Positions 1 to 64,000 of a DNA stretch of 64,000 nucleotides are shown piece after piece. How positions within the stretch are numbered: the first letter of the stretch is position 1; every line of letters begins with the position of its first letter. The notes under the pieces are model-generated. The model was given only the letters and a program-made list of their open reading frames with translations. It was not told the origin of the DNA and made no database searches. The stretch lies in the NCBI GenBank assembly GCA_964592525.1, contig CAZQFB010000001.1, positions 65,419 to 129,418 on the forward strand, given 5' to 3'. Source of the DNA: an uncultured Candidatus Saccharibacteria bacterium. Its GTDB lineage: Bacteria; Patescibacteriota; WWE3; CAZQFB01. The translations under genes were made by a program, and so were the position numbers.

Positions 1-2
1 CT

Positions 3-494
3 TATAATCAACTGGCAGAATTACCTAAAGAGATTGGGTTATTATCAAATTTAAAGCAGCTGCTAGGCTCTAGAAATAGTCTACGAAAGCTTCCCTTAGA
101 AATAGACGCTCTTGAATCTTTAGAGATTATGGACCTGTCTTATAACCGTTTGGAAAGTTTCCCTCCGGAATTAGCGGAAATAACAACTTTGGAAAGCCTT
201 AAATTAAATGATAATCGCATACACTTATTACCAGATACTTTAGGAGATTTAACTTCTTTAGTTACCCTGGACCTGGCACGAAATAGCATCAATCACCTAC
301 CCCCAAGTGTTGGTAAATTGCTTTTTTTAGAAACATTGGACTTGAGAAATAATGGCCTAAATCAGGGTCTACCGAATGAAATATTACTTTTGCAGGCTAA
401 TCTGAATACCCTTTATCTTTCTGGTAATAATATTCCGCTTGCTCAACGTGAAGAAATGCTTAAGGTTTTAGTAGGCACCGATATTTACTTCTAA
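3..494 (+). CDS. Leucine-rich repeat (LRR) protein, 5'-truncated at the window edge
   Basis: The reading frame is open from position 3 and continues into the listed ORF 129..494. It contains repeated LxxLxLxxNxL units (e.g. LESLKLNDNRIHLLPDTLGDLTSLVTLDLARNSINHLPPSVGKL), a typical LRR periodicity. Confidence 0.6.
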   Translation, partial: YNQLAELPKEIGLLSNLKQLLGSRNSLRKLPLEIDALESLEIMDLSYNRLESFPPELAEITTLESLKLNDNRIHLLPDTLGDLTSLVTLDLARNSINHLPPSVGKLLFLETLDLRNNGLNQGLPNEILLLQANLNTLYLSGNNIPLAQREEMLKVLVGTDIYF

Positions 495-512
495 TTTACT
501 GCTCCCAGAGTT

Positions 513-3347
513 ATGAAAACGATTCTTAATGCCGAGCAAAAAGTTGCCGTTCAACACACTTGTGGACCATTATTAGTAATAGCTGGAGCTGGTACTGGTA
601 AAACTAGAGTAATAACCGAAAGAATAATTTATTTAATTAAACAGAAAAAGTATTTGCCACAGTCTATCTTGGCACTCACCTTTACCGAAAAAGCAGCTAG
701 AGAAATGGAAGAGCGGGTGGATATTTCTTTACCATTAGGTGCCCACGATACTTGGATTATGACCTTTCATTCTTTTTGTGATCGTGTTTTAAGGGAAAGT
801 GCAATTGAGCTGGCATTAGCTCCAGATTTTCAGGTTTTAACTGAAGCGGAAAGTTTAAGATTATTGGCGGAAGTGGTTGTGGGTTTGGATCTTAGCTTGC
901 TTAGCCCACCGAATAATCCGACCAAGTTTTTACAGTCAATCTTGTCCTATTTAAATCGGTTACAGGATGAGTTAATTGATGTTGCTAAGCTGACGCAGTT
1001 TTTTGCTGATCAGCAATGGGATAGTGAGGAAGAAAAGCACAAAGCCGAAGATTTAGTCAGTATTTATAAAGAGTATCAAGCAATAAAAAAGCGGCAAGAT
1101 TTATTAGATTATGCTGATTTAATAACATATACATATCAAGCATTTAAGAGCAATAACATCTTTAAAAAAAGATATCAACAACAATTTAAAATGGTTTTGG
1201 TGGATGAATTTCAAGATACAAATTATGCCCAAATCAAATTGTTAGAGGCGCTAGTAGCAGATGATAAAAATATTATGGTTGTTGGAGATGATGATCAAAG
1301 TATCTTCCGGTGGCGAGGTGCTGCGGTATTCAATGTGCTTGAGTTTGAACAGTATTTTCCTGGAGCCAAAACGATCACGCTAGTCGATAATTATAGGTCG
1401 CCTCAAAAACTTTTAGATTGTGCCTACAGGTTGATCCAACATAACAATCCCCATCGTCTGGAGAACAAAATTGGTGTCAGCAAACGTTTGAAAGCGCAAC
1501 TGGATGAGAAGGGTGAGCTCAAAATTATCAAAGCTGTAGATGAGGAAGAAGAGGCGGTGTTTGTTGCACAGGAGATTAAATCTTTAATTGAGAAGGGTTA
1601 TTTATATAATGATATTGCTGTTTTGGTAAGAGCGAACCACCATGGTGACAGTTTTGCGAGAAGATTCTCTCTGGAAAGAATTCCTTATCAAAGAAGTGGT
1701 GTGGATAAGTGGTACCACGAACCGATTGTTAAGGATCTGATAGCTTATGTAATGCTTATAGCCAATCCCTTTGATGACATATATTTTTACCGTTTCCTCA
1801 CCTCTCCTCATTTAAGTATTAGTGGTGTTGAAATATCTAAAATTGTTAATCAGGCTAGAAAGAGCAATAAAAGTTTGTATGAGGTTGCGAAGCAGAGCTT
1901 TAGTATAGAGGTCATGGAATTGTTACAGAAACATCTGACGACACCCAGAAGAAGAATAGGCGAGCTGTTATATGAGTATATTTATGGTTCTGGATTGCTA
2001 GAGAGGTTGAAGGATGGAGCAATAATTCAAGATGTCAAGGATGCTCGTTTAATCTCTAGGTTATTTGAGGAAGTGTCTAGATTTGAAAAGAATAGCTTAG
2101 ACCCGTGTGCTTACTCCTTCTCTAAATATTTAGATTTAGTCTATGCTACCAGTGGCTCTTCGGAAGATTTTGATCTTGAAGAAAACTCTGTAAAGATACT
2201 CACGATACATGCCTCTAAAGGATTAGAGTTTCCAGTTGTCTTTATGGTTAATCTCGTTAAAGGTAGGTTTCCTAGTGTCAACAAACACGATTCCCTGCTA
2301 GTACCAGAAACCCTTATTAAGGAAAAATTGTCTGTTAATATAGCTGATCTTCATCTGCAAGAAGAAAGGAGGCTTTTTTACGTTGGCCTTACTAGAGCCA
2401 AAGCAATAATATATTTTACTTTCGCTGATAAATATGGTGTTGGTAAAAGATATAGAAAAATGAGTCCTTTTGTCACTGAAGCTCTTGATCAGTCTTTAGA
2501 AAAATACATGCTCAAAACCGTACACCACTTGCCGATGTTTCACATGTTTATAAATGATAAGTATAGCGATATAAAGGGTACATATAGTACCCCTATAAAT
2601 AGGTTAGAGTATATAAGCTATTCACATCTAGATACCTTTAATGTATGTCCGTTGCAGTACAAATATCGTTATGTGTTGAAAATACCTGCCATTAGAAGTG
2701 CCGCAGCTTCATATGGGACTGCTTTACATGAAACTCTACGGGATTTTTATACTGGCTTAAAGATTGGTAAAAAGTGGAACAGGAAAAAATTATTAGCTTT
2801 ATACCAAAGCTACTGGTCTGCAGAAGGTTATGAGAGCAGAGAACACGAGGCAAGGAGCAAAAAGGAAGGGGAACTAGCTTTAAGTGAGTACTATAACAAA
2901 CAGCATCATCCAAATCAGCTTCCGCTATATATTGAAAAACAGTTTCTTATTTCTTTTAAGAGCATCTCTATAAAGGGTGTTATTGATAGAATAGATCAAT
3001 TGTCTGATGGTACGATAGAGATAATTGATTACAAAACCTCAAAACCGTTAACGAGTATCCAACTTAAAAAAGATCTGCAACTGTCCTTATATGCGATGGT
3101 TGTCAGCTCGCCTCAATTTTTAGGGGTACCTCTGGCAAAACAAAAGGTTAGTATCTATAACTTTCAGGATCATAACAAAAGAACTTCTACCAGGAGCAAG
3201 GAGGATATTGAAATACTGAAGAAGCATATAGAGGGAGTTGTTGAGGAGATTAATCAGAGCAAGTTTCCTCCAAAAGTTTCTCCATTATGTAAGTATTGTT
3301 CCTATCAGATGCTCTGTGATGCTTATCAAGGAGATTACCAACATTGA
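513..3347 (+). CDS. UvrD/Rep-family SF1 helicase fused to a C-terminal PD-(D/E)XK Cas4/AddB-like nuclease domain with a Cys cluster (AddA/AddB-like helicase-nuclease)
   Basis: The N-terminus has a Walker A motif (GAGTGKTRV) and UvrD motifs (TFTEKAAREM, VLVDEFQDTN). The C-terminus has the EIIDYKTSK PD-(D/E)XK motif plus Cys residues (CPLQYKYRY ... CKYCSYQMLC) typical of Fe-S RecB-family nucleases. Confidence 0.75.
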   Translation: MKTILNAEQKVAVQHTCGPLLVIAGAGTGKTRVITERIIYLIKQKKYLPQSILALTFTEKAAREMEERVDISLPLGAHDTWIMTFHSFCDRVLRESAIELALAPDFQVLTEAESLRLLAEVVVGLDLSLLSPPNNPTKFLQSILSYLNRLQDELIDVAKLTQFFADQQWDSEEEKHKAEDLVSIYKEYQAIKKRQDLLDYADLITYTYQAFKSNNIFKKRYQQQFKMVLVDEFQDTNYAQIKLLEALVADDKNIMVVGDDDQSIFRWRGAAVFNVLEFEQYFPGAKTITLVDNYRSPQKLLDCAYRLIQHNNPHRLENKIGVSKRLKAQLDEKGELKIIKAVDEEEEAVFVAQEIKSLIEKGYLYNDIAVLVRANHHGDSFARRFSLERIPYQRSGVDKWYHEPIVKDLIAYVMLIANPFDDIYFYRFLTSPHLSISGVEISKIVNQARKSNKSLYEVAKQSFSIEVMELLQKHLTTPRRRIGELLYEYIYGSGLLERLKDGAIIQDVKDARLISRLFEEVSRFEKNSLDPCAYSFSKYLDLVYATSGSSEDFDLEENSVKILTIHASKGLEFPVVFMVNLVKGRFPSVNKHDSLLVPETLIKEKLSVNIADLHLQEERRLFYVGLTRAKAIIYFTFADKYGVGKRYRKMSPFVTEALDQSLEKYMLKTVHHLPMFHMFINDKYSDIKGTYSTPINRLEYISYSHLDTFNVCPLQYKYRYVLKIPAIRSAAASYGTALHETLRDFYTGLKIGKKWNRKKLLALYQSYWSAEGYESREHEARSKKEGELALSEYYNKQHHPNQLPLYIEKQFLISFKSISIKGVIDRIDQLSDGTIEIIDYKTSKPLTSIQLKKDLQLSLYAMVVSSPQFLGVPLAKQKVSIYNFQDHNKRTSTRSKEDIEILKKHIEGVVEEINQSKFPPKVSPLCKYCSYQMLCDAYQGDYQH

Positions 3348-3409
3348 AAACGGCACTTGACTAACTATAGGTTTTAAGCAATAATAGCTTTATCTTTCAA
3401 ATCACATTA

Positions 3410-3628
3410 GATCGCAGGAGGTGATCAGTGTGCGTCGACGAAATTAAGAGGGAAGTTCAGGAGGACCCCACGAAGCGCGTTCCTCGTGGGGTATGTCGGT
3501 GTGATTGTGCTCTCTGCGATCGTGGAGAACACAATCTTTGCCCAAGTAGGTTGTGCGGTTTGGGTTATCCCGAGCCTTCAACTCCACATCAGGATCCGTA
3601 ACTAACGTTACGGATCCTCTTTTTTTGC
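3410..3628 (+). ncRNA. Candidate structured small RNA (GC-rich intergenic segment; identity unresolved, 5' end tmRNA-like)
   Basis: It lies in a non-coding gap between convergent genes and is markedly GC-richer than the flanks. There is long-range complementarity between GATCGCAG (3410-3417) and CTGCGATC (3514-3521), and an internal hairpin CCCCACGA/TCGTGGGG (3465-3492). It ends in a hairpin plus T7 run at 3591-3627. The 5' sequence GGAGGTGATCAGTGTGCGTCGACG resembles the tmRNA 5' consensus. Confidence 0.3.
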
Positions 3629-4563
3629 TTAAGTACTTGCCAGCGGATTTTGTCGGCTGTTTGAAAAAGTTTATACCCAACCGGGTCTATGATAAGATCC
3701 CAAGCTCCTGGGTATTCAATTAATTCTGCACCGTAACCTTCTTTAAAACGGTGAAAGCCATACCAAGGATCCTCTCTAGCTACTGGTTGGGGAAGGGCTC
3801 CCCACATATCTAACTGGGAACAGCCAATTTTTTTCCCTAACCTAATCGCTTCCCACATGATTAGGTTGTTAGCCATCACCTCTTTATGTTCAGTACTTGA
3901 ACCACCATAGGGGTAATAAAAAGTATCTTTGTAGCTCATTAAAAAGTAAGCGGCTAAGGGTTTATTTTGGTAAGTGGCTATTAAAAGGTATGCCATATTT
4001 TTAGCAGTCAGCATCTTCCATAAAGTATGGTAGTACTTATCAGGATGAAGGTGAAAACCTTGTCTAATGGCAGTTTCTTGCTGCAAAAGCAAAAAAGTAT
4101 TAATGTCTTCAGCTCTTTCCACCCTTACCCCTTTCTTCTGGGCCAGCTTAATGTTGTATCTGGTTTTGGGGTGCATCTTTGTTAACAGTTCTTCTTCTGA
4201 AGGGGCTATTTCTAGCATAAAGGTAGCCGTGGCAAAGGTTGGTTGAGTTTTCAATAGTTGGTATTTAGTTTGGGGTATTTGGTAGGAAAGGGGTGCATTT
4301 GGCACATCAATTTTGATATGTGTACAATGGTGTTCTTTGCCTGAAGTAAAAAGAATATCCAAATCTAAATCTTTAGGCTGAAGACGGGGTAAATAACCTA
4401 CCTTTTTATTACTAAAGGGTATTGAGTGCAGAGTGTATTGAAGCTGACCAATGCGAACACTAGGGGTACCCATCTTAGTTTTAAATTCTCCCCACTCCGG
4501 TGATTGCACGACATGGTCTGGATATTTATTCATCTTTACTAAAAAGTTTACACCATTCCTCAA
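3589..4563 (-). CDS. FemAB-family peptidoglycan interpeptide-bridge aminoacyltransferase
   Basis: Fem/FemX-like pattern (KTRYNIKLAQKKGVRVERAEDINTFLLLQQETAIRQGF ... YYPYGGSSTEHKEVMANNLIMWEAIRLGKKIGCSQLDMWG). An alternative start is Met11 (4533). Confidence 0.55.
   Translation of the reverse strand: MRNGVNFLVKMNKYPDHVVQSPEWGEFKTKMGTPSVRIGQLQYTLHSIPFSNKKVGYLPRLQPKDLDLDILFTSGKEHHCTHIKIDVPNAPLSYQIPQTKYQLLKTQPTFATATFMLEIAPSEEELLTKMHPKTRYNIKLAQKKGVRVERAEDINTFLLLQQETAIRQGFHLHPDKYYHTLWKMLTAKNMAYLLIATYQNKPLAAYFLMSYKDTFYYPYGGSSTEHKEVMANNLIMWEAIRLGKKIGCSQLDMWGALPQPVAREDPWYGFHRFKEGYGAELIEYPGAWDLIIDPVGYKLFQTADKIRWQVLKQKKRIRNVSYGS
3591..3627 (+). terminator. Rho-independent terminator-like hairpin (AGGATCCGTAAC-TAA-CGTTACGGATCCT) followed by CTTTTTTT
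   Basis: A perfect 12-bp inverted repeat with a 3-4 nt loop followed by a T7 run on the + strand. It has A-rich flanks on the other strand, so it may act bidirectionally for the convergent genes. Confidence 0.55.
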
Positions 4564-5251
4564 AAGTTAGTGTTTCGGCTCTTCTTCTCGGATCAATACC
4601 ACAACTATTAAGCAGCTCTAGCGCAAAGACCTTTTTTAGCATTTTACGGGGATGGGAAAAACCCTTATGAAGAAAATTCATGAACTTAATCTTATTTTCA
4701 ATCTTAGCGGGATCTTTCTTAATAGTGATCAGAGCGCTTTCTACCTTGGGGGGAGGGTTAAAAGCTTGTGGCGGTATGGTTTGAAGGTATTTAGCTACGC
4801 CGTAGAGGAGGACAAAATTTGCTAGGTAAGAGGCTTTAGGTGGTTTAGCAGTTATTTTATCTGCCACCTCTTTTTGTACAAGAAGGGAAAGTTTTTCTAT
4901 CTCTCCCAGCTCGCCCAATACCAGTCTGTGTAGGAACGGAGATGTAATTTGGTAAGGGAGAGAGCTAACAATAGTAAGTGGACTTTGTGTTAATCGGGTA
5001 ATTTTTAAAATGTCACCGGCAATGATTTCTACATTTGTTCCATCAAACTTTTTCTTAAGAAAGGGAATCAGTTCTTGGTCAAATTCTACAGCGATTACTT
5101 TAGCTGCTTGTTTAGCCAACTCTTCTGTGACAGCCCCCTTACCTGGTCCAACCTCCAGCACAATAGTGTTATTTGTTATCTCTCCACTGCTTACCAGTTG
5201 GGCGATAACTTCTTGGTTGATAAGGAAGTGTTGACCTAAAACTTTTTTCAT
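4526..5251 (-). CDS. rsmA: 16S rRNA (adenine1518/1519-N6)-dimethyltransferase RsmA/KsgA
   Basis: QHFLINQEVIAQLV followed by the SAM-binding motif VLEVGPGKGAVTEEL; about 240 aa as for KsgA. Confidence 0.8.
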   Translation of the reverse strand: MKKVLGQHFLINQEVIAQLVSSGEITNNTIVLEVGPGKGAVTEELAKQAAKVIAVEFDQELIPFLKKKFDGTNVEIIAGDILKITRLTQSPLTIVSSLPYQITSPFLHRLVLGELGEIEKLSLLVQKEVADKITAKPPKASYLANFVLLYGVAKYLQTIPPQAFNPPPKVESALITIKKDPAKIENKIKFMNFLHKGFSHPRKMLKKVFALELLNSCGIDPRRRAETLTFEEWCKLFSKDE

Positions 5252-5964
5252 TAGGGAATAATGTAAATATCAGTGTAGCGAGCACTCCACCAACCTTCAT
5301 GGACATTTTCAAATCCGAGATCAACCATATTCCCTTTAATGCCACCACCAATATCTTGAGCGCTGCAGATTCCGTAGGCGGGAACATAGAAAGCTGTGCC
5401 CAGCGGTATTACTTCAGGGTCGACAGCACAAATCCCGTGGGTCACTTTTTTACCGGTTGCTGTTCTTCCTGTACAGCCAAGACAATTACCGTCATAGGAA
5501 GTAGCCCAAACGTTAATTTTTTCCCGATATTTAATTTCTCCAAGATCTTCCGTAGCTAGTCCCCGGATGATGATCTTGGTACCTTTCAAGATTATTTCGT
5601 TGGTTGGTTCTGTGGTTTCAGTATTAATTAAATCTCTACTAACTTCTTGCCCTTGCCAATAAGTCAGGTCGTAAGTTCTGGTAATCTTCCCTACAACCCC
5701 TTCTTGTAATATTTCTTGATATCCCACCTCTTTTTCCTCATCTTCTTGCACCTCAATTTCAAAGGGAATCTCTTCTTCTTCAAGTATCACCTCGCTACTA
5801 AAAGTACTACTTGTTTTAAGGCTGTAGGCGGTATTTTGGACATCTGTATCTTGAGCGGATACTGCTGGCAAGTGACTTATTAAAGCCATATCTTGAGTGA
5901 GTGTTTCACTGAATAGGAGCGGTGAGGTTAAAGCAATAATAGTAGCTACGATAAGAGCTTGCAT
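5251..5964 (-). CDS. Secreted G5-domain + 3D-domain (MltA/YabE-like) cell-wall protein
   Basis: N-terminal signal/TM segment, acidic linker, a G5-like segment (GVVGKITRTYDLTYWQGQEVSRDLINTETTEPTNEIILKGTKI) and a C-terminal 3D domain (ATSYDGNCLGCTGRTATGKKVTHGICAVDPEVIPLGTAFYVPAYG ... DIGGGIKGNMVD). Confidence 0.6.
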   Translation of the reverse strand: MQALIVATIIALTSPLLFSETLTQDMALISHLPAVSAQDTDVQNTAYSLKTSSTFSSEVILEEEEIPFEIEVQEDEEKEVGYQEILQEGVVGKITRTYDLTYWQGQEVSRDLINTETTEPTNEIILKGTKIIIRGLATEDLGEIKYREKINVWATSYDGNCLGCTGRTATGKKVTHGICAVDPEVIPLGTAFYVPAYGICSAQDIGGGIKGNMVDLGFENVHEGWWSARYTDIYIIP

Positions 5965-5981
5965 AAAGTTGAATTAAGCGT

Positions 5982-7835
5982 TTAGACTCTAGCACTAAAG
6001 TGTTCTTGCAGCAAATCAGGCGGTATATCCTGGACAAACCGGGACATCACCCCAAATTGTAGGTTGCCAAAATACCTTCTATTTCGCGCGTAAGTGAGGT
6101 GTAATTTTTTCTTTGCTCTAGTGATCCCTACGTAACAAAGTCTCCTTTCTTCTTCTAGTTCGTCGGGTGATCCTAGAGCTCGGTTGTGGGGAAATAACCC
6201 TTCTTCCATACCAATCATAAAAACAGTCTTAAATTCTAGACCTTTAGCACTATGTAGCGTCATCAAGTTAATAGCCGCAGATTCTTTGGGAAAGTTTACA
6301 TTAGGGAGTTGGTCGTTTTGCACCAGAGAAACATTCTCTAAAAAATCATCAAGATCAGCGAACTGGGCAGCTACTGTCCGTAACTCTCTAACATTTTCTT
6401 TTCTTTCTCTATCTTCTTCTGTGTTGTGAGCATATTTATCAAGATAGGCGGTGACCTTTAGTATTTGATCCAATAACTCGATCACACTCATGCCATCCAC
6501 TTTGATTGAGGGTCTATATTCTTCAAATCGTTGTTTCCTTTTTTTCCCCAATTTAGTCACTCTTTCAAGAGCGACACTATCTTGGGGATTTCTTATCAGT
6601 CTTAAATAGGAGAGCACGTCCTTTACCTCCTTTCGCTCATAAAATTTTATCCCCCCAACGATGCGGTAGGGCATACCCCAACGCATAAAAGTGTCTTCTA
6701 AGGCTCGGGATTGAGCGTTGGTACGATAGAGTACGGCATAATCATCAAAGGAAAGATCTAGATTTTTTATTTCCAGCTCTTCTTTAAGGTTTAACAGGGA
6801 AGAATCAGCCTTAATTTCACTTAGAATCTTCATGGCAATATATTCGCCTTCTTCTTGTTCGTTACTGGCTTCAAATAAAGATACTTTTTCCCCATCGTCA
6901 TTGTTGGTCCATAAGTCTAGTTGGAGGTGGTTTTTACCGTGCTTGATAACCTCGGAAGCAGCCTTGATAATTGATTTAGTGCTGCGGTAGTTTTGTTCCA
7001 AGCGAAAAATTTTTACGTTGTTAAAGTCACGTTCAAATTGAAGAATATTTCTAAAGTCTGCCCCTCGCCAAGAGTATATGGCTTGATTGACATCACCTAC
7101 CACACAGATATTAGAATGGGTTGCGGAAAGAAGCTTAACTAAAGTATATTGGGCGTGATTGGTATCTTGGTATTCGTCCACTAAAATATATTTAAAGCGT
7201 TTTTGGTAAATTTTCAGAATGGTTTGGTTCTGCTTAAATAATTCAACGGTTTTGGTTAAGAGATCACCAAAATCTACGGCATCATTAAGCAGTAATTTTT
7301 TTTGGTAAAGCGGAAATATTTCGGCTACCGTTTTTTGAAAGTAGCCATGGGCATATTGAGCATATTCTTCAGGACCAATTAGTTCGTTTTTAGCTCCATT
7401 TATGGAGTTAAGAACTGAAGCAGCCTTAATATTATTTGGGCTATAACTTGTTTGGTTAATAAGTTGTTTAAGGAGAGCTATGGAATCATTATCATCATAA
7501 ATCGCAAAACTTTTTGACAAGCCCAGATGATGACCTTCGCTGCGAAGCATACGGGCACAAAAAGAGTGAAAGGTGCTGATCCAAGGAGACGCGATGTGAT
7601 CTGTCAGTAGTTGATTAATACGATCTTTCATTTCTAACGCAGCTTTGTTGGTGAAGGTGAGGCACAATATTTCTGATGGTGCTAATTTCTTTTCGTTTAT
7701 TAGATAGGCTACTTTATGTGTTAAGGCTTTAGTTTTGCCGGAGCCTGGACCAGCTATGATTAAGCTCGGTCCTTCCGTTTCAGCTACTGCTTCCTGTTGT
7801 TGCTTGTTTAAATTAGCCAAGATATGATTAGTCAC
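5982..7835 (-). CDS. pcrA: ATP-dependent DNA helicase PcrA/UvrD family
   Basis: Walker A motif AGPGSGKTKALTHKVAYLI, motifs LTFTNKAALEM, ILVDEYQDTNHAQY, VVGDVNQAIYSWRGA and C-terminal LHSAKGLEF ... YVGITRAK. Confidence 0.8.
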   Translation of the reverse strand: MTNHILANLNKQQQEAVAETEGPSLIIAGPGSGKTKALTHKVAYLINEKKLAPSEILCLTFTNKAALEMKDRINQLLTDHIASPWISTFHSFCARMLRSEGHHLGLSKSFAIYDDNDSIALLKQLINQTSYSPNNIKAASVLNSINGAKNELIGPEEYAQYAHGYFQKTVAEIFPLYQKKLLLNDAVDFGDLLTKTVELFKQNQTILKIYQKRFKYILVDEYQDTNHAQYTLVKLLSATHSNICVVGDVNQAIYSWRGADFRNILQFERDFNNVKIFRLEQNYRSTKSIIKAASEVIKHGKNHLQLDLWTNNDDGEKVSLFEASNEQEEGEYIAMKILSEIKADSSLLNLKEELEIKNLDLSFDDYAVLYRTNAQSRALEDTFMRWGMPYRIVGGIKFYERKEVKDVLSYLRLIRNPQDSVALERVTKLGKKRKQRFEEYRPSIKVDGMSVIELLDQILKVTAYLDKYAHNTEEDRERKENVRELRTVAAQFADLDDFLENVSLVQNDQLPNVNFPKESAAINLMTLHSAKGLEFKTVFMIGMEEGLFPHNRALGSPDELEEERRLCYVGITRAKKKLHLTYARNRRYFGNLQFGVMSRFVQDIPPDLLQEHFSARV

Positions 7836-7879
7836 GAGGTCTATCTTAACAAATGTTTAGCTGAAAATAAGGAGGAACA

Positions 7880-8971
7880 ATGGCATTAACTATCGCAATA
7901 AACGGCTTAGGTCGGATTGGGCGGGCGGCATTAAAGATTGCTCTGGATAGAGAGGATATCAAAGTGGTGGCGATAAACGACTTGCAGGATGTTAGGGTTC
8001 TGTCGTACCTGTTAAATTACGATACCGTATATGGTGCTTACGAAAGAATGGTTAGTGCGGAACGGGATGGGGTAGTAGTGGCTATGGAAGATGTGACTCC
8101 TAATTATGAGTATGTGTCAGAGTCTTCCGGCAGTAATCATAGCGATTATTTAATTGTGGATGAGACAAAAATTAAAGTCTTTAACCAGAAAGACCCCAAC
8201 CAGATACCTTGGGGTGAGTTGGGTGTGGATGTTGTTCTGGAGTGTACGGGAGTATTTACTGATTATGAAAAGGCTAAAGCTCATTTGGCAGCGGGGGCAA
8301 AAAAAGTCATTATCTCCGCACCTAGTAAGGGAGAAGGTGGAAAGACACTGGTTTTTGGCACAGAAAGTCTGGAACATGAGTTGAACACAGCGATTATCTC
8401 TAATGCTTCTTGCACCACAAATTGTGTCGCCCCAGTGGTTCAGATTATGGAGGATACGTTTGGTATAGATAAAGCTTGGTTAACCACTATTCATTCTTAT
8501 ACTGCCAGCCAGAATTTAGTTGATGGTTCGCACCACAAAGACCTTCGTAGAGGGCGAGCGGCCGCCGCCAATATTGTACCCACCACTACGGGGGCAACAA
8601 AAGCGGCTACGGAAGCGGTGCCTTCGCTTAAGGACAAGTTTGAAGGAGTGGCTATCAGGGTGCCGACGATTAATGTGTCCTTTAGTATAATTACAGCTAT
8701 TCTCAAACAAGGTACTACTATGGAAGAGCTCAACCAAACTTTTATTAAAGCGAGTGTCGAGGATAGGTACAGGGGAATTGTGACTACCACGGTTGAGCCT
8801 TTGGTATCTTCTGATTACATCAAAAACCCCCATTCAGCTATAGTGGATATGGATCTTACTCGCGTTCAAGAAGGGACCTTTGTGACTGTGTTTGCTTGGT
8901 ATGATAACGAATGGGGTTACGCTACTCGCTTGGTAGAGATGGCAAGTTGGCTGATGGGGCACTCTAACTAG
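7880..8971 (+). CDS. gap: Glyceraldehyde-3-phosphate dehydrogenase
   Basis: INGLGRIGRAALKIAL NAD-binding N-terminus and the catalytic SNASCTTNCVAPVV motif. A GGAGG RBS sits 8 nt upstream of the ATG. Confidence 0.9.
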   Translation: MALTIAINGLGRIGRAALKIALDREDIKVVAINDLQDVRVLSYLLNYDTVYGAYERMVSAERDGVVVAMEDVTPNYEYVSESSGSNHSDYLIVDETKIKVFNQKDPNQIPWGELGVDVVLECTGVFTDYEKAKAHLAAGAKKVIISAPSKGEGGKTLVFGTESLEHELNTAIISNASCTTNCVAPVVQIMEDTFGIDKAWLTTIHSYTASQNLVDGSHHKDLRRGRAAAANIVPTTTGATKAATEAVPSLKDKFEGVAIRVPTINVSFSIITAILKQGTTMEELNQTFIKASVEDRYRGIVTTTVEPLVSSDYIKNPHSAIVDMDLTRVQEGTFVTVFAWYDNEWGYATRLVEMASWLMGHSN

Positions 8972-9138
8972 ACTAACCTTGCTTGCGTTTGGATCAGTTC
9001 TTCTAGCCCTGGTGTGATCAAATCCTTTTCGCTTTAGCCTACGCTTCTCACCTCTGGTCAACCTCAGAGAGAACGACACTGTTAAACTTCCCTTGGGTGA
9101 TTGGATTGGGACATACTAGCACACTATGGGTTTTATGG

Positions 9139-10113
9139 CTAGTCTTCTTCAGAGGGAAGATCGGCTATTCTGGTGGGTATTTTGTTGAACATCTCTTGCG
9201 TGATCGTAAACACACGTTCATCCCCTTCCTTTTGCAGATAGTATTTGGTGTTATCTTGCGGGTTCCCGTTGGTAATGATGTTACCGACCAAAATAGTGGT
9301 GTCTTGCTCGTTCGCCGTGATAATAAATCTTTTAGCTGGGCTGTTAAATCCGGTTAATTCTTCTTCAAGACCTAAATTAACATCAACTGCTTTAAAGTTA
9401 CTCAACAGGGTGAGAAGAGGTGTCATGGCAGTTTCAGAAAGTTCTACTCTCAATGGTTTAGTGATTACCCATTTATCTTCTTGTCTTTCAACTACTAAGC
9501 CATTGCCATTTTCGCGACCCTCTATTTTAGCGATACTGTCTTTTCCTATGGTAAGTATTGTTAAGTCTCTCAACTCTGGTTGGTTAAAAGTCTGTCTGAT
9601 ATTTTCTGGATAAAGATAGACATAGGGCTCTCCCGCCTTTCTAATATAAGTGCTTAAAAAATCGGGACCAGCTTTACCCACGTAAAAATCAGCAATCACT
9701 TCGTCTTTGTTGTTAATACTTACTTTAATGCCCTTTTCATCAACCCCAAATTGCGCTTGATTAATTTCATTTTTGGAGACCAGCTCGGTTCTTTCAAGGG
9801 ATAAACTTTTGTTAATAATAGCTTCAATTAACAACTGATCAGCGGGAACATTATTGCTGGTTTCCACCAACCATTGCTCATCTTTTAGAGTGACTTTTTG
9901 TTCCAGGTTATTAATGATTATGGAAAGTTGGTTAATTTCTTGTTTATCATTGGTATTCAAGAAAGGAGTAGCTTTATCTGCTCTAATTATGTGAAAAGGA
10001 TCTTTAATTAGAATAATCATTAAGACTATTACTACTAAAGCACCAGAGAGCAAGTAGGTGGTGGTAATATTTGACGGCTTGGTTATATCTAGTTTTAAAT
10101 TATTCAAATACAT
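9139..10113 (-). CDS. DUF4340-like membrane-anchored protein, third gene of the ABC/GldG-type exporter cluster
   Basis: Single N-terminal TM segment then a soluble domain. Position and size match the DUF4340 gene that follows GldG-type auxiliary proteins. It overlaps the upstream gene by 14 nt. Confidence 0.4.
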   Translation of the reverse strand: MYLNNLKLDITKPSNITTTYLLSGALVVIVLMIILIKDPFHIIRADKATPFLNTNDKQEINQLSIIINNLEQKVTLKDEQWLVETSNNVPADQLLIEAIINKSLSLERTELVSKNEINQAQFGVDEKGIKVSINNKDEVIADFYVGKAGPDFLSTYIRKAGEPYVYLYPENIRQTFNQPELRDLTILTIGKDSIAKIEGRENGNGLVVERQEDKWVITKPLRVELSETAMTPLLTLLSNFKAVDVNLGLEEELTGFNSPAKRFIITANEQDTTILVGNIITNGNPQDNTKYYLQKEGDERVFTITQEMFNKIPTRIADLPSEED

Positions 10114-12346
10114 ACTTTTTTTTAGCCCGATAACGAGCTCTTACTATGCCAATGGTTAATATTACTAAGATTGGCATCACCATATTAATCAGTTTAATTT
10201 TATTGGTTTGGGTTTCAGTGTTGAAATTAATGAGCGGACGATTTAAATTGGCCTTACTTCTGATACCGATTAATCTTTCATCCTGGGTCATATAATCTAA
10301 GACATTAAGCGTAAAGATAAAGTTACTTTGCGTTCGTTGCAGCATTGAAGGCTCTAAGAAGTTGGCGTCGCCCACGACCATGATTTTGGCTGTTGGATTT
10401 TCCGTGTCTAGAGTGTACTCCTTTTCACCCAAATGGGCTGGGATATCTTCCGTTTTGAATTGAGTGGTATAGCCTCCTGTATAGAGAGCGGCTAATGTAT
10501 AGGGTCCCGCTAAGTCTTCTCTCTTAAAATTTTGTTCCGGAGAAAGGTTAAAAGGTTCTTCTTGGAGAAAACTTTCCTTTGATGATTCCAAGATAGGTAT
10601 TAAGTTTTCTTTATCCGGTGTTAACTCCAAACTACTGACCCAAGGTAACGTAACCGTATCTAATCTGTTTACCGTAATATGTTCCTTCATTCCCTCACCA
10701 ACAACTTTAACCCAAAAAGGGTAGGGGGTGATGATATTCCCAAAACCAGTATTGAAAGTGGCCAGATCTGCTGAAGAATCTAAAACGAGTTTATTGGTTA
10801 AGCCCACCCCAATTTGCTCTAGTAACTGATCCAAACCAGTATTATGGGGTGTAGCCGTAAGGTCATTAGCTACCGCCACACCTTCGGTGGTAATTAACAA
10901 ACCAGTGCCTCTAGTGACTAATTGGTCTAATGTAAATATTTCGTCTTTGGAAAGATCGGTTGGGTTGTGGATGATAATAGCCTTGAGGGCATCGGTGGTG
11001 GGGTTTAAAGACGTGAGCTCGATAAGTTGGGTCGTGTAGAGAGTAGAAAATAGTTCTTGGAGGTCTTGAGCAGTTTCTAAATTAGAGGAGAAGATACCTA
11101 CTACCGGATCAGTTTCCCTTAATAATCTTGTGGTAGCAGCTATGATCTCATATTCTAAGTTATTGGTATTGTTAATTACAGGTAGAACTTCTTTTTTATC
11201 AGCATAGGTAATAAGCATCCCCAAATAGCCGTTACTAACTTGAAAGCGGTCTCTTTCAATTTCATTAAATTGGAGAAGCGGTATGCCTAAGGTTTGTGTT
11301 TCTTGGGCGATAGTAGCTTTTTCTGCTACGTTGATATTTTTAATCACTAAATTACCTTCCGCACTATTTTGCATATCTTGAAGGAGGTCGGCAGCTTGTT
11401 GTTTGACTAAAGCATATTGAGGGGGTAGCTCCGGAGAAAAATAAGTATTAATACTAATAATATCGGGTAATTCTTTGAGGATATTTATTGTTTCTGGAGA
11501 AAGCGAGTTTTGTTTATTTTCGGTTAAATCCCATCTTAGCGGAGATAGGAACACCAAATAATTAAAAGCTAAAGCTAAAGCCAGAATGAGGGCAGCTTGT
11601 ATAGTTGTACTGTGCCAGAAAGAGTGAGTTGTTCTTTTCGTGCGCATGCTAAGTACAACAACATTAAGAGTAATAAATACAATTACTAAAGAAGTGAAAT
11701 AACTAATGTCTCTAAGATCTAATAAGCCTCTTAAACCATTTTCATAATGTGAGGCGGCACCCAGAAATACCGCTATTACTTGAATTATTTCTGGTAGTTG
11801 ACTGGTGATTAAAGTAGAACCCAAAAGATAAATAACGATCGCTAATATTAAGCTGATCATAAAAGCAGCTATCTGATTCTGGGTCAAAGAAGATATTAAT
11901 TGACCTAAAGCTACTAAAGTGGCACTAAATAAGAGAAGGTAAATATATCCAGAAAAAACCGTTCCCCAGCTAAGATTACCTAAAAGAGAAATGCTGAAAG
12001 GAATACTGAACGTCAGGATGACGGTCAGGAATAAGAACAGAAAACAGCCTATAAATTTACCCGCTACTGCTTGAATATTGGTGATAGGTAATGTTAGTAA
12101 CTGCTCGATCGTGCCAGATTTATTTTCCTCCGCCCACAGTCTCATCGTTAATGCCGGGATCATAATTAACAGTAACCAAGGAGCAATATTGAAAAATTCT
12201 CTCATGGAGGCTTGGTTCTGGATAAAAAAGCTGGTCCAAAACAACCAGTTGGTAAATAAAAAGAAGACACTTACAAAAATATATGCGGTGGGTGAATTAA
12301 AATAAAAATTGATTTCCCTTTTAGTTAAAGTTAAAACGGTTTTCAT
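10100..12346 (-). CDS. ABC-2 family permease fused to a GldG-like auxiliary domain
   Basis: The N-terminal roughly 240 aa has multiple hydrophobic helices (ABC-2 permease-like). The C-terminal roughly 480 aa is a periplasmic domain flanked by TM segments, resembling GldG (ABC-type gliding-motility-associated auxiliary component). Its start overlaps the stop of the ABC ATPase (ATGA). Confidence 0.55.
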   Translation of the reverse strand: MKTVLTLTKREINFYFNSPTAYIFVSVFFLFTNWLFWTSFFIQNQASMREFFNIAPWLLLIMIPALTMRLWAEENKSGTIEQLLTLPITNIQAVAGKFIGCFLFLFLTVILTFSIPFSISLLGNLSWGTVFSGYIYLLLFSATLVALGQLISSLTQNQIAAFMISLILAIVIYLLGSTLITSQLPEIIQVIAVFLGAASHYENGLRGLLDLRDISYFTSLVIVFITLNVVVLSMRTKRTTHSFWHSTTIQAALILALALAFNYLVFLSPLRWDLTENKQNSLSPETINILKELPDIISINTYFSPELPPQYALVKQQAADLLQDMQNSAEGNLVIKNINVAEKATIAQETQTLGIPLLQFNEIERDRFQVSNGYLGMLITYADKKEVLPVINNTNNLEYEIIAATTRLLRETDPVVGIFSSNLETAQDLQELFSTLYTTQLIELTSLNPTTDALKAIIIHNPTDLSKDEIFTLDQLVTRGTGLLITTEGVAVANDLTATPHNTGLDQLLEQIGVGLTNKLVLDSSADLATFNTGFGNIITPYPFWVKVVGEGMKEHITVNRLDTVTLPWVSSLELTPDKENLIPILESSKESFLQEEPFNLSPEQNFKREDLAGPYTLAALYTGGYTTQFKTEDIPAHLGEKEYTLDTENPTAKIMVVGDANFLEPSMLQRTQSNFIFTLNVLDYMTQDERLIGIRSKANLNRPLINFNTETQTNKIKLINMVMPILVILTIGIVRARYRAKKKYVFE

Positions 12347-13272
12347 GATTCTTTGGTAGTCAGGTTATGAAAAGTATCTTCTAATGAAGCTTGTTCTTCA
12401 TGTAATTCTAATAATTCAGCTTGGCAATTAACAGCTAGTTTGAAGATTTCGGTTCTGATATCTTCCTGGGAATTAACCTGATATCTAGTTATGCCCTTGC
12501 TGTCCTTTAATTCTTTAATTACAGTGACTCCTTTGAGCTGACCTAACTTATCTTTAGATAAACTGCCTTCCCGCCCTATTTTTATAGATAGAGTGTGCAT
12601 TCCGGAAGATTTTTTCTGTAATTCTTCGAGCGATCCTTCAGCCACAATAGTTCCTTGGTTAATAATTATGACCCGATTACATAAGGCAGCTGCTTCCGGC
12701 AGAATATGAGTACTGATGACAATTGTTTTGGTTTTTCCAATCTCTTTGATTAAATTTCGTATTTCCACAATTTGGTTGGGGTCCAGACCGGCAGTGGGTT
12801 CATCTAAAATTAAAATGTCAGGATTATGGATTAAGGTTTGGGCGAGCCCTAATCTTTGCCGATAACCTTTGGATAATACTGACACTGATTTATTGATGAC
12901 CTCTTTTATTCCGCAAATAGCTGCTACTCTCGTAATGGCGCTTTTGTGGTCTGGGGAGGGTATCTTTCTTAACGCCGCAATGAAATGGAGATATTCACTA
13001 ACCAGCATGTCGGTATAAAGAGGATTTTGTTCAGGTAAATAACCTAAAATCCTTTTTATCTGCAGAGGGTTTTTTTCGACAGTTAAATTATTTATTAATA
13101 CCTGACCTTTAGTGGGACTAATGTAACCAGTGATTATTCTCATGGTAGTTGTTTTACCAGCGCCATTAGGTCCTAAAAATCCCACAATTTCAGAGGGGGT
13201 AACTTTAAAAGAGATATCCTTCAGTACCGTTACTGGTCCAAAGTCTTTGCTGATATTAATAAGTTCAATCAT
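12343..13272 (-). CDS. ABC transporter ATP-binding protein (GldA-like)
   Basis: Walker A GPNGAGKTTTMRII, ABC signature LSKGYRQRLGLAQ, Walker B ILILDEPTAGLD. Confidence 0.85.
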   Translation of the reverse strand: MIELINISKDFGPVTVLKDISFKVTPSEIVGFLGPNGAGKTTTMRIITGYISPTKGQVLINNLTVEKNPLQIKRILGYLPEQNPLYTDMLVSEYLHFIAALRKIPSPDHKSAITRVAAICGIKEVINKSVSVLSKGYRQRLGLAQTLIHNPDILILDEPTAGLDPNQIVEIRNLIKEIGKTKTIVISTHILPEAAALCNRVIIINQGTIVAEGSLEELQKKSSGMHTLSIKIGREGSLSKDKLGQLKGVTVIKELKDSKGITRYQVNSQEDIRTEIFKLAVNCQAELLELHEEQASLEDTFHNLTTKES

Positions 13273-13327
13273 TGCTAGGTTGGTATTTTAATTTTTTTCC
13301 CACTGTAATTCAAGCTTAACACACAAG

Positions 13328-13630
13328 ATGTTTGCTGGGATTAATATCCCCTGCTACAATTTCAAAACGATGAAACCACATCTTATTTTTGCCAATCCTC
13401 AAAGATGTACTGGTTGCGGTTTATGTTCTTTACACGCCTACCCCTTATTGAAAGGTCTTGGAGTTTTTTCTCTAGCCCTGTCGCCAATTATTGTGCAACG
13501 TTCCTCCCCTTCTACAGGGTATTATTTTACGGTGCATTTTGATGAAGCTTTAAGTCATGAGCTTTACTCATTGGTTAAAGTATGTCCTCGCGGTTGCTTT
13601 TCTTGGCAAGAGGGGTCTAAGGATGAGTGA
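13328..13630 (+). CDS. Small ferredoxin-like protein with degenerate 4Fe-4S motifs
   Basis: CTGCGLC ... KVCPRGC resembles the layout of 2x[4Fe-4S] ferredoxins encoded next to AOR genes (CxxCxxCxxxCP ... CP), but several Cys ligands are missing. The start could be the internal Met (MKPHL). Confidence 0.35.
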   Translation: MFAGINIPCYNFKTMKPHLIFANPQRCTGCGLCSLHAYPLLKGLGVFSLALSPIIVQRSSPSTGYYFTVHFDEALSHELYSLVKVCPRGCFSWQEGSKDE

Positions 13631-15275
13631 TATTACACAGCATCGGGTGTTGTACCTTGATCTGACTAATCATAGTAGTGAGATTAAGGTGCATTCAGAT
13701 TATTCTGATACCTTAGGTGGTCTTGGTTTAGCGATGGTCTTATTCCACGATTTAGTTGAGAAACAACCCATTATCATCAGCATTGGTCCTTTGACCGGGT
13801 TATTTCCATTTGCGAGTAGTACCTGTGCCCTATACACATCTCCTTTAACACACTCTGTGGGAGAAAGTTATGTTAATGGTTGGTGGGGTGCGTGTATGAA
13901 ATTTGCAAAGTTAGATGCTGTGGTGATTACAGGTGTATCTAAATATCCAGTTTATATTACTATCGCTGAAGATAAAGTTTATTTTAAAGACGCTTCCTTG
14001 CTCTGGGGTTTAGGTACTGGGGACGCTACTAACAAGCTTAGGGAAATGGAAGGTACTCCAGGAATAACTAGTATTGCCGTTATTGGTCAAGCTGGTGAGA
14101 AACAAGTGTGTTTTTCGGAGGTTGTGGTAGATGAAGTATATCGTTTTAAAAGATTTGGGTTGGGTTGCCAGTTTGGTATGAGAGGCTTGAAGGGTATAGT
14201 GTTGTCGGGTTTTGAGGAAATTAAGGTAGCTGATGCGGATAGGTATCAGCAGGTTTATTCTGAACTTAAGACGGCAGTTTTAAATGAGGGTGCCTCTAAA
14301 TTACTGCCTAATTTTATTAGCGAGATATCCTTAGCAGGCTTAAACTATCAACAAGAATGTGCTGGTTTACCTTTTAAAAATTTAAGTTCTACTCGGGCTG
14401 ATTGTTTTCTGGATATAAATAATTTCAACCAATTATTTTCTACCCAGCTGTTTTCTTCTTTTGGGGCACCTCTGCCTGATCTCTTGGCAGTGACCAGTGA
14501 TCGTAGTTGTATCCCCCTGGATTATGAAAGTATTGTGAGTTTGGGTTTTATGTTAGGGATAACCGATATTAAACATATTGTTCAGTTAATTAATACTGCT
14601 CATCAATACGGGTTAGATCCAGTGTCTTTAGGTGCTGCTTTAGCTTATCTTACCGAGTTAAAAGGAATTTCTTATGGTAAGGTTGAAGTTTATCAAACGC
14701 TGCTTGATAGCTTAGTGTCTAAACGAGAAGATTGGGCTATATTATTGAGTAAGGGTGTAATGGCAGCGGTTTCAGAATTTGGTGGTTTTGAGCACACCTT
14801 TATGTTAAATGGTATGGAAGCGGAACCTTTCCATAATGGTTACGCTACTCTTCTTTCGCAACTGTTAAACCCAGCTGTAACGTTAAGACAAGCTGAAGGC
14901 GAGCAAATTGATATTGGTTTGAGGGGTTGTGAGTTTAAAGACGAAGACTTGATCGATTTAATACATTCAAAAATTTTAGCTTCATACTTTTTTGATAGTT
15001 TATTAATTGATTACCCTGCTCGTTCTCTATATGCAGAAGGAGCTTTTGTGAGTAATGCTTTGCGGTCTGTTGGTTTATCTTATAGCCCAGAAAGAGTGGA
15101 AAAGATTATCTTGGGTTTGTATGATTTAAAGAGAGAATTGGTTGCTCAACTGCCACTTAAAATTAGGGACAGGAAATGGTCGCCCAGATTTTTTTCTACT
15201 CCTAGTGCTTATGGTATGTTACGCGAGGATAGAATGGTTAATTTAATTACTTTGTTCCAGAATAAATATCTATGA
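13623..15275 (+). CDS. Aldehyde:ferredoxin oxidoreductase (AOR)-family protein lacking the canonical Fe-S cysteine ligands
   Basis: Clear AFOR_N-like N-terminus (GGLGLAMVL, GPLTG, SPLT, WWGACMKFAKLDAVVITG, PVYITIAEDKVYFKDASLLWG) and FGLGCQFGMRGLKGIVLSG. There are no CxxC/CxxxC motifs in the C-terminal half. The start is taken at the internal MSDITQH. Confidence 0.6.
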   Translation: MSDITQHRVLYLDLTNHSSEIKVHSDYSDTLGGLGLAMVLFHDLVEKQPIIISIGPLTGLFPFASSTCALYTSPLTHSVGESYVNGWWGACMKFAKLDAVVITGVSKYPVYITIAEDKVYFKDASLLWGLGTGDATNKLREMEGTPGITSIAVIGQAGEKQVCFSEVVVDEVYRFKRFGLGCQFGMRGLKGIVLSGFEEIKVADADRYQQVYSELKTAVLNEGASKLLPNFISEISLAGLNYQQECAGLPFKNLSSTRADCFLDINNFNQLFSTQLFSSFGAPLPDLLAVTSDRSCIPLDYESIVSLGFMLGITDIKHIVQLINTAHQYGLDPVSLGAALAYLTELKGISYGKVEVYQTLLDSLVSKREDWAILLSKGVMAAVSEFGGFEHTFMLNGMEAEPFHNGYATLLSQLLNPAVTLRQAEGEQIDIGLRGCEFKDEDLIDLIHSKILASYFFDSLLIDYPARSLYAEGAFVSNALRSVGLSYSPERVEKIILGLYDLKRELVAQLPLKIRDRKWSPRFFSTPSAYGMLREDRMVNLITLFQNKYL

Positions 15276-16300
15276 TTCGAGGTGACCGTCGGCAAATAAA
15301 TTTTAAAATAGTTGTGGTTATTCTTGCTTTATTGTTATTGGTTGTTTTGGTGCTCATTAAAAGAGACCCCCTTGGCTTTGTTCTATCCCCACTAAAAGTG
15401 TTTTCTAAATTATCTGGGGAAGCTTCACTGGTAGAAAAAGAAGGCTATACTCACATCTTATTGGTGGGATTAGACCGTCGTATGACGGATATGACTCCAG
15501 GTGGTCTGAATGATACTTTGGTTGTTGCGTCTATTAGTCCGGAAAAGCAAAGAATTGTGCTGACCACAATACCAAGAGATCTTTGGGTACCAATGAGTGG
15601 TGATTATCAAGGAAAAATAAACTCTGCCTTTGGTTATGGGGGAATTGAAGAAGTTATTAATGTTGTTCGAGGAATATTGGGTATTCCCATTCATTATTAT
15701 GTTTCTGTTGATTTTAAAGGTTTTAAAATGGGAGTTGATATTTTGGGGGGATTAGATGTATATGTCGAGCAATCCTTTGATGATTATAAGTTTCCGATAG
15801 AAGGAAAAGAAGATGCTCCAGAAGAAGCTGATCGTTATGAACACATTCATTTTGATCGTGGTTGGCAGCATATGGATGGTGAAACAGCCCTCCGCTTTGC
15901 GCGTTCCAGAAATGCGGTTGGTCCGGAAGGATCTGATTTTGCACGAAGCGAACGCCAAAAGAAAGTGCTTCTGGCAGCGAAGGAAAAAGCTTTATCTGCT
16001 TCTACGCTGTTTAATCCGGTTAAATTAAAAGAACTGTATGAATTATTTGGAGCTACAGTTGGCACAGATATCACGATCAGTGAAGTGCAAAGCTTATACC
16101 AGTTGGTTCGGGAGATACCTAACGAAAATATTCTTTCCGTGACTGTTGATCATACTTCCAGTTCAGGTCAACGGTTTTTGTATACACCACAAGATTTAAT
16201 GCCTTATGATGGCGCGTGGGTTTTAGTGCCTACTGTTGGTGATTTTAGCGAAATCCAAGAATATCTTAAGCAACTTCTTTTTACAGAATATTCTAATTAA
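15272..16300 (+). CDS. LytR-CpsA-Psr (LCP) family cell-envelope phosphotransferase
   Basis: N-terminal TM segment, HILLVGLDRR ... DTLVVASISPEKQRIVLTTIPRDLWV ... INSAFGYGG, a typical LCP core. Confidence 0.75.
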   Translation: MIRGDRRQINFKIVVVILALLLLVVLVLIKRDPLGFVLSPLKVFSKLSGEASLVEKEGYTHILLVGLDRRMTDMTPGGLNDTLVVASISPEKQRIVLTTIPRDLWVPMSGDYQGKINSAFGYGGIEEVINVVRGILGIPIHYYVSVDFKGFKMGVDILGGLDVYVEQSFDDYKFPIEGKEDAPEEADRYEHIHFDRGWQHMDGETALRFARSRNAVGPEGSDFARSERQKKVLLAAKEKALSASTLFNPVKLKELYELFGATVGTDITISEVQSLYQLVREIPNENILSVTVDHTSSSGQRFLYTPQDLMPYDGAWVLVPTVGDFSEIQEYLKQLLFTEYSN

Positions 16301-16987
16301 ATGTTGTATCTCTATCACGGAGCTGATCCAACTATCAGTCGACGTTTATTAACCGATTTTATCTCTGGGCATGAGCAGAAAAACCCACTACGCCTAGCTG
16401 TTACTGATGTAACATTATCGGCGCTGAAAGAGGTGTTACTACCCCAGCCGATGTTTGGGCAAAAGACACTTCTTATAATTGAAGGCGACCCAGTCAAAAT
16501 TAAAGAGGAAATGCTCTCTTTTCTGGCGACTCCTTCTCCACATGCCGATGTTGTTTTTTGGTTTAGTGATAAGTTAGGGAAAACAGATCAGTTATTTAAA
16601 TTAATCGCTCAAAGAGGGCAGGTGTTTGAAGGAAATGGTGCTGCGGTGCCAGAAGAAATATTTTCTTTTTTAGATAAAGTGTCGCAAAGAGATAAAGTGG
16701 CTATGCAACAAGAGCTGTTATTACTTACCCAACAAGGGTCAGAAGCATATTATTTACTAAGCATGATTATTTGGCAGTATCGTAATCTTCTTGGTGCTCA
16801 CTTTGATACTAAATATATGCGCACTATCCATCCCTATGTTCTCAAAAAAGCTAAAACTGCTCAAAAAAAATTTACTCGTCAAGAACTCTTGCGTCATTAT
16901 CAGTTTTTGTTAGAGTGTGATCGCCTTATTAAGCATGGTACTCTTAGTAGGGATGATGCAATTTTTTCTTTATTATTGAAGTTATGA
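16301..16987 (+). CDS. holA: DNA polymerase III delta subunit (HolA)-like, short form
   Basis: The N-terminal LYLYHG.D motif and overall length/helical C-terminus resemble short HolA proteins. The similarity is weak. Confidence 0.35.
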   Translation: MLYLYHGADPTISRRLLTDFISGHEQKNPLRLAVTDVTLSALKEVLLPQPMFGQKTLLIIEGDPVKIKEEMLSFLATPSPHADVVFWFSDKLGKTDQLFKLIAQRGQVFEGNGAAVPEEIFSFLDKVSQRDKVAMQQELLLLTQQGSEAYYLLSMIIWQYRNLLGAHFDTKYMRTIHPYVLKKAKTAQKKFTRQELLRHYQFLLECDRLIKHGTLSRDDAIFSLLLKL

Positions 16988-17682
16988 TGGAAGTAACAAG
17001 ATACATTAAAAGGACCCCACGTGATTTGGTGGTAGCCGAAAAAAGGAAGGTTCGATATTTCATTAATTTGTTTAGCTCTGTGCTTTTCTTTATGGGTTTG
17101 GTGGTGTTAACTTATCAGTATGTTTCTCCTTTGCAAAGTATGGCTTCCAAAGCAGTTCACCTTAGACCTGTTCCCGATGAGTATTTAAATCAGCTAATCT
17201 CCAGTCACAGGGATTTTGCTTTTTTGGAGTTGCAGAATGAGTTGGAATATCTGGAGGGTAATTACCCACCTGAATTTTCTCTTAGTATTCCGAATTTAGA
17301 GCTTTATGACCTGCGCGTGGAGACCAACAGTCATTCTCTTTCGCCTAATGAGGCTCTAGGTCATTTATCGGGTAGTGCTTATCCTGGTCGTGTGGGGAAA
17401 GTAGTTATTTATGGTCATTCAACGATACCTTTTTTGTTTGACTCCAAGGATTATCGAACCGTTTTTTCTCGCCTTGATAAATTAAATACTGGTAACCTAA
17501 TAACCGTTGATTTTGCCGGGCAGGTTTATACTTATATTGTTAAATCAAACCAAATAAGCCTGCCACAGGAACTAAATTTAAACTCTTTTTCTCGTAATCA
17601 GAGTAACTTGGTACTAATTACTTGTTATCCTTTTGGGTCAACAGAGCAACGGTTGGTAGTGGTTGCTGACTTAGTTAATTAG
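16984..17682 (+). CDS. Sortase-family transpeptidase
   Basis: N-terminal TM segment; LSIPNLELYDLRV; a His motif GKVVIYGHS; FSRLDKLNTGNLITV; the catalytic Cys motif LVLITCYP; a downstream Arg. Confidence 0.75.
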   Translation: MMEVTRYIKRTPRDLVVAEKRKVRYFINLFSSVLFFMGLVVLTYQYVSPLQSMASKAVHLRPVPDEYLNQLISSHRDFAFLELQNELEYLEGNYPPEFSLSIPNLELYDLRVETNSHSLSPNEALGHLSGSAYPGRVGKVVIYGHSTIPFLFDSKDYRTVFSRLDKLNTGNLITVDFAGQVYTYIVKSNQISLPQELNLNSFSRNQSNLVLITCYPFGSTEQRLVVVADLVN

Positions 17683-18536
17683 AGGACGGCTAATTTTAAC
17701 AATTGTTTTCTAAGCCACACTTTAGCTGCAGAATCTCTTTTTTGTACTACGCCCAGGTTAATATTGATTCCCTTGACTAGGTCTTGCTTGGTTAAATCTT
17801 CAATACGTCCTTGAGGCGTTAACTTGATTGTGGGAGAAGGTTGTGATTGCTTGGTATTGATTATAATACTGGCTGTTTCCTCATTGACTCCTATCGCGGA
17901 AATCTCTAATTGATCTGTTTCGTGGGAATAAAAAAAAGGTCCCAGCCAGTTATTAGTGAGGGCGTCTTGGAGATTAATGGAGTAAATCCCTTCTGGGTTA
18001 GTGATAGCTGATAATTGGGAGGAAATACCAGACGTGCCTTGAGCATCAGCATCTTTGATGACCAAATAGACTAAAGCGTTTTCTACCGGTTCATTAGTTA
18101 TATCAATAACTTGACCGAAAACGCGATGTGGCTCCCCCAGATTATTTTTGAAAGCTGTTTTGATCATTGATGTTTTTGATATTTCGTATTGCTGTTTACC
18201 TACGCCAATCAACACCTCATAGACAGTGTTTGGTTGGAGCCCATCAATAGTGAGATGGTGGTTAGTGGCAAGATAGGGAGAAAAATCTTCCCATTGTTGG
18301 TTGTTATTAGTGAGGGTTAGATAACCAGTAGTTGGAATTTCTGTATGCCAAGATACGGTAAGAGCAGTGGCGGTCACGTTGGTTATTCTGACATGACCGG
18401 GTTTTTGGGTAACGTTAGCGGAGGTAAAAAGAATAAGCGCGGTTTTTCCCACGCGGGCAACTGCAAAAGTACCCAGTCCGAGAAAAACTAAAATAAGAAA
18501 AGTTTTAAATCCTTTTTGGGGTGGTTCATAGTTCAT
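17679..18536 (-). CDS. Secreted fibronectin-III / carboxypeptidase-regulatory-like domain protein
   Basis: Signal/TM N-terminus, an FN3-like segment (VTATALTVSWH ... LQPNTVYEV) and GQVIDITNEPVENALVYL (CarboxypepD_reg-like). It overlaps the large surface protein gene by 4 nt. Confidence 0.45.
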   Translation of the reverse strand: MNYEPPQKGFKTFLILVFLGLGTFAVARVGKTALILFTSANVTQKPGHVRITNVTATALTVSWHTEIPTTGYLTLTNNNQQWEDFSPYLATNHHLTIDGLQPNTVYEVLIGVGKQQYEISKTSMIKTAFKNNLGEPHRVFGQVIDITNEPVENALVYLVIKDADAQGTSGISSQLSAITNPEGIYSINLQDALTNNWLGPFFYSHETDQLEISAIGVNEETASIIINTKQSQPSPTIKLTPQGRIEDLTKQDLVKGININLGVVQKRDSAAKVWLRKQLLKLAVL

Positions 18537-20776
18537 CTCTTATTTTTTTCGGTATTGTTATGTCGAGTTAGAAAATAATTAAGACTGGGAAAGATAATTC
18601 CCATCATAACTAAAGCAACGCCAAGATAAGTTAATAATTTTGAGTAGGCAGTTATACCAGTGGCTGGCAAGCTAATAATTACTCCACCGGAGGCTTCGGT
18701 GGCTTCTTTTTGCACAATGGGTACAGTCACTACTGGTGTTTTGAGAGCTGGGGTTTGGGTGATTGTGTTTTCTGGTACTGTCGTTGGGCTCACTGGTGTG
18801 GTGGTGAGGGCTGCGGCTTCAACTTCTGTTTCTGCTGCTGTTTGCGATGCGGCTTCGGCAAAAACCCCATAGGTCGAAAATTTAGTAGTCGTACAGGTGA
18901 CTTGGTGCGCGGTGGTATCCACTTGGCAATTACTTAATTCTTCCCAATAATCTCCATTCCAGCGGTGAATTTTAAGGGACTCTTCGGCTAAACTGGGATT
19001 TAGATCTAGTGGGTTATAGCTCACGGTTATCGCGATTGGTTTTTGGAAAGAAGTGATAGTTGTATTTTCATCTACCAAAGCATCTAGTTCGTAAAAGTTG
19101 CTGCCAACGGCTGTTTTATTAGTTGGTGTACTAGTGCTGTCTATAACAGCTTGTTCTTCAAGTTTCTTAATTTGCATTATGGTATCGGTTTCATGATAGT
19201 CGGTGGGGGCTTCAATCTTAATACTTTCCCCTCCTTCAGTCAGAGAAACCGCACCACCATAACTAGCATTTATCTCGCTACTAGTTTCGGTTAAGGCTTT
19301 AGAATCGCCGATGCATCCGGTGGTAGTAAACATGAAATTACCACTCAATGATTGCTCGTTGTCAACTTTGGACAAGGTTTGGAAGTTATAGGTGGTGCAA
19401 TTAGTAAGACCTTCAAGTGTGACGGTGTGTTCTGTCACAGGAGTATCTAAATCTTTAACTGGGGTTTGGTTAGAATAGGCGCTAGCGATGCCATATTCCA
19501 CTTGAGAGGAGGCTTCTTTATCAGTAGACCAGAGAATGGTAGCTGAATCTTCGGTGATATTTACAGTGGAGACACTCGTAGTATTAAAGTCTTGCACCAA
19601 GCATTCGGCATTAGGGCTGACCGTACCGTTGATAGCTAAACATTCACTAGTAGTAGTTGTACCGAGAATGGTAGTAATGGTAATTTTATCTGTTTTGGCT
19701 GAAGGTGGTACTTCGGCTTCGATTAAAACGTTACTCCAAGTATAAAAGGTGGCGATTGGGGTTTCTCCAATAGTAACAGTGCTTGTTTCTTGAGAAGTAC
19801 CGAAATTGGTACCAATAATTGTCACCGGTGCTTCAGTGGAAATGTTTTTGGGGTGAAAAGATTCAATTTTAGGGCCTAAGTCCCCACTTTCTGGCGCTAC
19901 TATCTCAAACAATTCTGTACTGATTGCAGAACCGTTAGCAGTGTTGACTTGGATTTTTCCAGTGCTGGCGTCTGCTGGTACTAAGACCGTGATGTTGCTA
20001 TTACTCCAGCCTTTAATATCACTTTTGGCGGTTTGTATTTCTCCAAAGGCGATAGTGGCTTCTTTTTGATCTTCCCCAAAGTTTTCACCGGTGATAATGA
20101 CGGTGTTACCTGTGCTACCTCTGGTTGGGTACACGGAACTTATCTTTGGGCTGTTAGTCGTACTCTGACCAGAGATAGTGATGGTAGCATCATTTGGAAT
20201 AAGTAAGATATCTTCACCAGAATCAGTAGTTATCTTAGTGTTTTGAGGGTCAAAGTATAAAGGTGTTTTTTCGGTGGGATTAAGAGCCAGAAACTTAATT
20301 GAGCCGAAAATGGTATCGTCGTTAGCTATGAAGGGTTTGGTACTGTCTGGAGTGACGCCATCTAATCTAATAATAACTTGGTGCTGATTAGTGCCTGGGG
20401 TGATATTGTCAGAGGTATCATTAGTAACATAATTAAGTTCACTAATATTACCAGGTTTGACTTGGACGAGGTCAGCCTTGGTGCCTTGCGAATCAACAAC
20501 TTCAAAAGGAGCAGTATCTGATTCATAGGCGTAAAGAAGGCGTGTTTGAACGATACTGGTAGGGATGCCTCTGGTATTAATCTTGATAGCCACTTCAAAC
20601 TCTTCTCCCACTTCGGCATTAATTACTTGGGGATCTAAGGTGATTGAGGCTATTTGACCCCCATTGCTGGGTGCTGCTGCTCTGTTAATATACCCTGTTT
20701 TTTGGAGCAGAAAAAACACTGTTATTGGTAATGCTATCAGCACTAAGGCAGAAATAATTAACCCAATTCGTCGCAT
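18533..20776 (-). CDS. Large LPXTG-anchored multidomain surface protein (cohesin-like, 2x IPT/TIG, FN3), a sortase substrate
   Basis: N-terminal signal peptide, IPT/TIG-like repeats (PKISSVYPTRGSTGNTVIITGENFG; PKIESFHPKNISTEAPVTIIGTNFG), an FN3-like segment (ITEDSATILWSTD ... TYNFQTLS) and a Thr/Pro-rich stalk. The C-terminal sorting signal is LPATG + hydrophobic segment + RHNNTEKNKR. Confidence 0.7.
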   Translation of the reverse strand: MRRIGLIISALVLIALPITVFFLLQKTGYINRAAAPSNGGQIASITLDPQVINAEVGEEFEVAIKINTRGIPTSIVQTRLLYAYESDTAPFEVVDSQGTKADLVQVKPGNISELNYVTNDTSDNITPGTNQHQVIIRLDGVTPDSTKPFIANDDTIFGSIKFLALNPTEKTPLYFDPQNTKITTDSGEDILLIPNDATITISGQSTTNSPKISSVYPTRGSTGNTVIITGENFGEDQKEATIAFGEIQTAKSDIKGWSNSNITVLVPADASTGKIQVNTANGSAISTELFEIVAPESGDLGPKIESFHPKNISTEAPVTIIGTNFGTSQETSTVTIGETPIATFYTWSNVLIEAEVPPSAKTDKITITTILGTTTTSECLAINGTVSPNAECLVQDFNTTSVSTVNITEDSATILWSTDKEASSQVEYGIASAYSNQTPVKDLDTPVTEHTVTLEGLTNCTTYNFQTLSKVDNEQSLSGNFMFTTTGCIGDSKALTETSSEINASYGGAVSLTEGGESIKIEAPTDYHETDTIMQIKKLEEQAVIDSTSTPTNKTAVGSNFYELDALVDENTTITSFQKPIAITVSYNPLDLNPSLAEESLKIHRWNGDYWEELSNCQVDTTAHQVTCTTTKFSTYGVFAEAASQTAAETEVEAAALTTTPVSPTTVPENTITQTPALKTPVVTVPIVQKEATEASGGVIISLPATGITAYSKLLTYLGVALVMMGIIFPSLNYFLTRHNNTEKNKR

Positions 20777-20849
20777 ACTCTTGGTTTATCCAGTACTAGT
20801 TTTTCTTAATAAAATACTGCCTTGAGTTTAGCATAAATAGTGGTTGGAA

Positions 20850-21077
20850 TTAATTATTGTTAAGGCGTTTTAATTGCTTTAGATATTCTAAATCTAAGGT
20901 GGGTTCTATGGGCTGGGCTAGGTCTAGTATTTCTTGGGAAACATAGATTGAACTGCTGCTGTGGTAAATTTCAAACACTACCCAAGCTATTACGGTAATA
21001 AAAGTGACTATTAGAATGGCAATTAGGTCTTTACTCATTAAGTTATTATGGTGCTGCTTGCAGACTATAAATCTCAA
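20850..21077 (-). CDS. Small single-pass membrane protein (hypothetical)
   Basis: 75-aa ORF with one hydrophobic helix (LIAILIVTFITVIAWVVF), placed between the PilO-like gene and the LPXTG protein gene. Confidence 0.3.
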   Translation of the reverse strand: MRFIVCKQHHNNLMSKDLIAILIVTFITVIAWVVFEIYHSSSSIYVSQEILDLAQPIEPTLDLEYLKQLKRLNNN

Positions 21078-21645
21078 AGGTAAGATGACCTTTAAGCTTT
21101 TCTTGCTGTTTATAATCTCTACTGGTCAAGTTAATATTGGTGAGATGGATCTTTCTTAGGTTAGTTTCCGTTAAGCTAATAAAATCCAAAAAGTCTTGGT
21201 AAGTGCCGGAATAATCTGTTTCGATAGAGGTTGTTACCACAGTGTTGTCGCTTTCAGTTTTTTGATTATGAATCGTTAAATTACTTAAGCTTAGGTTCGT
21301 TTTTACTGCTAAGGTAGTGACAGTGTTTAATATTTCTGGGATTTCTGGTTCGTCTGGGAGGGCTATGTCTAGAAGATAAAGATCGTTTTTAGCCAGTTTA
21401 TATTGGGTTTGAATGAGGGCTAAATTATCCATTTTAGTGTTTAATTGGGCGTCTATTTTGATCAAATCTGCCATTTCCTTTCTTAAGCTTACTATGGTAG
21501 CTAAAGCAGGTCTAATCGCAAAGGCGCCAAATACAATCAAGGCAATTAAAGTCATACCCGCTAGCGTGTAAGCTTTCTTTTGGGGATCCCGTAAATAAGG
21601 CATCACCCCCTTTTGATAATAGAATTGTAAATCCATCGTCATCAT
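21046..21645 (-). CDS. pilO: PilO-like type IV pilus/competence assembly protein
   Basis: Single TM segment followed by a coiled-coil and a C-terminal beta-rich domain. It directly follows, and overlaps by 4 nt, the PilN-like gene. Confidence 0.45.
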   Translation of the reverse strand: MMTMDLQFYYQKGVMPYLRDPQKKAYTLAGMTLIALIVFGAFAIRPALATIVSLRKEMADLIKIDAQLNTKMDNLALIQTQYKLAKNDLYLLDIALPDEPEIPEILNTVTTLAVKTNLSLSNLTIHNQKTESDNTVVTTSIETDYSGTYQDFLDFISLTETNLRKIHLTNINLTSRDYKQQEKLKGHLTFEIYSLQAAP

Positions 21646-22202
21646 GGTGTGTAATATCCCTGCTCAATTTTAATGGTAATAAAAAACAAGTAAGAATCAG
21701 TCAGATAATCGTATTGAGTACTAGTCAGTCTTATTTCTTGAACATCTTCACTAGAGATTAAAGAAGAGATTAATAAAGCAAACGAAGCAGCTGTATCAGC
21801 GATAGCGTTGAATTGAATTTGCTGCGGTTGGAGGTTTATTTTAGTGAACCGTACTTCTTGGGGAGACAGGGCGGATAGTTTGTTTAAACCCTGACTAAAA
21901 AAGATTTTTTCTTGCTCTAATTCTTTGAGGAGCTTAATTTTGTTTTGGTATCTGCGGACATTAGTTTCAAATCTTTTGGAGGTGGCTACACTAGCTGCCT
22001 TGTTTTCAATGTTCTCTTGAAGAGTGGTTATTTGGTAATCTAAGTTAAAGCGAGAGAGCCAGACCAATACTGCTACTAGTTCTGTGATAATAATAATCAC
22101 TCTGCCTACACCCACCATCCAAATAAAAACTTTGCGCGAGCGAGAGTGTTCTTCAAACTTTTTAGAGGGAATTAAATTGATTTCTCTATTTGATGTAGGC
22201 AT
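21642..22202 (-). CDS. pilN: PilN-like type IV pilus/competence assembly protein
   Basis: N-terminal REINLIPS (PilN INLLP-type motif), a basic stretch, a TM helix and a coiled-coil periplasmic domain. Confidence 0.5.
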   Translation of the reverse strand: MPTSNREINLIPSKKFEEHSRSRKVFIWMVGVGRVIIIITELVAVLVWLSRFNLDYQITTLQENIENKAASVATSKRFETNVRRYQNKIKLLKELEQEKIFFSQGLNKLSALSPQEVRFTKINLQPQQIQFNAIADTAASFALLISSLISSEDVQEIRLTSTQYDYLTDSYLFFITIKIEQGYYTP

Positions 22203-22222
22203 TGAGCAGGCATAACTTGAGT

Positions 22223-22474
22223 TTAAGAATCAAGCTTTTTAGCGAGTCTTGCTTTTAGGCGAGCAGCTTTTTGGGGGTGTAGGACCTTATTTTTAGCTGC
22301 CTTGTCTATTATTTTTTGGAGTCTGGTAAAAACTTGACCTACCCCGTCCTTATTTTTAATAGCTTCTTCGAGCGCACGTTTTTCTTGGTGTAAAGTCTTT
22401 TTCCAGACATAGTTCTGCTGCCTGTGTTTTAGTGCTTGTTTAGCCCTTTTACGAGCTGATTGGATATTTGCCAT
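22223..22474 (-). CDS. rpsT: 30S ribosomal protein S20
   Basis: MANIQSARKRAKQALKHRQ ... basic helical 83-aa protein typical of S20. Confidence 0.8.
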   Translation of the reverse strand: MANIQSARKRAKQALKHRQQNYVWKKTLHQEKRALEEAIKNKDGVGQVFTRLQKIIDKAAKNKVLHPQKAARLKARLAKKLDS

Positions 22475-22509
22475 GCCTGGATACTAGCAATATCTTGTAG
22501 GTAGCGCAA

Positions 22510-24222
22510 GTGGCATGGTATGCTGAACGCCGTATGGTTAAAGCTTTTTTCCGTAATGGGGCTTCGGTTATTCTGCGTCGTCAATCAACGATTTTATCGG
22601 CTGCCAGTGTATTGATGTTGGCGGCGTTACTTTCGGCTGTACTTGGCTTTGTGCGTTGGAGAATATTATTTACTTATTTCGGTAATTCTTCAGATTTGGG
22701 TATCTTTTTGTTAGCTGATCGTATTCCCAGTTTTATTTTTAATATTATGATTTCTGGTACTTTTGCTTCGGTTTTTATTCCTGTTTTTTCCTCGTGGCGT
22801 AGGCAAAATGAAACAGAAGCTTGGCAAATAGCGAGAACCATGTTTTCTGTAATGATGCTTATTTTTAGCTTTCTTATTTTAGCTCTTTTGATTGGTGCGA
22901 GACCAATTTCCCAACTAATTTCTGTGAACCAATTAAATGAGGAACAGTTGTCGTTGATGGTTAAATTATTAAGGCTAATGCTTTTTGCCCAGTTAGGTTT
23001 GGTAGCTTCAGCTTTTTTTACGGGTTTGTTGCATTCCTTCCAACATTTTATTATCCCCGCCCTAGCGCCTGTTTTTTATTGGGCAAGTTCGATTTTGTTT
23101 ATCATATATTTTGTAGATGAATTGGGTATTGCGGCGGCGGCTTGGGGCATGATTTTGGGCTCTTTACTGCATGTACTGGTCCAAATTCCAATAGCTAAAA
23201 AACTGGGTTTTACGCTAGCCCCTTTGTTTGAAATAAGAAGTTATGGTTTTAGGCAAATTTTAAAATTAATGGGTCCCCGAATGTTAGGTCAAATTGCCCC
23301 TGAAGTAGCAAGGTTGGTGGAAGGGTCTTTAGCGGTTTCAATCACCATTTTTTCTACGGCGCTTCTTACTGCTGCTCAAACTTTATATTACTTTCCTATT
23401 ACTTTGTTTGCGGTGGCTATCGCGCAAGCCGCCTTTCCGTTTCTGGCGGATAAAGCTATGGAGAATGACCTGCAAGATTTTAAGAAAACCTTTATTGCTT
23501 CTTTTCACCAAACCTTATTTTTTATGGTCCCCTTGGTTTTTATTGTGGTAGTTTTGAGACTGCCTGCGGTGAGATTAGTGTTTGGTTCGGATGAGTTTCG
23601 ATGGGAGTCTACGGTCATGACAGGTTACACGTTAGCTTACCTAGCGATTGGTATGTTAGCCCAATCTTTGGTCCATCTGTTAGTTAGAAGTTTCTACGCG
23701 CTTCAGGATACGGTGACCCCCTTGAAAGCTGGGGTGGTAATGTCTCTGGTGCAAGTGGGCTTGGGGTTATATCTAATTACTAAAGAAGGGTTACCTGTTT
23801 GGGGTTTGGCTCTTGCCTATGCTATTGCGGTTAATATTCAAGCTCTAATTTTGTTTAGGGCTTTATATAAAAAAATTGGTGGTTTTGGCTTGAGAGTTTT
23901 TTTCCGACCAGTGGTGAGAATGCTTACGGCTGGTTTTGTAACTGGAGCTTTGACCTATATGGTTTTTAAGATGTTGGACCGTTATTCTTGGGGTCATAAT
24001 CTCTCTTTAGGTCCCATCCAACTCCCCACCACTTTATATAACGTGATTATTGACACTAGTTTTACTATAAATTTAATCTACTTTACCTTTATTGTGGGTT
24101 GTTTTAGCTTAGGGATGTATTTATTGTTGACTTATCTTATGGGCGTGGAAGAGATCAGGGTGATTATGAGAATGATTGGCGAGAGATTAGCCCGTGTTAG
24201 CTTAAAAAGCTCGCAGAGGTAA
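22510..24222 (+). CDS. murJ: Lipid II flippase MurJ (MviN)
   Basis: About 14 predicted TM helices, 570 aa, MurJ-like N-terminus (RNGASVILRRQSTILSAASVLMLAALLSAVLGFVRWRIL). Start is GTG at 22510 or ATG at 22534. Confidence 0.75.
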   Translation: MAWYAERRMVKAFFRNGASVILRRQSTILSAASVLMLAALLSAVLGFVRWRILFTYFGNSSDLGIFLLADRIPSFIFNIMISGTFASVFIPVFSSWRRQNETEAWQIARTMFSVMMLIFSFLILALLIGARPISQLISVNQLNEEQLSLMVKLLRLMLFAQLGLVASAFFTGLLHSFQHFIIPALAPVFYWASSILFIIYFVDELGIAAAAWGMILGSLLHVLVQIPIAKKLGFTLAPLFEIRSYGFRQILKLMGPRMLGQIAPEVARLVEGSLAVSITIFSTALLTAAQTLYYFPITLFAVAIAQAAFPFLADKAMENDLQDFKKTFIASFHQTLFFMVPLVFIVVVLRLPAVRLVFGSDEFRWESTVMTGYTLAYLAIGMLAQSLVHLLVRSFYALQDTVTPLKAGVVMSLVQVGLGLYLITKEGLPVWGLALAYAIAVNIQALILFRALYKKIGGFGLRVFFRPVVRMLTAGFVTGALTYMVFKMLDRYSWGHNLSLGPIQLPTTLYNVIIDTSFTINLIYFTFIVGCFSLGMYLLLTYLMGVEEIRVIMRMIGERLARVSLKSSQR

Positions 24223-24360
24223 CTGGGTCAAATACTAGTTTGACTTATTTCCTGTATTTCTTGCTCTTTAACCACCAAATATATTAGCAAGGTTTATCTT
24301 GTCGCCACAGTTTTATAATTTTTATGTTCTAATTTCTAATTACTGGTATATTTACCTCCG

Positions 24361-26148
24361 ATGAAACAAGAAAATATACGTAACTTCGCTATTATTAGCC
24401 ATATTGATCATGGCAAGTCTACCTTAGCCGACAGGATGTTGGAAATTACGGGTACAGTGGAAAAGCGCAAGATGAAAGAGCGGTTTCTGGATTCACTTGA
24501 GGCAGAGCGAGAGCATGGTGTGACCATTAAAATGCAGGCGGCAAGAATGGAGTATCAGTTTGAAAAAGAGACCTATATTCTTAATTTGATAGATACTCCC
24601 GGTCACGTTGATTTTGGGTATGAAGTCTCTAGGGCTTTAGCTGCTTGTGAAGGCGCCTTGCTTTTGGTGGATGCTAGCCAGGGTATTCAAGCGCAAACGC
24701 TATCCACAGCCTCTAAAGCTATTAGTCAGGGGGTGACCTTAATACCCGTTATTAATAAAATTGATCTGCCCAATGCTGACGTGTTGAGAGTTACAGAACA
24801 ACTTACAGAAGTATTTGGTTTTCACAAGGAAGACATATTAAAGCTTTCGGCTAAGACTGGGGAAGGGGTTCATGATCTATTAACCTTAATTGTAAAAAAA
24901 ATAAAACCACCTTCTGGAGATAGCACCGGTTCTCTTAGAGCTTTGGTTTTTGATACTGTTTACTCTTCTCATAAAGGGGTGATTGCCTATGTCAAAGTAG
25001 TGGATGGTACCCTGAATAAAAGTAACAACATCTTTCTCATGAGGGGTAAAGTTAAAGGTAAACCTTTAGAACTAGGAGTAATTAGGGAAGGCTTTGTGCC
25101 TCAAGAAAAATTAAGTGCTGGGGAGGTGGGGTATATTGCTACTGGTTTTAAAAATATCAATAAATGTCGGGTTGGGGATACGGTAACTTTGAGTGACTTT
25201 CCAGCAACGGTGCCTTTAGCAGGGTATCAGTATATTAAACCGCTAGTTTTTGCGTCTCTTTTTCCTGTGGACAGTGATGATTATGAATCTTTTAGTGATG
25301 CTTTAGAGAAATTGGCTCTAAATGATTCTTCTCTTGAATATCGAAAGGAAAATTCGTCCGCCTTAGGTTTTGGCTATCGGGTAGGTTTTTTGGGTAGTTT
25401 TCATGCGGAAATTATTAAAGAAAGATTAGAAAAGGAATTTTTGTTGGATCTAATCATTACCTACCCTACCGTGTCCTATAACGTTGTTTTAATTGATGGG
25501 TCGGAAATTGCTATTACTTCTCCTGTGGAGTTACCAGAAGTTACAAAGATCAAAGAAGTTAGAGAACCTTGGGTGAGAGTGACTATTATGACTCCTGTTG
25601 ACTACCTTTCAGCTATTACCCAACTAATTTCCAAGTATCGTGGGTTGATGGTTAAGGTTGAGGATGTTAAACGTCAGTTGCTACTTAATTGTGAGATACC
25701 TCTTGCCGAAATTGTGATAAATTTTCATGATGATTTGAAATCACTTTCTGCTGGTTACGCCTCTTTTGATTATGAGCTAATTAATCATCGTCCAGTTGAT
25801 CTGGTGCGGGTGGATATTTTAGTGCACAAAGAGATGGTTCCTCCTTTTTCACGATTAGTTGTGCGCGATCAAGCGGAGAAAGTAGGTCGTAAGGTGGTAG
25901 AGACATTAAAAGTAGTATTGCCCAAACAACAATTTGCTATACCTATTCAGGCGGCTATTGGTGGTAAGGTTTTGGCTCGGGAGACTTTATCCGCTTACCG
26001 CAAAGATGTGACTGCTAAGTTGTATGGTGGTGATAGAACGCGCAAAGACAAATTGTTAAAAAAGCAGGTCCGGGGTAAAAAAAGAATGCGGGAAATGGGT
26101 AATGTGCAAATTCCCAAAGAAGCCTTTTATCAGGTGATGAAGAGCTAA
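24361..26148 (+). CDS. lepA: Elongation factor 4 (LepA)
   Basis: IRNFAIISHIDHGKSTLADRML ... DTPGHVDF ... NKIDLP and the LepA-specific C-terminus. Confidence 0.9.
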   Translation: MKQENIRNFAIISHIDHGKSTLADRMLEITGTVEKRKMKERFLDSLEAEREHGVTIKMQAARMEYQFEKETYILNLIDTPGHVDFGYEVSRALAACEGALLLVDASQGIQAQTLSTASKAISQGVTLIPVINKIDLPNADVLRVTEQLTEVFGFHKEDILKLSAKTGEGVHDLLTLIVKKIKPPSGDSTGSLRALVFDTVYSSHKGVIAYVKVVDGTLNKSNNIFLMRGKVKGKPLELGVIREGFVPQEKLSAGEVGYIATGFKNINKCRVGDTVTLSDFPATVPLAGYQYIKPLVFASLFPVDSDDYESFSDALEKLALNDSSLEYRKENSSALGFGYRVGFLGSFHAEIIKERLEKEFLLDLIITYPTVSYNVVLIDGSEIAITSPVELPEVTKIKEVREPWVRVTIMTPVDYLSAITQLISKYRGLMVKVEDVKRQLLLNCEIPLAEIVINFHDDLKSLSAGYASFDYELINHRPVDLVRVDILVHKEMVPPFSRLVVRDQAEKVGRKVVETLKVVLPKQQFAIPIQAAIGGKVLARETLSAYRKDVTAKLYGGDRTRKDKLLKKQVRGKKRMREMGNVQIPKEAFYQVMKS

Positions 26149-26957
26149 GCGATAATTTTAATTGCCAGCTCCTTTATTTGTTCTAGTTTTTTCTCGGGTA
26201 TACTGGTTTGATTAGTTATATCTTTAGGGTTGAGAATGGCAGCATCGCTGCACAAAACTATTCCGGCTTGGACTAATTGTTGTAGGTCTTGTCTGTTAAG
26301 ATTTGCGCATTCGGTTATGGGATGAAGCTTAGCTTGTTCTATTAGTTCTGGTAAACTGTGCCCCTTAGGGTAATCCCAGCTTAGAATACTCATGCCTTTA
26401 CAGAGAGCAAATTGAGTCGCATCGTTGGTTGTTTTAGTGTTGGTGGCTAGGCAAATAGCCGTCAGATTATGTTTATTCTTTAGGTCTTCATACCTGGACC
26501 AAACATACATCATGGTTTTAGCGTCAGTACGAGTACCGGCCTGATTGTGGAATTTAGCTTCAATGATAATTTTTTCGTTTCCTCTGGTAATGATGACATC
26601 AGTTTCGTGGGATATGCACTCTCCGTCTAAAGTGAGGTTAGTTACTGTTTGGTAACCTTGCGTTGCATATAGTTTGGCGATAAATTTTTCAAACGGAAAA
26701 CCTGTTGGACCAAGTGCCATAATGGCGCCTTTAAGTGAATATTTTGCTGCTAATGTTTTGTTATTTTGCTCAAGGAATTGATATAGCTTGGTGTATATTT
26801 CTTTGGTACTTATGCCCGGGTATAAAGATGGTTGTAGATTGTTAAGGGCTTGTTGTTGGAGAGCTGGGGGTATTCCCGCTCGGTGCATGGAATGGATTAA
26901 CTTTTGAGCATCAAAAGTTACCTTTTCACCATTAGCCTTTATTATCTGAATATTCAT
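26145..26957 (-). CDS. ATP-cone domain protein fused to a restriction-endonuclease-like PD-(D/E)XK (Mrr-cat-like) domain
   Basis: The N-terminus (IKANGEKVTFDAQKLIHSMHRAG ... ISTKEIYTKLYQFL) matches the ATP-cone pattern V-KR-G--E-FD--KI. The C-terminal HETDVII ... KIIIEAKFH is a D...E-x-K nuclease core. Confidence 0.45.
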   Translation of the reverse strand: MNIQIIKANGEKVTFDAQKLIHSMHRAGIPPALQQQALNNLQPSLYPGISTKEIYTKLYQFLEQNNKTLAAKYSLKGAIMALGPTGFPFEKFIAKLYATQGYQTVTNLTLDGECISHETDVIITRGNEKIIIEAKFHNQAGTRTDAKTMMYVWSRYEDLKNKHNLTAICLATNTKTTNDATQFALCKGMSILSWDYPKGHSLPELIEQAKLHPITECANLNRQDLQQLVQAGIVLCSDAAILNPKDITNQTSIPEKKLEQIKELAIKIIA

Positions 26958-28020
26958 GGGAATAGTGTAACAGAAATTAAGAGTGGGCTAACAGAACTCT
27001 ATACAACTCTAAAATCAGGGAAGATTCCTTCAAAGCATTCAGAGGGGTGTATTTACGAGGATTATAACCTGTAACTTTGTATATGTTTTTAGATATTTAC
27101 CTTGCAAGCATAGTTTTTGAACTCTAAGTAGATTTGAGTTAGTAAAAGACGGTGGACCAGAGGATCATTTTAGGACCGTGTTGTTTGCTTATTTGTGAAG
27201 AAATTAAAAAGGGTGAGCGAGGTGATAGCTATGGATACTAGGTCAAAAAGAAAAGTATAAGGTGGTTTTTTTTGTGACGCTTGTTATTACGAAGGATTCA
27301 GAGCTAGCTTTAACATTAACTTAAAGCCCATAGATAAATTTAAGTTAGTTAAGGTTTAGTTTCTTGCTGAAATTACTACTGGTTTTTAAGCAATCAACAT
27401 TATTCACCACAGCGCTAGTGGTATGTAAATTGAGGTGCTTGAGCTTTTTGTAATGGTTGGTACTCCTGTAATAGATAGAATTATAGTAATGCTTGTAATA
27501 ATTATAATGAATTTATTATTATGACGTTTGTAATTATTGGGTTGTTGGGAGTTCTCTGCGTGTTCGCATAGGTACTGATATATTAATTCAGTTAATTAAT
27601 TAACACGGTAATACAGTCTTTTTGTATCCTGTGATTAACTGTTTTTATTAGTTATTTTAAAAACGCTTATTCTCCCACCTGGCCGGTTTTGGTAGTGTTT
27701 TGAGCCTCCCCGCTTTCACTTATCAGGTTTGATAGTGGTTCTGTTTCTATTTATCCACCTAGCTGTGTTGTCAGTATATTTTGCTTCCATTACTCACCTA
27801 ACCGGTTGGGTTCTGGTTTGTGCTTCTTGATTTTTGTTTTAACATTAAGGCTACAAAGCCATGTTTAACCGAATTAGCTTTTAGTGACTTGCTTTAAACA
27901 ACTTTTTAAAATAATAAGTTTGAGCAGTAGTAATTAAACAAGGCATCCTCTGCGTTTTAAACGCTAGAGCTTCTTTATTTTCTCTTTCTTGCCCCAAAGC
28001 AGTATGCTTGTGAAAAGACC

Positions 28021-28057
28021 TTGACACCCCTTAGCACGTGCAATAGTATAGTGCCAA
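28021..28057 (+). promoter_or_regulatory. Sigma70-like promoter overlapping a CIRCE-like HrcA operator upstream of hrcA
   Basis: TTGACA at 28021-28026 with a TAGTAT/TATAGT -10 candidate 17-20 nt downstream. TTAGCAC-N13-GTGCCAA (28031-28057) has the same spacing as the CIRCE consensus TTAGCACTC-N9-GAGTGCTAA, with 7/9 matches per half-site. Confidence 0.55.
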
Positions 28058-28069
28058 ATAGATATTAAT

Positions 28070-28789
28070 ATGAAAGATTTAACAGAACGACGTATTGAAC
28101 TTTTAAAAGCTATTATTGAAGAGTATGTGCGTACTGCTGAACCAGTTGGTTCTAAGAATCTGGTTAAACGTTACAGACTTAGGTGTAGTCCGGCTACAGT
28201 TCGTAATGAAATGGCGGTGTTAGTTGAAGGTGGTTTTTTAAATCAACCCCACACCTCGGCGGGTAGAATTCCAGCGCCTATGGGTATACGCTATTACATT
28301 AGAAGTTTGATGGAAGAAGAAGCCTTGCCTGTACTTGAGGAAGTAGCTGTCAAACAGCGTTTGCTTGATGTGTCCGAGGATACCGCTTTGTTGCTTAAGA
28401 ACGCTGTTAATGCTTTAGCAGATCGTACGGAATTAGCAGCGGTAGTGCTAATGGATAATAATCTATTGCTCAATTCTGGTTTAGTAAACCTCCTTGAATG
28501 TCCGGAGTTTTACGATATTGATGTAACCAAAGCAGTTTTATCTACTTTAGACAATCCCACCCTGTTAAAAGAAATATTTTCTAAAGGTTTGTCTGAAGAA
28601 GTAGTGCATGTTTTGATTGGTGATGAGCTGGAAATGGTAAATTTTGAGGATGTGGGGACGGTTTTTGCTGATTTTAATTTTGGTAGTACTGGGGGAACTA
28701 TTGCGGTATTTGGACCTAGGAGAATGCATTTTCCTTCTGTCCTTCCCACGGTACGCTACTTCAGCGCCCTCCTTAGCGAATTATCTTAA
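28070..28789 (+). CDS. hrcA: Heat-inducible transcription repressor HrcA (short form)
   Basis: N-terminal winged HTH EPVGSKNLVKRYRLRCSPATVRNEMAVLVEGGFLNQPHTSAGRIPAPMGIRYY, a classic HrcA signature. Confidence 0.85.
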   Translation: MKDLTERRIELLKAIIEEYVRTAEPVGSKNLVKRYRLRCSPATVRNEMAVLVEGGFLNQPHTSAGRIPAPMGIRYYIRSLMEEEALPVLEEVAVKQRLLDVSEDTALLLKNAVNALADRTELAAVVLMDNNLLLNSGLVNLLECPEFYDIDVTKAVLSTLDNPTLLKEIFSKGLSEEVVHVLIGDELEMVNFEDVGTVFADFNFGSTGGTIAVFGPRRMHFPSVLPTVRYFSALLSELS

Positions 28790-28812
28790 GATTAGTATAT
28801 TTTTTACTAACA

Positions 28813-29262
28813 ATGAGTAAAAATAAAACAACTGGTGACAGTCAAAATTACGAAGCAGAAATAGAACAGCTAACAGAAAAATGGAAAAGAGCTTTGGCTG
28901 ACTATGAAAATTTACAAAAGAGAGTCTTGGCTGATAGTTTGGTATATGAGCTTAAATTTACTGCTCGGCTGGTAAAGGAGTTTTTGCCTCTTTATGATAG
29001 TTTGCAGGAAGCTCTTAACCAGGTTAGTCAAAAGGAGGGTTACCAGAGTTTGCTAACCCAGTTTGAAAATATTCTAGCTAGCTTTGGCGTTCATAAAATC
29101 ACACTTGAGGTTGGAGAAGAATTTAATCCTCAATTGCATGAAGCAGTGGAAGTGGTAAAAGAAGGTAAGGAAAATACAATCGCGCGGATAATTACTAATG
29201 GGTTTATGATTCAAGATAATAAAGTAATTAGACCGGTTAAAGTTGCTGTTAATAAGACATGA
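28813..29262 (+). CDS. grpE: Nucleotide exchange factor GrpE
   Basis: Coiled-coil N-terminus (YENLQKRV) and a C-terminal beta domain; position between hrcA and dnaK. Confidence 0.8.
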   Translation: MSKNKTTGDSQNYEAEIEQLTEKWKRALADYENLQKRVLADSLVYELKFTARLVKEFLPLYDSLQEALNQVSQKEGYQSLLTQFENILASFGVHKITLEVGEEFNPQLHEAVEVVKEGKENTIARIITNGFMIQDNKVIRPVKVAVNKT

Positions 29263-29278
29263 CAGGAGGTAAACAATT

Positions 29279-31177
29279 ATGGCAAAAGTAATTGGCATTG
29301 ATTTAGGTACTACTAATTCGGTAGCGGCGGTGGTGGAAGGTGGAAAACCTAAGGTGATCCATTCAGCCGAGGGGGAAAATACTACTCCTTCAGTAGTGGA
29401 ACCAGAAAAAAATTTAGTGGGTCGTTTGGCTAAACGACAGCAGGTTGTTAATCCCCATAACACCGTTTTTTCGGTTAAGCGGTTAATGGGTAGAAAAATG
29501 AGTGATAAGGAAGTCAGTGCAGAAAAAGACTATCTTCCTTATGACATTGTCGAGGGTAAGAATGGTATGGTGGTTGTGGAGATTAACGGTAAAAAATATA
29601 CCCCCCAAGAAATTGCCTCTCGCATTTTAGCGAAAATAAAAACTGATGCGGAAAGTTACTTGGGAGGAAAAGTTGCTCAAGCAGTAATTACCGTACCTGC
29701 TTATTTTGATGATGCGCAACGTCAGGCGACAAAACAAGCTGGAGAAATCGCTGGTTTGGAAGTAGTGCGGATTATTAATGAGCCTACAGCTGCTGTTTTA
29801 GCTTACGGTTTGGATAAAAACGCTAATCAAAAAGTGGCTATCTATGATTTAGGTGGTGGCACTTTTGATATCTCTATTCTGGAAATAGAAGCCGGTGGGC
29901 AGGGAGAAGATGATCGCAATATTTACCAAGTTGTAGCGACAGCAGGAGATACTCATTTGGGTGGTGATGACTTTGATAAGAAGTTGGTTGATCACGTTGT
30001 CACCGAATTTAAAAAAGAACAAGGAGTTGATCTCACTAAGGATCGACAGGCTATGCAAAGAGTAAGGGATGCAGCCGAGAAAGCTAAAATTGAACTTTCT
30101 CAAAAAGGGGAAGCCGAAGTCAACATACCTTACATTACAGCTGATGATACAGGTCCAAAGCATCTGTTGCTGACGATTAGTCGGGCTGAACTAGAGCATC
30201 TAACGCAAGACTTAATTGAACGCACTTTTACTTCAGTGAGTTCCGCACTTAAAGACGCCAATTTAACGGCGAAGGATATTGACGAAGTGATCTTAGTTGG
30301 TGGTCAAACGAGAATGCCTTTAGTGAGAGAGCGCGTTAAAGAGTATTTTGGCAAAGACCCGCATAAAGGGGTTAATCCTGATGAAGTGGTAGCGATGGGC
30401 GCTGCTCTTCAAGGAGGTGTGCTAACAGGTGAAGCTAAAGATGTTCTGCTGCTCGACGTTACCCCCCTGACTCTGGGTATCGAAACATTAGGTGGTGTGC
30501 GGACACCCTTAATTGATAGAAACACTACTATTCCAACTTCTAAGAGCCAAATATTTAGTACTGCTGCGGATAACCAAACGTCGGTTGAAGTTAATGTGCT
30601 CCAAGGAGAAAGAGAAATGGCCCTGGATAATAAATCTTTGGGACGGTTTATTTTGGAAGGTATTCCACCAGCTCCTCGTGGGATGCCACAAGTTGAGGTG
30701 ACCTTTGATATTGATAGTAATGGTATCTTGAAGGTTACGGCTAAAGATAAAGCGACTGGTAAAGAACAGAAAATTACGATTACTGGTTCAACTGGGTTGG
30801 ATAAAGACGAGGTGTCCTCTTTAGTGCAAGAAGCCAAAGCTCATGAGGCTGAAGATCAGGCAAAAAAAGAAGCAGTCGAAGCGCGAAATAATGCCGAAGC
30901 CTTAATCTTTAGTGCCGAAAAAGCCTTGCAAGAAGCTGGGGATAAGGTCAGTGGCGAAATCAAGAGCAAGGTTGAGGAAAAGATATCTGCCTTGAAAGAG
31001 GTTTTGAAAACCGCAGCAGTAGCGGAATTAAAAACAAAAACTGAAGCTCTGGCAAAGGTGTTGCAAGAAGTGGGTGCAGCGCTTTATAGTCAGCCAGAAA
31101 CAAAAGAAGCACCCTCTGATGATTCCGCCACAAATAATACGGGAGAGGTCAGTGAAGGAGAAGTGGTTGAGGAATAG
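29279..31177 (+). CDS. dnaK: Molecular chaperone DnaK (Hsp70)
   Basis: [46 protein letters not shown] upstream. Confidence 0.95.
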
Positions 31178-31203
31178 ACGACGTACATATTAACTGAAAG
31201 CTC

Positions 31204-31227
31204 AAAGGCGGCTTTTTAGCCGCCTTT
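31204..31227 (+). terminator. Hairpin AAAGGCGGCT-TTTT-AGCCGCCTTT downstream of dnaK
   Basis: A perfect 10-bp stem with a 4-nt loop 27 nt after the dnaK stop; the U-tail is weak and partly inside the stem. Confidence 0.4.
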
Positions 31228-31246
31228 GTGGGTATGTTAAGAAGTA

Positions 31247-32164
31247 ATGAACAACGATTACTACGAAATATTAGGTCTTGATAAAGGAGCTTCTGTAGAT
31301 GAGGTTAAAAAAGCTTACCGCAGGTTGGCTCGTAAATATCACCCGGATGTCAATAAAGCACCAGATGCGGAAGAACAATTTAAAAAGATAAATGAAGCGT
31401 TTCAAGTCTTAAGTGATCCGAAAAAGAAACAGCAGTATGATCAATTCGGAGCAAATCCTTTTTATTCAGGCACACAGTCTGGGGGGTTTCCTTTTGGTGG
31501 TGGTCAAGAACCATATTCTTATACCTATTCAACTAAAGGAATTAATCTTGAAGATCTCTTTGGTGGCGAGATGGGTTCTATTTTTGATTCTTTTTTTGGG
31601 GGGGGGTTTAGTCGTAGAGGTAAGGATTTGCGTTATAGCTTAAAGATAAATTTTGTTGATGCGGTGCGAGGATTTGAGGAAGAAGTCAAGGTGGGGGGGA
31701 GGAAAATAAAGGTCAAAATACCAGCTGGGGTGAGGACTGGAAGTGAAATAAGGTTTGTGGGTAAAGGCGAACCGGGTCCGGTAGTTCAGGGAGCGACTTT
31801 ACCTTCAGGTGATTTGTATGTGCACATTGTTATTGACGAAAACTCTCTACCTGAATTTGAATTGCATAATGCTGATATTTTAGTTCGCAAATCTATTTCT
31901 TTTCCGCAAGCAGCTTTGGGTGATAAGGTGGCCGTGACCGTAGTCGATCCAGCTAATTACCGGGGATACTCACAGGTCACCTTGAAGATTCCTGCTGGCA
32001 CTCAAAGTGGTGAGCAATTTAGATTAAAGGGTAAGGGGATGCCTAAAATAAAAGGGTTGGGTAGAGGAGATGCTTATGTGAAAGTTGTTGTAGTTGTGCC
32101 AGAAAAGTTGGATAAAGAAGTTAAACACTTGATTGAAGAATTAGGTAAGCTTTTGGCAAAATAA
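31247..32164 (+). CDS. dnaJ: DnaJ-class chaperone, type II (J domain + G/F region + C-terminal domains, no Cys-rich zinc finger)
   Basis: J domain [33 protein letters not shown] with HPD; Gly/Phe-rich linker; there are no CxxCxGxG repeats. Confidence 0.7.
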
Positions 32165-32278
32165 TTAAAGGTGGCTTTTCCTTCTTGCTTTTAATTAGAG
32201 CACATTCTTTGGCTTAAAAATCATTAAGTGGTATATTAACCCCGCGGTTTCGTTTCTCCTTAAGAAAGGTATCAAGCA

Positions 32279-33064
32279 ATGCGATTGGTCGAACCGCAGG
32301 TTTTTTTGGTGGGAGGTACTGCCCTTGACGAGGAGCAACTGCTAGCTTATCTGGAGCAAATTGACGCTGCGGATTGGTCAACCGATGCCCCTACAGCCGC
32401 AGAGAAACTGCTGGAGGTAGCAGGGCGGATTTGTTACCGGTCGTTTAGACCTAGGTTAAATGCTAATGTGACCAAAGTGCGTGAGGGTAATGCCGCTTAT
32501 TTGGCTCATATTCTTGAGACTAGGCACGGGTCCGTGCTCGAACATGTGACTTTGAATTTCATTTTTTTAAATGTCAGTCGTGTCTTTACTCATGAATTGG
32601 TGCGTCATCGGAGTGGGGTAGCGATCTCGCAGGAGAGTCTGCGTTTTGTACGCTTAACCGATCTAGCTTGTTGGCTCCCGACGGTAATTCGCGAAAATTC
32701 GTCGGCACGGGCTATCTTTACGGAAACGATCGCCTTCCTAGAGGAACAGCAGGCTAAACTAGCGGAACTTTATCGGCTAGATGTTGAAGGTGTACCTTTT
32801 GCGGTCAAAAAAGAGGTTACTTCAGCTATGAGGCGTATTGCTCCCATTGGTTTAGCGACGACTATTGGTTGGTCAGCGAATTTACGTGCTTTGCGCTGGG
32901 TACTGCAGGAACGCACCAGTCCTTCAGCTGAAGAAGAAATCCGCTTGGTCTTTGCTAAAGTTGCGGAAATAGTGTTGACCCAATTTCCCAATGTGTTTGC
33001 CGATTTTACTAGTGAGCTGGTTAACGGACTACCCTGTTACACGCCTGCTAACCCAAAGGTTTAA
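32279..33064 (+). CDS. thyX: FAD-dependent thymidylate synthase ThyX
   Basis: ThyX signature RHR-x7-S (HELVRHRSGVAISQESLRF). Confidence 0.8.
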   Translation: MRLVEPQVFLVGGTALDEEQLLAYLEQIDAADWSTDAPTAAEKLLEVAGRICYRSFRPRLNANVTKVREGNAAYLAHILETRHGSVLEHVTLNFIFLNVSRVFTHELVRHRSGVAISQESLRFVRLTDLACWLPTVIRENSSARAIFTETIAFLEEQQAKLAELYRLDVEGVPFAVKKEVTSAMRRIAPIGLATTIGWSANLRALRWVLQERTSPSAEEEIRLVFAKVAEIVLTQFPNVFADFTSELVNGLPCYTPANPKV

Positions 33065-33132
33065 TTTCTGCCCGTGGACCCCTCGTAAAATAATTTGCGA
33101 GGGGTCTGTTGCTTTGTGATACAATTTTCGCT

Positions 33133-33639
33133 ATGAAGGATAACGCTCTTATGATCATTATTGGAGTGGTGCTCGTGTTAGCTATTCTGGTTTTGGGGGG
33201 GCGTGGTAAAGAGACTCCAGAGCAACTGGCTCAACCAGTTAATCAAAATGATGTCAGTGATGAAGTAGTTAACCCAGAGCATAATAACGATGTAATACCG
33301 CAAGTAGTAGATACGGGCGAGCTACAGATTATTGATTTGAAGGAAGGTGTTGGCGAAGCAGTGACACTAGGTACGAGTGTCTCCGTCCATTACACTGGCA
33401 CTTTGATAGATGGCACACCTTTTGATAGTAGTTACGATAGAGGCGTACCCTTTCAAGTTACAGTCGGTTCTGGTCAGGTAATTAAAGGTTGGGAGCAAGG
33501 CTTGCTGGGGATGAAAGTTGGCGGGCAAAGACAATTAGTTATTCCTGCGGCTTTAGCTTATGGTGATCGTAGTCCTTCACCAACAATACCGGCTAATGCC
33601 ACCCTAGTTTTTGTGCTTGAACTTTTGGAAATCAACTAA
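33133..33639 (+). CDS. FKBP-type peptidyl-prolyl cis-trans isomerase, membrane-anchored/secreted
   Basis: N-terminal hydrophobic segment followed by an FKBP domain (VSVHYTGTLIDGTPFDSSYDRGVPFQVTVGSGQVIKGWEQGLLGMKVGGQRQLVIPAALAYG). Confidence 0.8.
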   Translation: MKDNALMIIIGVVLVLAILVLGGRGKETPEQLAQPVNQNDVSDEVVNPEHNNDVIPQVVDTGELQIIDLKEGVGEAVTLGTSVSVHYTGTLIDGTPFDSSYDRGVPFQVTVGSGQVIKGWEQGLLGMKVGGQRQLVIPAALAYGDRSPSPTIPANATLVFVLELLEIN

Positions 33640-33736
33640 GCTTGCTTTTTTCATCAGCACAACTTTTTTACTTGCTTAGATGAGTAGTTTTAGTTTGACT
33701 ACGCTTGTATTTTTCGTTAATATTGCGCTGTAAATG

Positions 33737-33773
33737 AAAGGTGGGTTGCTAAAGCGCACCTTTTATTTTTATT
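33737..33773 (+). terminator. Hairpin AAAGGTG...CACCTTT followed by a T-rich run between the FKBP gene and nusA
   Basis: 7-bp stem with a 13-nt loop, then TTTTATTTTTATT. It may be a terminator or a nusA leader element. Confidence 0.3.
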
Positions 33774-33788
33774 ACCAGGAATTAAATT

Positions 33789-35225
33789 ATGTTACAGTCT
33801 GAATTTGCCTCTGCCTTAAATCAAGTAGCTTCCGAAAGGGGAGTATCTCCAGAAGCGGTTATTAATACTATTAAAGAAGCGATGGTTTCCGCCTACCGTA
33901 AGGAATATGAGATTGAACCCGAAAAAGCAGAAAATATTGAGGTTATTATTGATTCTGAATCAGGTGAAACTAAGTTAATGCTTCTTGGCAAAGATATTAC
34001 GCCTTCTGGTTTTGGACGTATCGCTGCTCAAACCGCTAAACAGGTAATTCTACAAAAGATTAATGAGGCCGAGAAAGAGGCTATTATTAATGAGTACCGA
34101 CAAAAACTAGGCTCAATTGTGTCGGGTACTGTTTTTAGGATGGAAAGAGGTGTCGTGATTGTGGATTTAGGTAAGGCGCATGGTATTATGCCACCAGCTG
34201 AACAAATACCCGGAGAGCACTTCCCTATTGGTCGCCGGATTAGAAGTTTACTAAAAGAAATTCAAGATACTGATCGGGGTGCCGAGGTTATCTTGTCTCG
34301 TTCCGCCCCTGATTTTGTCAGTGAGTTGTTTGCTTTAGAAGTACCGGAGATTAGCGCCGGCACAGTTAAAATTGAAGGTGTCGCCCGGGAAGCTGGTTTA
34401 AGATCAAAAGTTGCTGTTTCGGCTAATGTTGAAAGAGTTGATCCGGTGGGATCTTGTGTGGGTCAAAAAGGTGTTCGCGTGCAGGCAGTAATGGATGAGT
34501 TGGGCGAGGAGCGGATTGATATTATCCCCTATGATCCTTTTATTACTAACTATATCTCTAATGCGTTGTCTCCAGCTAAAGTTCGGGAAGTGGTGGTCAC
34601 CGAGAAAGAAAAGCAGGCCACAGTTGAAGTGGTTGAAGACCAGCTTTCCTTGGCTATCGGTAAGGGGGGTCAAAATGTTCGTTTAGCAGCTAAACTTACT
34701 GGTTGGAAAATAGATGTTAAGGGTGCGGAATTGTTGGATGCTAAGGAGATTGGAGCTGATTTAGGGAAAATAGCGTTGCCATCTCGAGTTGAGAAAGCGC
34801 TGATTGCAGCGGGGATCGTTACCATAGCCACGCTCGCCACTTTATCTGATGAGGAGCTTAGGGAAGTCAAGGGTTTAGGACCCCGAGCTATCAGGGATAT
34901 AAAAGAAGCCTTAACACGGTTCAAAGATTTACCCGATGAGGTTGAAAGCACAAATGAAGAAAGCAAAGAGTCTTTACTTGAGGTCTCTGCACCAGAAACA
35001 GCACCAAACCAGAGTTTGGTTAAGGCGCTGCCAGAGACAGAGTTGGAAAACCCCCAAACAGTATCTACTGGGGATGATTTAGCCCCACAAAAGGAAAAGG
35101 AGACAGACCCAGAAATTGAGGCTCATCCGGAGGTTACAGTGACTACGGCTGAAGCTGCTTTAGAACAACCTGTCGCTCATCAACAAGTTATAGAGGAAAC
35201 CACAGCCGAAAATGCTGAAGCATAG
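33789..35225 (+). CDS. nusA: Transcription termination/antitermination factor NusA with an acidic C-terminal extension
   Basis: N-terminal domain, S1 domain and two KH domains (VGQKGVRVQAVMDELGEERIDII; IGKGGQNVRLAAKLTGWKIDV). Confidence 0.85.
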   Translation: MLQSEFASALNQVASERGVSPEAVINTIKEAMVSAYRKEYEIEPEKAENIEVIIDSESGETKLMLLGKDITPSGFGRIAAQTAKQVILQKINEAEKEAIINEYRQKLGSIVSGTVFRMERGVVIVDLGKAHGIMPPAEQIPGEHFPIGRRIRSLLKEIQDTDRGAEVILSRSAPDFVSELFALEVPEISAGTVKIEGVAREAGLRSKVAVSANVERVDPVGSCVGQKGVRVQAVMDELGEERIDIIPYDPFITNYISNALSPAKVREVVVTEKEKQATVEVVEDQLSLAIGKGGQNVRLAAKLTGWKIDVKGAELLDAKEIGADLGKIALPSRVEKALIAAGIVTIATLATLSDEELREVKGLGPRAIRDIKEALTRFKDLPDEVESTNEESKESLLEVSAPETAPNQSLVKALPETELENPQTVSTGDDLAPQKEKETDPEIEAHPEVTVTTAEAALEQPVAHQQVIEETTAENAEA

Positions 35226-35240
35226 TCAAAGAATTCAATC

Positions 35241-36695
35241 ATGCCAACTAAAAAAACCAGTCTTAATAATGCACGACCACCTATTGTTACTATTATGGGG
35301 CATGTTGATCATGGTAAAACCTCTATTCTTGATCGCGTCAGAAAAAGCAATTTAGCCTCTAAGGAAGCAGGTGCTATCACTCAACATATCGGTGCTTATC
35401 AAGTAGTGTATAAGACTACACAAGGAGAAGAGAAGAAAATCACTTTTATTGATACTCCCGGACATGAAGCCTTTTCAGCTATGAGAGCTAGAGGGGGTCA
35501 CGCAGCAGATATTGTGGTGTTAGTGGTGGCAGCTGATGATAGTGTTAAGGCGCAAACTAAAGAAGCTATTATTCACGCTAAAGAGTCTGGGGTACCAATA
35601 ATTATAGCTATTAATAAAATTGATTTGCCTAATGCTGATCCCGAGAAAGTCAAACAAGATTTATTAAAAGAAGGTATTCAGGTTGAATCATTAGGAGGTC
35701 AGGTAGTCTGTGTGGAGTTGTCAGCTAAAACTGATAAGGGTATAGCGGAATTGTTGGAGTTAATCAATGTGGTGGCGGAGTTGGAAGAATTAACATGTGA
35801 TCTAGGTGCTTCTTTGAGTATGGTCGTAATTGAAGCTAATGTTAGTGCGCAAAAAGGACATACCGCTGCGGTGGTCGTTCTTAATGGCAAGCTTACTACT
35901 GGTCTTAGTCTCTACAGTGGTGAAAAATATCTTGGTAAAGTCAGAGCAGTTTATAATGATTGGGGGAAAAAGATAACCCAGGCTTTACCAGGAGATCCGG
36001 TTGAGATCTTAGGGTTTAAAGAACTACCCATTATTGGCTCTTTACTTACCAATGAACCCAGTAGTGAGCTAGTCACTACTCCGGAAATAGTAACAACAGA
36101 GCCGGATGAGCGGGCTCATTTATCTTTAGTGGTTAAAGCTGATACCCAAGGTACTCTAGAGGCGGTGGTTGCTTCTTTACAAAGATTGGATGACGACGAA
36201 GCTTCAGTGGCGTTAATCTTTCAAGGTGTAGGAGAAGTGACGGAAGCGGATGTTTTATTAGCGTCGGCTGCTAAAGCAATGATTGTTGGTTTTAATGTTG
36301 TCTTTCCAGCTAATGTCATTTCTTTAGCCGAGAGTATGGGAGTTTCGCACAGAACTTATACCATTATTTACCAATTGCTGGAGGATATAACAAAACGTCT
36401 CGCTGGTTTGGAAATTGATGATGGTTATGTTGGTAAAGGTTTGGCGGTGGTAGTGGCCATTTTCCCCTTAACTTCTGGTGATACAGTAGCGGGGTCCCTG
36501 GTTACTCATGGGCAGTTTAAAGAAGGTGATAAAGTACGAGTACTTAGAGAAGGAGAAGAAGTTGCTCGAGGAGTGGTTAAGCAAATAAAAGTCGGTCAAG
36601 ACCGAGTTACTAAGGTTACTAAAGGTGGAGAGTGTGGTGTGTTGTTGAAACCTGGATTTGCTTTGCTGGTTCAGGATGTTTTAGAGGTTGTTTAA
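35241..36695 (+). CDS. infB: Translation initiation factor IF-2 (short form beginning near the G domain)
   Basis: PPIVTIMGHVDHGKTSILD, IDTPGHEAF, NKIDLPNADP; it lies downstream of nusA. Confidence 0.9.
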   Translation: MPTKKTSLNNARPPIVTIMGHVDHGKTSILDRVRKSNLASKEAGAITQHIGAYQVVYKTTQGEEKKITFIDTPGHEAFSAMRARGGHAADIVVLVVAADDSVKAQTKEAIIHAKESGVPIIIAINKIDLPNADPEKVKQDLLKEGIQVESLGGQVVCVELSAKTDKGIAELLELINVVAELEELTCDLGASLSMVVIEANVSAQKGHTAAVVVLNGKLTTGLSLYSGEKYLGKVRAVYNDWGKKITQALPGDPVEILGFKELPIIGSLLTNEPSSELVTTPEIVTTEPDERAHLSLVVKADTQGTLEAVVASLQRLDDDEASVALIFQGVGEVTEADVLLASAAKAMIVGFNVVFPANVISLAESMGVSHRTYTIIYQLLEDITKRLAGLEIDDGYVGKGLAVVVAIFPLTSGDTVAGSLVTHGQFKEGDKVRVLREGEEVARGVVKQIKVGQDRVTKVTKGGECGVLLKPGFALLVQDVLEVV

Positions 36696-36712
36696 ATCTT
36701 GGAGTACTGATT

Positions 36713-37363
36713 ATGAGGATTGACTCGACTGGCGGGTCTTTTTTAAATCTTTTAAAAGAATCAGACTCTGCCCTAGTAGTTGCCAATCCTGTAGCAGGTG
36801 AGGAGGTGGTGGCTTCTTTATTGGCTTTGAAGTTCTTGTTGGAACGGATGGGACAAAAAGTGACTTTGGTTTATCCGGCTCAATTACCGACCTCGGCTAA
36901 TGAATTGCCGGGGTTTGCCGAAATCAGGACCACGCTTCCAGCCAGAAGTTTAAAGGTCAGTTTTGGTATTAATAAAACTGTCAAAAAAGTGGGTTATCAA
37001 GTCAAGGATGGTGTTTTTACGATGTTGGTTGAACCGTCGGAAGGTTGTTTGTATGCTAGCAATATCACTTTAGCGCCACAACCACTCAAGATCGATTTAG
37101 CTATATTTTTAGGCTATTCTTCTTGGCAGGAAATTGGTGTTTTAGCCCAAGAAATCGGTTTAGAGACAAGAGCTCTTCCGGTAATAAATATTGATAACCA
37201 TCACCATAACACTTTGTATGGTCAACTTAATATTGTTGATACTAGTGCAGCTAGTATTGCGGAGATACTCTTTAAAGCGATCCCCAGCTGGGGTCTTAAG
37301 CCGACCTATAGCTCGGCTAAATGTCTGTTGTATGGCTTGGGTTTAACAGATTCTTCATCCTAA
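36713..37363 (+). pseudogene. DHH-family phosphoesterase (NrnA-like) lacking the DHHA1 domain; a truncated gene or gene remnant
   Basis: The DHH motif NIDNHHHN is present, but the ORF stops right after CLLYGLGLTDSSS (equivalent to the NrnA GIxTDTG motif). No DHHA1-coding capacity remains before rpsO. Confidence 0.4.
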
Positions 37364-37464
37364 GCCAGAGACCAATACACACTAGATAATAAGTTACCTG
37401 GAGCTAATTATTCTCGGTTATATTTTCTGCTGCAGTATTTGTAATTTTGGTATTTAATAAAGTA

Positions 37465-37495
37465 GATATCCCATAAGATATTGATTAGGATATCT
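37465..37495 (+). promoter_or_regulatory. Inverted repeat AGATATCC-N15-GGATATCT in the rpsO 5' leader
   Basis: A perfect 8-bp inverted repeat about 55 nt upstream of the rpsO ATG. S15 commonly autoregulates through 5'UTR structure. Confidence 0.25.
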
Positions 37496-37549
37496 AGTTC
37501 TGTTAAAATATTTCAAGCTAACAATTACTTTTTATGGAAGTTAATTATT

Positions 37550-37819
37550 ATGTCTTTGGAAAAGAACACCAAACAGTCTATTATTGGCGATTTTGCCAAG
37601 CACGAGAAAGATACCGGCTCACCGGAGGTTCAGGTTGCGCTCTTGACTCGTAGAATTTTAGAGCTACAAAAACATCTAAGAGAACACAAGAAAGATAATC
37701 ATTCTCGAAAGGGTTTATTGCAGTTAGTTAACAAGCGTCGACGTATTTTGTCTTATCTGCAGCGGGTAGATGAATCAAGATATAAATTGGTGCTTGATCG
37801 GGTGGGTTTATCAAAATAA
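37550..37819 (+). CDS. rpsO: 30S ribosomal protein S15
   Basis: MSLEKNTKQSIIGDFAKHEKDTGSPEVQVALLTRRI ... HLREHKKDNHSRKGLL. The start is at the internal ATG of the listed ORF. Confidence 0.9.
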   Translation: MSLEKNTKQSIIGDFAKHEKDTGSPEVQVALLTRRILELQKHLREHKKDNHSRKGLLQLVNKRRRILSYLQRVDESRYKLVLDRVGLSK

Positions 37820-37939
37820 ATAAATTATTAATGGAGGTGGGTTAGTAGGTATTGGTGTTGGATAGTGAACATGGTGCAGATAAAAGTTATTGCCCCATTT
37901 GCATTATTCAGCTCTTTACCATATTTTCCCAGATATTAA

Positions 37940-40096
37940 ATGGATGATACAAAATTATTAAGTCAAAATTTTGCTGGGCGTGAGCTTAGTTTCGAAAGTA
38001 ATAAATATGCTCCTTACGCTAACGTCTCGGTTAAGATTCAATATGGTGATACGGTGGTTTTAGCAACGGTGACCTCTGCCGAGCCTTTGGAGGGAACTGA
38101 TTTTTTCCCCTTACGGGTTGATTATGAAGAAAAATTATATGCGGGTGGTTTAATAAAAGGTTCTAGGTTTATTAAACGAGAGGGTCGACCGACTGATGAG
38201 GCTATTTTAGGTTCTCGGTTGATTGATCGGGCGATTAGACCATATTTTCCTAAGGATTACATGGATCAGGTGCAGGTGATAGCGACGGTTCTTTCGGTGG
38301 ATGACGAGAATGACCCCCAATTAGTAGCTTTATGGGGGGTTTTAACGGCCCTCCATATCTCCGATATTCCTTGGCAGGGACCAATGGGGGCAGTGCAGGT
38401 TGGTTTGATTGATAATAATTTAGTGATTAATCCCACCGCGACGCAGAAAGTCAACGCCACCTTAAATTTATTGGTCTGTGCTAGTAGTGAACGTGTAGTG
38501 ATGCTTGAGGCGGAAGGTCATGAAGTTGCAGATGAGCAGGTGGCTGAAGCTATTATTTTTGGTCACACTAAGGTGCAAGAGCTGCTTGCCATTATTGATC
38601 AGTATCGGCAGCAAGTGGGTCAAGAGAAGTATGATTATCAGTCAACTGCTATTGCTGAAGAACTGTTGCTTGAGCTTAGAAAAAGTTATGGTGGGGAAAT
38701 TAAGCAGGCACTTGAGCAAGACTTTGATAATCAAAATTTAATCAAGAATATTGTGGCTAAAGCTTTAATTAGTTATCAGGAGGTTTATAGCGAAAATGTT
38801 ATTTCGTGCGCGATAAACAAAATAAAAAAGGAGTTTATCAGAGAGAATATTTTAGTCAACGAGCACCGAGTTGATGGTCGAAAGTTGGATCAAATTAGGG
38901 AGTTATCAATAGAAATTGGTCTGTTGCCTAGAACTCATGGGAGTGCTTTATTCCAAAGGGGTTATACGCAAGTATTAACGATTGCCACTTTAGGTTCAGC
39001 TTCTAGTGGCCAGTTATTAGAAGGGATGCATGGTACGAGCACCAAAAATTATCTTCATCATTATAATGCACCACCTTTTTCTAGTGGTGAGGTGGGGGTG
39101 ATGCGCGGACCAGGTAGGCGGGAAATTGGCCATGGGGCTTTAGCGGAAAAAGCGTTAGCTCCCGTATTGCCTAAAGAAGAAGAATTTCCCTACACCATTC
39201 GCTTGGTCTCGGAAGTGTTAGCCCAGAACGGGTCTAGTTCTATGGCATCAACGTGTGGTTCGTCTCTAGCTTTAATGGATGCAGGTGTGCCTATTAGCAA
39301 ACATGTAGCTGGTATTTCTATTGGTTTAGTTGAAGGTGATAATGCCAATTACAAGTTATTAACTGATATTAGAGGTGTGGAAGATTTTAATGGTGATATG
39401 GATTATAAAGTGGCGGGTACCAAAGATGGGGTGACGGCCATACAGCTTGATGTTAAAAATAGCGGTTTAACACCTGAAATGGTGAAAGAAGTAATGCAGA
39501 AAGCTAAAAGTGGTCGCCTTTATATTTTGGAACAGATGGCTAAGGTCATTGCGGAACCTAAAAAGGATATTTCTAAGTATGCCCCTATGGTATTCACGCT
39601 CAAGATAGATCCGGAGAAAATCGGGGCGGTGATTGGTAGTGGTGGAAAAGTGATTAAGGGGTTGATTGAAAAAACTGGGGCGGATATCAGCGTGGAAGAC
39701 GATGGTAGTATTTTTGTTGCGAGTGAAGATCGGGCAGCAGCCGAAAAAGCGCTTAATTTGATTAAAGGGATAGTGGCTGAACCAGAGGTTGGCAAAGTAT
39801 ATCCTGGTCGGGTCATGCGGATTATGGATTTTGGTGCTTTTGTGGAATTTTTACCTGGTAAAGAAGGGTTGGTTCACATTTCAGAGTTGTCACATGAACA
39901 CGTTAATAAGGTTACAGATGTGGTTAAGGTGGGTGACGAGCTTGAGGTTAAGATCATTGAAATTGATAATTTGGGTAGAGTAAATTTGTCGCTCAAGGCT
40001 CTGCAGACTAAACCCTCCAAGCCGGATGCTTCCAAAAAAGACAACTTCAGAAAACAGAAGCCTGCTGCGACGAATGGTTGGTCTCCACGCCACTAA
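37940..40096 (+). CDS. pnp: Polyribonucleotide nucleotidyltransferase (PNPase)
   Basis: Two RNase PH-like domains, a KH domain (IGAVIGSGGKVIKGLIEKTGA) and an S1 domain (GKVYPGRVMRIMDFGAFVEF); 718 aa. Confidence 0.9.
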   Translation: MDDTKLLSQNFAGRELSFESNKYAPYANVSVKIQYGDTVVLATVTSAEPLEGTDFFPLRVDYEEKLYAGGLIKGSRFIKREGRPTDEAILGSRLIDRAIRPYFPKDYMDQVQVIATVLSVDDENDPQLVALWGVLTALHISDIPWQGPMGAVQVGLIDNNLVINPTATQKVNATLNLLVCASSERVVMLEAEGHEVADEQVAEAIIFGHTKVQELLAIIDQYRQQVGQEKYDYQSTAIAEELLLELRKSYGGEIKQALEQDFDNQNLIKNIVAKALISYQEVYSENVISCAINKIKKEFIRENILVNEHRVDGRKLDQIRELSIEIGLLPRTHGSALFQRGYTQVLTIATLGSASSGQLLEGMHGTSTKNYLHHYNAPPFSSGEVGVMRGPGRREIGHGALAEKALAPVLPKEEEFPYTIRLVSEVLAQNGSSSMASTCGSSLALMDAGVPISKHVAGISIGLVEGDNANYKLLTDIRGVEDFNGDMDYKVAGTKDGVTAIQLDVKNSGLTPEMVKEVMQKAKSGRLYILEQMAKVIAEPKKDISKYAPMVFTLKIDPEKIGAVIGSGGKVIKGLIEKTGADISVEDDGSIFVASEDRAAAEKALNLIKGIVAEPEVGKVYPGRVMRIMDFGAFVEFLPGKEGLVHISELSHEHVNKVTDVVKVGDELEVKIIEIDNLGRVNLSLKALQTKPSKPDASKKDNFRKQKPAATNGWSPRH

Positions 40097-40123
40097 ATTT
40101 TCTAGATACGGTATCATAGTAGT

Positions 40124-40906
40124 ATGGGTAAAAATCAAACTAAGCCTGAATCTGTTTTTGAGCCTTTGCCGTTAGTTAAGTATTTGCTGGGGATCCCTTT
40201 AGCGATTGTTGTTTTGGGCTTGAGTGTTTATGGTCTTGGTTATTTAATCAAAACTTATAACAAGCAAGAAACAGTTAATTACCAGGAATATCCAGTAAAG
40301 ATGAAAGTGGCTATAGCCCCTTTTCCTAATGCTCTCCTTCATGAAATTGGCTGTGCTAGTATCACTCCGGAGGAGCTCTGGTTATATTTGGAATCAGGTT
40401 CTTTGCTTGGCACATTAAGTATTTTAGGGTCACAATATGATCTAAACCAATTAGGGGAGGTGTTGGGTCAGGATGAAGCGGTTTTGACAAATTTAGACCC
40501 AAGATTTTCTCTTGTTCAGGAGGAGGGTATGCTCGCGCTCATTTTTAAGATTTTGTCTCGTGAAGAAGTGACCAGTTGGGCAGAAGATACTACGTGGCCA
40601 GAAACCTGGGCGCCTTATTTTATTGGTGATTTTATGGTAGTCACTAATGCGGAGGAAATGGCTGACAAGATAGACAGTGCTTTTAAAAAAAGAATTGTGT
40701 CGCTTAGCTTAAATTCTTCTTTTCAAGGAAGTATTAATCATTTAGATAAAGAAGGTATGATGTTTATCTACCTACCTTTGAGAAATAAAAAGCAAGATTT
40801 TCCAACGGTGTTGACCGGAACCAGTTTGCATTGGGACGATAAGGTTACAGGCACGGCCTTTGTTCTTAAGGAGGATCAGGGTACAGTTGTATTAATTGAG
40901 GAATAA
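40124..40906 (+). CDS. Hypothetical single-pass membrane protein
   Basis: One N-terminal TM helix (LLGIPLAIVVLGLSVYGLGYLI) and no recognisable motifs. Its stop lies 4 nt before the ATG of the Lon-like ATPase gene. Confidence 0.4.
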   Translation: MGKNQTKPESVFEPLPLVKYLLGIPLAIVVLGLSVYGLGYLIKTYNKQETVNYQEYPVKMKVAIAPFPNALLHEIGCASITPEELWLYLESGSLLGTLSILGSQYDLNQLGEVLGQDEAVLTNLDPRFSLVQEEGMLALIFKILSREEVTSWAEDTTWPETWAPYFIGDFMVVTNAEEMADKIDSAFKKRIVSLSLNSSFQGSINHLDKEGMMFIYLPLRNKKQDFPTVLTGTSLHWDDKVTGTAFVLKEDQGTVVLIEE

Positions 40907-40910
40907 ATAT

Positions 40911-41972
40911 ATGGATGCTAATGCTGCCCCAGAAAACTACGAATTTAAGGAGTTAGAAGAACTACAGCGAGTTTTAACATCCTCCGAAATGCCAGAAGAT
41001 CTTAAGGAAAAAGCCTTTCGGATGTTGGAAAGACTTAACCGGATGGCTACTCATGGGGGTTATAGCGCTGAGTTTGAAGTAGTTTCTCGTTATATTTCTT
41101 GGACGGTGTCTTTGCCCTGGAATGAAAAAACTAGTGATACTTTGGATCTGAAAAAGGCCCAACAAACCTTGGATGCCACTCATTATGGGATGCAAAAAGT
41201 CAAAGATCGCATATTAGAGTATTTGTCAGTATTAACCTTAACGCATACTCGTGAAAACAACGTCCAATCGGCGGTTCTTTGTTTAATTGGTTTACCTGGT
41301 TTGGGTAAAACTTCGGTGGCTAAATCAATTGCTACGGCTTTAGGAAGACAATTTGTTCGGGTGGCAATGGGTGGTTTGGGAAGTGCTTCACAGCTTAGAG
41401 GGGTACCGAAAACCGTAGTAAGTGCTGAACCAGGAGATATTATCAAAGGTATAAAAAGAGCGGGTACGAAAAATCCGGTGATTTTACTTGATGAAATTGA
41501 TCGGGTTAGTGAAAATGTACGCGCGGATGTAATGGGAGTGCTTTTGGAGTTATTGGATCCAGAACAGAATAACGCTTTTATTGATTATTACATTGATTAT
41601 CCGTTTGATCTTTCTAATGCCTTGTTTATCTGTAGTGGGAATAATACTGGGGGGGTGGCTAATGCGGTGTTGGATCGGTTAGAAATCTTGGAAATGCCGT
41701 CATATACTGATGAGGAGAAAAAAGTGATCGGCAAAGATTACTTATTGCCGAAAGCTTTATATGAGGCAGGTCTACAACCAGAGCAATTATTAATAGAAGA
41801 TACTTTGTGGAATAGCATTATCCGGCCTTTAGGCTATGATGCTGGTATTAGAACGCTTGATCGAACAGTCCGTGGTATTACTCGCAAGGTTGCTCGTAAG
41901 ATTGTTGAAGGGGAAGCGACGTCTTTTACTATTACCGAACAAAATGTTAAAAACTTTTTACCTACCTGGTGA
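40911..41972 (+). CDS. Stand-alone Lon-type AAA+ ATPase module (no Lon N-domain and no protease domain)
   Basis: Collinear with Lon residues from the pre-AAA helix to the AAA+ lid. Matches include YISWTVSLPWN, HYGMQKVKDRILEYL, LCLIGLPGLGKTSVAKSIATALGRQFVRVAMGG, ILLDEIDR, LLELLDPEQNNAF and DAGIRTLDR. The ORF ends about 350 aa in, where Lon would continue into its S16 protease domain. Confidence 0.6.
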   Translation: MDANAAPENYEFKELEELQRVLTSSEMPEDLKEKAFRMLERLNRMATHGGYSAEFEVVSRYISWTVSLPWNEKTSDTLDLKKAQQTLDATHYGMQKVKDRILEYLSVLTLTHTRENNVQSAVLCLIGLPGLGKTSVAKSIATALGRQFVRVAMGGLGSASQLRGVPKTVVSAEPGDIIKGIKRAGTKNPVILLDEIDRVSENVRADVMGVLLELLDPEQNNAFIDYYIDYPFDLSNALFICSGNNTGGVANAVLDRLEILEMPSYTDEEKKVIGKDYLLPKALYEAGLQPEQLLIEDTLWNSIIRPLGYDAGIRTLDRTVRGITRKVARKIVEGEATSFTITEQNVKNFLPTW

Positions 41973-42604
41973 GCAGTATGGTTAGCAAGGAGGATTTAGT
42001 TAAAGAGCTTGAGATGGAGGTGTTAACCTGTCAACGTTGCCGTTTATGTCAAACGGCTAAACAGGCAGTACCGGGAGCTGGTTCAGCGCAAGCAAAAATT
42101 ATGTTTGTCGGGGAAGCCCCGGGGTATTATGAGGATCAACAGGGAATTCCTTTTGTTGGTCAAGCGGGTAAATTGCTAGACAAGTTATTGGCTGATATTT
42201 CGATCAAGCGCGCAGAAGTGTACATTACTAATGTGGTCAAACACCGACCGCCGGAAAATCGGGATCCTTTTCCCGATGAAATTAAATTCTGTAAGCCTTT
42301 TTTGGATAGGCAGTTGGAGATCATTAATCCACAAGTCATTGTGGCTTTGGGTAGGTTTGGGTTGCAGTATTTTTTTCCAGACAGCAAAATCTCGGCTGAT
42401 CATGGGGTGCCCAGATTTTGGGGTGTGCGTTTAGTTTACCCGGTTTATCATCCTGCGGCAGCTTTGAGAAATCCCGCTGTTGGCAGGGTACTTAGGGAAG
42501 ATTTTTTAAAGCTACCAGAAATTATTAGCAAAAAAGAGGAGTTACTATATCAACCGTTAATAACTGAAGATGATAGTAATCCGCAAATGAGGTTATTTAA
42601 ATAA
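41969..42604 (+). CDS. Uracil-DNA glycosylase, family 4
   Basis: CQRCRLC ... MFVGEAPGYYEDQQGIPFVGQAGKLLDKLL ... ITNVVKHRPPENRDP, the family 4 UDG signature. Confidence 0.8.
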   Translation: MSSMVSKEDLVKELEMEVLTCQRCRLCQTAKQAVPGAGSAQAKIMFVGEAPGYYEDQQGIPFVGQAGKLLDKLLADISIKRAEVYITNVVKHRPPENRDPFPDEIKFCKPFLDRQLEIINPQVIVALGRFGLQYFFPDSKISADHGVPRFWGVRLVYPVYHPAAALRNPAVGRVLREDFLKLPEIISKKEELLYQPLITEDDSNPQMRLFK

Positions 42605-42608
42605 AACA

Positions 42609-44312
42609 ATGAAACAATATCATCAACATTCGGGTAAAAACGATCGCCGTGGGGTATTAAAGTTGCTGCCTCTAGGTGGTATGGGAGATGTTACGAAAAA
42701 TATTTATGTTTATGAATATAATCAGGAAATAATTGTTGTTGATTGTGGTATTGGTTTTCCTGAAGGAGACTTGCTGGGTATAGACATTGTTATTCCAGAT
42801 GTCACTTACCTAAAGAAAAAAGCCTCACAAGTGAAAGCGATGCTCATAACCCATGGTCATAACGATCATTACTCGGCTTTGCCCTATGTCATACCACAGA
42901 TACCGGCTAGTTTTCCGGTTTACGCGACTAAATTGGTACGAGGCTTCATTAAAAACTCATTAAATGAATTTGGGTTACTCGAAAAAGTTGATGTTCGTGA
43001 GATTGATCCCGAAGGTACACCACTGAAAATCGGGTCTTTTGAAATTATTCCTTTTCGGGTTAACCATTCCGTGCCTGATGCTGTGGGGTTTATTATTAAA
43101 ACCCCAGGTGCTTCGGTAGTTCATGTTAGTGACTTTAAATTTGACTGGACCCCAGTTGATGGTAAGGTGTTTGCTGTTAACCGTTTGTGTAAGTACATTG
43201 AAAATGGGGTTGATTTACTGCTCTCTGATTGTTTGGGCTCACATAAACAGGGTTTCACCCAATCGGAGAAAGATATTGAACACTCTTTTGATGATTTGTT
43301 GGATACTGCTAAGGGGCAAGTGTTTATCACGGCGACTTCTTCCAGTGTAGCGCGAATTCAGCAGGCTATTAATTCTTCTGTTAGACACAATCGCCAGGTA
43401 GTTCTGCTAGGTAAATCTGTACGTGATAATGTCACTATTGCTAACGAGCTGGGTTACATGTCTATTCCTAAAGGGGTTTTAGTGGAGACTAGAAAGGTAA
43501 GTCAGTTTCCAGCGCATAAGGTAACTTATATTGTGGCGGGGTGTTATGGTCAGAAGGGTTCAGCGATGCACCGGTTGGCCGAAGGCGATTCAAAGTATGC
43601 CCAGATTGGTAAAGGTGATATGGTTATTTTTTCTGGAGACCCTGCTCCTTCTGGAGTGAAGGATGCAGTGGACCGAGTGGTTGATAAATTAACGGCTTTA
43701 GGGGCAGATGTACATCACTATGAAATTCAAGAAAACCTACATGTTTCTGGTCATGGTGCGCAAGGTGACATGCTAATGTTGGCGCAGATTGTGAAGCCTA
43801 AGTATTTTGTGCCGATTGGGGGTACCGCCAGTACAATGAGAGGTTACACCAAATTAATGGAAAAGGCAGGTTACAGTACTGACTGTGTTTTTGAGCTGGA
43901 AAATGGTGAAACTTTAGAGATTAGAAATGCCAAAGCGCGTCTTGGGCAAAAAATTAAAGTGGCTGATATCTTTGTTGATGGTTTGGGGGTAGGAGATGTG
44001 GGGCGTAAAGTCTTAGAAGAAAGAACCGAATTATCAGAATCGGGGGTATTGGTTGTGGCTATTCCTCTGCAGAAAGGCACCAATCGTTTGGTGGGTGAGG
44101 TGCAAGTTTCCTCTCGTGGTTTTGTGTTTGAGAAAGATTCAGCACCGCTGCTGACAGAAATTAAAAAATTGTCTACTAAGTTGCTCAATGAAAAATTAAA
44201 TCAAAGTAAGTTAACGGTTCTCAAAAAAGAGTTGGAGGTTGAGATAGCCAAGTATGTTTTTAAAGAAACTGAACGTGAACCTATTATTGTTTCCATGCTG
44301 ATTTATGTATGA
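42609..44312 (+). CDS. rnj: Ribonuclease J (metallo-beta-lactamase/beta-CASP)
   Basis: LPLGGMGDVTKNIYVYEY, HGHNDHYSALPYV, beta-CASP and C-terminal domains; 567 aa. Confidence 0.8.
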   Translation: MKQYHQHSGKNDRRGVLKLLPLGGMGDVTKNIYVYEYNQEIIVVDCGIGFPEGDLLGIDIVIPDVTYLKKKASQVKAMLITHGHNDHYSALPYVIPQIPASFPVYATKLVRGFIKNSLNEFGLLEKVDVREIDPEGTPLKIGSFEIIPFRVNHSVPDAVGFIIKTPGASVVHVSDFKFDWTPVDGKVFAVNRLCKYIENGVDLLLSDCLGSHKQGFTQSEKDIEHSFDDLLDTAKGQVFITATSSSVARIQQAINSSVRHNRQVVLLGKSVRDNVTIANELGYMSIPKGVLVETRKVSQFPAHKVTYIVAGCYGQKGSAMHRLAEGDSKYAQIGKGDMVIFSGDPAPSGVKDAVDRVVDKLTALGADVHHYEIQENLHVSGHGAQGDMLMLAQIVKPKYFVPIGGTASTMRGYTKLMEKAGYSTDCVFELENGETLEIRNAKARLGQKIKVADIFVDGLGVGDVGRKVLEERTELSESGVLVVAIPLQKGTNRLVGEVQVSSRGFVFEKDSAPLLTEIKKLSTKLLNEKLNQSKLTVLKKELEVEIAKYVFKETEREPIIVSMLIYV

Positions 44313-44349
44313 TGAGTGTATTAGTATTTAGGTAGGATTGACGATTATA

Positions 44350-46620
44350 ATGCTCAAGCGAAAAAGGAAATACCGAAAGAAGAGTTCCTTAAGATTAAAG
44401 GCTTCTACGCTTAAATCGTTGCTGTCTATATTTTTGTGGGTGGCAGCCATTTTCACACTGTTTTCTTTTTTTGGTCAGGCAGCAGATTTTGGTTTTGCGG
44501 CACAGGAACACATTAATCGCTTATTTGGTTGGGGAGCTTTTTTGCTACCTTTTTTGTTAGCTGACTTGGGATATATCCTTTTTGATTATCAACGCAACCG
44601 CTATGCTACTTGGCCTTTTTTGCTTGGGTTGGTGTTGTTAATGTTAAGTGTTATTACCCTTGCTCATTTATTTCTTCCCGTGGAAACTGCTAAAACCGAA
44701 GCTACTCTAGGACAAGGGGGTGGGATGATTGGTTTTTATCTGCAACTCGTGCTAAGGCGCAGTATCTCACCTTTGCTGACTCTGCTCCTATTATTGGGTA
44801 CTTTTGTGGCTGCCATATTAATTCTTTTTAATACTTCTTTGTCTGTTTTGGTTAATCATTTGGGTCGGTTGTTTAATAAGTGTTATACGTGGGTACACCT
44901 TTATTTTGGCTCAATTTTTGCACCCTTATTACGAATGTGGAAACAAAGGGAAGCACCGGAAGCCTTGGCTACCGAGGAACCAACGACCTTTACTATTGGG
45001 GGTACAGAAGCGTTGGTGGAGAATGTGCCAGCAGCCAAACCAGCACCGCTTTTTGAAGAGCTCACGCCTTCTTTTCAGCCAGTCATTCCCGGTGAGCTGC
45101 CTTTAAGTCAAAGAGAAGTACGGATTGAAACGGTGACCAACCCACCTTTTCTCGAAGGTGTTTGGGAATACCCACCGATGAGTTTATTGCAGGAGGAAAC
45201 CAAAACCAAACCGGATCAAACTCGTTTGAATGCTAGTGCCAAAATAATTGAGAGTACTTTGGAGAAATTTGGGGTGTTAGCCAAAGTGGTGGAAGTTAAT
45301 TTAGGACCAGCTATTACTCAATACGCCCTTAAGTTAAACGATGGGACCAAGATAAGTAAGGTCACTAATTTGCAGAGTGATTTGGCTTTAGCTTTGGCTG
45401 CTCCGGGGGGTACGGTTCGCATAGAAGCGCCAATTCCTGGCAAATCTTTGATTGGGATTGAAGTTCCTAATCCTGGTTTAAAATTAGTGCCCTTAAAGAA
45501 GATGTTAACCTCCAAAAAAATGCAAGAGATGAAATCGGTTTTGGCGGTAGCTTTGGGGGAAGATGTGTCTGGTAACCCGGTAATAACTGATTTGACGAAG
45601 ATGCCACATGTGTTAATTGCTGGTTCTACGGGTAGTGGTAAGTCGGTCATGATTAATGCCATGATAGCTGCCATTCTGTTTCGAGCCTCCCCAGCGGAAG
45701 TGAAACTGATTTTAGTTGATCCAAAACGGGTGGAGTTGAGTCAGTATCGTGGTATTCCGCATTTGTTGACCGATGTGGTGGTTGAACCTGAAAAAGTATT
45801 GTCAGCTTTGAGGTGGGCAATGTCAGAAATGGAGAAAAGGTATAAGTTATTTGAAAAAGCAGGTGTGCGAAACATTGCCGGATATAATGAAGCGTTGGGT
45901 TTTCAATCACTTCCTTACATAGTGATTATCATTGATGAGTTAGCTGATATTATGATGACTGCACCCCGAGAGGTTGAAAGTGCAATCTGTCGCATATCCC
46001 AACTAGCCCGAGCGACTGGTATTCATCTGATTGTGGCTACCCAACGTCCTTCAGTGGATGTTTTAACTGGGTTGATAAAAGCGAATGTACCTTGCCGGAT
46101 TGCTTTTAATGTTTTTTCTATGGTTGATTCCAGGGTGATTATTGATGGTCCTGGGGCGGAGAAATTACTGGGTCGGGGTGATATGTTATATGTGCCTCCA
46201 GATTCATCAAAACCAATGAGAATTCAAGGGGTGTATATGTTTGATAAAGAAATCAACGCCTTGATAAATTTTTTGCGGTCAAGTGGCTTTGCGCCCGAGT
46301 TAAAAGAAGAAATATTAACATTTGTTGACCAGCATCATGGCATTGATGCCAAGTCTCGTGATGAGTGTTTTGAGGAAGCATTGTTAATGGTAGTGGCTGA
46401 AGGGTTGGCTAGCACCAGCATGCTACAAAGAAAGCTTAAGATCGGTTACAATAGAGCGGCTAATATTATGGAGGCGTTGGAGATTGCTGGGGTTGTTAGT
46501 CCTCCAGATAAGGCTAAAAAGAGAAATGTATTAATCACGGATCCTCAACAAGTGTTAGGAAATCAAGAAGATGAAAATGAAGAAAGTCGGAAGTATCCTT
46601 CGGAAGGCTCGGGAGGATAA
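44350..46620 (+). CDS. ftsK: DNA translocase FtsK/SpoIIIE
   Basis: N-terminal TM helices; motor domain with Walker A motif IAGSTGSGKSVMINAMI and IIIDELAD; C-terminal gamma domain. Confidence 0.85.
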   Translation: MLKRKRKYRKKSSLRLKASTLKSLLSIFLWVAAIFTLFSFFGQAADFGFAAQEHINRLFGWGAFLLPFLLADLGYILFDYQRNRYATWPFLLGLVLLMLSVITLAHLFLPVETAKTEATLGQGGGMIGFYLQLVLRRSISPLLTLLLLLGTFVAAILILFNTSLSVLVNHLGRLFNKCYTWVHLYFGSIFAPLLRMWKQREAPEALATEEPTTFTIGGTEALVENVPAAKPAPLFEELTPSFQPVIPGELPLSQREVRIETVTNPPFLEGVWEYPPMSLLQEETKTKPDQTRLNASAKIIESTLEKFGVLAKVVEVNLGPAITQYALKLNDGTKISKVTNLQSDLALALAAPGGTVRIEAPIPGKSLIGIEVPNPGLKLVPLKKMLTSKKMQEMKSVLAVALGEDVSGNPVITDLTKMPHVLIAGSTGSGKSVMINAMIAAILFRASPAEVKLILVDPKRVELSQYRGIPHLLTDVVVEPEKVLSALRWAMSEMEKRYKLFEKAGVRNIAGYNEALGFQSLPYIVIIIDELADIMMTAPREVESAICRISQLARATGIHLIVATQRPSVDVLTGLIKANVPCRIAFNVFSMVDSRVIIDGPGAEKLLGRGDMLYVPPDSSKPMRIQGVYMFDKEINALINFLRSSGFAPELKEEILTFVDQHHGIDAKSRDECFEEALLMVVAEGLASTSMLQRKLKIGYNRAANIMEALEIAGVVSPPDKAKKRNVLITDPQQVLGNQEDENEESRKYPSEGSGG

Positions 46621-47659
46621 ACTCCTTGAATACAAAGATGTAGCTGCTCAAACCAAAATCCATCCTCGCTACTTGAAAGCACTGGAGGATGAAGATTATG
46701 GTGTTTTTAGTTCTGATGTTCACTTGCAAGGGTTTCTTAAAGCCTATGTAGAATATTTGGGCTTGAATGAAACTGAAATTGTGGCCTTTTTCCGTCGCGA
46801 CTATGCTTTGGGATCTCTAGATAAAAAGAAAAAACAAGCGGTTACTCCCCTTAACATGCCAAAATTCCTAATCACTCCCAGCTTAGTGGTGTCTAGTGCT
46901 ATCTTATTATTAGTGTTGGCTTTTTTCGGGTACCTCTTTTTTGAGTATCGTTCTTTTGCGGGGGCGCCATTGTTGCTTATTGAATCTCCAGCCGAAGAGG
47001 TAACAACAATCAACACTAGTTCGGTGGTTATTGCTGGTAAGACTGATCCCGATGCAGTGGTGTCTATTAATGGACAGAAAATAACGCTGGGAGAGAAGGG
47101 TCTTTTTTCGACGCCGATAACTTTGGTAGATGGTATTAATGTATTAACGATTACCGCTGAAAATAAACTGGGTAAGCAATCAAGAGAATCTAAGACAGTA
47201 GTGGTGGAAAGGGCTAAGACGGCTGTTACTAGCGGTGCCGAAGCAGTAGCGGAAGTACTTTACGAGGGGGTGCAGTTGGTTGTGACGGTTGGTCCAAGTG
47301 CTGCTTGGGTGGAGATTACCACTGATGGTAAAAAAGAATTTGATGGCTTACTGGCTTCTGGAGTAACGCGAGCGGTTAAGGCAGTGAGTGTGGTTCGGGT
47401 TTTGTCGGGTAATGCTGGTTCCACTGCCGTTGCGGTTAATGGTAAGGATGTGGGTAAAATGGGGGAGGAAGGAGCTGTGGTGGAAAAGGTGTATAGAGCG
47501 GAGGAGCAGGGTATTAGTGTTGAGGATTCTCCCGCAGAAGGTGAGGAGGTGGAAGCCGATTTAGCTATTGAGGAAAATATTGACGCAGGTACGCAAAACT
47601 TAGAAACAGAGGTGGAGGTTAATGATACGCTTGAGCTACCGGACAGCGAAAATCCTTAA
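46571..47659 (+). CDS. rodZ: RodZ-like HTH-membrane cytoskeletal protein
   Basis: N-terminal XRE-type HTH (LRKAREDKLLEYKDVAAQTKIHPRYLKALED), one TM helix and a C-terminal beta-rich domain. It overlaps the ftsK 3' end. Confidence 0.55.
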   Translation: MKMKKVGSILRKAREDKLLEYKDVAAQTKIHPRYLKALEDEDYGVFSSDVHLQGFLKAYVEYLGLNETEIVAFFRRDYALGSLDKKKKQAVTPLNMPKFLITPSLVVSSAILLLVLAFFGYLFFEYRSFAGAPLLLIESPAEEVTTINTSSVVIAGKTDPDAVVSINGQKITLGEKGLFSTPITLVDGINVLTITAENKLGKQSRESKTVVVERAKTAVTSGAEAVAEVLYEGVQLVVTVGPSAAWVEITTDGKKEFDGLLASGVTRAVKAVSVVRVLSGNAGSTAVAVNGKDVGKMGEEGAVVEKVYRAEEQGISVEDSPAEGEEVEADLAIEENIDAGTQNLETEVEVNDTLELPDSENP

Positions 47660-48419
47660 AGTCGTCAATCCCGAGAAGAAGACGTTTTAACCAGTATTGT
47701 GTTTGGAGAGCACAAAGTTGGTAGTTTCGCTCTATTAGTAGAGTATTCAGATTAGGAAATAAGTGTGGTTCAACTTCATGCTCGTGTAGACAGAGAGCGT
47801 GTGGTGTGTAGGTGATATCCCAACCACAAACGTGCAAAAACCAAGCGTATTCAGCGTCCTCTCCGACTCTTAGCTTTTCATTAAAAGGTCTTTTGTCCCA
47901 GATTGCTTTGCGGATGCTACAGCAGGCTCTCGCAAAATCAGTCAACCGATTCTTTTTATTTATGCCAGAAAAAGGTCCGACCTTTTTAAGGCTGATGGTT
48001 GTAGTGTTCTCGGGAAACCTTTTAGCTGGCCAGTAGTTTGGGTAATAATACCCCTCCCTGTGGGAAATCACGTATTTACCGTAGGTTCCGCCAACCTTTG
48101 GGTTTGTATAAGGTTTAATTAATTCCGCCACGAAGTTGGTGCCTTGGGGAAGCGCATCTCCTGAAAGTCTGATCAGATATGCTCCTTTTGCTTGGGAGGC
48201 GCCCACATTAAAGGCGTTGGCATAGTTGAAATATTTGGGTTGGATTTCAAGCAAAGTAATTTTTTCTCTTTTTAGGTATTCTCGTGCACCATCAGTTGAT
48301 CCCGAATCTACCACGATGATTTCTAAATCTTCTTTAAGAGTTTGTGTCAGAAGTGTGGAGATGGTTTTGCGTAGATATTCTTTCTGATTTTTGGTGATCA
48401 GGATAGCGGAGGCTAACAT
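47619..48419 (-). CDS. Family 2 glycosyltransferase
   Basis: ASAILITKNQKEYLRKTISTLLTQT ... IIVVDSGSTDGA, a GT2 DxD-type fold. It overlaps the rodZ 3' end convergently. Confidence 0.7.
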   Translation of the reverse strand: MLASAILITKNQKEYLRKTISTLLTQTLKEDLEIIVVDSGSTDGAREYLKREKITLLEIQPKYFNYANAFNVGASQAKGAYLIRLSGDALPQGTNFVAELIKPYTNPKVGGTYGKYVISHREGYYYPNYWPAKRFPENTTTISLKKVGPFSGINKKNRLTDFARACCSIRKAIWDKRPFNEKLRVGEDAEYAWFLHVCGWDITYTPHALCLHEHEVEPHLFPNLNTLLIERNYQLCALQTQYWLKRLLLGIDDFKDFRCPVAQAYH

Positions 48420-48523
48420 TTGTTGAAATTGTAATCTAATTGCTTAATAGCTGCAAACCATACTGGCTAGTAGTCTTGACACCCCAGCTTTGTTGTTTTA
48501 GTCTGAAAGTAGAATAACTGCCT

Positions 48524-48784
48524 ATGACCAACGATCAAATAATCCTCATTATTATCTTTCTGTTGACCTTGAACTTATTGGTGGTTGGTTTTTATTTGGT
48601 TTTGGTTCTTAAGGAGGTACGACAGACGGTGCAGCGAGTTAATGCTGTGTTGGGAACGATGGAAGAGGTGTCAGAAGCTTTGGCTAAGCCTCTGGTTGGC
48701 GCTTCGGGGATGGTTCTTGGTTTAATGAAAGGTTTGCAGTATCTTAATAAGTTTAAAGATCATCGGGAGGAAGAAGATGCGTGA
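48524..48784 (+). CDS. Small membrane protein (DUF948/YtxH-like)
   Basis: 86 aa with an N-terminal TM helix and a C-terminal amphipathic region. Confidence 0.3.
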   Translation: MTNDQIILIIIFLLTLNLLVVGFYLVLVLKEVRQTVQRVNAVLGTMEEVSEALAKPLVGASGMVLGLMKGLQYLNKFKDHREEEDA

Positions 48785-49112
48785 AAAAGAAAAACCTTCC
48801 CACCTAGGTGGGTTTTTGGCCGGGTTATTTTCTGGGGTGGTTTTGGGGGTTCTTTTTGCACCACAAGAAGGCAAAAAGACCAGAGCAAAGTTAGATGAAA
48901 AATCCAAACCAGCACGAACAGAAGCAAAAAGGGTTGCCCACAAAGCTAAACAATCACCAGTATTTCAAGATGTAGCAGCGGTGGTTGAGAAAGCCGTGGG
49001 GGAAAGAATTGATAAAATTGGTGAGAAGTACCCAGTGTTAAAAAAAGAATTTAGCCTGGCACCTAAATCAGCCCATAAGAAAAGAACTTTTAAAAAGACT
49101 AAAAAATCTTAA
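48777..49112 (+). CDS. YtxH-like small membrane-associated protein
   Basis: GFLAGLFSGVVLGVLFAPQEGKKTRAKL is the YtxH/DUF948 N-terminal pattern, followed by a Lys-rich tail. Confidence 0.4.
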   Translation: MREKEKPSHLGGFLAGLFSGVVLGVLFAPQEGKKTRAKLDEKSKPARTEAKRVAHKAKQSPVFQDVAAVVEKAVGERIDKIGEKYPVLKKEFSLAPKSAHKKRTFKKTKKS

Positions 49113-49213
49113 TTCCATCTGCTGGCGTTTAGTGACGTGTTATAGTTGTGTAGGGGAATTTTATGTTTTCCCGCCATTGTGAATTATATTTGTTAAACCT
49201 ATAATAAAGGGTG

Positions 49214-50986
49214 ATGACCAGTAGAGAAATAAAAGCCACATTTATTGATTTTTTTAAAAGTAGGGATCATTTGGAAATTCCTAATTCCTCTTTAATTCCA
49301 GAACACGATCCGACGCTATTGTTTATTAACGCAGGAATGGCTCCCCTTAAAAATTATTTTTTAAATCGACAAAAACCACCCCAAGAAAGATTAGTTAACG
49401 TTCAACGTTGTTTGCGGACTGAAGATTTGGATAAAGTTGGTCATAGTTCAGGTCACTTAACTTTTTTTGAGATGTTAGGGAGTTGGTCAATTGGCGGTTA
49501 TGGTAAGAGTGAAGCCGTTAATTTTGCCTATACCTTATTAACCGAAGGTTTTAAGTTGGACCCCGAGCGCTTGTACGCAACTTATTTTGCTGGAGATGAG
49601 CAAGTAGCGGAGGATAGGGAGACAGCCGAGGCTTGGGCATTGGTTGGTCTAGCTGCAGAGAGGATTATTCCTTTACCGACTGCGGATAATTTTTGGTGCT
49701 CTGGTCCAGTTGGTCCTTGTGGGCCTTGTACAGAAGTGCTTTATGATCGTGGTGAAGTATGCGCTAGTCGATCAGACAGTACGCCAGCTACTGATAGTGA
49801 GCGCTTTATGGAAATCTGGAATGCTGGTGTCTTTATGCAGTATGATCGTCAAGAAGATGGTTCGTTAACAGAGTTGCCACTAAAAAGTGTGGATACTGGG
49901 GCTGGGTTAGAGAGGTTAGCCGTGGTATTACAAGAGGTACCTTCGGTTTATGAAACGGATTTATTTTTACCACTACTAAGGTCGATTGAAGCTCTTACCG
50001 AGCAGTCTTTTGGCGTGGATACTGGTTTAGACCCGGCCTTTCGCGTAATTGCTGATCATGTGCGAGCCGTTACTTTTGCGATTGCTGATGGGGTTAGACC
50101 AGCCAATACCGAAAGAGGTTATGTGATCCGACGCTTGCTGCGTCGCGCCATCTTACATGGACGGGATCTAGGTATTTATGGTTACTTTATGAATCAACTT
50201 AGCCAGAGTGTGGTTGATCATTATGCCTTGGACTACCCCCACCTGTTAGTAAGTCTCAACCAAATTAAGGAAGCGATTTTCCAAGAGGAAGTACAGTTTC
50301 AACAGGTTTTGGCTAAAGGCGAAAAAATACTCAAGAAAGCAATGGCGTCTGGTGAAACCGAGGTTAGTGGTGCCTTAGCCTTTAAATTATATGATACCCA
50401 TGGGTTACCTCTGACGGTGACTAAAACGATTGCTAAAGAGTTGGGTTACACTGTTGATGCGCAAGGGTTTGCAGCCTATTTAGATAAACAAAAAGATCGT
50501 TCCAGAGAAGCGGGTTTAGATCGAAAGAAAGCTATGGCAGCGCTAAGCCCTGCGGTCGCAAAAAATCATACCGCTGCCCATTTATTAAATGAAGCCTTGC
50601 GTCGGGTTGTGAGTATGAATATAAAGCAAGCTGGTCAGGATTTAAAAGAAGACCGACTTCGTTTTGATTTTACCTTAGATCGGGCGTTGACTCCGGAAGA
50701 GTTAGTGGCGGTAGAAGCAGAAGTCCAAGCCCAGATCGAGGCTGACTTGCCTATTGAAGTAGTGCAAACAACTTATGAAAAAGCCAAAGAGCTGGGAGCG
50801 CAAGCTTTATTTGAGGATAAATATCGTGCTGTGGATAAGGTTACTTTGTATCGAGTAGGTGATTATTCTCAAGAATTATGTGGTGGTCCTCACGTCACCC
50901 ATACCGGAGAAATTAACACCTTTAAGATTATTAAACAGGAAGCAGTGGGTCAAGGTGTCCGCCGAATTAGAGCCACAACTTCTTAA
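49214..50986 (+). CDS. alaS: Alanine--tRNA ligase, short form (catalytic + tRNA-binding + editing core, no C-Ala domain)
   Basis: FIDFFKSRDHLEIPNSSLIPEHDPTLLFINAGMAPLKNYF; editing-domain HxxxH/CGGPHV motif near the C-terminus. Confidence 0.85.
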   Translation: MTSREIKATFIDFFKSRDHLEIPNSSLIPEHDPTLLFINAGMAPLKNYFLNRQKPPQERLVNVQRCLRTEDLDKVGHSSGHLTFFEMLGSWSIGGYGKSEAVNFAYTLLTEGFKLDPERLYATYFAGDEQVAEDRETAEAWALVGLAAERIIPLPTADNFWCSGPVGPCGPCTEVLYDRGEVCASRSDSTPATDSERFMEIWNAGVFMQYDRQEDGSLTELPLKSVDTGAGLERLAVVLQEVPSVYETDLFLPLLRSIEALTEQSFGVDTGLDPAFRVIADHVRAVTFAIADGVRPANTERGYVIRRLLRRAILHGRDLGIYGYFMNQLSQSVVDHYALDYPHLLVSLNQIKEAIFQEEVQFQQVLAKGEKILKKAMASGETEVSGALAFKLYDTHGLPLTVTKTIAKELGYTVDAQGFAAYLDKQKDRSREAGLDRKKAMAALSPAVAKNHTAAHLLNEALRRVVSMNIKQAGQDLKEDRLRFDFTLDRALTPEELVAVEAEVQAQIEADLPIEVVQTTYEKAKELGAQALFEDKYRAVDKVTLYRVGDYSQELCGGPHVTHTGEINTFKIIKQEAVGQGVRRIRATTS

Positions 50987-51024
50987 ATTGAGAGCTTTGG
51001 TTGCCGAGCTTATTTATCGGCGGT

Positions 51025-52242
51025 ATGATAGCCATAATGAGTTTGCTGCCTTTTTTGTTTGCCACTGCACCGCAAATTGGTGATTCTTTCACCGTTATTG
51101 ATTTGGGTACTCTCTATACCAAAATAGGTGTTTTCAAAATTGAAGATAGTCGTGTGGTTTTGCAGGGTGTTAGTGAAGTGTCACATGGTGTGGAACATTT
51201 AAGGTTTGGTGAGATTGTTGATACCCAAGCGGTTAAGAATAGCCTTACTAAGGCTCTGGCACAAGTTACTTCTTCAGGGATTAACCTTCCCGCCGAGGTG
51301 GTGGTGGGGGTTTCTGGGGAAAATTTGGGGGGGATTTCAACAGTCGTAAGGTTAAATAGGACCAACCCTAATGAGCCGATAATTGAAAGCGAGCTTAACT
51401 CTTTACAAGCTAGGATTGAGGAGGTGTCTTTAAGTAAAGCCACTAAAAATTTATATTTAGCAGGAAAGCCATTGGAAATCGTCAGTTCCAAAATCACCAA
51501 TATTATCGTGGATGATGTGGCGGTAACCGATCCTGTAGGTCGGTTGGGCAGTAAAATTGATATGTATAATTTTGCCGTGTATGCCACTGCTAGTCAGTTA
51601 GAAGGAATCCAAAATTTAGTAGCTTCTCTTAATCTTAAATTGGTGACGGTGGTGCCAATCATGTATTCGTTAATTGAATCTTTAGAGTCAAAGCTTCATG
51701 AGGGTATGAACGAAGTGCTCATTGATGTTGGTGGTGCAACCACTGAAATCGGATTAGTGTATGGTGGGGGTTTAGTTGCGCTAGGCTCTGTATCTATTGG
51801 GGGAGCAGCTATTACTAGAGCTATCGCTGATGTTTTTAGTCTTGATTGTGAAGATGCTGAAGAATTTAAGAAAACTGGTGGTTGGAGCAGTGCGGATGAA
51901 AATGAGTTTACCCAACAAGTGGCAGAGGAAGTGCAAAGTATCATGTCGATGTGGTTAGCTGGAGTGGTGCTGGTACTTAGCGAGTTTCCAGATGTTAAAA
52001 GACTACCTTCTAATGTCTATTTAACTGGTGGAGGAGCTTTATTTCCAAGTTTCAAAGAAGCCTTACTCACTAGCGGTTGGGCTAGGGAATTGCCTTTTAT
52101 TTCTTTCCCCAAAACACGTTTATTGAGTGAGGGAGATTTATACGGTATTCAGGTACAATCAGATAAGTTAAATATTAGTAATCCCTACGGCTTAATTTCC
52201 TTGGGTTTTGTAGGGATGCAAATAAAAGGAAAAAATGATTGA
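51025..52242 (+). CDS. ftsA: Cell division protein FtsA (actin-like ATPase)
   Basis: VIDLGTLYTKIGVF, GEIVDTQAVKNSLTKALAQ, DVGGATTEIGL, and a C-terminal amphipathic tail (LISLGFVGMQIKGK). The listed ORF starts at TTG 51001; I chose an ATG. Confidence 0.65.
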   Translation: MIAIMSLLPFLFATAPQIGDSFTVIDLGTLYTKIGVFKIEDSRVVLQGVSEVSHGVEHLRFGEIVDTQAVKNSLTKALAQVTSSGINLPAEVVVGVSGENLGGISTVVRLNRTNPNEPIIESELNSLQARIEEVSLSKATKNLYLAGKPLEIVSSKITNIIVDDVAVTDPVGRLGSKIDMYNFAVYATASQLEGIQNLVASLNLKLVTVVPIMYSLIESLESKLHEGMNEVLIDVGGATTEIGLVYGGGLVALGSVSIGGAAITRAIADVFSLDCEDAEEFKKTGGWSSADENEFTQQVAEEVQSIMSMWLAGVVLVLSEFPDVKRLPSNVYLTGGGALFPSFKEALLTSGWARELPFISFPKTRLLSEGDLYGIQVQSDKLNISNPYGLISLGFVGMQIKGKND

Positions 52243-53827
52243 GCTTCGTCTTAATGCCACCGACGATCTGTTAACAGCAAAAAAGAAGATTGATGATGCT
52301 GGTACTAACCAAGCGATTTTGGTTATACCTTCTGGTTCCGTTTTAAGTACGCCTGTTAATATGCGCTTATTAATAAGAGAAGTACAGAAGAACGGGATTA
52401 GTTTAACCCTTCGTTCTGATGATGCAAAGATTCAAACGGTGATTGATAATTTGCGTCAGGTCGAAGTTCCTTCCCCGGGGGAGGAGCTTAGTGGGACTGC
52501 TTTTGTAGTAGGACAAGACGTGGCGACTGGAGTATCGCCGAAGATTGGTAGCGAAGGCTCTGTAACCAAGACACTGACCTTATCTTTTTATGTTAATAAA
52601 CTTGTTACGCTGATCAATAAGTTACAGGTGAGTTTAGCTGCTAAGGGGGTAGCGGCGGTGTTAACTGTAATTGTGGGGGTGGGAGTGTTTTTAGCAGTCC
52701 TCTTTTCTTTATTTAACTACTCTCACAAAGCGGTGGTACGGATAACCGTTGTGCCTGAAGGTGTGGTCAAAAACTTTGCCGTTGTTGCTTCACCCAAATT
52801 AGAAGAAGTTGATGCTATTCATAAAATAATTCCAGCCCAATTAGTGACTATTAAAGAAGTGGGTTCGGAGAGTACTAAAGCTACTGGTTCTCAAGTGGTG
52901 GGAGAGAGAGCTACGGGTGTAGTGACCATCTATAATAAAACGGATGAAGCAAAACAGTTTGCCAAGGGGGATAAAATCACTTTGGTACACACCGCAGATG
53001 ATATCCGTAATTTTTATTTAGAAGAATCAGTTAGTGTTAATAAAAGAGAAATCACGATTACGGAAAGTAGCCCGGGAAATGAACTTGCTGAATTTGTATC
53101 AGGCAAAAGTGAGGTAAGTGTTATTGCCGAGCAAATTGGTGAAGAGTACAACCTAAAAGAAGGGGAGACTTTTACCATTGCGGATTTACCAATTTCTTCA
53201 TTTGTGGTTCAGAACGATAATTCTTTTAAAGGTGGTTCTAAAAAAGAGGTCATTGCCGTAGCAGCTGAAGATCTAACTCGGTTAGAATCTTCTTTGCAGG
53301 AAAGTCTGTCTAACACTTCTTTAAAGAGGTTACAGGATGAGGTTAAGGATGTGGTTGTCCATGAAGGAGCGATTGAAATCAAAGTATTATCCAGGAATTA
53401 TGACCAGCAGGTGGGTGCAACTGCTGCCGAAGTCACCCTGACGATGGAAGTTGAAGCTTTAGCGTACACCTATGATTCAGAGGATTTACAGCAATTACTT
53501 GAGGATGCTCTAGGCGGTCATGTTCCTGATCGGTTTGTTTTATCTGGGGAAGAGCAACAAATTGACATTGAGGGAGTACTAGTTAAAAATGGAGAACTAA
53601 ATTTTTACGCTAAAGTAACTGGTTTGGCGATACCAAAATTAGATGACGATAAAATTAAAGAAGATATTAAGGGCAAACGGGAAGACGCTGTTTATGGTTA
53701 TTTGACTAGTCTATCTAATGTAGCTTCGGTGAATATTGTGTTATCTCCCAGATTACCTAAGAGCTTGCAAAGGTTTCCCAGTGATGTAAGTAAAATTACA
53801 GTTGATATTTCACATGAGCGAGAATAG
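52235..53827 (+). CDS. Hypothetical bitopic membrane protein (cytoplasmic N-domain, one TM helix, large extracytoplasmic domain)
   Basis: 530 aa with a TM helix around AAVLTVIVGVGVFLAVLFSLF. It is overlap-coupled to ftsA upstream and ruvX downstream and has no tubulin/FtsZ motifs. Confidence 0.4.
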   Translation: MIELRLNATDDLLTAKKKIDDAGTNQAILVIPSGSVLSTPVNMRLLIREVQKNGISLTLRSDDAKIQTVIDNLRQVEVPSPGEELSGTAFVVGQDVATGVSPKIGSEGSVTKTLTLSFYVNKLVTLINKLQVSLAAKGVAAVLTVIVGVGVFLAVLFSLFNYSHKAVVRITVVPEGVVKNFAVVASPKLEEVDAIHKIIPAQLVTIKEVGSESTKATGSQVVGERATGVVTIYNKTDEAKQFAKGDKITLVHTADDIRNFYLEESVSVNKREITITESSPGNELAEFVSGKSEVSVIAEQIGEEYNLKEGETFTIADLPISSFVVQNDNSFKGGSKKEVIAVAAEDLTRLESSLQESLSNTSLKRLQDEVKDVVVHEGAIEIKVLSRNYDQQVGATAAEVTLTMEVEALAYTYDSEDLQQLLEDALGGHVPDRFVLSGEEQQIDIEGVLVKNGELNFYAKVTGLAIPKLDDDKIKEDIKGKREDAVYGYLTSLSNVASVNIVLSPRLPKSLQRFPSDVSKITVDISHERE

Positions 53828-54200
53828 CGAAGTAATCTTAGCGATTGATCATGGACTTAACAATATCGGTTTAGCATATAGTCGGTCAGGTTTTGTGGGC
53901 ACGCTCCCAGCTTTAAAGGGAGCTAAAGCCACTTCTTTAGAGGTTATTAAAGTCGCAAAAGAGTATCAGGCAACTAAATTGCTGGTGGGTGAACCAGAAG
54001 AACGGCAAAGAAAGGTGGTGCTATCATTTACGGAAGAATTACGTCAACAGTTTACTGGTGACATTGTTTTATGGAACGAGGTTTTAACTACTAATCAGGC
54101 TAAGGCATTAGCGCGAGAACAAAATTTGGCAGTAGCTAAAGCTAACCTGGACTCATTAGCAGCAGCTATTATGCTAAATGAATACCTTAATTGTTGCTAA
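53814..54200 (+). CDS. ruvX: Putative pre-16S rRNA nuclease / Holliday junction resolvase-like YqgF (RuvX)
   Basis: ILAIDHGLNNIGLA ... LLVGEP pattern of the YqgF/RuvX family. Confidence 0.7.
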   Translation: MSENSEVILAIDHGLNNIGLAYSRSGFVGTLPALKGAKATSLEVIKVAKEYQATKLLVGEPEERQRKVVLSFTEELRQQFTGDIVLWNEVLTTNQAKALAREQNLAVAKANLDSLAAAIMLNEYLNCC

Positions 54201-54242
54201 ATTGGGTCTTGGTGTCTTGGTAGGCTATGCTATAATTTTTTC

Positions 54243-55232
54243 ATGAGAAACCTTAAATTATCGGTAGTTATTGGTGTTTTGCTAATCGGTTTTTTTACCT
54301 ACTATAAGTTTTCTATAAATTATCCGGTAGTTAAAGATAGTGAGTCAGTAACGGCGGTTACGATTAAACAAGGCGACAGTGTCTCTACGATTGCATCTGC
54401 GTTAAAGGAAAAAGGGTTGATAAGGTCAGTTACAATGTTTAAGTTGTTTGTCCGTTTGAATGGTTACAGTAATTCTTTGCAAGCTGGGGCTTATGATTTA
54501 AAGCCGTCTCAAGCAACTAAAGAGATTGTGTCTCAATTACAACACGGGACTTTTGATGTCCGTTTAACTTTTTTGGAAGGTTGGCGGGTTGAAGAAATGG
54601 CTGATTATCTTAATGCTAATGGTAGTCTTGGCTTTAGTAGTGTTGAGTTTGTGCAACTGGCTAAGGAACATGAAGGACATTTGTTTCCAGATACCTATCA
54701 AGTACCAAAATATATTTCCGTAAGAGATTTAATTGATTTAATGTTATCAAACTTTAATGCGAAAACCAGCCCATACCAAGAACTCATAAACTCATCAGCC
54801 TTAACTTGGCAGGAGGTAATTACCTTTGCTTCAATTGTGGAACGGGAAGCTCCAGATCCTGATTCACAGGCGGTGGTGGCGGGGATACTTTTGAAAAGAT
54901 TAGCCAACGAGTGGCCTCTGCAAGCTGATGCCACGGTGCAATATGTTTTAGGTTATCAAACGGAAACAGCTAAAAATGGTGAAGTGGTTGGTTCTTGGTG
55001 GAAGAGCGAATTATCTGCTACGGATTTGCAGGTGGCGTCTCCTTACAATACTCGGCAAGTTCCCACACTACCACCCGGACCAATTTGTAATCCTGGGTTG
55101 TCCTCAATTGAGGCGGTTTTGAAACCCAAGCAAAGCGAATATTGGTATTATCTTTCCGATCCAGACGGTCAGATGCATTATGCTGTTACTCTTGAGGAGC
55201 ATAATGCTAACATAGCGCGTTATTTGCGTTGA
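54243..55232 (+). CDS. mltG: Endolytic murein transglycosylase MltG (YceG family)
   Basis: N-terminal TM helix, a LysM-like segment (VTIKQGDSVSTIASALKEKGLI) and the YceG core. Confidence 0.75.
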   Translation: MRNLKLSVVIGVLLIGFFTYYKFSINYPVVKDSESVTAVTIKQGDSVSTIASALKEKGLIRSVTMFKLFVRLNGYSNSLQAGAYDLKPSQATKEIVSQLQHGTFDVRLTFLEGWRVEEMADYLNANGSLGFSSVEFVQLAKEHEGHLFPDTYQVPKYISVRDLIDLMLSNFNAKTSPYQELINSSALTWQEVITFASIVEREAPDPDSQAVVAGILLKRLANEWPLQADATVQYVLGYQTETAKNGEVVGSWWKSELSATDLQVASPYNTRQVPTLPPGPICNPGLSSIEAVLKPKQSEYWYYLSDPDGQMHYAVTLEEHNANIARYLR

Positions 55233-56599
55233 GGTTATTCCAGCGCGTGATGAAAAAAGAAAACATTCTTCTGTTATTAATAATCGTCCTTATCGGTTTT
55301 TCCACGGTGGTTGTTTTTCCGGAAATACAAGTAGCCACTCTTTTTTCGCGACCACTTAATTGGGATATTGGGCATCGGGTTTGGCAGTTACCTGGTTTGG
55401 GAGAGCGAGAAATGAAAATTTCTAAGGGGTTGGATCTACAAGGGGGTGTGCAGGTGGTTTATAGCGTGGATTTAAATAATATTGTCTCCGAGGATAAAGA
55501 AGCTGCTTTTGAGGGGGTAAGAGCGGTTATGGAAAGGCGGGTTAATTTTTTTGGGGTGAGTGAAGCAAATGTTCAGACTGCGCACAGTGGTGACGAACGG
55601 CGGGTGCTCATCGAATTACCGGGTATTAATGATATTGCTCAAGCCTTGGCAATGATTGGGCAAACGGCGCAATTAGACTTTAGAACCCAAGCGCCAGAAG
55701 GCACCGAAGCAACGGAACCCTTTGTGAGAACAGAACTAACGGGAGCACAATTAGAACGCGCATCAGTTCAGTTTGATCCGTACACTGGTGAGCCTACGGT
55801 ACTACTGACTTTTGCTGATGAGGGCCGGGAATTATTTGCCCAATTGACGGAAGCTAATGTAGGTAAGCAATTAGCCATTTACTTAGATGAGTATCCTTTA
55901 ACGGCACCGGTTGTTCAAACAGCGATTACTGATGGTAAAGCTGTCATTAGTGGTAGCTTCACACCGGAAGAAGCTAAGAATTTAGCGATTCAACTCAACT
56001 CTGGTGCCCTGCCAGCGCCAGTTGAGATCATTGAACAACGGACGATTGGTGCTGCCTTGGGAGAGGAATCAGTTAAATTGAGTGTGGTGGCTGGGTTGGT
56101 GGGTTTGGGGTTGGTTGTTTTTTTCATGTGGGGATATTATGGTACCTTAGGATTTATCGCGGTGTTAGCTTTGGGGGCTTATACTTTGATCACTTTAATG
56201 TTGTATAAGTTGATACCAGTAACGCTGACTCTCTCTGGGGTAGCGGGTTTCATTTTGAGTGTGGGTATGGCTGTTGATGCTAACATCCTAATTTTTGAGC
56301 GCTATAAAGAAGAAAAAAGGGCGGGGATACCTAAAAACCACGCCGTGGAAAGGGCTTTTGGGAGGGCTTGGGATAGTATTAGAGATGCCAACACGAACAC
56401 TTTAATTATCGCGTTCATTCTTTTCAATCCCTTTAATTGGTCAATACTAAGTACTTCTGGGGTAGTTCGCGGTTTTGCGCTCACATTAGGTTTGGGTGTG
56501 TTTTTAAGTTTATTTACTGGGGTGGTTATTGTCAGAACTTTGATCCGAGTTTTTTACATGGATCCAGTGCAGATAATTGGGGGGTCTAAAAATGTATGA
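55229..56599 (+). CDS. secD: Protein translocase subunit SecD
   Basis: N-terminal TM helix, a periplasmic domain and a C-terminal 6-TM bundle; it is followed by secF. Confidence 0.8.
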   Translation: MRLFQRVMKKENILLLLIIVLIGFSTVVVFPEIQVATLFSRPLNWDIGHRVWQLPGLGEREMKISKGLDLQGGVQVVYSVDLNNIVSEDKEAAFEGVRAVMERRVNFFGVSEANVQTAHSGDERRVLIELPGINDIAQALAMIGQTAQLDFRTQAPEGTEATEPFVRTELTGAQLERASVQFDPYTGEPTVLLTFADEGRELFAQLTEANVGKQLAIYLDEYPLTAPVVQTAITDGKAVISGSFTPEEAKNLAIQLNSGALPAPVEIIEQRTIGAALGEESVKLSVVAGLVGLGLVVFFMWGYYGTLGFIAVLALGAYTLITLMLYKLIPVTLTLSGVAGFILSVGMAVDANILIFERYKEEKRAGIPKNHAVERAFGRAWDSIRDANTNTLIIAFILFNPFNWSILSTSGVVRGFALTLGLGVFLSLFTGVVIVRTLIRVFYMDPVQIIGGSKNV

Positions 56600-57485
56600 T
56601 TTTATGAAATATAAACCCGTGTGGTTTGCTCTGTCTTTGCTGATCATCATACCCAGTATTTACTCCCTCGCCACTTTTGGTCTGAAGCCTGGTATTGATT
56701 TTAGCGGAGGCTCTTTGTATGAGGTCAGCTCGTCTTTAACAGCTCAAGAACTAGAGCAGCAGCTTAATGAAGCTATTTCTGCTCAAGAGTTATTAACTGG
56801 TTTGGAAGTGGTGAGTGTGCAAGTAAGTGGTCAGTCTAGATTACTGGTGAAAATGAATGCGCTTACCGAACCACAACGGCAAGTGTTAACGGAACATTTG
56901 CGAGCAAGTGGTAGCTTAAATGAGGTTTTACGGTTTGAATCGGTAGGACCAAGTGTGGGTCGTGAATTACTGCAGAAAACCTTGCTAGCGGTGGTGATCG
57001 CTTCCTTTGCGATTCTTTCTTATGTGGCGCTGGCTTTTAAAAAACTGACCTTTGGGGTAGCCGCACTGTTGGCGATGTTGCACGATACTCTAATTTTAAT
57101 CGGGGTGTTTTCGCTTTTAGGTAAGTATTACGGGATTGAAATTGATGTCCTTTTTGTCGCAGCGGTTTTGACGATATTGAGTTTTTCGGTCCATGATACA
57201 GTGGTGGTGTTTGATCGGATTAGAGAAACGATTAAGTTAGGAAAATATGGTAGTGACTTTACCAAAGTGTGTAATGTGGCAGTGGGTGAAACCCTGGTGA
57301 GGTCGCTGAATAACTCACTAACGATTATTTTTATGTTGTTAGCGTTGGCTATCTTGGGTGGGGATTCGATTCGTTGGTTTGTGGTCGCTTTATTGGTGGG
57401 GACCGTAGTGGGTACTTATTCTTCTACTTTTACAGCCGTACCTATTCTCCATTTTTTAATAACTAAACACCGAAGCAGTGGTTAA
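56592..57485 (+). CDS. secF: Protein translocase subunit SecF
   Basis: SecF topology and motifs (GIDFSGGS ... C-terminal TM bundle). Confidence 0.8.
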   Translation: MYDFMKYKPVWFALSLLIIIPSIYSLATFGLKPGIDFSGGSLYEVSSSLTAQELEQQLNEAISAQELLTGLEVVSVQVSGQSRLLVKMNALTEPQRQVLTEHLRASGSLNEVLRFESVGPSVGRELLQKTLLAVVIASFAILSYVALAFKKLTFGVAALLAMLHDTLILIGVFSLLGKYYGIEIDVLFVAAVLTILSFSVHDTVVVFDRIRETIKLGKYGSDFTKVCNVAVGETLVRSLNNSLTIIFMLLALAILGGDSIRWFVVALLVGTVVGTYSSTFTAVPILHFLITKHRSSG

Positions 57486-59136
57486 AGAATGGCAGTTGAA
57501 ACCCTCTCAAGCTAAGGAGCTGCTTGACCATTTATTAGCGTTACGAGGTGTCGCTACTGGAGAGAAGGCGACCTTTTTAAATCCACCTTATCCTCTGAAA
57601 CAAGAAATAGCCGAGTTGGCGGGTATTGCTCCTCAAAGACTAGCGCAAGCAGCTGCTCTGATTATTACTGCCACCCAGAACAACAGACCAATTGTCATTC
57701 ATGGTGATTATGATGCTGATGGTATTACCGCCACAGCTATTCTCTGGGAAGTAATTTACCGCGCTTTTAATTATCAGCGAGTATTTCCCTATCTTCCTAA
57801 GCGATTGAGCGAGGGTTATGGTCTTTCTGCCCAGTCTTTGGAAGCGATCAGTCACCAATACCCGGGAGCTTTAGTGGTAACAGTGGATTGTGGGATTACG
57901 GCTTTAGCGGCTAGTCAATATGCGACCAAGCTGGGCTTAGAGCTGATTATCACTGACCATCATGCTGCGCTTATGGAGTCTCCCAAGTCACTAGTAACTC
58001 TGCATAGCACGGCTTTAACTGGATCAGCTCTTGCTTGGTTATTAGCTGAAGAATTGTTAGCACAGTGGGGTGTGGGGGAACGGGAAGGCTTGTTAGAGTT
58101 AGCGGCTTTAGGCGTTATTGCCGATATTCAGCCTTTAAGGGGGGCTAACCGACAGCTTGTTAGTCATGGTTTAAGTGCTCTGCAGCGGACAACGCGCCCG
58201 GGGTTGCGAGCTTTATTAGCGGTAGCCGGTGTAGCTGAAAAAGAATTAACCCCTGGAGTTGTAGGTTGGTGGCTTACTCCTCGAATTAATGCGGCGGGTA
58301 GGCTTGATGATGCTTATTTGGCTTTAAGGCTGTTGTGTACTGAATCACCAGCTCAAGCGGAAAAGTATGCTGTTGAGTTAAATAAAATGAATGCCTTGCG
58401 TCAGGAGCTGACTACTAAATCCTGGCAGGAAGCGTTGACTTTGGTTAATGAGGATCAGTTGGTTCAAGTTTTAGCCAGCAGTGCTTGGCATGAGGGTATT
58501 ATTGGCTTGATTGCGGGGAAGATACGAGAGGAGCTTAATAAGCCAACAGTGGTGATCGCCACCTCCGGTAAAGTGGGTAAAGGTTCTGCCAGATCAATCG
58601 CGGGTTTTGATATTACGGCGGCATTAAGAAGTTTAGCCTCGCTGCTGCCGGAGGTAGGGGGTCACCCGCAGGCAGCTGGTTTTTCAATTTGTACGAAAGA
58701 CATTGAGGCCTTACGTGAGGGCTTAAATGACTATGCAGCTGTGCGGATAACTAAGACCATGCTTACGCCTGTGCTGGAGTTGGATGCTGCCCTGCCTTTA
58801 GCGGAAATATCTTTAGCCACAGCAGCCACAGTTAATACGCTGAAACCTTTTGGTCCAGGTAATCCGCAACCGCTGTTTATGACTGACCAAGTAGAGGTTT
58901 TGCAGGTAAACACCGTTGGTGCTGATAACCAACATCTCAAAATATTAGCCGGTGACAGGCGCTCTCCGCTATCGGTAATTGGGTTTGGTTTGGGCACTCG
59001 TATAAGTGAGTTAGCTAGAGGGGAGATGGTTTCGCTCGCCTATCATATTGGTATTAATGACTATCAGGGTACAAAAAGACTACAGCTGGAACTGAAGGAT
59101 TTTAAGAGAGCTCACGAAAACGGTTTTTCATATTAA
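57478..59136 (+). CDS. recJ: Single-stranded-DNA-specific exonuclease RecJ
   Basis: DHH motifs IVIHGDYDADGITATAIL and ITDHH, with a DHHA1 region. Confidence 0.8.
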   Translation: MVKEWQLKPSQAKELLDHLLALRGVATGEKATFLNPPYPLKQEIAELAGIAPQRLAQAAALIITATQNNRPIVIHGDYDADGITATAILWEVIYRAFNYQRVFPYLPKRLSEGYGLSAQSLEAISHQYPGALVVTVDCGITALAASQYATKLGLELIITDHHAALMESPKSLVTLHSTALTGSALAWLLAEELLAQWGVGEREGLLELAALGVIADIQPLRGANRQLVSHGLSALQRTTRPGLRALLAVAGVAEKELTPGVVGWWLTPRINAAGRLDDAYLALRLLCTESPAQAEKYAVELNKMNALRQELTTKSWQEALTLVNEDQLVQVLASSAWHEGIIGLIAGKIREELNKPTVVIATSGKVGKGSARSIAGFDITAALRSLASLLPEVGGHPQAAGFSICTKDIEALREGLNDYAAVRITKTMLTPVLELDAALPLAEISLATAATVNTLKPFGPGNPQPLFMTDQVEVLQVNTVGADNQHLKILAGDRRSPLSVIGFGLGTRISELARGEMVSLAYHIGINDYQGTKRLQLELKDFKRAHENGFSY

Positions 59137-59283
59137 GAAATTTTATTTTCCCACTATTATTAATAGTTTGATTAATAAATGAACAATCCTTACCTGCACT
59201 TTTTTATGCCGTGTGTCTAATTTTGGGGTGGCTTATTTTTTCAGCTTGTTTAAATAAGACTTGTTGTGTGACATAATCTTACT

Positions 59284-59955
59284 GTGATAGCACTAACCGA
59301 TCTTCTCTCTAAATCTTGGCATCTTTATAAAAGAAAATTTAAGGTGCTTATGGCGATTGTTCTTATTATGTGGGGTGCCTCTGTTGTTAGTGCGGTTCTA
59401 ATCTCTATTTTAGTTAGTCCGGAAAACGCTTTACTATCCTTGCTGGTAATGATAATCAGTTTAGTGCCTTTTGTAGTTCAAATCTGGGCTTCATTGGCTA
59501 TGCTTTATGTTTTGAGGGATGATAAGCTGGCTGCTCTAGAGTCTTATCGGGTAAGCAAGGAAAAGTTAGCTTCTTTCGCGTGGCTGATGATTTTAACGGG
59601 TTGTATCATAATTCTTGGTTTTATGCTTTTGATTATTCCTGGTTTTCTCTTTATCGTTTGGTTCTCCTTTGCGGGCTTTATTTTTCTTGATGAGGGTTTG
59701 CTTGGTCTGGAAGCTCTGAAAAGAAGTAAGCAATGTGTGAGCGGTAAAGAGGTAGCGGTGGCTGTTCGTTTGGGTTTTTTAATACTGGCAATGGTGCTCA
59801 TCAGCCTTTTAGCCTCAAAACTTGTCAAAGGTCTGGAAAATACCGCTGGTTCCGATCTCACCTATTTAAAGGACATCCTCTTATTTGGCTTAGTCACGCC
59901 ATTTTCAACCGTCTATTCTTACCTATTATATAAAAACGTAAAGTCTTTAAAATAA
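59284..59955 (+). CDS. Hypothetical polytopic membrane protein
   Basis: Five to six hydrophobic helices and no catalytic motifs. Confidence 0.35.
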   Translation: MIALTDLLSKSWHLYKRKFKVLMAIVLIMWGASVVSAVLISILVSPENALLSLLVMIISLVPFVVQIWASLAMLYVLRDDKLAALESYRVSKEKLASFAWLMILTGCIIILGFMLLIIPGFLFIVWFSFAGFIFLDEGLLGLEALKRSKQCVSGKEVAVAVRLGFLILAMVLISLLASKLVKGLENTAGSDLTYLKDILLFGLVTPFSTVYSYLLYKNVKSLK

Positions 59956-60107
59956 ACTTACGCTTTTCCCCCATTCCTCAATTTTGAGTCTTACCAATAA
60001 ATTATCAATAATAATCTAGGTTTGAAGTAAGGGGGTTATAAGAGCGGAGCGGAATCGTTGCCTCTGGTTATTTTTATCTGTAGTATAAGCCTATTAAGCT
60101 TTTGTTC

Positions 60108-61475
60108 ATGACCAAAACTTATATTTCCGAACTAATCAATAAAAAAAGTGATATGGTTAACCTTCTTGGCTGGGTGGAAAATCGTCGGGATTTAGGTAAA
60201 AAGATTTTTATTGATCTTCGTGATAGTACCGGTTTGGTGCAAGTGGTCTGTGACGACTCGGCTGGAGATATCCGCAACGAATATATCATAGGGGTTAAGG
60301 GTAGAGTTCAGCAGCGCCAGGTACGGGAGGGTGATAGTGAGGTCTTACCAGTTGAGGTCGTGGCAGATGAGTTGGTGATTGTAGCTAAGTCTCAAACACC
60401 GCCTTTCCCTATTAATACTATTGGTGATGATATTGATGATACGCTGCGCTTGAAGTATCGGTATTTAGATCTACGCCGTAAACGTTTACAAAGAAACATT
60501 AAGTTTAGACATCAATACGTGAGCGCGATTCGTGAATTTCTAAACAGCCGTAAGTTTACGGAGATTGAGACACCGCTTCTCACCAAAACCACTCCCGAAG
60601 GAGCGCGGGATTTTGTGGTCCCTTCTCGTCTTAATACGGGCTATTTTTACGCTTTGCCACAAAGCCCGCAACAGTATAAGCAACTGCTCATGTTGGCTGG
60701 TTTTGAGCGGTATTATCAACTCGCCCGGTGTTTGCGCGATGAAGATTTAAGAGGTGATCGGAGCTTTGAGCACACCCAGATTGATCTGGAAATGTCTTTT
60801 GTCAACAGAGAGAATGTGATGGCTTTGGTGGAGGAAATGGTAGTGCAAGTGGCAGAAAAACTAGGTTATGAATTAAAAGATAAGCCCTTCCCTCGCTTTA
60901 CTTATCAGGAGGTGCTGGCTAAATTTGGTGCTGATAAATTTGATCTGCGTACGGAATCTGAAAAAGAGAAGGGTATGTTGTCTTATGCTTGGGTAATAGA
61001 TTTCCCTTTGTTTGAGAAAAAAGGAGAAGGGTGGACCTTTAGTCATAACCCCTTTTCCAATCCCATACCAGAGCATCGGGATAAGTTGTTGGCTGGGGAA
61101 ATAGAAGGCATTCTCTCGTCACAGTACGACTTAGTGTGTAATGGTTACGAAGTGGGGGGTGGTAGTATTCGCAGTCACGAGCCAAAGGTATTAAAAAGAG
61201 TGTTGGAAGTTATAGGTCATTCGGCAACAGAAATAGAGACGGAGTTTGGTCACATGCTGGAGGCTTTGACTTATGGCGCTCCCCCTCATGGTGGGATTGC
61301 TTTGGGTATAGAACGCTTGGTAACGCTGATGCTACGTGAGGATAACATTAGAGAAGTACAAGCTTTTCCTCTTTCGTATCGAGGAAAAACCGCTGTCATG
61401 GATGCCCCCAGCCCACTTTTACCGGACCAGCTTAAGGAATTGGGTTTGGCAATTGCTCAAGACGAAAAGGTATGA
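60108..61475 (+). CDS. aspS: Aspartate--tRNA ligase, short archaeal/bacterial-reduced type
   Basis: N-terminal OB fold, class II motif 1 (LRYRYLDLRR), motif 2 (FERYYQLARCLRDEDLRGDRSFEHTQIDLEMSF) and motif 3 (GGGSIRSHE). Confidence 0.85.
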   Translation: MTKTYISELINKKSDMVNLLGWVENRRDLGKKIFIDLRDSTGLVQVVCDDSAGDIRNEYIIGVKGRVQQRQVREGDSEVLPVEVVADELVIVAKSQTPPFPINTIGDDIDDTLRLKYRYLDLRRKRLQRNIKFRHQYVSAIREFLNSRKFTEIETPLLTKTTPEGARDFVVPSRLNTGYFYALPQSPQQYKQLLMLAGFERYYQLARCLRDEDLRGDRSFEHTQIDLEMSFVNRENVMALVEEMVVQVAEKLGYELKDKPFPRFTYQEVLAKFGADKFDLRTESEKEKGMLSYAWVIDFPLFEKKGEGWTFSHNPFSNPIPEHRDKLLAGEIEGILSSQYDLVCNGYEVGGGSIRSHEPKVLKRVLEVIGHSATEIETEFGHMLEALTYGAPPHGGIALGIERLVTLMLREDNIREVQAFPLSYRGKTAVMDAPSPLLPDQLKELGLAIAQDEKV

Positions 61476-62470
61476 AAATCTTTGATCTGGAGTATTACCT
61501 GTTTCGTTTAGTACGCTATAGCCGGTATCGGGTTAGAAAAAGAAAACGACAGCGAGGCTACTTGCTTCCCCCCCAATTGTTGAAAAAGATATTGTGGTTA
61601 GGGGTATTGTTGTTAGCTTCTCTTTTGCTCATTACTTATTTAAGTACGGTGGGGGAACTTCCACCAGAAGTAGTAGTTGAACTTCCGCCTCCCGTAGTGG
61701 CAGAACAGAAAGTGATTAAGCCACGTCGTATTCCTGATGCTGCCGCTGCCCCAGTTGGTACCGCTAAAGCAGTTGCCCTTTATGATACAACTTCTGGTAG
61801 TTGGCTTTTAGAGCGGAACATTGACCAGCTTTTACCGCCCGCTTCTATCACGAAACTGCTTACGGCGATAGTGGCTTTGGAAAACTATCAATTATCCGAT
61901 CCGGTAAGGGTGCCATCTAAATGTGTGGGTCTTGAAGGTAATCAAATTGGTTTGTTGACCGAAGAAGTTTGGACGGTGGAAGAATTAATGTATGGGATGT
62001 TGGTCTCATCAGCTTCCGATGCTACTTGTGCTTTGGCTTCTCATGTGGCGCAGGTCACTGATTATGTGGCGGCCATGAATTTAAGAGCGAGGTCTTTGGG
62101 TTTAAGTAACACCACCTTTATTAACCCCATTGGTCTTGATGATGAGGGGCATTTATCCACTGCTCGGGATATCATCTTGTTAGGTGATTATGTCCTTAAA
62201 GATGAAGCCTTAAGGCGAATTGTGGTTACTGATCAAATAGAAATTAAGGGCAGGTTGCTGGAGAACACTAATGAGTTGTTAGGTCAAGTTAAAGGTTTAA
62301 TTGGGGTTAAAACTGGTTACACCGAAGGTGCTAATGAGTGTTTGTTATTTGCCGTTAACCGTGAGCAACACTTAGTGCTGGGGGTGGTATTGGGAAGCGA
62401 GGATCGGTTTAAAGAAGCGTCAGCTTTAATTGAGTGGGTTTTTGCTACTCATGAATGGGTTATTGAGTAG
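61472..62470 (+). CDS. dacA: D-alanyl-D-alanine carboxypeptidase (peptidase S11, PBP5-like)
   Basis: SxxK motif SITKLLT, an SxN-like SASD motif and KTG motif KTGYT; N-terminal TM helix. Confidence 0.75.
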   Translation: MKIFDLEYYLFRLVRYSRYRVRKRKRQRGYLLPPQLLKKILWLGVLLLASLLLITYLSTVGELPPEVVVELPPPVVAEQKVIKPRRIPDAAAAPVGTAKAVALYDTTSGSWLLERNIDQLLPPASITKLLTAIVALENYQLSDPVRVPSKCVGLEGNQIGLLTEEVWTVEELMYGMLVSSASDATCALASHVAQVTDYVAAMNLRARSLGLSNTTFINPIGLDDEGHLSTARDIILLGDYVLKDEALRRIVVTDQIEIKGRLLENTNELLGQVKGLIGVKTGYTEGANECLLFAVNREQHLVLGVVLGSEDRFKEASALIEWVFATHEWVIE

Positions 62471-63674
62471 TGAGACTGCAAGGAGTGCCTAAGGTATCTG
62501 CTTCACCCCAGCAAATGGGGTTAATAGCTGGCACATAGGCATAATAATCAGCGCGCAGGTCTTCGGTGGTGATAGCTTCTCCTTGAAAAACATAGATGGG
62601 TTGGAGATATTTTTTAAAAGAGATACCTGTGTCATAGTAAGAAAGAAAAATACCGGTAATATCTACTTGTTTGACACCTAAAGGAAGATAAGACCCAATG
62701 GACATGTCGCCTTTAATTCTAAGATGAGCGATGTAAGCTTGACCATCTTTTAATTCCTGCCAGGCTTGGTTGATAGATTTAAGGGGGTAGGTTGATTTGC
62801 TCTTTTTGTTATCTAAATTTAATCTTTGTGAACTAAAGTGGATAGTGGGTTTTAGATAATCACTATTAGTGCTGTTGGTCAGGTACATTTCCACGACGCC
62901 TGTATTGGGGTTATCCGTGACAATCCAGTAGTTACCAGGTATCAATCGGCTACTCATTCCAGGATAATCTTTAGTATCAACGGGCAGTTCAATAAAAAAG
63001 TTAACCTGGACCATTTGGGCTTCGGATTGGCGATCAACTTCTTCTACTTGGGTACCTTTAATCTGTATATATTTGGCGTTTAATCTGGCTTCGTTGAGAT
63101 GATAGGATTCGTTTTGGGACGTAATGCTGGCGATGAAATCTTTAGCAGTGGCCATAGCACTGTCTAGATTAGGGGCTGATCCTCGTGGTACGGTAGGAGC
63201 TACTTTAACCAAGTTAGTTTCCAGATGAAAATCATTAGTTAAAATATTCATCTCCAGTGTTCTGTCATCAGCTTCATCACGCCAAATCCAATCAGTAGCA
63301 GACTGTTCAATTCTTGGCTCGGTGAACCCCAAGGAGATGGCAAAATTTACGGCTGCCTTTTCGCTTGACAGCACACTGACACTATCATCTAGCTTATAAA
63401 CAGGTGCTCGATCGGGTACTACGGGAAGTTCGGCTTGGATAGTTTCCAAGCGGTAATTTGGAGTTGAACCTTGTTTGAGGGGTAGTGAGTTTAGTTTTAG
63501 TTTGGGTAATTTACCATAAGCCATTTCAGCTGGAGAGATGGGTGTGGGATTGAGGTTTTGCCAGATATAGTACCCCAGGTTGACAAATATTTTACCGACC
63601 ACAACCATGATCAAAAAAACAGCGGTCAGGTTGATGGCCAGTTTGGTTTTTTTGGCTGCGGTATATAAAGACAT
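62460..63674 (-). CDS. Hypothetical secreted/membrane-anchored protein
   Basis: N-terminal TM helix then a roughly 370-aa domain with no recognisable motif; the C-terminus contains two Cys (CWGEADTLGTPC). Confidence 0.35.
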   Translation of the reverse strand: MSLYTAAKKTKLAINLTAVFLIMVVVGKIFVNLGYYIWQNLNPTPISPAEMAYGKLPKLKLNSLPLKQGSTPNYRLETIQAELPVVPDRAPVYKLDDSVSVLSSEKAAVNFAISLGFTEPRIEQSATDWIWRDEADDRTLEMNILTNDFHLETNLVKVAPTVPRGSAPNLDSAMATAKDFIASITSQNESYHLNEARLNAKYIQIKGTQVEEVDRQSEAQMVQVNFFIELPVDTKDYPGMSSRLIPGNYWIVTDNPNTGVVEMYLTNSTNSDYLKPTIHFSSQRLNLDNKKSKSTYPLKSINQAWQELKDGQAYIAHLRIKGDMSIGSYLPLGVKQVDITGIFLSYYDTGISFKKYLQPIYVFQGEAITTEDLRADYYAYVPAINPICWGEADTLGTPCSLTTQ

Positions 63675-63886
63675 ACTGTTAGTGTAAAGCTAAAAGTGTA
63701 AAGTTGAAAGTTAATGACACCCAACTCACCAAGTGAGTGGTCGCTTGCTATGTTTTGGTACTTTTGTCTTCCGCTTAACATGCTGTCTGTTAGCCTCAAG
63801 ATCAATAAATTGCTCTTCGCGTACTTAAGATAGCTTAATGGTAATGCTTAAAGATCTCTAGATGATAAAATCAAGGGTATGCATCA

Positions 63887-64000
63887 GATACGCACTCGCT
63901 TTGCGCCTTCTCCCACTGGTTTTGTTCATGTGGGTAGTCTGTATTCAGCCCTTTTTGCCTATGCTTTTGCTAAAAGTCACCAGGGTGCTTTTATTGTTCG
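63887..64000 (+). CDS. gltX: Glutamyl-tRNA synthetase, 5' end (runs off the window)
   Basis: [32 protein letters not shown] is the class I GluRS N-terminus with the HIGH-region equivalent. Confidence 0.7.

Follow-up and report, generated by a model that had tools for sequence, protein, structure and literature searches.

A GC-rich, hairpin-rich element between convergent helicase and FemAB genes: a candidate small-gene cassette in an uncultured Patescibacteria lineage

The question raised by this locus is what occupies a GC-rich, apparently structured stretch of DNA lying between two conserved, convergent genes, one for a UvrD/PD-(D/E)XK helicase-nuclease (stop at 3347) and the other for a FemAB peptidyltransferase. 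We analysed it within a window of 64 kb, i.e., a 64,000-nucleotide stretch of a contig from an uncultured Candidatus Saccharibacteria bacterium. The original prediction, made from the letters of the sequence, was of an unannotated RNA gene in a gap of about 280 bp. The gap is intergenic, but its true size is 241 nt (3348-3588), because the FemAB ORF reaches 3589 and the terminator discussed below falls within the last FemAB codons. A GC-rich island in AT-rich surroundings had also been proposed, and this was confirmed: the GC content of the element is 0.50, compared with a mean of 0.41 (0.408) for the window, which places it in the top 0.3% of 200-nt windows. With 150-nt windows, values were 0.52-0.55 at 3400-3599 and 0.32-0.40 in the flanks. 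The gap that holds the element is the GC-richest of 16 intergenic gaps, and GC peaks as high are also found within ordinary genes of the window.

There are five GATC sites in 236 nt, as against about 0.8 expected at the density of the window, with two of them in one palindrome; the idea that this cluster is an origin or Dam methylation signal was dropped, as no link could be made. No second copy of any part of the element longer than 13 nt occurs in the 64-kb window and its five hairpins are mutually unlike, which argues against a repeat of the REP/BIME/MITE type. A flanking 8-nt inverted repeat (TTAAGCAA/TTGCTTAA) is at chance level.

That the element is a discrete, unannotated unit is borne out by promoter-like and terminator signals of its own (Table 1), and by the finding that the ORF within it, termed ORF57, is missing from the recorded proteins of the NCBI assembly; its only database source is a Logan contig, on which a gene caller predicted it. 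Transcripts from the promoter candidate are predicted to start near 3392-3395. Only ten sites that match the consensus this well occur in 60 kb, counting both strands, and by our arithmetic the chance that one would fall, correctly oriented, within the 60 nt preceding the element is roughly 0.5%. Two others immediately precede long ORFs (sites at 28021 and 49177, ORFs at 28070 and 49211, respectively), so that the consensus seems to be used by the organism. From its sequence and position, we infer that the site would function as a promoter.

At the other end, the perfect 12-bp hairpin followed by seven T residues that had been noted originally is present just as described, with arms at 3591-3602/3607-3618, and is the best intrinsic terminator in the window. 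It stands first in the list of terminators for positions 1-20000, and no equal combination of perfect stem and T-run was found in a 60-kb scan. On the plus strand it has the features of an intrinsic (Rho-independent) terminator; on the minus strand no T-run follows the hairpin, so that it acts on the plus strand only. Terminator-like sites in the host are not enriched over shuffled sequences, and the other convergent gaps are unstructured.

Table 1. Features of the element and contents of the corresponding helicase/FemAB slot in related loci
Feature	Position	Strand	Description	Values
Element	3395-3630	+	GC-rich island between convergent helicase and FemAB genes	
Promoter candidate	3357..3385	+	Sigma-70-like, TTGACT-17 nt-AATAAT	10/12 consensus matches
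Extended Shine-Dalgarno (SD)	3416..3426	+	AGGAGGTGATC	11-nt perfect complement of canonical 16S rRNA 3' end
ORF57	3428..3601	+	GTG start, TAA stop 3599-3601	57 codons
Hairpin H1	3403..3432	+		-12.7 kcal/mol, z -3.6; minus strand only -6.1, z -1.8
Hairpin H2	3465..3492	+	9-bp perfect GC-rich stem, 10-nt loop	-15.8 kcal/mol; minus strand -19.8
Hairpin H3	3503..3536	+	14-bp near-palindrome around CGATCG	-17.9 kcal/mol, z -4.6
Hairpin H4	3549..3583	+	13 bp, several G-U pairs	-16.9 kcal/mol, z -3.3; minus strand -13.1, z -2.1
Alternative long-range helix	3410..3521	+	GATCGCAG(GAG)/CUC.UGCGAUC around H2	8 bp perfect, 3410-3417/3514-3521
Intrinsic terminator	3591..3627	+	12-bp perfect stem, 4-nt loop, then CTTTTTTT	-19.5 kcal/mol, z -7.4
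FemAB gene 3' end	3589..3630	-	Extra codons (…KRIRNVSYGS, stop) across terminator A-tract and hairpin	~8-10 codons
L086 slot		FemAB strand	96-aa ORF; promoter-like site, RBS, terminator	GC 0.57 vs 0.44
L088-L090 slot (WWE3-type lineage)		FemAB strand	92-aa ORF; promoter-like site, RBS, terminator	GC 0.54 vs 0.42
L003 and L004 slot			Empty	
L005 slot			233-aa gene	

It had been claimed that no protein-like ORF explains the gap, but this overlooked ORF57, which fills the element on the plus strand. The GGAGG core of its extended SD sequence (3417-3421) is followed by a 6-nt spacer to the start codon, and the GTG at 3428 is the sole possible start because there is an in-frame TGA at 3422-3424. 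The SD sequence has a single exact copy in the 64-kb window. The host 16S rRNA lies outside the window, and the comparison was made with the canonical 16S 3' end; the anti-SD is rarely lost in bacteria (PMC9297842). SD sequences are rare in this host, with GGAGG at only 3 of 44 long ORFs, and pairing within H1 offers another explanation for the GTGATC portion of the long SD. On the minus strand, the identity of GATCACCTCCT to the 16S 3' end stops at 11 nt and there was no SSU match, which disposes of a 16S fragment. At its 3' end, ORF57 has its stop codon within the stem of the terminator.

ORF57 thus resembles a genuine short ORF in having a ribosome-binding site at a functional spacing and a frame that ends in a terminator, but not in its codon usage: its score was -0.18 to -0.21, as against a mean of +0.28 and a minimum of +0.01 to +0.09 for host genes, and among the six frames its own does not score highest. 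In simulations, ORFs of at least 57 codons arose by chance in 15% of cases, and a second plus-strand frame is also free of stop codons; such an ORF together with even a 4-5-mer SD was found in 1.6% of composition-matched simulated sequences. The predicted product (MCVDEIKREVQEDPTKRVPRGVCRCDCALCDRGEHNLCPSRLCGLGYPEPSTPHQDP) is hydrophilic and charged, with seven cysteines and no hydrophobic stretch. Seven in-frame Cys codons compare with 2.25 expected (P ~0.007), and 7/10 TGY triplets are in frame, although one 6-nt periodic run accounts for three of the seven, so that these may not be independent. That the peptide binds metal through thiolates, or forms a small fold around zinc, would be a guess from the CxCxCxxC…C…C pattern. 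AlphaFold, run on the single sequence, gave no confident fold (pLDDT 66, pTM 0.36), and the prediction was not used. A type I toxin-antitoxin locus was rejected, given the hydrophilic, charged product with no hydrophobic stretch and the lack of a PADLOC match.

Neither ORF57 nor the 78-aa minus-strand ORF, the latter rightly described as featureless in the original prediction, gave any match in Pfam (E <= 1), NCBIfam (E <= 10), PHROGs, PADLOC or PDB sequences, the best E-value for ORF57 in the last of these being 1.5, with an unrelated protein. A k-mer-seeded search of 5.8 billion protein clusters recovered only ORF57 itself, while an exhaustive HMMER search of 1.84 billion representative proteins recovered ORF57 and, besides it, a protein of 1908 aa that matched over an 18-residue Cys repeat. 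Pattern and tblastn scans of metagenome and viral contigs for ORF57 found none, nor did tblastn against phages and plasmids. With the DNA of the element, blastn and nhmmer against all fetched loci, and blastn against phages, were negative, and blastn against plasmids gave one 36-nt chance match (E = 0.9). A hairpin-pattern scan of metagenomes picked out 19 contigs, unrelated and nearly all of high GC, that carried the seeded hairpin only, and the palindrome pattern was not found in viral contigs. The single second sighting, in Logan SRR11845623, is 100% identical over 3003 nt. The element is a singleton: in the collections searched, nothing is related to it at the level of DNA, peptide or structure.

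A first helicase-based contig scan for synteny found nothing close, and an alignment-based helicase scan yielded 80 loci, at no more than 38% identity, in which no gap was clearly enriched in GC. In closer relatives obtained via protein searches (helicase 45-52%, FemAB 55-61%) the element was also absent, so that the homologous loci keep none of the paired positions whose conservation would have been expected of an RNA gene. What they have in its place differs from one to another (Table 1). The cassettes of L086 and L088-L090 show host-like codon usage in the annotated frame, which is clearly the best, and their products are orphans that share no sequence relationship with ORF57 or with one another; among the three WWE3 contigs the small gene shows no substitutions. 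These cassettes are like the element in their slot, in being GC-rich relative to the host, and in having a promoter candidate, a purine-rich RBS, a hairpin terminator and an orphan product. They differ in lying on the opposite strand and in having longer ORFs with host-like codons, whereas ORF57 is shorter and Cys-rich, with non-host codons. The occurrence of unrelated cassettes in at least three Patescibacteria lineages, with none in others, suggests that the helicase/FemAB junction may be a site at which small accessory genes recurrently land or are born.

The explanation we prefer, with confidence a little short of even, is that a small-gene cassette, complete in itself and specific to the lineage, occupies a variable slot here, with an orphan Cys-rich peptide as its most likely product. 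The sigma-70-like promoter would give rise to a transcript of ~235 nt, at the 5' end of which H1 would display the very long SD sequence in or beside its loop. Ribosomes would start at GTG 3428 and produce a 57-residue, Cys-rich, hydrophilic peptide, and transcription would stop at the strong intrinsic terminator that encloses the stop codon. The terminator of the cassette may have overridden the original end of FemAB: eight FemAB homologues end 2-7 residues past the conserved RW..L motif, and the Pfam FemAB match stops at residue 305/324. Speaking for a peptide cassette is the complete and tight layout of promoter-like site, SD, start codon, ORF, and a terminator stem that takes in the stop codon. 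Compared with its host, the cassette has the look of something foreign or young: it is GC-rich, has non-host codons, and combines a strong SD with a canonical terminator, both of which are seldom used in this genome. That the promoter candidate is used, that ORF57 is translated and that its peptide is active are presumed from these sequence features. In a published survey, long GC-rich intergenic regions classed as "unknown" were in more than half of the cases found to be unannotated genes or short ORFs (PMC6429828).

The alternative that comes nearest, though distinctly less probable, is one of those named in the original prediction, a non-coding, lineage-specific, structured sRNA of ~235 nt made from the same promoter and terminator, which would fit an sRNA gene equally well. 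ORF57 would then be a by-product of GC-rich, stop-poor sequence, as might be suspected of an ORF whose length is not significant, which leaves a second frame open, and which encodes an orphan peptide. This rival is a live one because the codon usage of ORF57 is unlike that of host genes, in a frame that is not the best of six. Such an RNA could act by base pairing, by binding a protein, as a cis-antisense RNA on the 3' end of the FemAB mRNA, or through an AGGAGG loop that binds ribosomes or an SD-recognising factor. This reading, however, leaves to coincidence an 11-nt complement of the anti-SD lying just before the sole start codon of an ORF that ends in a terminator, and in relatives the slot carries coding cassettes, not RNAs.

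The structural evidence bears most directly on the sRNA alternative. All of the helices named in the original prediction are present where it had placed them, and the element is a GC island within an AT-rich genome and carries four local hairpins that are non-random. In composition-matched simulations, a perfect 9-mer hairpin such as H2 (arms 3465-3473/3484-3492) had P ~0.01, and a perfect 12-mer P ~0.0005. The loop of H1, AGGAG (3416-3420), exposes the SD core, while GUGAUC and the GUG start codon are in the stem. Because of two G-U pairs H1 is specific to the plus strand, and H1 and H4, both with G-U pairs, are stable on the plus strand only; by contrast, H2 gains stability on the minus strand, while H3 and H5 behave symmetrically, H3 being equally stable on either strand. 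The long-range helix, originally extended to about 12 bp, exists as 8 bp, but a match of that length is expected by chance (P = 0.29 by simulation). It is mutually exclusive with H1 and H3, and the minimum-energy fold of the RNA lacking the terminator does contain it.

Folding of the whole element gave -91.8 kcal/mol. Its z was -5.1 for the plus strand and -6.3 for the minus strand, which makes it an outlier with respect to the other intergenic gaps of the window and to coding segments. It was the most stable 236-nt segment tested, GC-matched coding DNA giving -61 to -80 kcal/mol; for 32 coding segments, the mean z was -0.25 to -0.6 and the minimum -4.1 (one value). When the terminator was omitted, however, z was -2.7 (3395-3588) or -2.4 (3436-3588), in the lower tail of coding DNA and no greater in size than for the cassettes of the relatives (-2.5 and -2.9). 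As the score falls from -5.1 to about -2.5, the extreme folding signal owes much to the terminator. The original impression of high structure therefore stands for the local hairpins, which are non-random, but much of the signal comes from an ordinary terminator. A covariance model of the element (R1; 3400-3590, 54 bp) matched only the element itself in 374 kb of related loci plus the 19 pattern-selected metagenome contigs, so there is no support from covariation, and no Rfam family was found even permissively. Typical trans-acting sRNAs are reportedly without extensive self-structure (PMC6429828, the GC-IGR study).

A dual-function RNA, both a regulator and the template for a peptide, would be a hybrid of the sRNA and peptide readings. 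The dual-function RNAs SgrS/SgrT, SR1/SR1P and RNAIII/delta-haemolysin are ~200-500 nt long and structured, with their own promoter and terminator and a short translated ORF; they have demonstrated base-pairing targets and are conserved within genera. The layout of the element is like theirs, but there is no sequence or Rfam relationship.

Rather unlikely, in our view, is that the element has no product of its own and is the long, structured 3' untranslated tail of the helicase mRNA, a spacer or insulator, or a decaying remnant of inserted foreign DNA whose hairpins and terminator would do no more than halt the neighbouring transcripts and make them stable. There is no terminator from the helicase stop (3347) to 3591, so that helicase transcripts probably end at the terminator there, and in L003 a gap of 109 nt has a nested hairpin terminator at the same helicase/FemAB junction. 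The absence of the element from all relatives implies that it is dispensable for the flanking genes, its non-host composition and codon usage would suit a foreign fragment, and the FemAB frame is altered as an insertion would do. Four extra hairpins, a promoter-like site among the top ten, and an 11-nt SD with a fitted ORF nevertheless exceed what a spacer needs, in a host that is otherwise without elaborate terminators and whose other convergent gaps lack structure; and no similarity to phage, plasmid or other DNA points to a source.

Two bolder proposals are together less probable still, and we regard them as a long shot: that this is a new lineage-restricted structured RNA of the CPR that works as RNA, and possibly also codes for a peptide, or that the junction is a hotspot of independent birth or capture of GC-rich small genes across CPR lineages. 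If the element worked as RNA, the 11-nt 16S complement in H1 could bind and hold 30S subunits, or rival mRNAs in pairing with the anti-SD, and the 3' end of the transcript could pair with the FemAB mRNA.

It is most improbable that the gene is on the minus strand, as a 47-codon ORF running from a GTG at 3587 to a TAA at 3444-3446 and translationally coupled to FemAB. Its start comes one base after the FemAB stop codon, the small genes of L086 and L088 likewise lie on the FemAB strand, and its codon score (+0.12 to +0.14) is the best of the six frames. One of six frames must be best, however, and this score is among the lowest seen for host genes (minimum 0.09, mean 0.28). The ORF has no SD, no ATG, no family match and no downstream terminator with a T-run on its strand; its product would be highly charged, with no hydrophobic core, and those of the relatives are unrelated to it.

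Last, the proposal that the element belongs to a known structured RNA family (tmRNA, 6S, SRP RNA, RNase P or another) can be set aside with near certainty, since Rfam and ARAGORN were negative, the folds contain no acceptor/T-arm, 6S rod or SRP domain IV, and the element is absent from all relatives, whereas such RNAs are near-universal housekeeping genes. None of the 4227 models of Rfam 15 reached its gathering threshold anywhere in the 64-kb window, and a permissive scan (E <= 10) of 3300-3700 returned two chance matches only, both with E > 1: ncr982, with 20.9 bits against a threshold of 50 and covering only the terminator, and a snoRNA. ARAGORN found no tRNA and no tmRNA in the window. Of the hallmarks of a tmRNA, neither program detected a tRNA-like domain, a tag reading frame or pseudoknots. 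In favour of tmRNA were two resemblances, the string TTCAACTCC, read earlier as a T-loop-like motif and located in H4, and a tmRNA-like 5' end. The latter amounts to 16 matches in 25 columns with 3 gaps at 3417-3440, and the string at 3416+ that was likened to the 5' consensus GGGGcUGAUUCUGGAUUCGACGG is AGGAGGTGATC plus GTG, i.e., an SD sequence and a start codon. What the element shares with tmRNA is this loose 24-nt match and its being a discrete GC-rich element in an AT-rich genome. For 6S RNA, not only was there no Rfam match, but the folds are separate hairpins or multibranched.

Returning to the peptide cassette, bacterial metallothioneins (SmtA/BmtA, PF02069; mycobacterial MymT) are proteins of ~50-60 residues with Cys-X-Cys and Cys-X-X-Cys motifs, His and few aromatic residues, and their sequences are lineage-restricted, making homology hard to find. 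ORF57 is like them in size, Cys motifs, His and scarcity of aromatics, but this is a resemblance only: its Cys content of 12% is below that of typical metallothioneins, there is no metal-resistance gene context, and a metallothionein of the PF02069 family was rejected because there was no Pfam match at E <= 1 and no NCBIfam match at E <= 10. The element also has much in common with the short ORFs of the GC-IGR survey (Stav et al. 2019, PMC6429828), which occur in long GC-rich gaps of AT-rich genomes, with a purine-rich RBS and a terminator stem after the ORF. Recognition of those ORFs required, however, that the ORF be conserved and the terminator be the sole structure, whereas the element has no homologues and has extra structure, and that pipeline would label it "retained for further analysis", i.e., unclassified (PMC6429828).

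If the preferred explanation is right, the element adds another orphan small gene to those of a lineage that is uncultured and poorly sampled, and is of interest mainly for local annotation. It also illustrates that a hairpin-rich GC gap in an AT-rich genome need not be an RNA gene, the strongest signal of structure here being a terminator and the tmRNA-like string a ribosome-binding site. If a CPR symbiont did make a functional Cys-rich peptide, or an sRNA that binds ribosomes, this would merit a short study, although no new mechanism is indicated. Of more interest is the comparative view, in which unrelated GC-rich cassettes occupy one conserved junction in reduced genomes.

For the GC-rich element between the helicase gene and the convergent FemAB gene, the best-supported reading is a lineage-specific autonomous small transcription unit in a variable slot, with the architecture of the cassettes that occupy the same slot in relatives. 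A promoter-like site, a Shine-Dalgarno sequence, a reading frame (ORF57) and a terminator together make up an autonomous unit of about 235 nt on the plus strand (see the table). The AGGAGGTGATC sequence is an 11-nt perfect complement of the canonical 3' end of 16S rRNA, the host's own 16S gene lying outside the window; loss of the anti-Shine-Dalgarno is reported to be rare in bacteria (PMC9297842). An in-frame TGA (3422-3424) leaves ORF57 no start other than the GTG at 3428, and its TAA stop codon (3599-3601) falls within the stem of the terminator. The terminator is specific to the plus strand: the T-run that follows the hairpin there is absent on the minus strand. Across 60 kb of the window, no other perfect-stem hairpin had an equally good T-run, and terminator-like sites were not enriched over shuffled sequences. 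The original description of the gap as lacking any protein-like ORF overlooked a 57-codon plus-strand frame that fills the element, and the string taken for a tmRNA-like 5' end is the Shine-Dalgarno sequence AGGAGGTGATC plus the start codon.

Features of the element and its flanks, and content of the helicase-FemAB slot in relatives
Feature	Locus	Position	Strand	Remarks
UvrD-helicase/PD-(D/E)XK nuclease	Window	513..3347	+	944 aa; upstream of element
Sigma-70-like promoter candidate	Window	3357-3385	+	TTGACT-17-AATAAT; one of only ten 10/12 matches in 60 kb
Hairpin H1	Window	3403-3432		5' hairpin, added by folding
Shine-Dalgarno-type AGGAGGTGATC	Window	3416-3426	+	Sole exact copy in window; precedes ORF57 start
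ORF57	Window	3428..3601	+	GTG start, 57 codons
Hairpin H2	Window	3465-3492
Hairpin H3	Window	3503-3536		Near-palindromic, added by folding
Hairpin H4	Window	3549-3583		Added by folding
FemAB-family peptidyltransferase	Window	3589..4563	-	Downstream of element
Terminator hairpin	Window	3591-3627	+	12 bp
Slot	L003	5210-5318		109 nt with nested terminator hairpin; helicase 49% identical
Slot	L004			Helicase and FemAB genes overlap; helicase 46% identical
Slot	L005	3096-3797		AT-rich 233-aa gene; helicase 45% identical
Slot	L086	3756-4160	FemAB strand	96-aa ORF; FemAB 61% identical
Slot	L088-L090	4919-5280 (L088)	FemAB strand	92-aa ORF; WWE3-type; FemAB 55% identical

The source organism is an uncultured Patescibacteria (CPR)-type bacterium, with two sightings: the 344-kb NCBI contig, and a 3-kb Logan contig (SRR11845623) that matches at 100% identity over 3003 nt. 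The closest helicase homologues in a search of 5.8 billion protein clusters were only 52, 49, 46 and 45% identical, and nothing above 38% was found in species-representative genomes. The closest FemAB homologues were 59-61% identical, the named matches being candidate division WWE3 and other Patescibacteria. Past FemAB lie genes for KsgA (RrnaAD), a G5/3D protein, a second UvrD helicase and GAPDH. Immediately upstream of the helicase, 129-494 encodes a 121-aa leucine-rich-repeat protein; in the related locus L004, that place is taken by RmuC and 363-aa genes.

The GC island that had been claimed is borne out: against a window GC content of 40.8%, the element reaches 0.52-0.55 in 150-nt windows, a level that ranks among the highest 0.3% of 200-nt windows, and no other of the 16 intergenic gaps is as GC-rich. 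Normal genes also contain stretches as GC-rich. All helices originally named were found in the sequence, and local hairpins like these are rare in composition-matched simulations (P ~0.01 for a perfect 9-mer, P ~0.0005 for a 12-mer), but the long-range 8-bp helix is at chance level in such simulations (P = 0.29). The full element has a folding energy of -91.8 kcal/mol (z of -5.1 for the plus and -6.3 for the minus strand), which puts it well beyond the other intergenic gaps of the window. It also exceeds all of 32 coding segments (mean z of -0.25 to -0.6, minimum -4.1), the ten of these that were GC-matched folding at -61 to -80 kcal/mol. A large share of this signal is due to the terminator hairpin, which alone has a z of -7.4. 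Thus, "highly structured" holds for the unit as a whole, whereas its body is only moderately so, because z falls to -2.7 (3395-3588) or -2.4 (3436-3588) once the terminator is removed. GATC occurs five times in about 210 nt (3410, 3423, 3518, 3593 and 3613), where the window density of 209 per 64 kb would predict about 0.8; several of these sites are at palindrome centres or in stems (CGATCG, GGATCC), and two share one hairpin.

Other structured or ORF-poor stretches were observed in the window. A gap of 120 nt separating two plus-strand ORFs (37820-37939) showed strong folding relative to shuffled sequences on the plus strand (z of -4.5) but not on the minus strand (-0.8). Rfam scans, a permissive one included, matched nothing there, and the gap may represent a leader, an attenuator or a small RNA. 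The only strongly structured coding segment of the 32 was 20000-20235, within a 748-aa minus-strand ORF (z = -4.1, plus strand). The region 26958-28069 (about 1.1 kb, 35% GC) contains no ORF of at least 57 aa, the longest being 56 and 48 aa, and gave no Rfam match; so much non-coding DNA in one piece is unusual in a compact CPR genome. The gene downstream of it (28070..28789) encodes an HrcA-like repressor and has a 10/12 promoter match at 28021-28049. A second ORF-poor stretch (36696-37480, 785 nt) has no ORF of at least 90 aa, and the Rfam match nearby was only a chance-level snoRNA. Directly after an ORF ending near 33067 is a 16-pair hairpin, GTGGACCCCTCG…CGAGGGGTCTGT (33074-33109), whose stem motif GGACCCC.CG resembles H2 (GGACCCCACG), while AGGACCCCACG is present also at 17011-17021; both match lengths are within chance expectation.

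Relatives share the order of the genes around the locus but differ in what fills the helicase-FemAB slot. The cassettes of L086 and L088-L090 are more GC-rich than their hosts (0.57 versus 0.44, and 0.54 versus 0.42, respectively), and each has its own promoter-like site, purine-rich ribosome-binding site and terminator. The two products, which match no family, are related neither to one another nor to ORF57. The cassette RNAs, with z of -2.5 and -2.9, fall in the same range as the element without its terminator. The codon scores of the two ORFs are host-like, in a frame that stands out clearly as the best, which is not the case for ORF57. More distant Patescibacteria loci showed no clearly GC-enriched gap after the helicase. 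As to the conservation in homologous loci that an RNA gene had led one to look for, blastn, nhmmer, tblastn and a covariance model (54 bp, spanning 3400-3590) found no relative of the element, either elsewhere in the window or in related loci totalling 374 kb. Nothing resembling it was present in phage and plasmid collections, and pattern scans of metagenome and viral sequences gave no resemblance beyond the seeded hairpin. The hairpin-pattern scan did turn up an unrelated high-GC metagenome contig (L092:4542-4770) in which four or more GC-rich hairpins resembling one another lie inside 230 nt, by its look a REP-like or other repeat array. The FemAB protein of the window overruns the end point of eight homologues by about 8-10 residues, which are encoded by the terminator A-tract and hairpin, as expected if the element, terminator included, had been inserted against the end of FemAB.

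What the unit makes can be said only tentatively. At a little short of an even chance, we favor a 57-aa Cys-rich peptide translated from an mRNA that is moderately structured and arose recently or from a foreign source. Counting for ORF57 as a gene are the geometry of its Shine-Dalgarno sequence, start, stop and terminator (an ORF of at least 57 codons with even a 4-5-mer Shine-Dalgarno arose in 1.6% of simulated sequences) and an excess of in-frame Cys codons (7 versus 2.25 expected, P ~0.007; 7 of 10 TGY triplets are in frame). So do its prediction by a gene caller on the Logan contig and the precedent that more than half of long GC-rich intergenic regions of unknown nature prove to be coding (PMC6429828). 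Counting against it, an open frame of this length is not by itself significant (P = 0.15), and the element has another stop-free frame on the plus strand. Its codon score (-0.18 to -0.21) lies well below those of host genes (+0.28 on average, minimum +0.01 to +0.09), and the frame is not the best-scoring one among the six. Protein and translated-DNA searches found no relatives, and AlphaFold gave no confident fold. Shine-Dalgarno use is low across the window (GGAGG in 3 of 44 long ORFs, any 4-mer core in 14 of 44), with few strong examples (7880, GAPDH; 29279), and the GTGATC half of the long Shine-Dalgarno doubles as the inner stem of H1. A foreign or recent origin would jointly explain the GC content, codon usage, strong Shine-Dalgarno and canonical terminator, and the orphan status of ORF57 would come from small ORFs being under-called and hard to detect. 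As a guess, the pattern CxCxCxxC…C…C suggests metal-thiolate or zinc binding; the tryptic peptides predicted for ORF57 include EVQEDPTK, GEHNLCPSR and LCGLGYPEPSTPHQDP.

A non-coding or dual-function small RNA is a live but less likely alternative: the codon statistics of ORF57 and the density of hairpins favor it, and the exact placement of the 11-nt Shine-Dalgarno and the collapse of the z-score without the terminator speak against it. That the unit has no product of its own, and is the 3' UTR of the helicase, spacer DNA or an insert in decay, is less probable again. A 47-codon minus-strand ORF coupled to FemAB occupies the frame with the best codon score, but that score is still marginal and we regard this reading as very improbable. 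Membership of any known RNA family is negligibly likely, as Rfam 15 and ARAGORN exclude it within their sensitivity: a gathering-level Rfam scan of the 64 kb gave no matches, a permissive scan around the element only two chance matches (E > 1), one of them the terminator, and ARAGORN found neither tRNA nor tmRNA in the window.

The element is a single-member instance of an orphan sORF or sRNA cassette, ordinary in its mechanism. The most reusable by-product of the analysis is that small GC-rich cassettes at one convergent junction differ between several lineages of Patescibacteria; the helicase-FemAB junction may be a hotspot for the capture or birth of small accessory genes.

Follow-up and report, generated by a model that had tools for sequence, protein, structure and literature searches.

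Is a protein of the tungsten-dependent aldehyde oxidoreductase (AOR) family still an oxidoreductase once the residues that hold its cofactors are gone, and if not, for what is its gene kept? This question is raised by two overlapping genes in the window, that is, the whole 64-kb stretch of DNA analyzed here. The first gene encodes a small ferredoxin-like protein (mini-ferredoxin), and the second encodes an AOR-like protein of 550 aa.

Organization of the gene pair

The gene at positions 13623 to 15275 of the forward strand (+) encodes a protein of the AOR/WOR fold that lacks [4Fe-4S] ligands and has a degenerate tungsten-cofactor site. Its longest ORF extends from 13557 to 15275 (572 aa), and the likeliest start is the ATG at 13623, which gives the 550-aa form (MSDITQHRVLYLDL...), agrees with the N termini of the orthologues, and is preceded by a Shine-Dalgarno-like run, GAGGGG. 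The mini-ferredoxin gene (13370–13630, +) encodes 86 aa, and its longest ORF form begins at 13328. The earlier note had read the small ORF from 13328; the ORF itself stands, but the orthologue starts favor 13370. The stop of the mini-ferredoxin gene and the start of the AOR-like gene overlap by 8 nt (13623–13630, +), an arrangement of translational coupling that is equally tight in orthologous loci. Downstream, the stop of the AOR-like gene and the start of a LytR-CpsA-Psr (LCP) gene (15272–16300, +), a conserved neighbor, overlap by 4 nt, ATGA (15272–15275).

The AOR-like protein keeps the fold of its family

The AOR-like protein matches AFOR_N (PF02730) with 153.2 bits (9.8e-45; Pfam curated cut-off 29.8) and AFOR_C (PF01314) with 48.3 bits (1.1e-12; cut-off 27). 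Its AlphaFold (AF2) model has a pLDDT of 92.1 and a pTM of 0.93. In Foldseek searches, this model superposes over its full length on 1aor and 1b25 (TM 0.87, E 5.6e-32), and the best nine PDB matches are all AOR-family chains. The ORFs and AOR-family motifs that had been noticed at 13328–15275 by reading the DNA are as described, and the model indicates that the 550-aa protein keeps the full three-domain AOR/WOR fold.

Loss of the cluster and cofactor residues

Three independent alignments, made by phmmer against 1aor and 1b25, by MAFFT with Pyrococcus furiosus AOR (PfAOR), and by profile-profile comparison with hhalign, agree that all four cysteines of the [4Fe-4S] cluster are replaced (C288S, C291A, C295D, and C494D in PfAOR numbering; S279, A282, D286, and D463 of the window protein). 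The former CxxCxxxC motif, at 14457–14480 (+), reads S279-F-G-A282-P283-L-P-D286 and corresponds to C288, C291, P292, and C295 of PfAOR, while the alignments place the fourth ligand position, D463 (PfAOR C494), at 15009–15011 (+). The protein has eight cysteines, none of which lies in a CxxC motif or is shared by all three Cys-less orthologues. Since the three methods agree and no cysteine is conserved, we ruled out that ligands had been hidden by misalignment. The earlier note had claimed the loss of the Fe-S ligands and had proposed marking them by alignment; with this done, the claim holds and the four cysteines are not conserved. The sequence indicates that the capacity of the window protein to bind the internal [4Fe-4S] cluster has been lost.

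The site of the tungsten cofactor is altered as well. In PfAOR, this site comprises T243, E311, Y312, E313, Y427, H448, and Y452, with the Mg carbonyls provided by N93 and A183 (PMC12096430). T243, E313, Y427, and H448 form the second shell at the W site (PMC12096430, PMC13328260), and H448 has been called "perfectly conserved" (bioRxiv 10.1101/2024.07.29.605569). According to recent reviews, both cofactors are held by all known family members. In the window protein, only E313 of the second shell is kept (E302), with Asp in its place in both orthologues, whereas hhalign and MAFFT give T243S, Y427F, and H448N (S236, F403, and N416). Five further replacements are R76S, R182Y, D338H, R444S, and K450A (S66, Y173, H327, S412, and A418). 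We take R76, R182, D338, and K450 to be pterin or phosphate contacts, and the anchors of the two pterins and their phosphates presumably comprise R76 (or K), R182, D338 (D/N/E), R444, K450, and the R430 loop. The active-site loop carries an 8-residue deletion relative to PfAOR 427–450 that removes R430. The rebuilt loop, at 14826–14876 (+), reads P402-F403-H-N405-G-Y407-A-T-L-L-S-Q413...N416...A418, and P402, N405, G406, Y407, and Q413 of this former active-site loop are the same in every member of the syntenic clade. Because Y312, E313, D343, D489, and R186 persist, the old pocket could still accommodate some ligand. Judging from these residues, the tungsten-bis-pterin cofactor is very probably no longer bound either.

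The mini-ferredoxin retains a predicted cluster site

Read from the Met codon at 13370, the small protein has five cysteines in the pattern C13-x2-C16-x2-C19...C72-P-x2-C76. The ligand codons lie at 13406–13408 (C13), 13415–13417 (C16), 13424–13426 (C19), and 13583–13585 (C72), and that of the extra C76 lies at 13595–13597, all on the forward strand (+). All mini-ferredoxin orthologues keep C13, C16, C72, and P73, and 15 of 16 also keep C19. The small protein thus keeps the four ligands of one complete predicted [4Fe-4S] site, CxxCxxC...CP. Its score against Pfam Fer4 is 20.7 bits, with a cut-off of 21.1, and the single-cluster models Fer4_15 and Fer4_13 match 5/16 and 3/16 members, respectively, below threshold. 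Among PDB profiles, the best match is to the N terminus of 9mqx_E (E 0.01), a polyferredoxin subunit belonging to a tungsten AOR. A single-sequence AF2 model has a pLDDT of 50, too low for use. The mini-ferredoxin is probably the remnant of a WorS-type subunit.

It had been proposed that the small gene keeps about half of its Cys ligands and that both partners eroded in parallel. This proposal is not supported by comparison with the orthologues, as the CxxCxxC...CP pattern is intact in 15/16 of them whatever the Cys state of the partner. Since the pattern is identical beside four-Cys partners, the reduction of the WorS-type subunit pre-dates, and is independent of, the Cys loss in the large protein. 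An adjacent small Fe-S subunit gene is present in 22 of the 24 loci with upstream sequence. One lineage has no ferredoxin gene, yet its AOR-like protein keeps four cysteines, suggesting that the wire from the ferredoxin to the cluster is dispensable in this clade.

Orthologues and locus context

Two syntenic orthologues, P0016 (41% identity, ~20 syntenic genes) and P0017 (34%), are both Cys-less and are monophyletic with the window protein in 99% of NJ bootstraps. In this sub-clade the four ligands are replaced by Ser, Ala/Asn, Asp/Glu, and Asp. Among the other full-length homologues, drawn from 1.8 billion representative proteins, ~55 of ~55 keep four cysteines, the clade size resting on a 50% representative library and one metagenome scan. 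A contig scan of genomes gave a single match, a homologue from Anaerolineales that belongs to the canonical-type sister family. A second Cys loss (S, C, D, N) is found in L013/L014, nested within a Cys-containing clade. These sequences indicate that loss of the cluster cysteines arose twice independently, while most clade members keep four cysteines. A sister clade (P0002, P0003, P0018, P0019, and L009–L022) consists of orthologues at 32–35% identity with the same mini-ferredoxin partner and locus. It shares with the window protein the NGYATLLSQ loop and likewise lacks R182, D338, R430, R444, and H448, but it differs in keeping the four cluster cysteines, K76, K196, G242-T243, and Y427, by which it probably still holds a [4Fe-4S] cluster. 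The nearest cofactor-competent relatives are uncharacterized Thermoplasmata and Anaerolineales proteins with a polyferredoxin neighbor.

The locus belongs to a clade-specific module of gap/pgk, mini-ferredoxin, AOR-like, LCP, holA, and sortase genes, within an order of ~20 genes common to related genomes (including UvrD, KsgA, FemAB, MurJ, and LepA). The overlap with the LCP gene had been read as coupling. The overlap is real; the functional coupling is not upheld, and we rejected the overlap as functional evidence because ~20 unrelated genes hold the same frozen order. No family of Moco biosynthesis or of tungstate/molybdate transport (Tup/Mod/Wtp) was detected among the 54 ORFs of at least 120 aa in the 64-kb window. 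An adjacent ABC transporter was considered as a tungstate system and rejected, being ABC-2/GldG-like (ABC2_membrane, ABC_transp_aux, and DUF4340). The gene content of the window is compatible with CPR. The nearest matches of the window LepA have 60–68% identity, and those of Moranbacteria and Chloroflexota ~52%. A literature search on AOR in CPR, Patescibacteria, Microgenomates, and Parcubacteria returned nothing relevant, and neither did one for publications that mention Cys494 or Asp338.

Relic, redox enzyme, or former glycolytic enzyme

The gene could be a decaying relic, an incipient pseudogene without function caught before disruption. The AFOR_C score of only 48 bits would fit such decay, as would the canonical conserved columns, of which 43/63 are kept in the window protein and 28/63 in all three Cys-less proteins. 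The dN/dS is also somewhat higher in Cys-less pairs (0.17–0.22, where the informative pair is saturated in dS and the unsaturated pair has ~7 substitutions) than in Cys-containing pairs (0.07–0.12). However, the ORFs are intact at 549–550 aa in three lineages that have diverged to 34–41% identity, the three proteins are identical in 118 alignment columns, the full-length fold is predicted with confidence, and the gene has been held on to in a reduced genome. Its divergence is also typical of the neighboring essential genes: between the window and L004 the AOR-like proteins share 41% identity while 12 neighboring genes span 23–65%, and the AOR-like/LCP identities of the window pair (41/51) resemble those of the Cys-containing pair L002/L006 (44/52). 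The AOR-like gene diverges at the rate of its neighbors. We consider a relic very improbable, and the pseudogene reading was rejected on account of the conserved intact orthologues. The combination of residue loss, intact conserved ORFs, and purifying selection (dN/dS ~0.2, at low power) is instead that of a pseudoenzyme.

Alternatively, the protein may still be a redox enzyme, with its cofactors arranged unusually. The reshaped pocket would contain a cofactor, pterin-type or else organic or metal, and electrons would pass directly to the mini-ferredoxin bound in trans; in place of the lost internal cluster there would be either the cluster of the ferredoxin or a non-cysteinyl metal site on S279, D286, and D463. 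This reading draws on the mini-ferredoxin, which keeps its four ligands in every Cys-less lineage and is translationally coupled, on the invariance of the rebuilt loop, and on the change of C288 to Ser and of C295 to Asp/Glu in two independent lineages, which could mean selection for a new site. The family also offers a precedent in the one Asp ligand to a [4Fe-4S] cluster in WOR5/ASOR (PMC12096430). Y312 and E313 persist in the window protein, but in other Cys-less members Y312 is Phe and E313 is Asp, so neither is fixed, whereas H448, T243, Y427, R444, the R430 loop, R76, R182, and D338 are gone. We know of no [4Fe-4S] cluster with zero Cys ligands, which counts against the reading. The internal cluster of canonical AORs links W to the surface, and in its absence an external cluster would presumably be too distant. 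One lineage has dropped the ferredoxin altogether, and the window is devoid of genes of the cofactor-synthesis families sought. Taken together, we judge a retained redox function to be quite unlikely. The neighborhood suggests another origin, namely a ferredoxin-dependent GAP oxidoreductase (GOR/GAPOR-type) of a gap-pgk operon, whose remnant would now bind GAP or a sugar phosphate and serve glycolysis, or envelope synthesis via LCP and sortase, as a regulator or partner. The order (gap ...) pgk, mini-ferredoxin, AOR-like, LCP, holA recurs on one strand in at least 17 related loci, gap lies 4.4 kb upstream in the window, and in bacteria GOR takes the place of GAPDH as a WorL/WorS heterodimer (PMC13328260), which also favors this origin. 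Yet ~20 functionally unrelated genes stand in conserved order, and the adjacency may reflect nothing but frozen synteny; pgk no longer borders the pair in the window lineage, with no PGK in the 64 kb; and the nearest cofactor-competent relatives, from Thermoplasmata and Anaerolineales, are not known GORs. This origin strikes us as distinctly improbable.

A proposed cofactor-less pseudoenzyme

We favor, as reasonably probable, the reading that the AOR-like protein is a cofactor-less pseudoenzyme derived from a WorL/WorS (Class II-type) enzyme, whose gene has been retained for a role outside redox chemistry. The ligands are lost while the gene is maintained, which makes non-redox repurposing the best reading, as the earlier note had offered among its options: the four cysteines and most cofactor residues are gone and the gene persists. 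The ancestor would have been a two-subunit WorL/WorS oxidoreductase in a lineage of small-genome, CPR-like bacteria. Its small subunit would have shrunk to the single-cluster mini-ferredoxin, the active-site loop of the large subunit would have been rebuilt, and the four cluster cysteines would have given way to Ser, Ala/Asn, Asp/Glu, and Asp in the sub-clade of the window. Purifying selection would hold the AOR-like gene in translational coupling to the mini-ferredoxin, and this gene coupling suggests that the two proteins may still form a complex. Within it, the large protein would act as a non-redox binding or scaffolding module through the clade-invariant pocket of N405, Y407, Q413, and D430, with the cluster of the ferredoxin as the sole remaining redox center.

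A bolder version of this pseudoenzyme, which we put forward as speculative and unlikely, is that a cofactor-free protein with a new invariant pocket (P402, N405, G406, Y407, Q413, and D430) has been made out of the AOR fold and exerts a new function with the mini-ferredoxin, the recurrent Cys-to-Ser/Asp changes creating a non-Fe-S metal or salt-bridge site. An example of such a function would be redox or metabolite sensing that links glycolysis (gap/pgk) to envelope assembly (LCP/sortase). If true, the tungsten-enzyme family would here have gained its first functional branch with neither pterin nor Fe-S.

The finding concerns evolution and structure; any role of the AOR-like protein is putative. 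A fold kept under selection without its ligands suggests that the AOR scaffold is usable for something other than tungsten chemistry, and the window protein provides a concrete, sequence-defined "orphan" pterin-enzyme homologue. AFOR-domain matches should not be counted as a capacity for aldehyde oxidation or tungsten use in metabolic reconstructions of CPR-like genomes. The clade also offers a natural series for the part that each cofactor plays in folding and function: four cysteines with the ferredoxin, four cysteines without it, and no cysteines with it (twice).

Comparison with known systems

The window protein has the same fold as PfAOR (1aor) and the formaldehyde:ferredoxin oxidoreductase of P. 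furiosus (1b25) at ~23% identity. It shares with both the domain 1 motifs GPLTG, SPLT, GxxGLG, and LKG, and it keeps P292, Y312, E313, D343, and R186 of PfAOR, while its C terminus is ~40 aa shorter than those of the two enzymes. In the Class II WORs (WorL and WorS; PfASOR/WOR5, CbGOR, and the LS core of 9mqx and 8c0z), a small Fe-S gene is likewise coupled to the gene of the large subunit, and the N terminus of the window small protein aligns with the WorS of 9mqx. However, a Class II WorS has ~150 aa and four [4Fe-4S] clusters (16 Cys), whereas the window small protein has ~80 aa and one predicted cluster, and, unlike in a Class II WOR, the large subunit has no cluster to which it could be wired.

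Organisms that do not synthesize Moco can still encode homologues of Mo/W enzymes, which have been described as "orphan molybdoproteins" (PMC6147048). That study detected no signature of cofactor loss at the level of sequence, and most of its cases belong to the DMSOR and XO families (PMC6147048). The window protein is likewise a pterin-enzyme homologue that may be metal-independent, in a 64-kb stretch without the cofactor genes sought. Unlike the orphan molybdoproteins, it belongs to the AOR family, and the loss is explicit in its ligand residues.

Organization of the locus

Two overlapping genes lie on the plus strand between a minus-strand ABC-2 transporter operon and the gene for an LCP (LytR-CpsA-Psr) protein. 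The small upstream gene encodes a mini-ferredoxin and had been drawn in its longest form (13328-13630) in the earlier note, but alignment with 15 orthologues places its start at the Met codon at 13370 (13370-13630, 86 aa). The AOR-like gene (13623-15275, 550 aa) most likely begins at the ATG at 13623, behind a GAGGGG run and 8 nt before the stop of the small ORF. Its own stop shares an ATGA with the LCP start codon, in agreement with the overlap described in that note.

The AOR-like protein keeps the fold but not the cluster ligands

The membership of the 550-aa protein in the AOR family, proposed earlier, is borne out by Pfam matches to AFOR_N (153 bits) and AFOR_C (48 bits), both above threshold, and by PDB sequence matches to FOR, AOR, WOR5, and BamB (E 1e-29 to 1e-16). 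The NCBIfam AOR model matched only its N-terminal third, scoring 114 bits where the cut-off is 868. An AlphaFold2 model computed from a 60-sequence alignment was confident (pLDDT 92.1, pTM 0.93) and superposes over its whole length on 1aor and 1b25, the Pyrococcus furiosus AOR (PfAOR) and FOR structures, with a TM of 0.87, and all nine of its best PDB fold matches are AOR-family chains. Together, these results place the homology and fold beyond doubt.

The reported loss of the Fe-S cysteine ligands also stands. In PfAOR numbering (reference sequence identical to 1aor_A, residues 1-605), the four [4Fe-4S] ligands Cys288, Cys291, Cys295, and Cys494 are replaced by Ser279, Ala282, Asp286, and Asp463, and the replacements agree across phmmer (versus 1b25 and 1aor), two MAFFT alignments, and a profile-profile hhalign comparison of the clade with 17 canonical enzymes (probability 100%). 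Among the second-shell residues at the tungsten (PMC12096430, PMC13328260), Glu313 is kept as Glu302, while Thr243, Tyr427, and His448 have become Ser236, Phe403, and Asn416. Arg444, near-invariant in the canonical set, is Ser412, and the invariant Arg430 falls within an 8-residue deletion. Four residues that we take to be pterin and phosphate contacts, Arg76, Arg182, Asp338, and Lys450, are replaced by Ser66, Tyr173, His327, and Ala418. Pro292, between the old cluster ligands, survives, as do Tyr312, Asp343, Asp489, and Arg186, and 43 of the 63 columns conserved in cofactor-competent relatives (identity in at least 11 of 12) are retained. The protein has eight cysteines; they form no CxxC motif, and not one of them is conserved in all three Cys-less orthologues.

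The gene is maintained

When 1.84 billion representative proteins were scanned exhaustively with HMMER, 3,819 homologues were returned. Among the 59 full-length homologues tabulated, the four cysteines are absent, besides the query, in just two: P0016 (41% identity to the window protein; Ser, Asn, Glu, and Asp at the four positions) and P0017 (34%; Ser, Asn, Asp, and Asp). The three proteins form one clade in 99% of neighbor-joining bootstraps and share 118 invariant columns. About 20 genes are common to the P0016 contig and the window in the same order, namely AddA-type helicase, FemAB, KsgA, G5/3D, UvrD, GAPDH, DUF4340, the small ORF, and the AOR-like gene, followed by LCP, holA, sortase, and, farther on, PilO/N and MurJ; the P0017 gene sits behind the same ABC transporter as in the window.

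Between the window and the related locus L004, the AOR-like proteins are 41% identical, compared with 41% for KsgA, 42% for sortase, 42% for PilO, and 23-65% for the neighbors, and the AOR-like/LCP identity ratio of this pair (41/51) is close to that of a Cys-containing pair (44/52). The dN/dS was 0.17-0.22 in near-identical P0017-type contigs, a value based on only a handful of substitutions, and 0.07-0.12 in Cys-containing pairs. The Cys-less orthologues, the synteny, the neighbor-like divergence, and the dN/dS thus point to a gene under purifying selection, perhaps slightly relaxed, rather than a decaying one.

Cysteines were lost twice in a syntenic clade

A metagenome scan with a clade-specific motif yielded 18 further loci, which together with individual look-ups define a syntenic family of 540-580-aa AOR-like proteins, usually encoded in the order (gap ...) pgk, small ORF, AOR-like, LCP, holA, and sometimes sortase. 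A rebuilt loop, P-[YFI]-[FH]-N-G-Y-A-T-L-L-S-Q, is common to all members, all of which lack Arg182 (Phe), Asp338 (Tyr or Trp), Arg430, Arg444, and His448. Most members retain the four cysteines, Lys76, Lys196, Gly242-Thr243, and Tyr427, so the loss of cluster ligands in the sub-clade of the window is secondary. A second, independent loss is found in L013 and L014 (both 2956-4617; JABAOF010001653.1 and JABAOH010006516.1), where C288S, C295D, and C494N accompany a retained Cys291. These two are nested in the Cys-containing clade, for which monophyly was recovered in 100% of bootstraps. Ser at 288 and Asp or Glu at 295 recur in both losses.

The nearest relatives with canonical residues come from Thermoplasmata and Anaerolineales MAGs and are uncharacterized; at the single locus of this kind that was inspected, the neighbor is a multi-cluster ferredoxin gene. 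In most relatives (related loci L002-L022), the mini-ferredoxin gene directly follows pgk. The lineage of the window has in its place a minus-strand ABC-2/GldG-like transporter and DUF4340 operon (9139-13272); no PGK homologue was detectable in the 64-kb window, where gap is present (7880-8971).

The mini-ferredoxin keeps one cluster site

The small protein carries the pattern C13-x2-C16-x2-C19 ... C72-P-x2-C76. Proteins with the bacterial ferredoxin fold bind one [4Fe-4S] cluster through exactly this set, a CxxCxxC motif and a distal Cys-Pro. Across 16 orthologues, Cys13, Cys16, Cys72, and Pro73 are invariant, and Cys19 and Cys76 are each present in 15. In L011 (2734-2973), the third cluster Cys is a Trp (CIGCGLW), a change that is a genuine loss of the ligand or else an error in sequencing. 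The second site of two-cluster ferredoxins is absent in all members aligned: Ala or Ser stands where the fourth Cys of motif 1 would be, and motif 2 reads DYGQKTDY versus DNCIKCKY in 7Fe ferredoxin I. The protein scored 20.7 bits with Pfam Fer4 (cut-off 21.1), and some members match Fer4_15 and Fer4_13, which model single-cluster domains, below threshold. When the family profile was compared with the PDB, the top match, a weak one (E 0.01), was the N terminus of 9mqx_E, which serves as the small, polyferredoxin subunit in a tungsten AOR complex. We read the mini-ferredoxin as a putative WorS-type subunit that was cut down to a single cluster when the clade arose.

The earlier note had both partners eroding in parallel. 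This does not hold, since the mini-ferredoxin is equally intact with four-Cys and Cys-less large partners, including the Cys-depleted proteins of L013 and L014. Conversely, the P0021 lineage (L025 2949-5647 and L026 465-3343; GCA_034659915.1) keeps the four cysteines and has no small gene in the 17-nt gap between pgk and the AOR-like gene. Since each element of the presumed electron wire can disappear while the other stays, electron transfer from one protein to the other is arguably not what selection preserves.

Cofactor supply and the surrounding window

A Pfam scan of all 54 window ORFs of at least 120 aa (64 kb of the 344-kb contig) found no Moco or W-co synthesis gene and no Tup, Wtp, or Mod transporter; the adjoining ABC system was considered as a tungstate transporter and rejected as ABC-2/GldG-like. 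The scanned ORFs are housekeeping, envelope, and pilus genes, a content compatible with a CPR/Patescibacteria-type genome. LepA from the window shows 60-68% identity to its nearest relatives and about 52% to matches with a taxon name (Moranbacteria, Chloroflexota). No Rfam family (tRNA, rRNA, or riboswitch) reached its gathering score in the 64 kb. Every 2-kb bin has a positive GC skew, and the cumulative skew climbs without reversal, a pattern consistent with a single leading-strand replichore.

Downstream of the sortase gene, two large surface-type proteins (17679-20776, minus strand) with purple-acid-phosphatase-N/fn3-like and TIG domains are conserved in related loci and are probably sortase substrates. 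A 270-aa protein (26145-26957, minus) pairs, unusually, an ATP-cone with an Mrr-type restriction-endonuclease catalytic domain. No Pfam family was found for the ORFs at 36632-37363 (plus, 243 aa), 40124-40906 (plus, 260 aa), 52235-53827 (plus, 530 aa), and 62460-63674 (minus, 404 aa); the 530-aa ORF follows an FtsA/PilM-like gene and has a sub-threshold Baseplate_J match.

Interpretation

We favor, as the probable reading, an AOR/WOR large-subunit pseudoenzyme that has lost its [4Fe-4S] cluster, has very probably lost tungsten-pterin, and serves a non-redox role. The AOR fold is preserved, the loop of the former active site has been rebuilt and is invariant, and the gene remains coupled to that of its mini-ferredoxin partner. 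That the protein is still redox-active with an unusual cofactor arrangement seems unlikely; the persistence of Glu313 and of the partner's cluster ligands speaks for this reading, and the replacement of all four Cys ligands and of the presumed pterin contacts speaks against it.

Somewhat less likely still, it is the relic of a glycolytic GAP:ferredoxin oxidoreductase that now has a binding or regulatory role; the gap and pgk genes of the usual family locus speak for it and the absence of detectable PGK in the window against it, and this account overlaps in mechanism with the pseudoenzyme reading. A decaying relic is very improbable given the intact, conserved orthologues; the dN/dS of the P0017-type contigs, somewhat higher than in Cys-containing pairs, speaks in its favor.

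Comparison with known AOR-family proteins

All known AOR/WOR members carry a bis-metallopterin cofactor, and a nearby Fe4S4 cluster is common to the tungstoenzymes (PMC12096430). The residues coordinating pterin and [4Fe-4S] show "very little variation" in a set of over 4,000 sequences from 92 clades (PMC13328260), and the sole ligand variation mentioned is the three Cys and one Asp of WOR5/ASOR (PMC12096430). "Orphan molybdoproteins" occur in organisms without Moco synthesis, and no sequence signature of cofactor loss was found in them (PMC6147048). We found no description in the literature of a Cys-less AOR-family clade or of AOR homologues in CPR. By homology and fold, the large protein belongs to the AOR/WOR family. 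Its ligand and cofactor-site residues set it apart from functional tungsten enzymes, and the single cluster site of its small partner sets the pair apart from Class II WOR, in which the small subunit carries four clusters.

Follow-up and report, generated by a model that had tools for sequence, protein, structure and literature searches.

Type IVa pilus genes pilN and pilO in a recurring gene block with sorting-signal surface proteins in Patescibacteria

In the 64-kb stretch of DNA analysed here (the window), from a CPR/Patescibacteria bacterium with a tiny genome, genes for PilN and PilO of the type IVa pilus (T4aP) are packed on one strand with a gene for an exported multidomain protein carrying a cell-wall sorting signal. 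We give about even odds (a probability of roughly 0.5) to the reading that this locus is a conserved variant that expresses a pilus assembly subcomplex together with wall-anchored Ig-like proteins. A preliminary description of this DNA had called the pairing of PilN/PilO with a sortase substrate non-standard, and published loci bear this out: monoderms and many CPR genomes have clustered PilM-N-O/PilB/C/D/T loci, whereas here pilN and pilO are packed with a sortase substrate (PMC6916266, PMC6744442).

Gene order and the pilN-pilO-small TM block

The following features were used in the analysis.

15272-16300, plus strand: LCP (LytR-CpsA-Psr) glycopolymer ligase; Pfam LytR_cpsA_psr, 121 bits
16301-16987, plus strand: holA, DNA polymerase III delta-like; Pfam DNA_pol3_delta_C, 44 bits
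16984-17682, plus strand: sortase, 232 aa, N-terminal transmembrane (TM) helix; Pfam Sortase, 84.4 bits
17679-18536, minus strand: 285-aa TM-FN3 protein; Pfam fn3, Pur_ac_phosph_N
18533-20776, minus strand: 747-aa exported multidomain surface protein; Pfam TIG, Pur_ac_phosph_N, fn3
18536-18670, minus strand: cell-wall sorting signal (LPATG, hydrophobic helix, basic tail) at the C-terminus of the 747-aa protein, read from the translation
20850-21038, minus strand: small bitopic TM gene, 62 aa (mechanical ORF 20850-21077, 75 aa, TTG start)
21046-21645, minus strand: pilO, 199 aa; Pfam PilO, PF04350
21642-22202, minus strand: pilN, 186 aa; Pfam PilN, PF05137
22223-22474, minus strand: rpsT, encoding ribosomal protein S20 and heading the minus-strand unit; Pfam Ribosomal_S20p, 64.9 bits
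22510-24222, plus strand: murJ, encoding the lipid II flippase and divergent from rpsT; Pfam MurJ, 235.6 bits
51001-52242, plus strand: FtsA/PilM-superfamily actin-fold protein; Pfam FtsA 50 bits, PilM_2 30.2 bits

All of the ORFs, motifs and overlaps previously described were confirmed in the ORF list of the window with its translations. The minus-strand unit is tightly packed: pilN starts 20 nt past the end of rpsT, 4-nt overlaps join pilN to pilO and the 747-aa gene to the 285-aa gene, and the gaps are 7, 20 and 73 nt. No convincing terminator was found inside the unit in the window sequence. The overlaps and short gaps suggest a single transcript, and the unit is probably co-transcribed. 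Envelope genes (murJ, LCP and FemAB) crowd around the locus.

On the plus strand, LCP and holA are packed head to tail 5' of the sortase gene, which closes an AFOR-LCP-holA-sortase operon; the enzyme therefore looks like one that anchors proteins in general and not like a dedicated sortase. The sortase had been described as abutting the minus-strand operon; this is true of the window, where the convergent 3' ends of the sortase and 285-aa genes share 4 nt, but it is not general, as no sortase was found in the examined stretch of L001, the locus of the closest relative.

The assignments of PilN and PilO held in HMM, profile and fold tests. PilN scored 26.5 bits against PF05137 (gathering cutoff 22.8) and PilO 44.1 bits against PF04350 (cutoff 22). 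The PilN family profile (A5) matched Myxococcus xanthus PilN in register (E 1.1e-4), while the PilO profile (A1) matched PilO of M. xanthus (4.8e-15) and P. aeruginosa (5.7e-13); the AF2 model of PilO had a pLDDT of 90.4 and 3jc8 PilO, 2rjz and 5uvr as its best Foldseek matches. PilN, whose N-terminus reads MPTSNREINLIPS, carries an INL(I/L)P motif in its cytoplasmic N-terminal part and the PilN domain at its C-terminus, with a single TM helix and a coiled coil between them, and the INLLP motif is kept in an alignment of 25 homologues. The two proteins are true members of the families forming the T4aP assembly ('alignment') subcomplex.

The small TM protein, previously given as 75 aa, is probably 62 aa long (MSKDLIAIL...): its start is most likely the ATG at 21038, 7 nt past the pilO stop, as in the homologues. 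It matched no family in Pfam or NCBIfam; in its own family alignment the start (MSKDxxxIL) and a motif W..FE.Y...P.LD are conserved. By phmmer, homologues lie directly 3' of pilO in the related loci L001-L004, L006, L007, L009, L010, L012, L014-L016, L019, L020, L022, L023, L025, L026 and L029, and in L032-L035 ORFs of 61-99 aa fill this position; the small gene comes after pilO in almost every related locus.

Recurrence of the block in related lineages

The comparison covered related loci in Patescibacteria, WWE3 and Gottesmanbacteria among them. Wherever the contig extends far enough, they again have the block of rpsT, pilN, pilO and the ~62-aa TM gene, with murJ divergent, and among the matches listed it was seen even around PilO relatives ranked 73rd, 123rd and 148th of 150 representatives. 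In most related loci rpsT is directly 5' of pilN, overlapping it in many, and murJ is divergent from rpsT-pilN as a conserved left border. LCP or sortase genes often converge on the block, and in L007, L025, L026 and L035 the equivalent locus ends with a convergent LCP gene.

The arrangement seen in the window is no accident: it is repeated in several CPR lineages, and proteins with sorting signals are strongly enriched downstream of the block. Tails of the [LIV]Px[TA]G type were found in 13 of the 59 downstream same-strand ORFs versus 0 of the 200 other ORFs of the same loci (Fisher p 1.5e-9, with no correction for relatedness; since the loci are phylogenetically related, this statistic overstates independence), and they occur in at least four divergent lineages, as follows.

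Window, LPATG; L001, IPVTG; L010, VPDTG; L007, VPLAG/VPTAG
L025, LPNAG/LPAAG; L026, IPVAG/LPNAG; L029, LPDAG twice; L035, VPEAG

The downstream proteins differ strongly across lineages, a pattern usual for adhesins and unusual for machine parts. The 285-aa gene, described earlier as the last on the minus strand, is no mere terminal add-on: it is the most conserved of the downstream genes and constitutes the conserved TM-FN3 component of the locus. Its product lacks a sorting signal and combines an N-terminal TM helix with an FN3 domain (fn3 25.4 bits against a cutoff of 25; Pur_ac_phosph_N 28.2) and a second, transthyretin-like domain that resembles CarboxypepD_reg. The FN3 part of its earlier annotation is upheld, but CarboxypepD_reg, at 22.3 bits, falls under the 32.3 cutoff. 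By BLASTP, residues ~10-259 matched FN3 proteins encoded directly 3' of the small TM gene in L007, L025, L026 and L029, as well as proteins in L002 and L001, and the match to the Gottesmanbacteria-type gene following the small TM gene spans the TM helix, FN3 and second domain.

A possible, if doubtful, alternative is that these genes are neighbours without coupling. The pilN-pilO-small TM genes would then encode a displaced subcomplex of an ordinary type IV pilus (T4P) and the downstream genes ordinary, fast-evolving wall-anchored adhesins or wall proteins, the surface genes gathering in an envelope neighbourhood (murJ, LCP, sortase) and sharing the strong constitutive rpsT promoter. Clustering of envelope genes such as murJ, LCP and FemAB fits this view, as do the sortase's place in an operon of its own and its lack of adjacency in L001, and the lineage-dependent domain content (TIG and cohesin-like here, Big_13/PKD or unknown elsewhere). 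Moreover, in five to six lineages pilN-pilO-small TM is followed by unrelated genes (recJ/secDF in L003 and L004, rpoB in L006; L005 and L016 likewise have no downstream surface proteins), so that surface proteins are not obligatory partners of the block. Mere proximity is, however, at odds with the restriction of the sorting-signal tails to downstream ORFs in divergent lineages, with the gene overlaps and short gaps that suggest one transcript and with the retention of a homologous TM-FN3 protein beside the block across lineages. In a canonical CPR pilus operon, from Kerfeldbacteria (L036), too, a TM protein with two FN3 domains is encoded directly 3' of the PilO-like gene, between it and pilB-pilT-pilC, indicating that an FN3 membrane protein beside PilO also occurs within a bona fide T4P locus.

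The 747-aa protein and the sortase

The 747-aa protein consists of a hydrophobic signal/anchor (residues 2-26), a cohesin-like region (~35-205), two IPT/TIG domains (~207-390), FN3 (~395-485), a beta-rich part (~495-645), a Thr/Pro/Ala-rich linker and the C-terminal sorting signal. Pfam matches were TIG (60.4 bits, two stretches), Pur_ac_phosph_N (32.3) and fn3 (17.8), and the AF2 model was confident for both TIG domains and FN3 and low for the remainder. Its C-terminus reads ...SLPATG-ITAYSKLLTYLGVALVMMGIIFPSLNYFL-TRHNNTEKNKR, with LPATG at residues 703-707 (nt 18656-18670). No anchor model in Pfam or NCBIfam matched this tail, and no other ORF in the window has a sorting-signal tail. The orthologue P0007 in L001, 44% identical over 100% of the length, keeps IPVTG, the TM helix and a basic tail (RSAQRTKKDHY). 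With PilN and PilO passing their family HMMs and the sorting signal conserved, the preliminary description stands on both points.

Of the modules described earlier, the two TIG domains and FN3 were recovered directly, while the cohesin-like region was reached only indirectly: it matched no Pfam Cohesin model, but it did match a Pfam-Cohesin-bearing protein of L002 (phmmer E 4.5e-4). The 747-aa protein might accordingly be an anchoring scaffoldin whose cohesin-like module docks dockerin partners, an unlikely idea although compatible with the other readings. L002 encodes two Cohesin proteins at the same locus position, and among the proteins encoded downstream in related loci just two have dockerin-like C-terminal repeats (835 aa in L002 and 636 aa in L032); these dockerin calls are, however, pattern matches rather than HMM matches, and the window has no dockerin-like segment. 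A mixed profile matched cellulosomal cohesins in the PDB, but it had been seeded with true cohesins and is therefore biased, and the AF2 pLDDT is ~30 over the region.

The sortase contains NLVLITCYP and retains His-Cys-Arg, so its catalytic triad is intact, and it probably recognizes LPATG. As previously stated it is the only one in the window, being the sole protein with a Sortase domain by Pfam among all ORFs of at least 110 aa. Besides Pfam Sortase it passed the generic NCBIfam model TIGR01076 (55.3 bits, cutoff 39.35), but it fitted no NCBIfam class, scoring 56.6-58.7 for D, 53.4 for C, 38.7 for E and 27.1 for F where the class cutoffs are 140-166. Sortases are near-ubiquitous in Microgenomates (PMC6744442).

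Connection to the pilus and possible function

A search of the window for a pilus ATPase, a platform protein, a prepilin peptidase and pilins found none, and neither these (PilB/T among them) nor PilM were found near the block in any related locus examined. The earlier statement on pilins therefore holds, and the connection of the block to a pilus rests on family membership. The statement that pilM is absent needs qualification: the protein at 51001-52242, the sole PilM candidate in the window, exceeds the PilM_2 cutoff of 27, but its gene context is not pilus-like. Its best PDB matches were PilM of M. xanthus (1e-5) and T. thermophilus (5e-5), followed by FtsA (4e-3); the database version begins 12 codons later (401 aa). 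The wall gene mltG lies alongside, and homologues adjoin alr-ddl (in Gracilibacteria) or ftsZ instead of pilus genes. Whether this protein belongs to the pilN/pilO system is uncertain.

These contexts bear on another, rather improbable possibility, a non-pilus scaffold in which a PilN/PilO-like envelope machine, perhaps with the 51001-52242 protein, aids the export of large surface proteins through the wall or positions these proteins for anchoring by sortase. The block always lies among wall-synthesis genes (murJ, LCP) with no T4P gene beside it in the related loci examined, and the PilM-like gene and its Gracilibacteria homologue adjoin wall genes. Such a machine would resemble the T2SS-like use of T4P parts that has been proposed in Clostridium perfringens, where mutants in pilM/N/O and other T4P genes secreted less Bsa protein (BsaC), those in pilN and pilO also less BsaA oligomer, and a sortase gene adjoins the bsa operon (PMC11580942). 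On the other hand, the PilN and PilO families are otherwise specific to T4aP (PMC6916266), T4P ATPases and pilins are general in CPR genomes (PMC6744442), and the PilM-like protein is just as similar to FtsA proteins whose genes lie beside ftsZ. A closed Microgenomates genome is reported to have a single T4P locus, which comprises PilA, minor pilins and PilD/B/T/C/M and for which PilN/PilO are not listed (PMC7143001); this is consistent with their being encoded elsewhere and suggests that the block completes that machine.

A sortase-assembled pilus of the Gram-positive type, in which a class C sortase would polymerise the 747-aa protein as its pilin, is very improbable and largely refuted, since, despite class C enzymes being the closest solved structures (E 5e-10; His, Cys and Arg aligned) and the tandem Ig-like domains of the substrate, the class C score is far below its cutoff of 160, the sortase has neither a DPW/DPF/DPY-type lid motif nor a C-terminal membrane helix, the 747-aa protein has neither a YPK pilin motif nor CnaB/SpaA-type domains, and the window has just a single sortase and a single protein with a sorting signal.

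In the favoured reading, of a pilus assembly subcomplex co-expressed with wall-anchored proteins, rpsT-pilN-pilO-(62-aa TM protein)-(surface proteins) would be a conserved core-genome operon in a subset of CPR/Patescibacteria, with murJ flanking it at one end and wall-attachment genes (LCP and/or sortase) converging on it at the other. In lineages with the block, PilN/PilO would be encoded apart from the locus for the pilus ATPase, platform and pilins, and may be linked to a pilus encoded at another place in the genome, with the INLLP motif of PilN, of the PilM-binding type, recruiting a cytoplasmic partner. The genes behind pilN/pilO would encode Sec-exported, beta-sandwich-rich proteins, namely the conserved TM-FN3-transthyretin-like protein (285 aa) and lineage-variable Ig-like/TIG/cohesin-like proteins (747 aa), at least one with an [LIV]Px[TA]G signal that the single neighbouring sortase would cleave, joining the protein to peptidoglycan by a covalent bond. 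Most likely, the membrane ring of a pilus machine is made together with wall-anchored partners, which may tether the machine or lengthen it across the wall, and/or present adhesive modules where the pilus emerges. PilN/PilO may contact the downstream proteins, T4P and sortase systems may be 'fused' into one apparatus, and the locus could serve host attachment, as proposed earlier.

Monoderm PilO has an unexplained extra domain, speculated to anchor the machine to the wall or aid wall crossing (PMC6916266), whereas PilO is short here and the wall-anchored proteins are encoded in trans. The layout may illustrate a way in which bacteria enclosed by a wall fasten a pilus machine to it.

Gene block and its conserved neighbourhood

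The minus-strand genes that the preliminary description had combined into a composite surface-appendage locus, together with the convergent sortase gene, were recovered in our ORF list exactly as described. The genes considered in this analysis are as follows.

Genes of the window considered in the analysis (coordinates, strand, product)
13557–15275, plus: aldehyde:ferredoxin oxidoreductase-like protein (AFOR)
15272–16300, plus: LCP (Pfam)
16301–16987, plus: holA (Pfam pol III delta C-terminal domain)
16984–17682, plus: sortase (Pfam Sortase PF04203, 84.4 bits)
17679–18536, minus: 285-aa protein (Pfam FN3 at cutoff and a sub-threshold CarboxypepD_reg-like domain)
18533–20776, minus: 747-aa protein (Pfam, two IPT/TIG domains and an FN3-type domain)
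21046–21645, minus: pilO, 199 aa (Pfam PilO)
21642–22202, minus: pilN, 186 aa (Pfam PilN)
22223–22474, minus: rpsT (Pfam S20)
51001–52242, plus: actin-fold protein of the FtsA/PilM superfamily, 413 aa, 401 aa in the database version (FtsA 50 bits; PilM_2 30.2 bits, cutoff 27)

The pilN and pilO genes overlap by 4 nt, as do the genes of the 747-aa and 285-aa proteins, and 20 nt separate the end of rpsT from pilN. A small gene for a transmembrane (TM) protein follows pilO; its most likely start, judged from the DNA and an alignment of homologues, is the ATG at position 21038, 7 nt past the pilO stop, which gives a 62-aa protein beginning with MSKDLIAIL and leaves a gap of 73 nt before the gene of the 747-aa protein. 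The sortase gene and the 285-aa gene are convergent and their 3′ ends overlap by 4 nt. A consensus scan revealed no convincing terminator inside the minus-strand unit. Over the entire window, consensus promoter matches were not enriched (18 found, 21.7 expected from shuffled sequence), and terminator-like sites were more common than expected from shuffling (18 and 9.6, respectively), with none of them marking a convincing operon boundary. Rfam and tRNA scans of the window gave no match.

The five proteins of the locus are singletons in a collection of 15 billion proteins. An exhaustive HMMER search with PilO yielded 1455 cluster representatives, and related loci were collected from species-representative genomes (WWE3, Gottesmanbacteria, 'Patescibacteria group' and Saccharibacteria-labelled MAGs) and metagenomes using a nine-sequence PilO alignment as the query; the distant PilO representatives P0100, P0150 and P0175, ranked 73rd, 123rd and 148th among the 150 listed, were also read. 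All of the fetched loci had murJ, in some cases with lepA, on one strand and rpsT, pilN, pilO and the small TM gene on the other, either as a whole or as far as the contig end. In the closest relative (locus L001), murJ on the minus strand is followed by rpsT, pilN, pilO, the 62-aa gene, an inserted short-chain dehydrogenase gene and genes for a 733-aa protein and a 284-aa FN3 protein, and no sortase gene was found in the available flank. The locus end is closed by a convergent LCP gene in the window and in the four related loci L007, L025, L026 and L035, and by a convergent sortase gene in the WWE3 locus L002.

In related loci, rpsT frequently overlaps pilN. This gene is placed 20 nt from pilN in the window (22203–22474) and abuts or overlaps it in L002, L005, L009–L011 and L013, suggesting that the translation of a ribosomal protein gene is coupled to that of a gene for the pilus machine.

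Several other features of the window were observed. The AFOR, LCP, holA and sortase genes (13557–17682, plus strand) are joined by overlaps of 4, 0 and 4 nt into an apparent operon with an odd mixture of metabolism, wall attachment and replication. The minus strand encodes at 9139–13272 an ABC export module of the gliding-motility-associated type, which is unexpected for a CPR genome and consists of an ABC transporter ATPase, a DUF4340 protein and a GldG-like fusion of ABC-2 permease and ABC_transp_aux. A 121-aa leucine-rich-repeat ORF (129–494, plus strand) is located directly upstream of a UvrD/PD-(D/E)XK (AddA-like) helicase-nuclease gene, and a 1.1-kb region between a restriction-endonuclease-like gene and hrcA (26958–28069) contains no ORF of at least 110 aa, Rfam match or tRNA. 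For most of its length, the window has a strong positive GC skew on the plus strand (+0.13 to +0.29), and nearly all genes at 28–62 kb are encoded on that strand, a skew that recalls the strong strand compositional disparity of a closed Microgenomates genome (PMC7143001).

PilN, PilO and the rest of the pilus machine

The assignment of the two genes to type IV pilus (T4P) families held in HMM and profile comparisons and, for PilO, in a fold comparison. PilN scored 26.5 bits against Pfam PF05137 (cutoff 22.8) and its L001 orthologue 33.8 bits, and a profile of 21 PilN homologues matched Myxococcus xanthus PilN in register (E 1.1e-4, residues 64–149 to 61–146). At its N-terminus, MPTSNREINLIPS, a short cytoplasmic stretch bears a PilM-binding motif of the INLLP type and precedes a single TM helix; INL[LI]P is kept in 25 PilN homologues and aligns with RINLLP of the M. 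xanthus protein. PilO scored 44.1 bits against PF04350 (cutoff 22), and a profile of 36 PilO homologues matched PilO of M. xanthus (4.8e-15) and Pseudomonas aeruginosa (5.7e-13). The AF2 model of PilO (pLDDT 90.4) has a helix at residues 21–95 followed by a beta-alpha-beta core, and its Foldseek matches included 3jc8 PilO (E 5e-9), 2rjz (2.8e-6) and 5uvr (TM-score 0.80 on the target), with the four best PDB matches all being PilO structures. The pilN–pilO pairing was present in every related locus whose contig extends upstream of pilO. Since both proteins pass the Pfam models and the profile and fold matches agree, the possibility that these are generic membrane proteins failing T4P HMMs was not borne out.

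The pilus genes that usually accompany this pair were not found near it. Among ORFs of at least 110 aa, the 64-kb window encodes no extension ATPase, platform protein, prepilin peptidase or pilin, and the fetched loci showed no PilM-like protein, PilB/PilT Walker motif or prepilin N-terminus around the block; neither the window pilN nor those of the fetched loci are adjoined by PilM, PilB/T, PilC, PilD or pilin genes. The preliminary description had taken PilN/PilO and a sortase substrate as one unusual locus and pilM as absent; the two families and the sorting signal stood, whereas a PilM/FtsA-like gene does exist at 51001–52242. The observation as such is thereby confirmed, and the reading given to it finds partial support. 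This gene is the only PilM/FtsA-like one in the window and is located 29 kb from pilN in a non-pilus context.

PilM proteins were the best PDB matches of this actin-fold protein. Its gene overlaps that of a bitopic membrane protein of 530 aa, whose only match is a weak Baseplate_J-like one, and the pair (51001–53827, plus strand) is inserted between alaS and ruvX-mltG-secD-secF-recJ. A homologue in Gracilibacteria, named PilM by NCBI, follows alr-ddl and precedes an 829-aa protein, forming a homologous pair, and further homologues are FtsA proteins beside ftsZ. Because its homologues adjoin alr-ddl or ftsZ, the protein could not be assigned to the pilus system as the missing PilM; the two genes may encode a CPR-specific pair of an actin-like protein and a membrane partner connected with division or the synthesis of the wall.

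A Kerfeldbacteria locus reached via a PilM homologue (L036, 7989–17858) carries a canonical CPR pilus operon, where the order is PilM, a 371-aa protein with DVNLIPS, a 218-aa PilO-like protein, a protein with a TM segment and two FN3 domains, PilB, PilT, PilC and pilin. The 371-aa protein, which Pfam misses and in which DVNLIPS is internal, is probably a divergent PilN, and the 218-aa protein matched the PilO profile with an E-value of 1.2e-11 while falling under the Pfam cutoff. The TM-FN3 protein (fn3, 36 bits) directly follows the PilO-like gene, and thus an FN3 membrane protein after PilO also occurs within a bona fide T4P operon. An 875-aa CarboxypepD_reg-containing protein is encoded after this operon.

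The locus was then compared with the known T4P architectures. It resembles the diderm T4aP PilM-PilN-PilO(-PilP-PilQ) systems of M. xanthus (3JC8) and P. aeruginosa (PilO 2RJZ/5UVR) in its adjacent, overlap-coupled genes for bitopic PilN and PilO, in the INLLP N-terminus of PilN, coiled coils and ferredoxin-like domain, with profile and fold matches to those very structures, and, as in pilMNOPQ, in that pilO is followed by genes for beta-sandwich proteins that are membrane-anchored or belong to the envelope. In contrast to those systems, rpsT occupies the upstream place of pilM, the PilP lipoprotein and the secretin are missing, a conserved 62-aa TM protein is added, the downstream proteins are FN3, TIG or Ig-like with one being a sortase substrate, and the block is split from pilB/C/T/D and the pilins.

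With the monoderm T4aP of Streptococcus sanguinis and Clostridia (PMC6916266), it shares a secretin-less monoderm-type envelope, in which PilM, PilN and PilO are expected as part of the assembly machine itself. There, all pil genes are clustered and the long PilO, which measures 56.6 kDa in S. sanguinis, has an additional domain that has been speculated to anchor the machine to the wall or to help the pilus cross it (PMC6916266). The window PilO has only 199 aa, and its block stands apart from other pil genes and is followed by genes for wall-anchored proteins.

The same protein families are found in the CPR T4P loci, including TM7x loci 1 and 2 (PMC11623550), those of a CPR-wide survey (PMC6744442) and L036, which also shares the TM-FN3 protein after the PilO or PilO-like gene. 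In those loci, PilM-N-O are encoded beside PilB/PilT/PilC and pilins, whereas the neighbours in the window locus type are rpsT, murJ, sorting-signal proteins, LCP or sortase and the 62-aa TM protein. In the survey, PilB/T/C/M/N/O co-localized in many genomes and sortase was near-ubiquitous in Microgenomates (PMC6744442); for a closed Microgenomates genome, a single T4P locus with PilA, minor pilins, PilD, B, T, C and M was described and PilN/PilO were not mentioned (PMC7143001).

Surface proteins and sortase

The 747-aa protein has an N-terminal helix (residues 2–26) that qualifies as an export signal and ends in LPATG, 29 mostly hydrophobic residues and TRHNNTEKNKR, the only such tail in the 64-kb window. 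Its only full-length orthologue (P0007 of L001, 44% identity) ends in IPVTG, a helix and RSAQRTKKDHY; the sorting signal claimed in the preliminary description is thus kept in the orthologue, with the basic tail. The tail gave no match to Pfam Gram_pos_anchor or the NCBIfam LPXTG anchor at E ≤ 1, such short models being easily lost in HMMER filters.

Sorting tails by locus
Window: LPATG
L001: IPVTG
L007: VPLAG, VPTAG
L010: VPDTG
L025: LPNAG, LPAAG
L026: IPVAG, LPNAG
L029: LPDAG, LPDAG
L035: VPEAG

In seven lineages, the same-strand downstream proteins have a common architecture of an N-terminal hydrophobic segment, Ig-like, FN3, PKD, Big_13 or TIG domains, a Pro/Thr-rich linker and [LIV]Px[TA]G with a hydrophobic tail. 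In a mechanical count, 59 same-strand ORFs were located up to 9 kb downstream of pilO and 13 of them had [LIV]Px[TA]G tails, against none of the 200 other ORFs in these loci and in the window (Fisher p 1.5e-9, which is not a clean probability given the relatedness of the loci). Over ∼230 residues, spanning the TM segment, FN3 and a second domain, the 285-aa protein is homologous to the product of the gene directly after the small TM gene in Gottesmanbacteria-type loci, where these homologues also bear an anchor tail. Unrelated genes (recJ-secDF, rpoB and others) lie behind the block in five or six further lineages.

In an alignment with a class C sortase structure, GHS, LITCYP and QRLVV of the window sortase fall on the catalytic His, Cys and Arg. 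Recognized in the preliminary description by its TLxTC-type cysteine motif, the sortase passes the generic model TIGR01076 but reaches no NCBIfam class A–F cutoff, with scores of 58.7 and 56.6 for class D (cutoffs 140 and 165), 53.4 for C (160), 38.7 for E (160) and 27.1 for F (166), and its sequence has neither the class C lid motif nor the C-terminal helix. A sortase-assembled pilus locus, to which the class C alignment might point, is largely refuted, given the class C score far below the cutoff, the missing lid motif and C-terminal TM helix, the single sorting-signal protein in the window and its TIG/FN3 rather than CnaB/SpaA domains. The His-Cys-Arg triad and N-terminal membrane anchor of the enzyme, and the LPATG, hydrophobic helix, basic tail and N-terminal export signal of its putative substrate, are like housekeeping sortase/LPXTG anchoring in Firmicutes and Actinobacteria, from which the locus differs in the class fit of the sortase, in the packing of the substrate gene with pilus-machine genes and in the LPxAG/VPxAG/IPxTG variants of related loci.

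Some cohesin scaffoldins, among them ScaE of Ruminococcus flavefaciens, are sortase-anchored and combine a cohesin-type module with a C-terminal LPXTG anchor as a wall docking platform. The AF2 model of the full-length 747-aa protein is good only for the two TIG domains and FN3, leaving residues 488–577 and the N-terminal region without a domain assignment, and is unreliable over residues ∼35–205. The latter gave no Pfam Cohesin (PF00963) match and are linked to cohesins indirectly, by a match to a Cohesin-positive L002 protein (E 4.5e-4) and by a mixed profile. A cohesin–dockerin reading of the 747-aa protein is weakly supported, and unlike for ScaE-type scaffoldins, the cohesin assignment is weak, the context is not that of a cellulosome and the window lacks a dockerin; the reading is compatible with the others considered here. 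L002 (9436–13197) encodes two Pfam Cohesin proteins, and dockerin-like C-terminal repeats (DFNLDSKVNSIDHDYI, DLNYDGKVSLYDYGYL) occur in L002 and L032 (4394–6304), in two surface proteins downstream of pilN-pilO that carry the sole such segments among all ORFs examined.

Two further systems were compared. Bsa secretion in Clostridium perfringens (PMC11580942) is similar in the functional link reported in this monoderm between T4P gene products (including pilM/N/O) and surface or matrix protein export and in the sortase gene beside the cargo operon; there, however, pilN/pilO and the cargo operon are separate, and BsaA and BsaB of strain 13 lack LPXTG and are TasA-like rather than FN3/TIG proteins. 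The Pam donor-strand-exchange pili of CPR (bioRxiv 10.64898/2026.03.03.709456), in the portion of that preprint available to us, are likewise CPR-specific surface filaments with Ig-like proteins and membrane-anchored accessories, but their operons encode FimC/PapD-like chaperones in an ATP-synthase neighbourhood and PilN/PilO are not among the components and neighbours described in that portion. The window locus has no resemblance to a pam operon, and the Pam system was accordingly rejected for it.

A possible connection of the pilus base to the wall

We consider it about an even chance (probability roughly 0.5) that the locus is a conserved variant in which genes of a T4aP assembly subcomplex have been detached from the pilus locus and are co-expressed with rpsT. 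In such a variant, the genes packed with pilN and pilO would encode a new small membrane protein, a TM-FN3 protein that is conserved and sortase-anchored surface proteins that vary between lineages, and these would act at the wall jointly with the pilus base. The main rival is that the surface proteins are adhesins with no relation to the pilus genes, with which they merely have an envelope neighbourhood in common. The unrelated genes behind the block in five or six lineages and the variable downstream proteins would suit this rival; the concentration of anchor tails behind pilO, the homology of the 285-aa protein across lineages and the TM-FN3 protein of the Kerfeldbacteria operon sit better with a joint role, and we regard the rival as possible but the less probable account. 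A PilN/PilO-like scaffold in a non-pilus role would suit a block lying apart from motors and pilins, but PilN and PilO families are otherwise specific to T4aP (PMC6916266), and we regard this reading as improbable.

A further reading, which we put forward tentatively and consider rather doubtful, is that in these CPR bacteria, which have a wall but no outer membrane, the functional part of PilP/PilQ is taken by the 62-aa TM protein, the TM-FN3 protein and the Ig-like proteins anchored by sortase, as a monoderm counterpart that tethers the PilN-PilO ring covalently to peptidoglycan. These proteins would bind the ring and sortase would fix them to peptidoglycan, so that the pilus machine would be fastened to the wall and its passage through the wall lined; being co-expressed constitutively with rpsT, it would be a housekeeping structure of the envelope. 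If true, it would answer how monoderm type IV pili anchor to and cross the wall, a question left open in the monoderm literature (PMC6916266).

The components are all of known kinds, and their conserved combination and the 62-aa protein appear to be undescribed in the searchable literature, where no report of sortase substrates or FN3 proteins being joined to pilN/pilO came to light; the coverage was incomplete and this is not proof of novelty. The synteny marker of murJ and rpsT-pilN-pilO-small TM provides a practical handle to search CPR genomes for pilN/pilO together with surface proteins. Even if the coupling is merely positional, annotation practice would be corrected, in that pilN/pilO should be sought outside the T4P locus in these lineages. 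Among the organelles by which CPR episymbionts contact their hosts, type IV pili have the best support, and a locus type conserved across several CPR lineages here joins T4P and sortase anchoring, which are usually treated apart. As candidates for the connection between machine and wall, it offers the conserved TM-FN3 protein, Ig-like proteins anchored by sortase and a 62-aa membrane protein of no known family.
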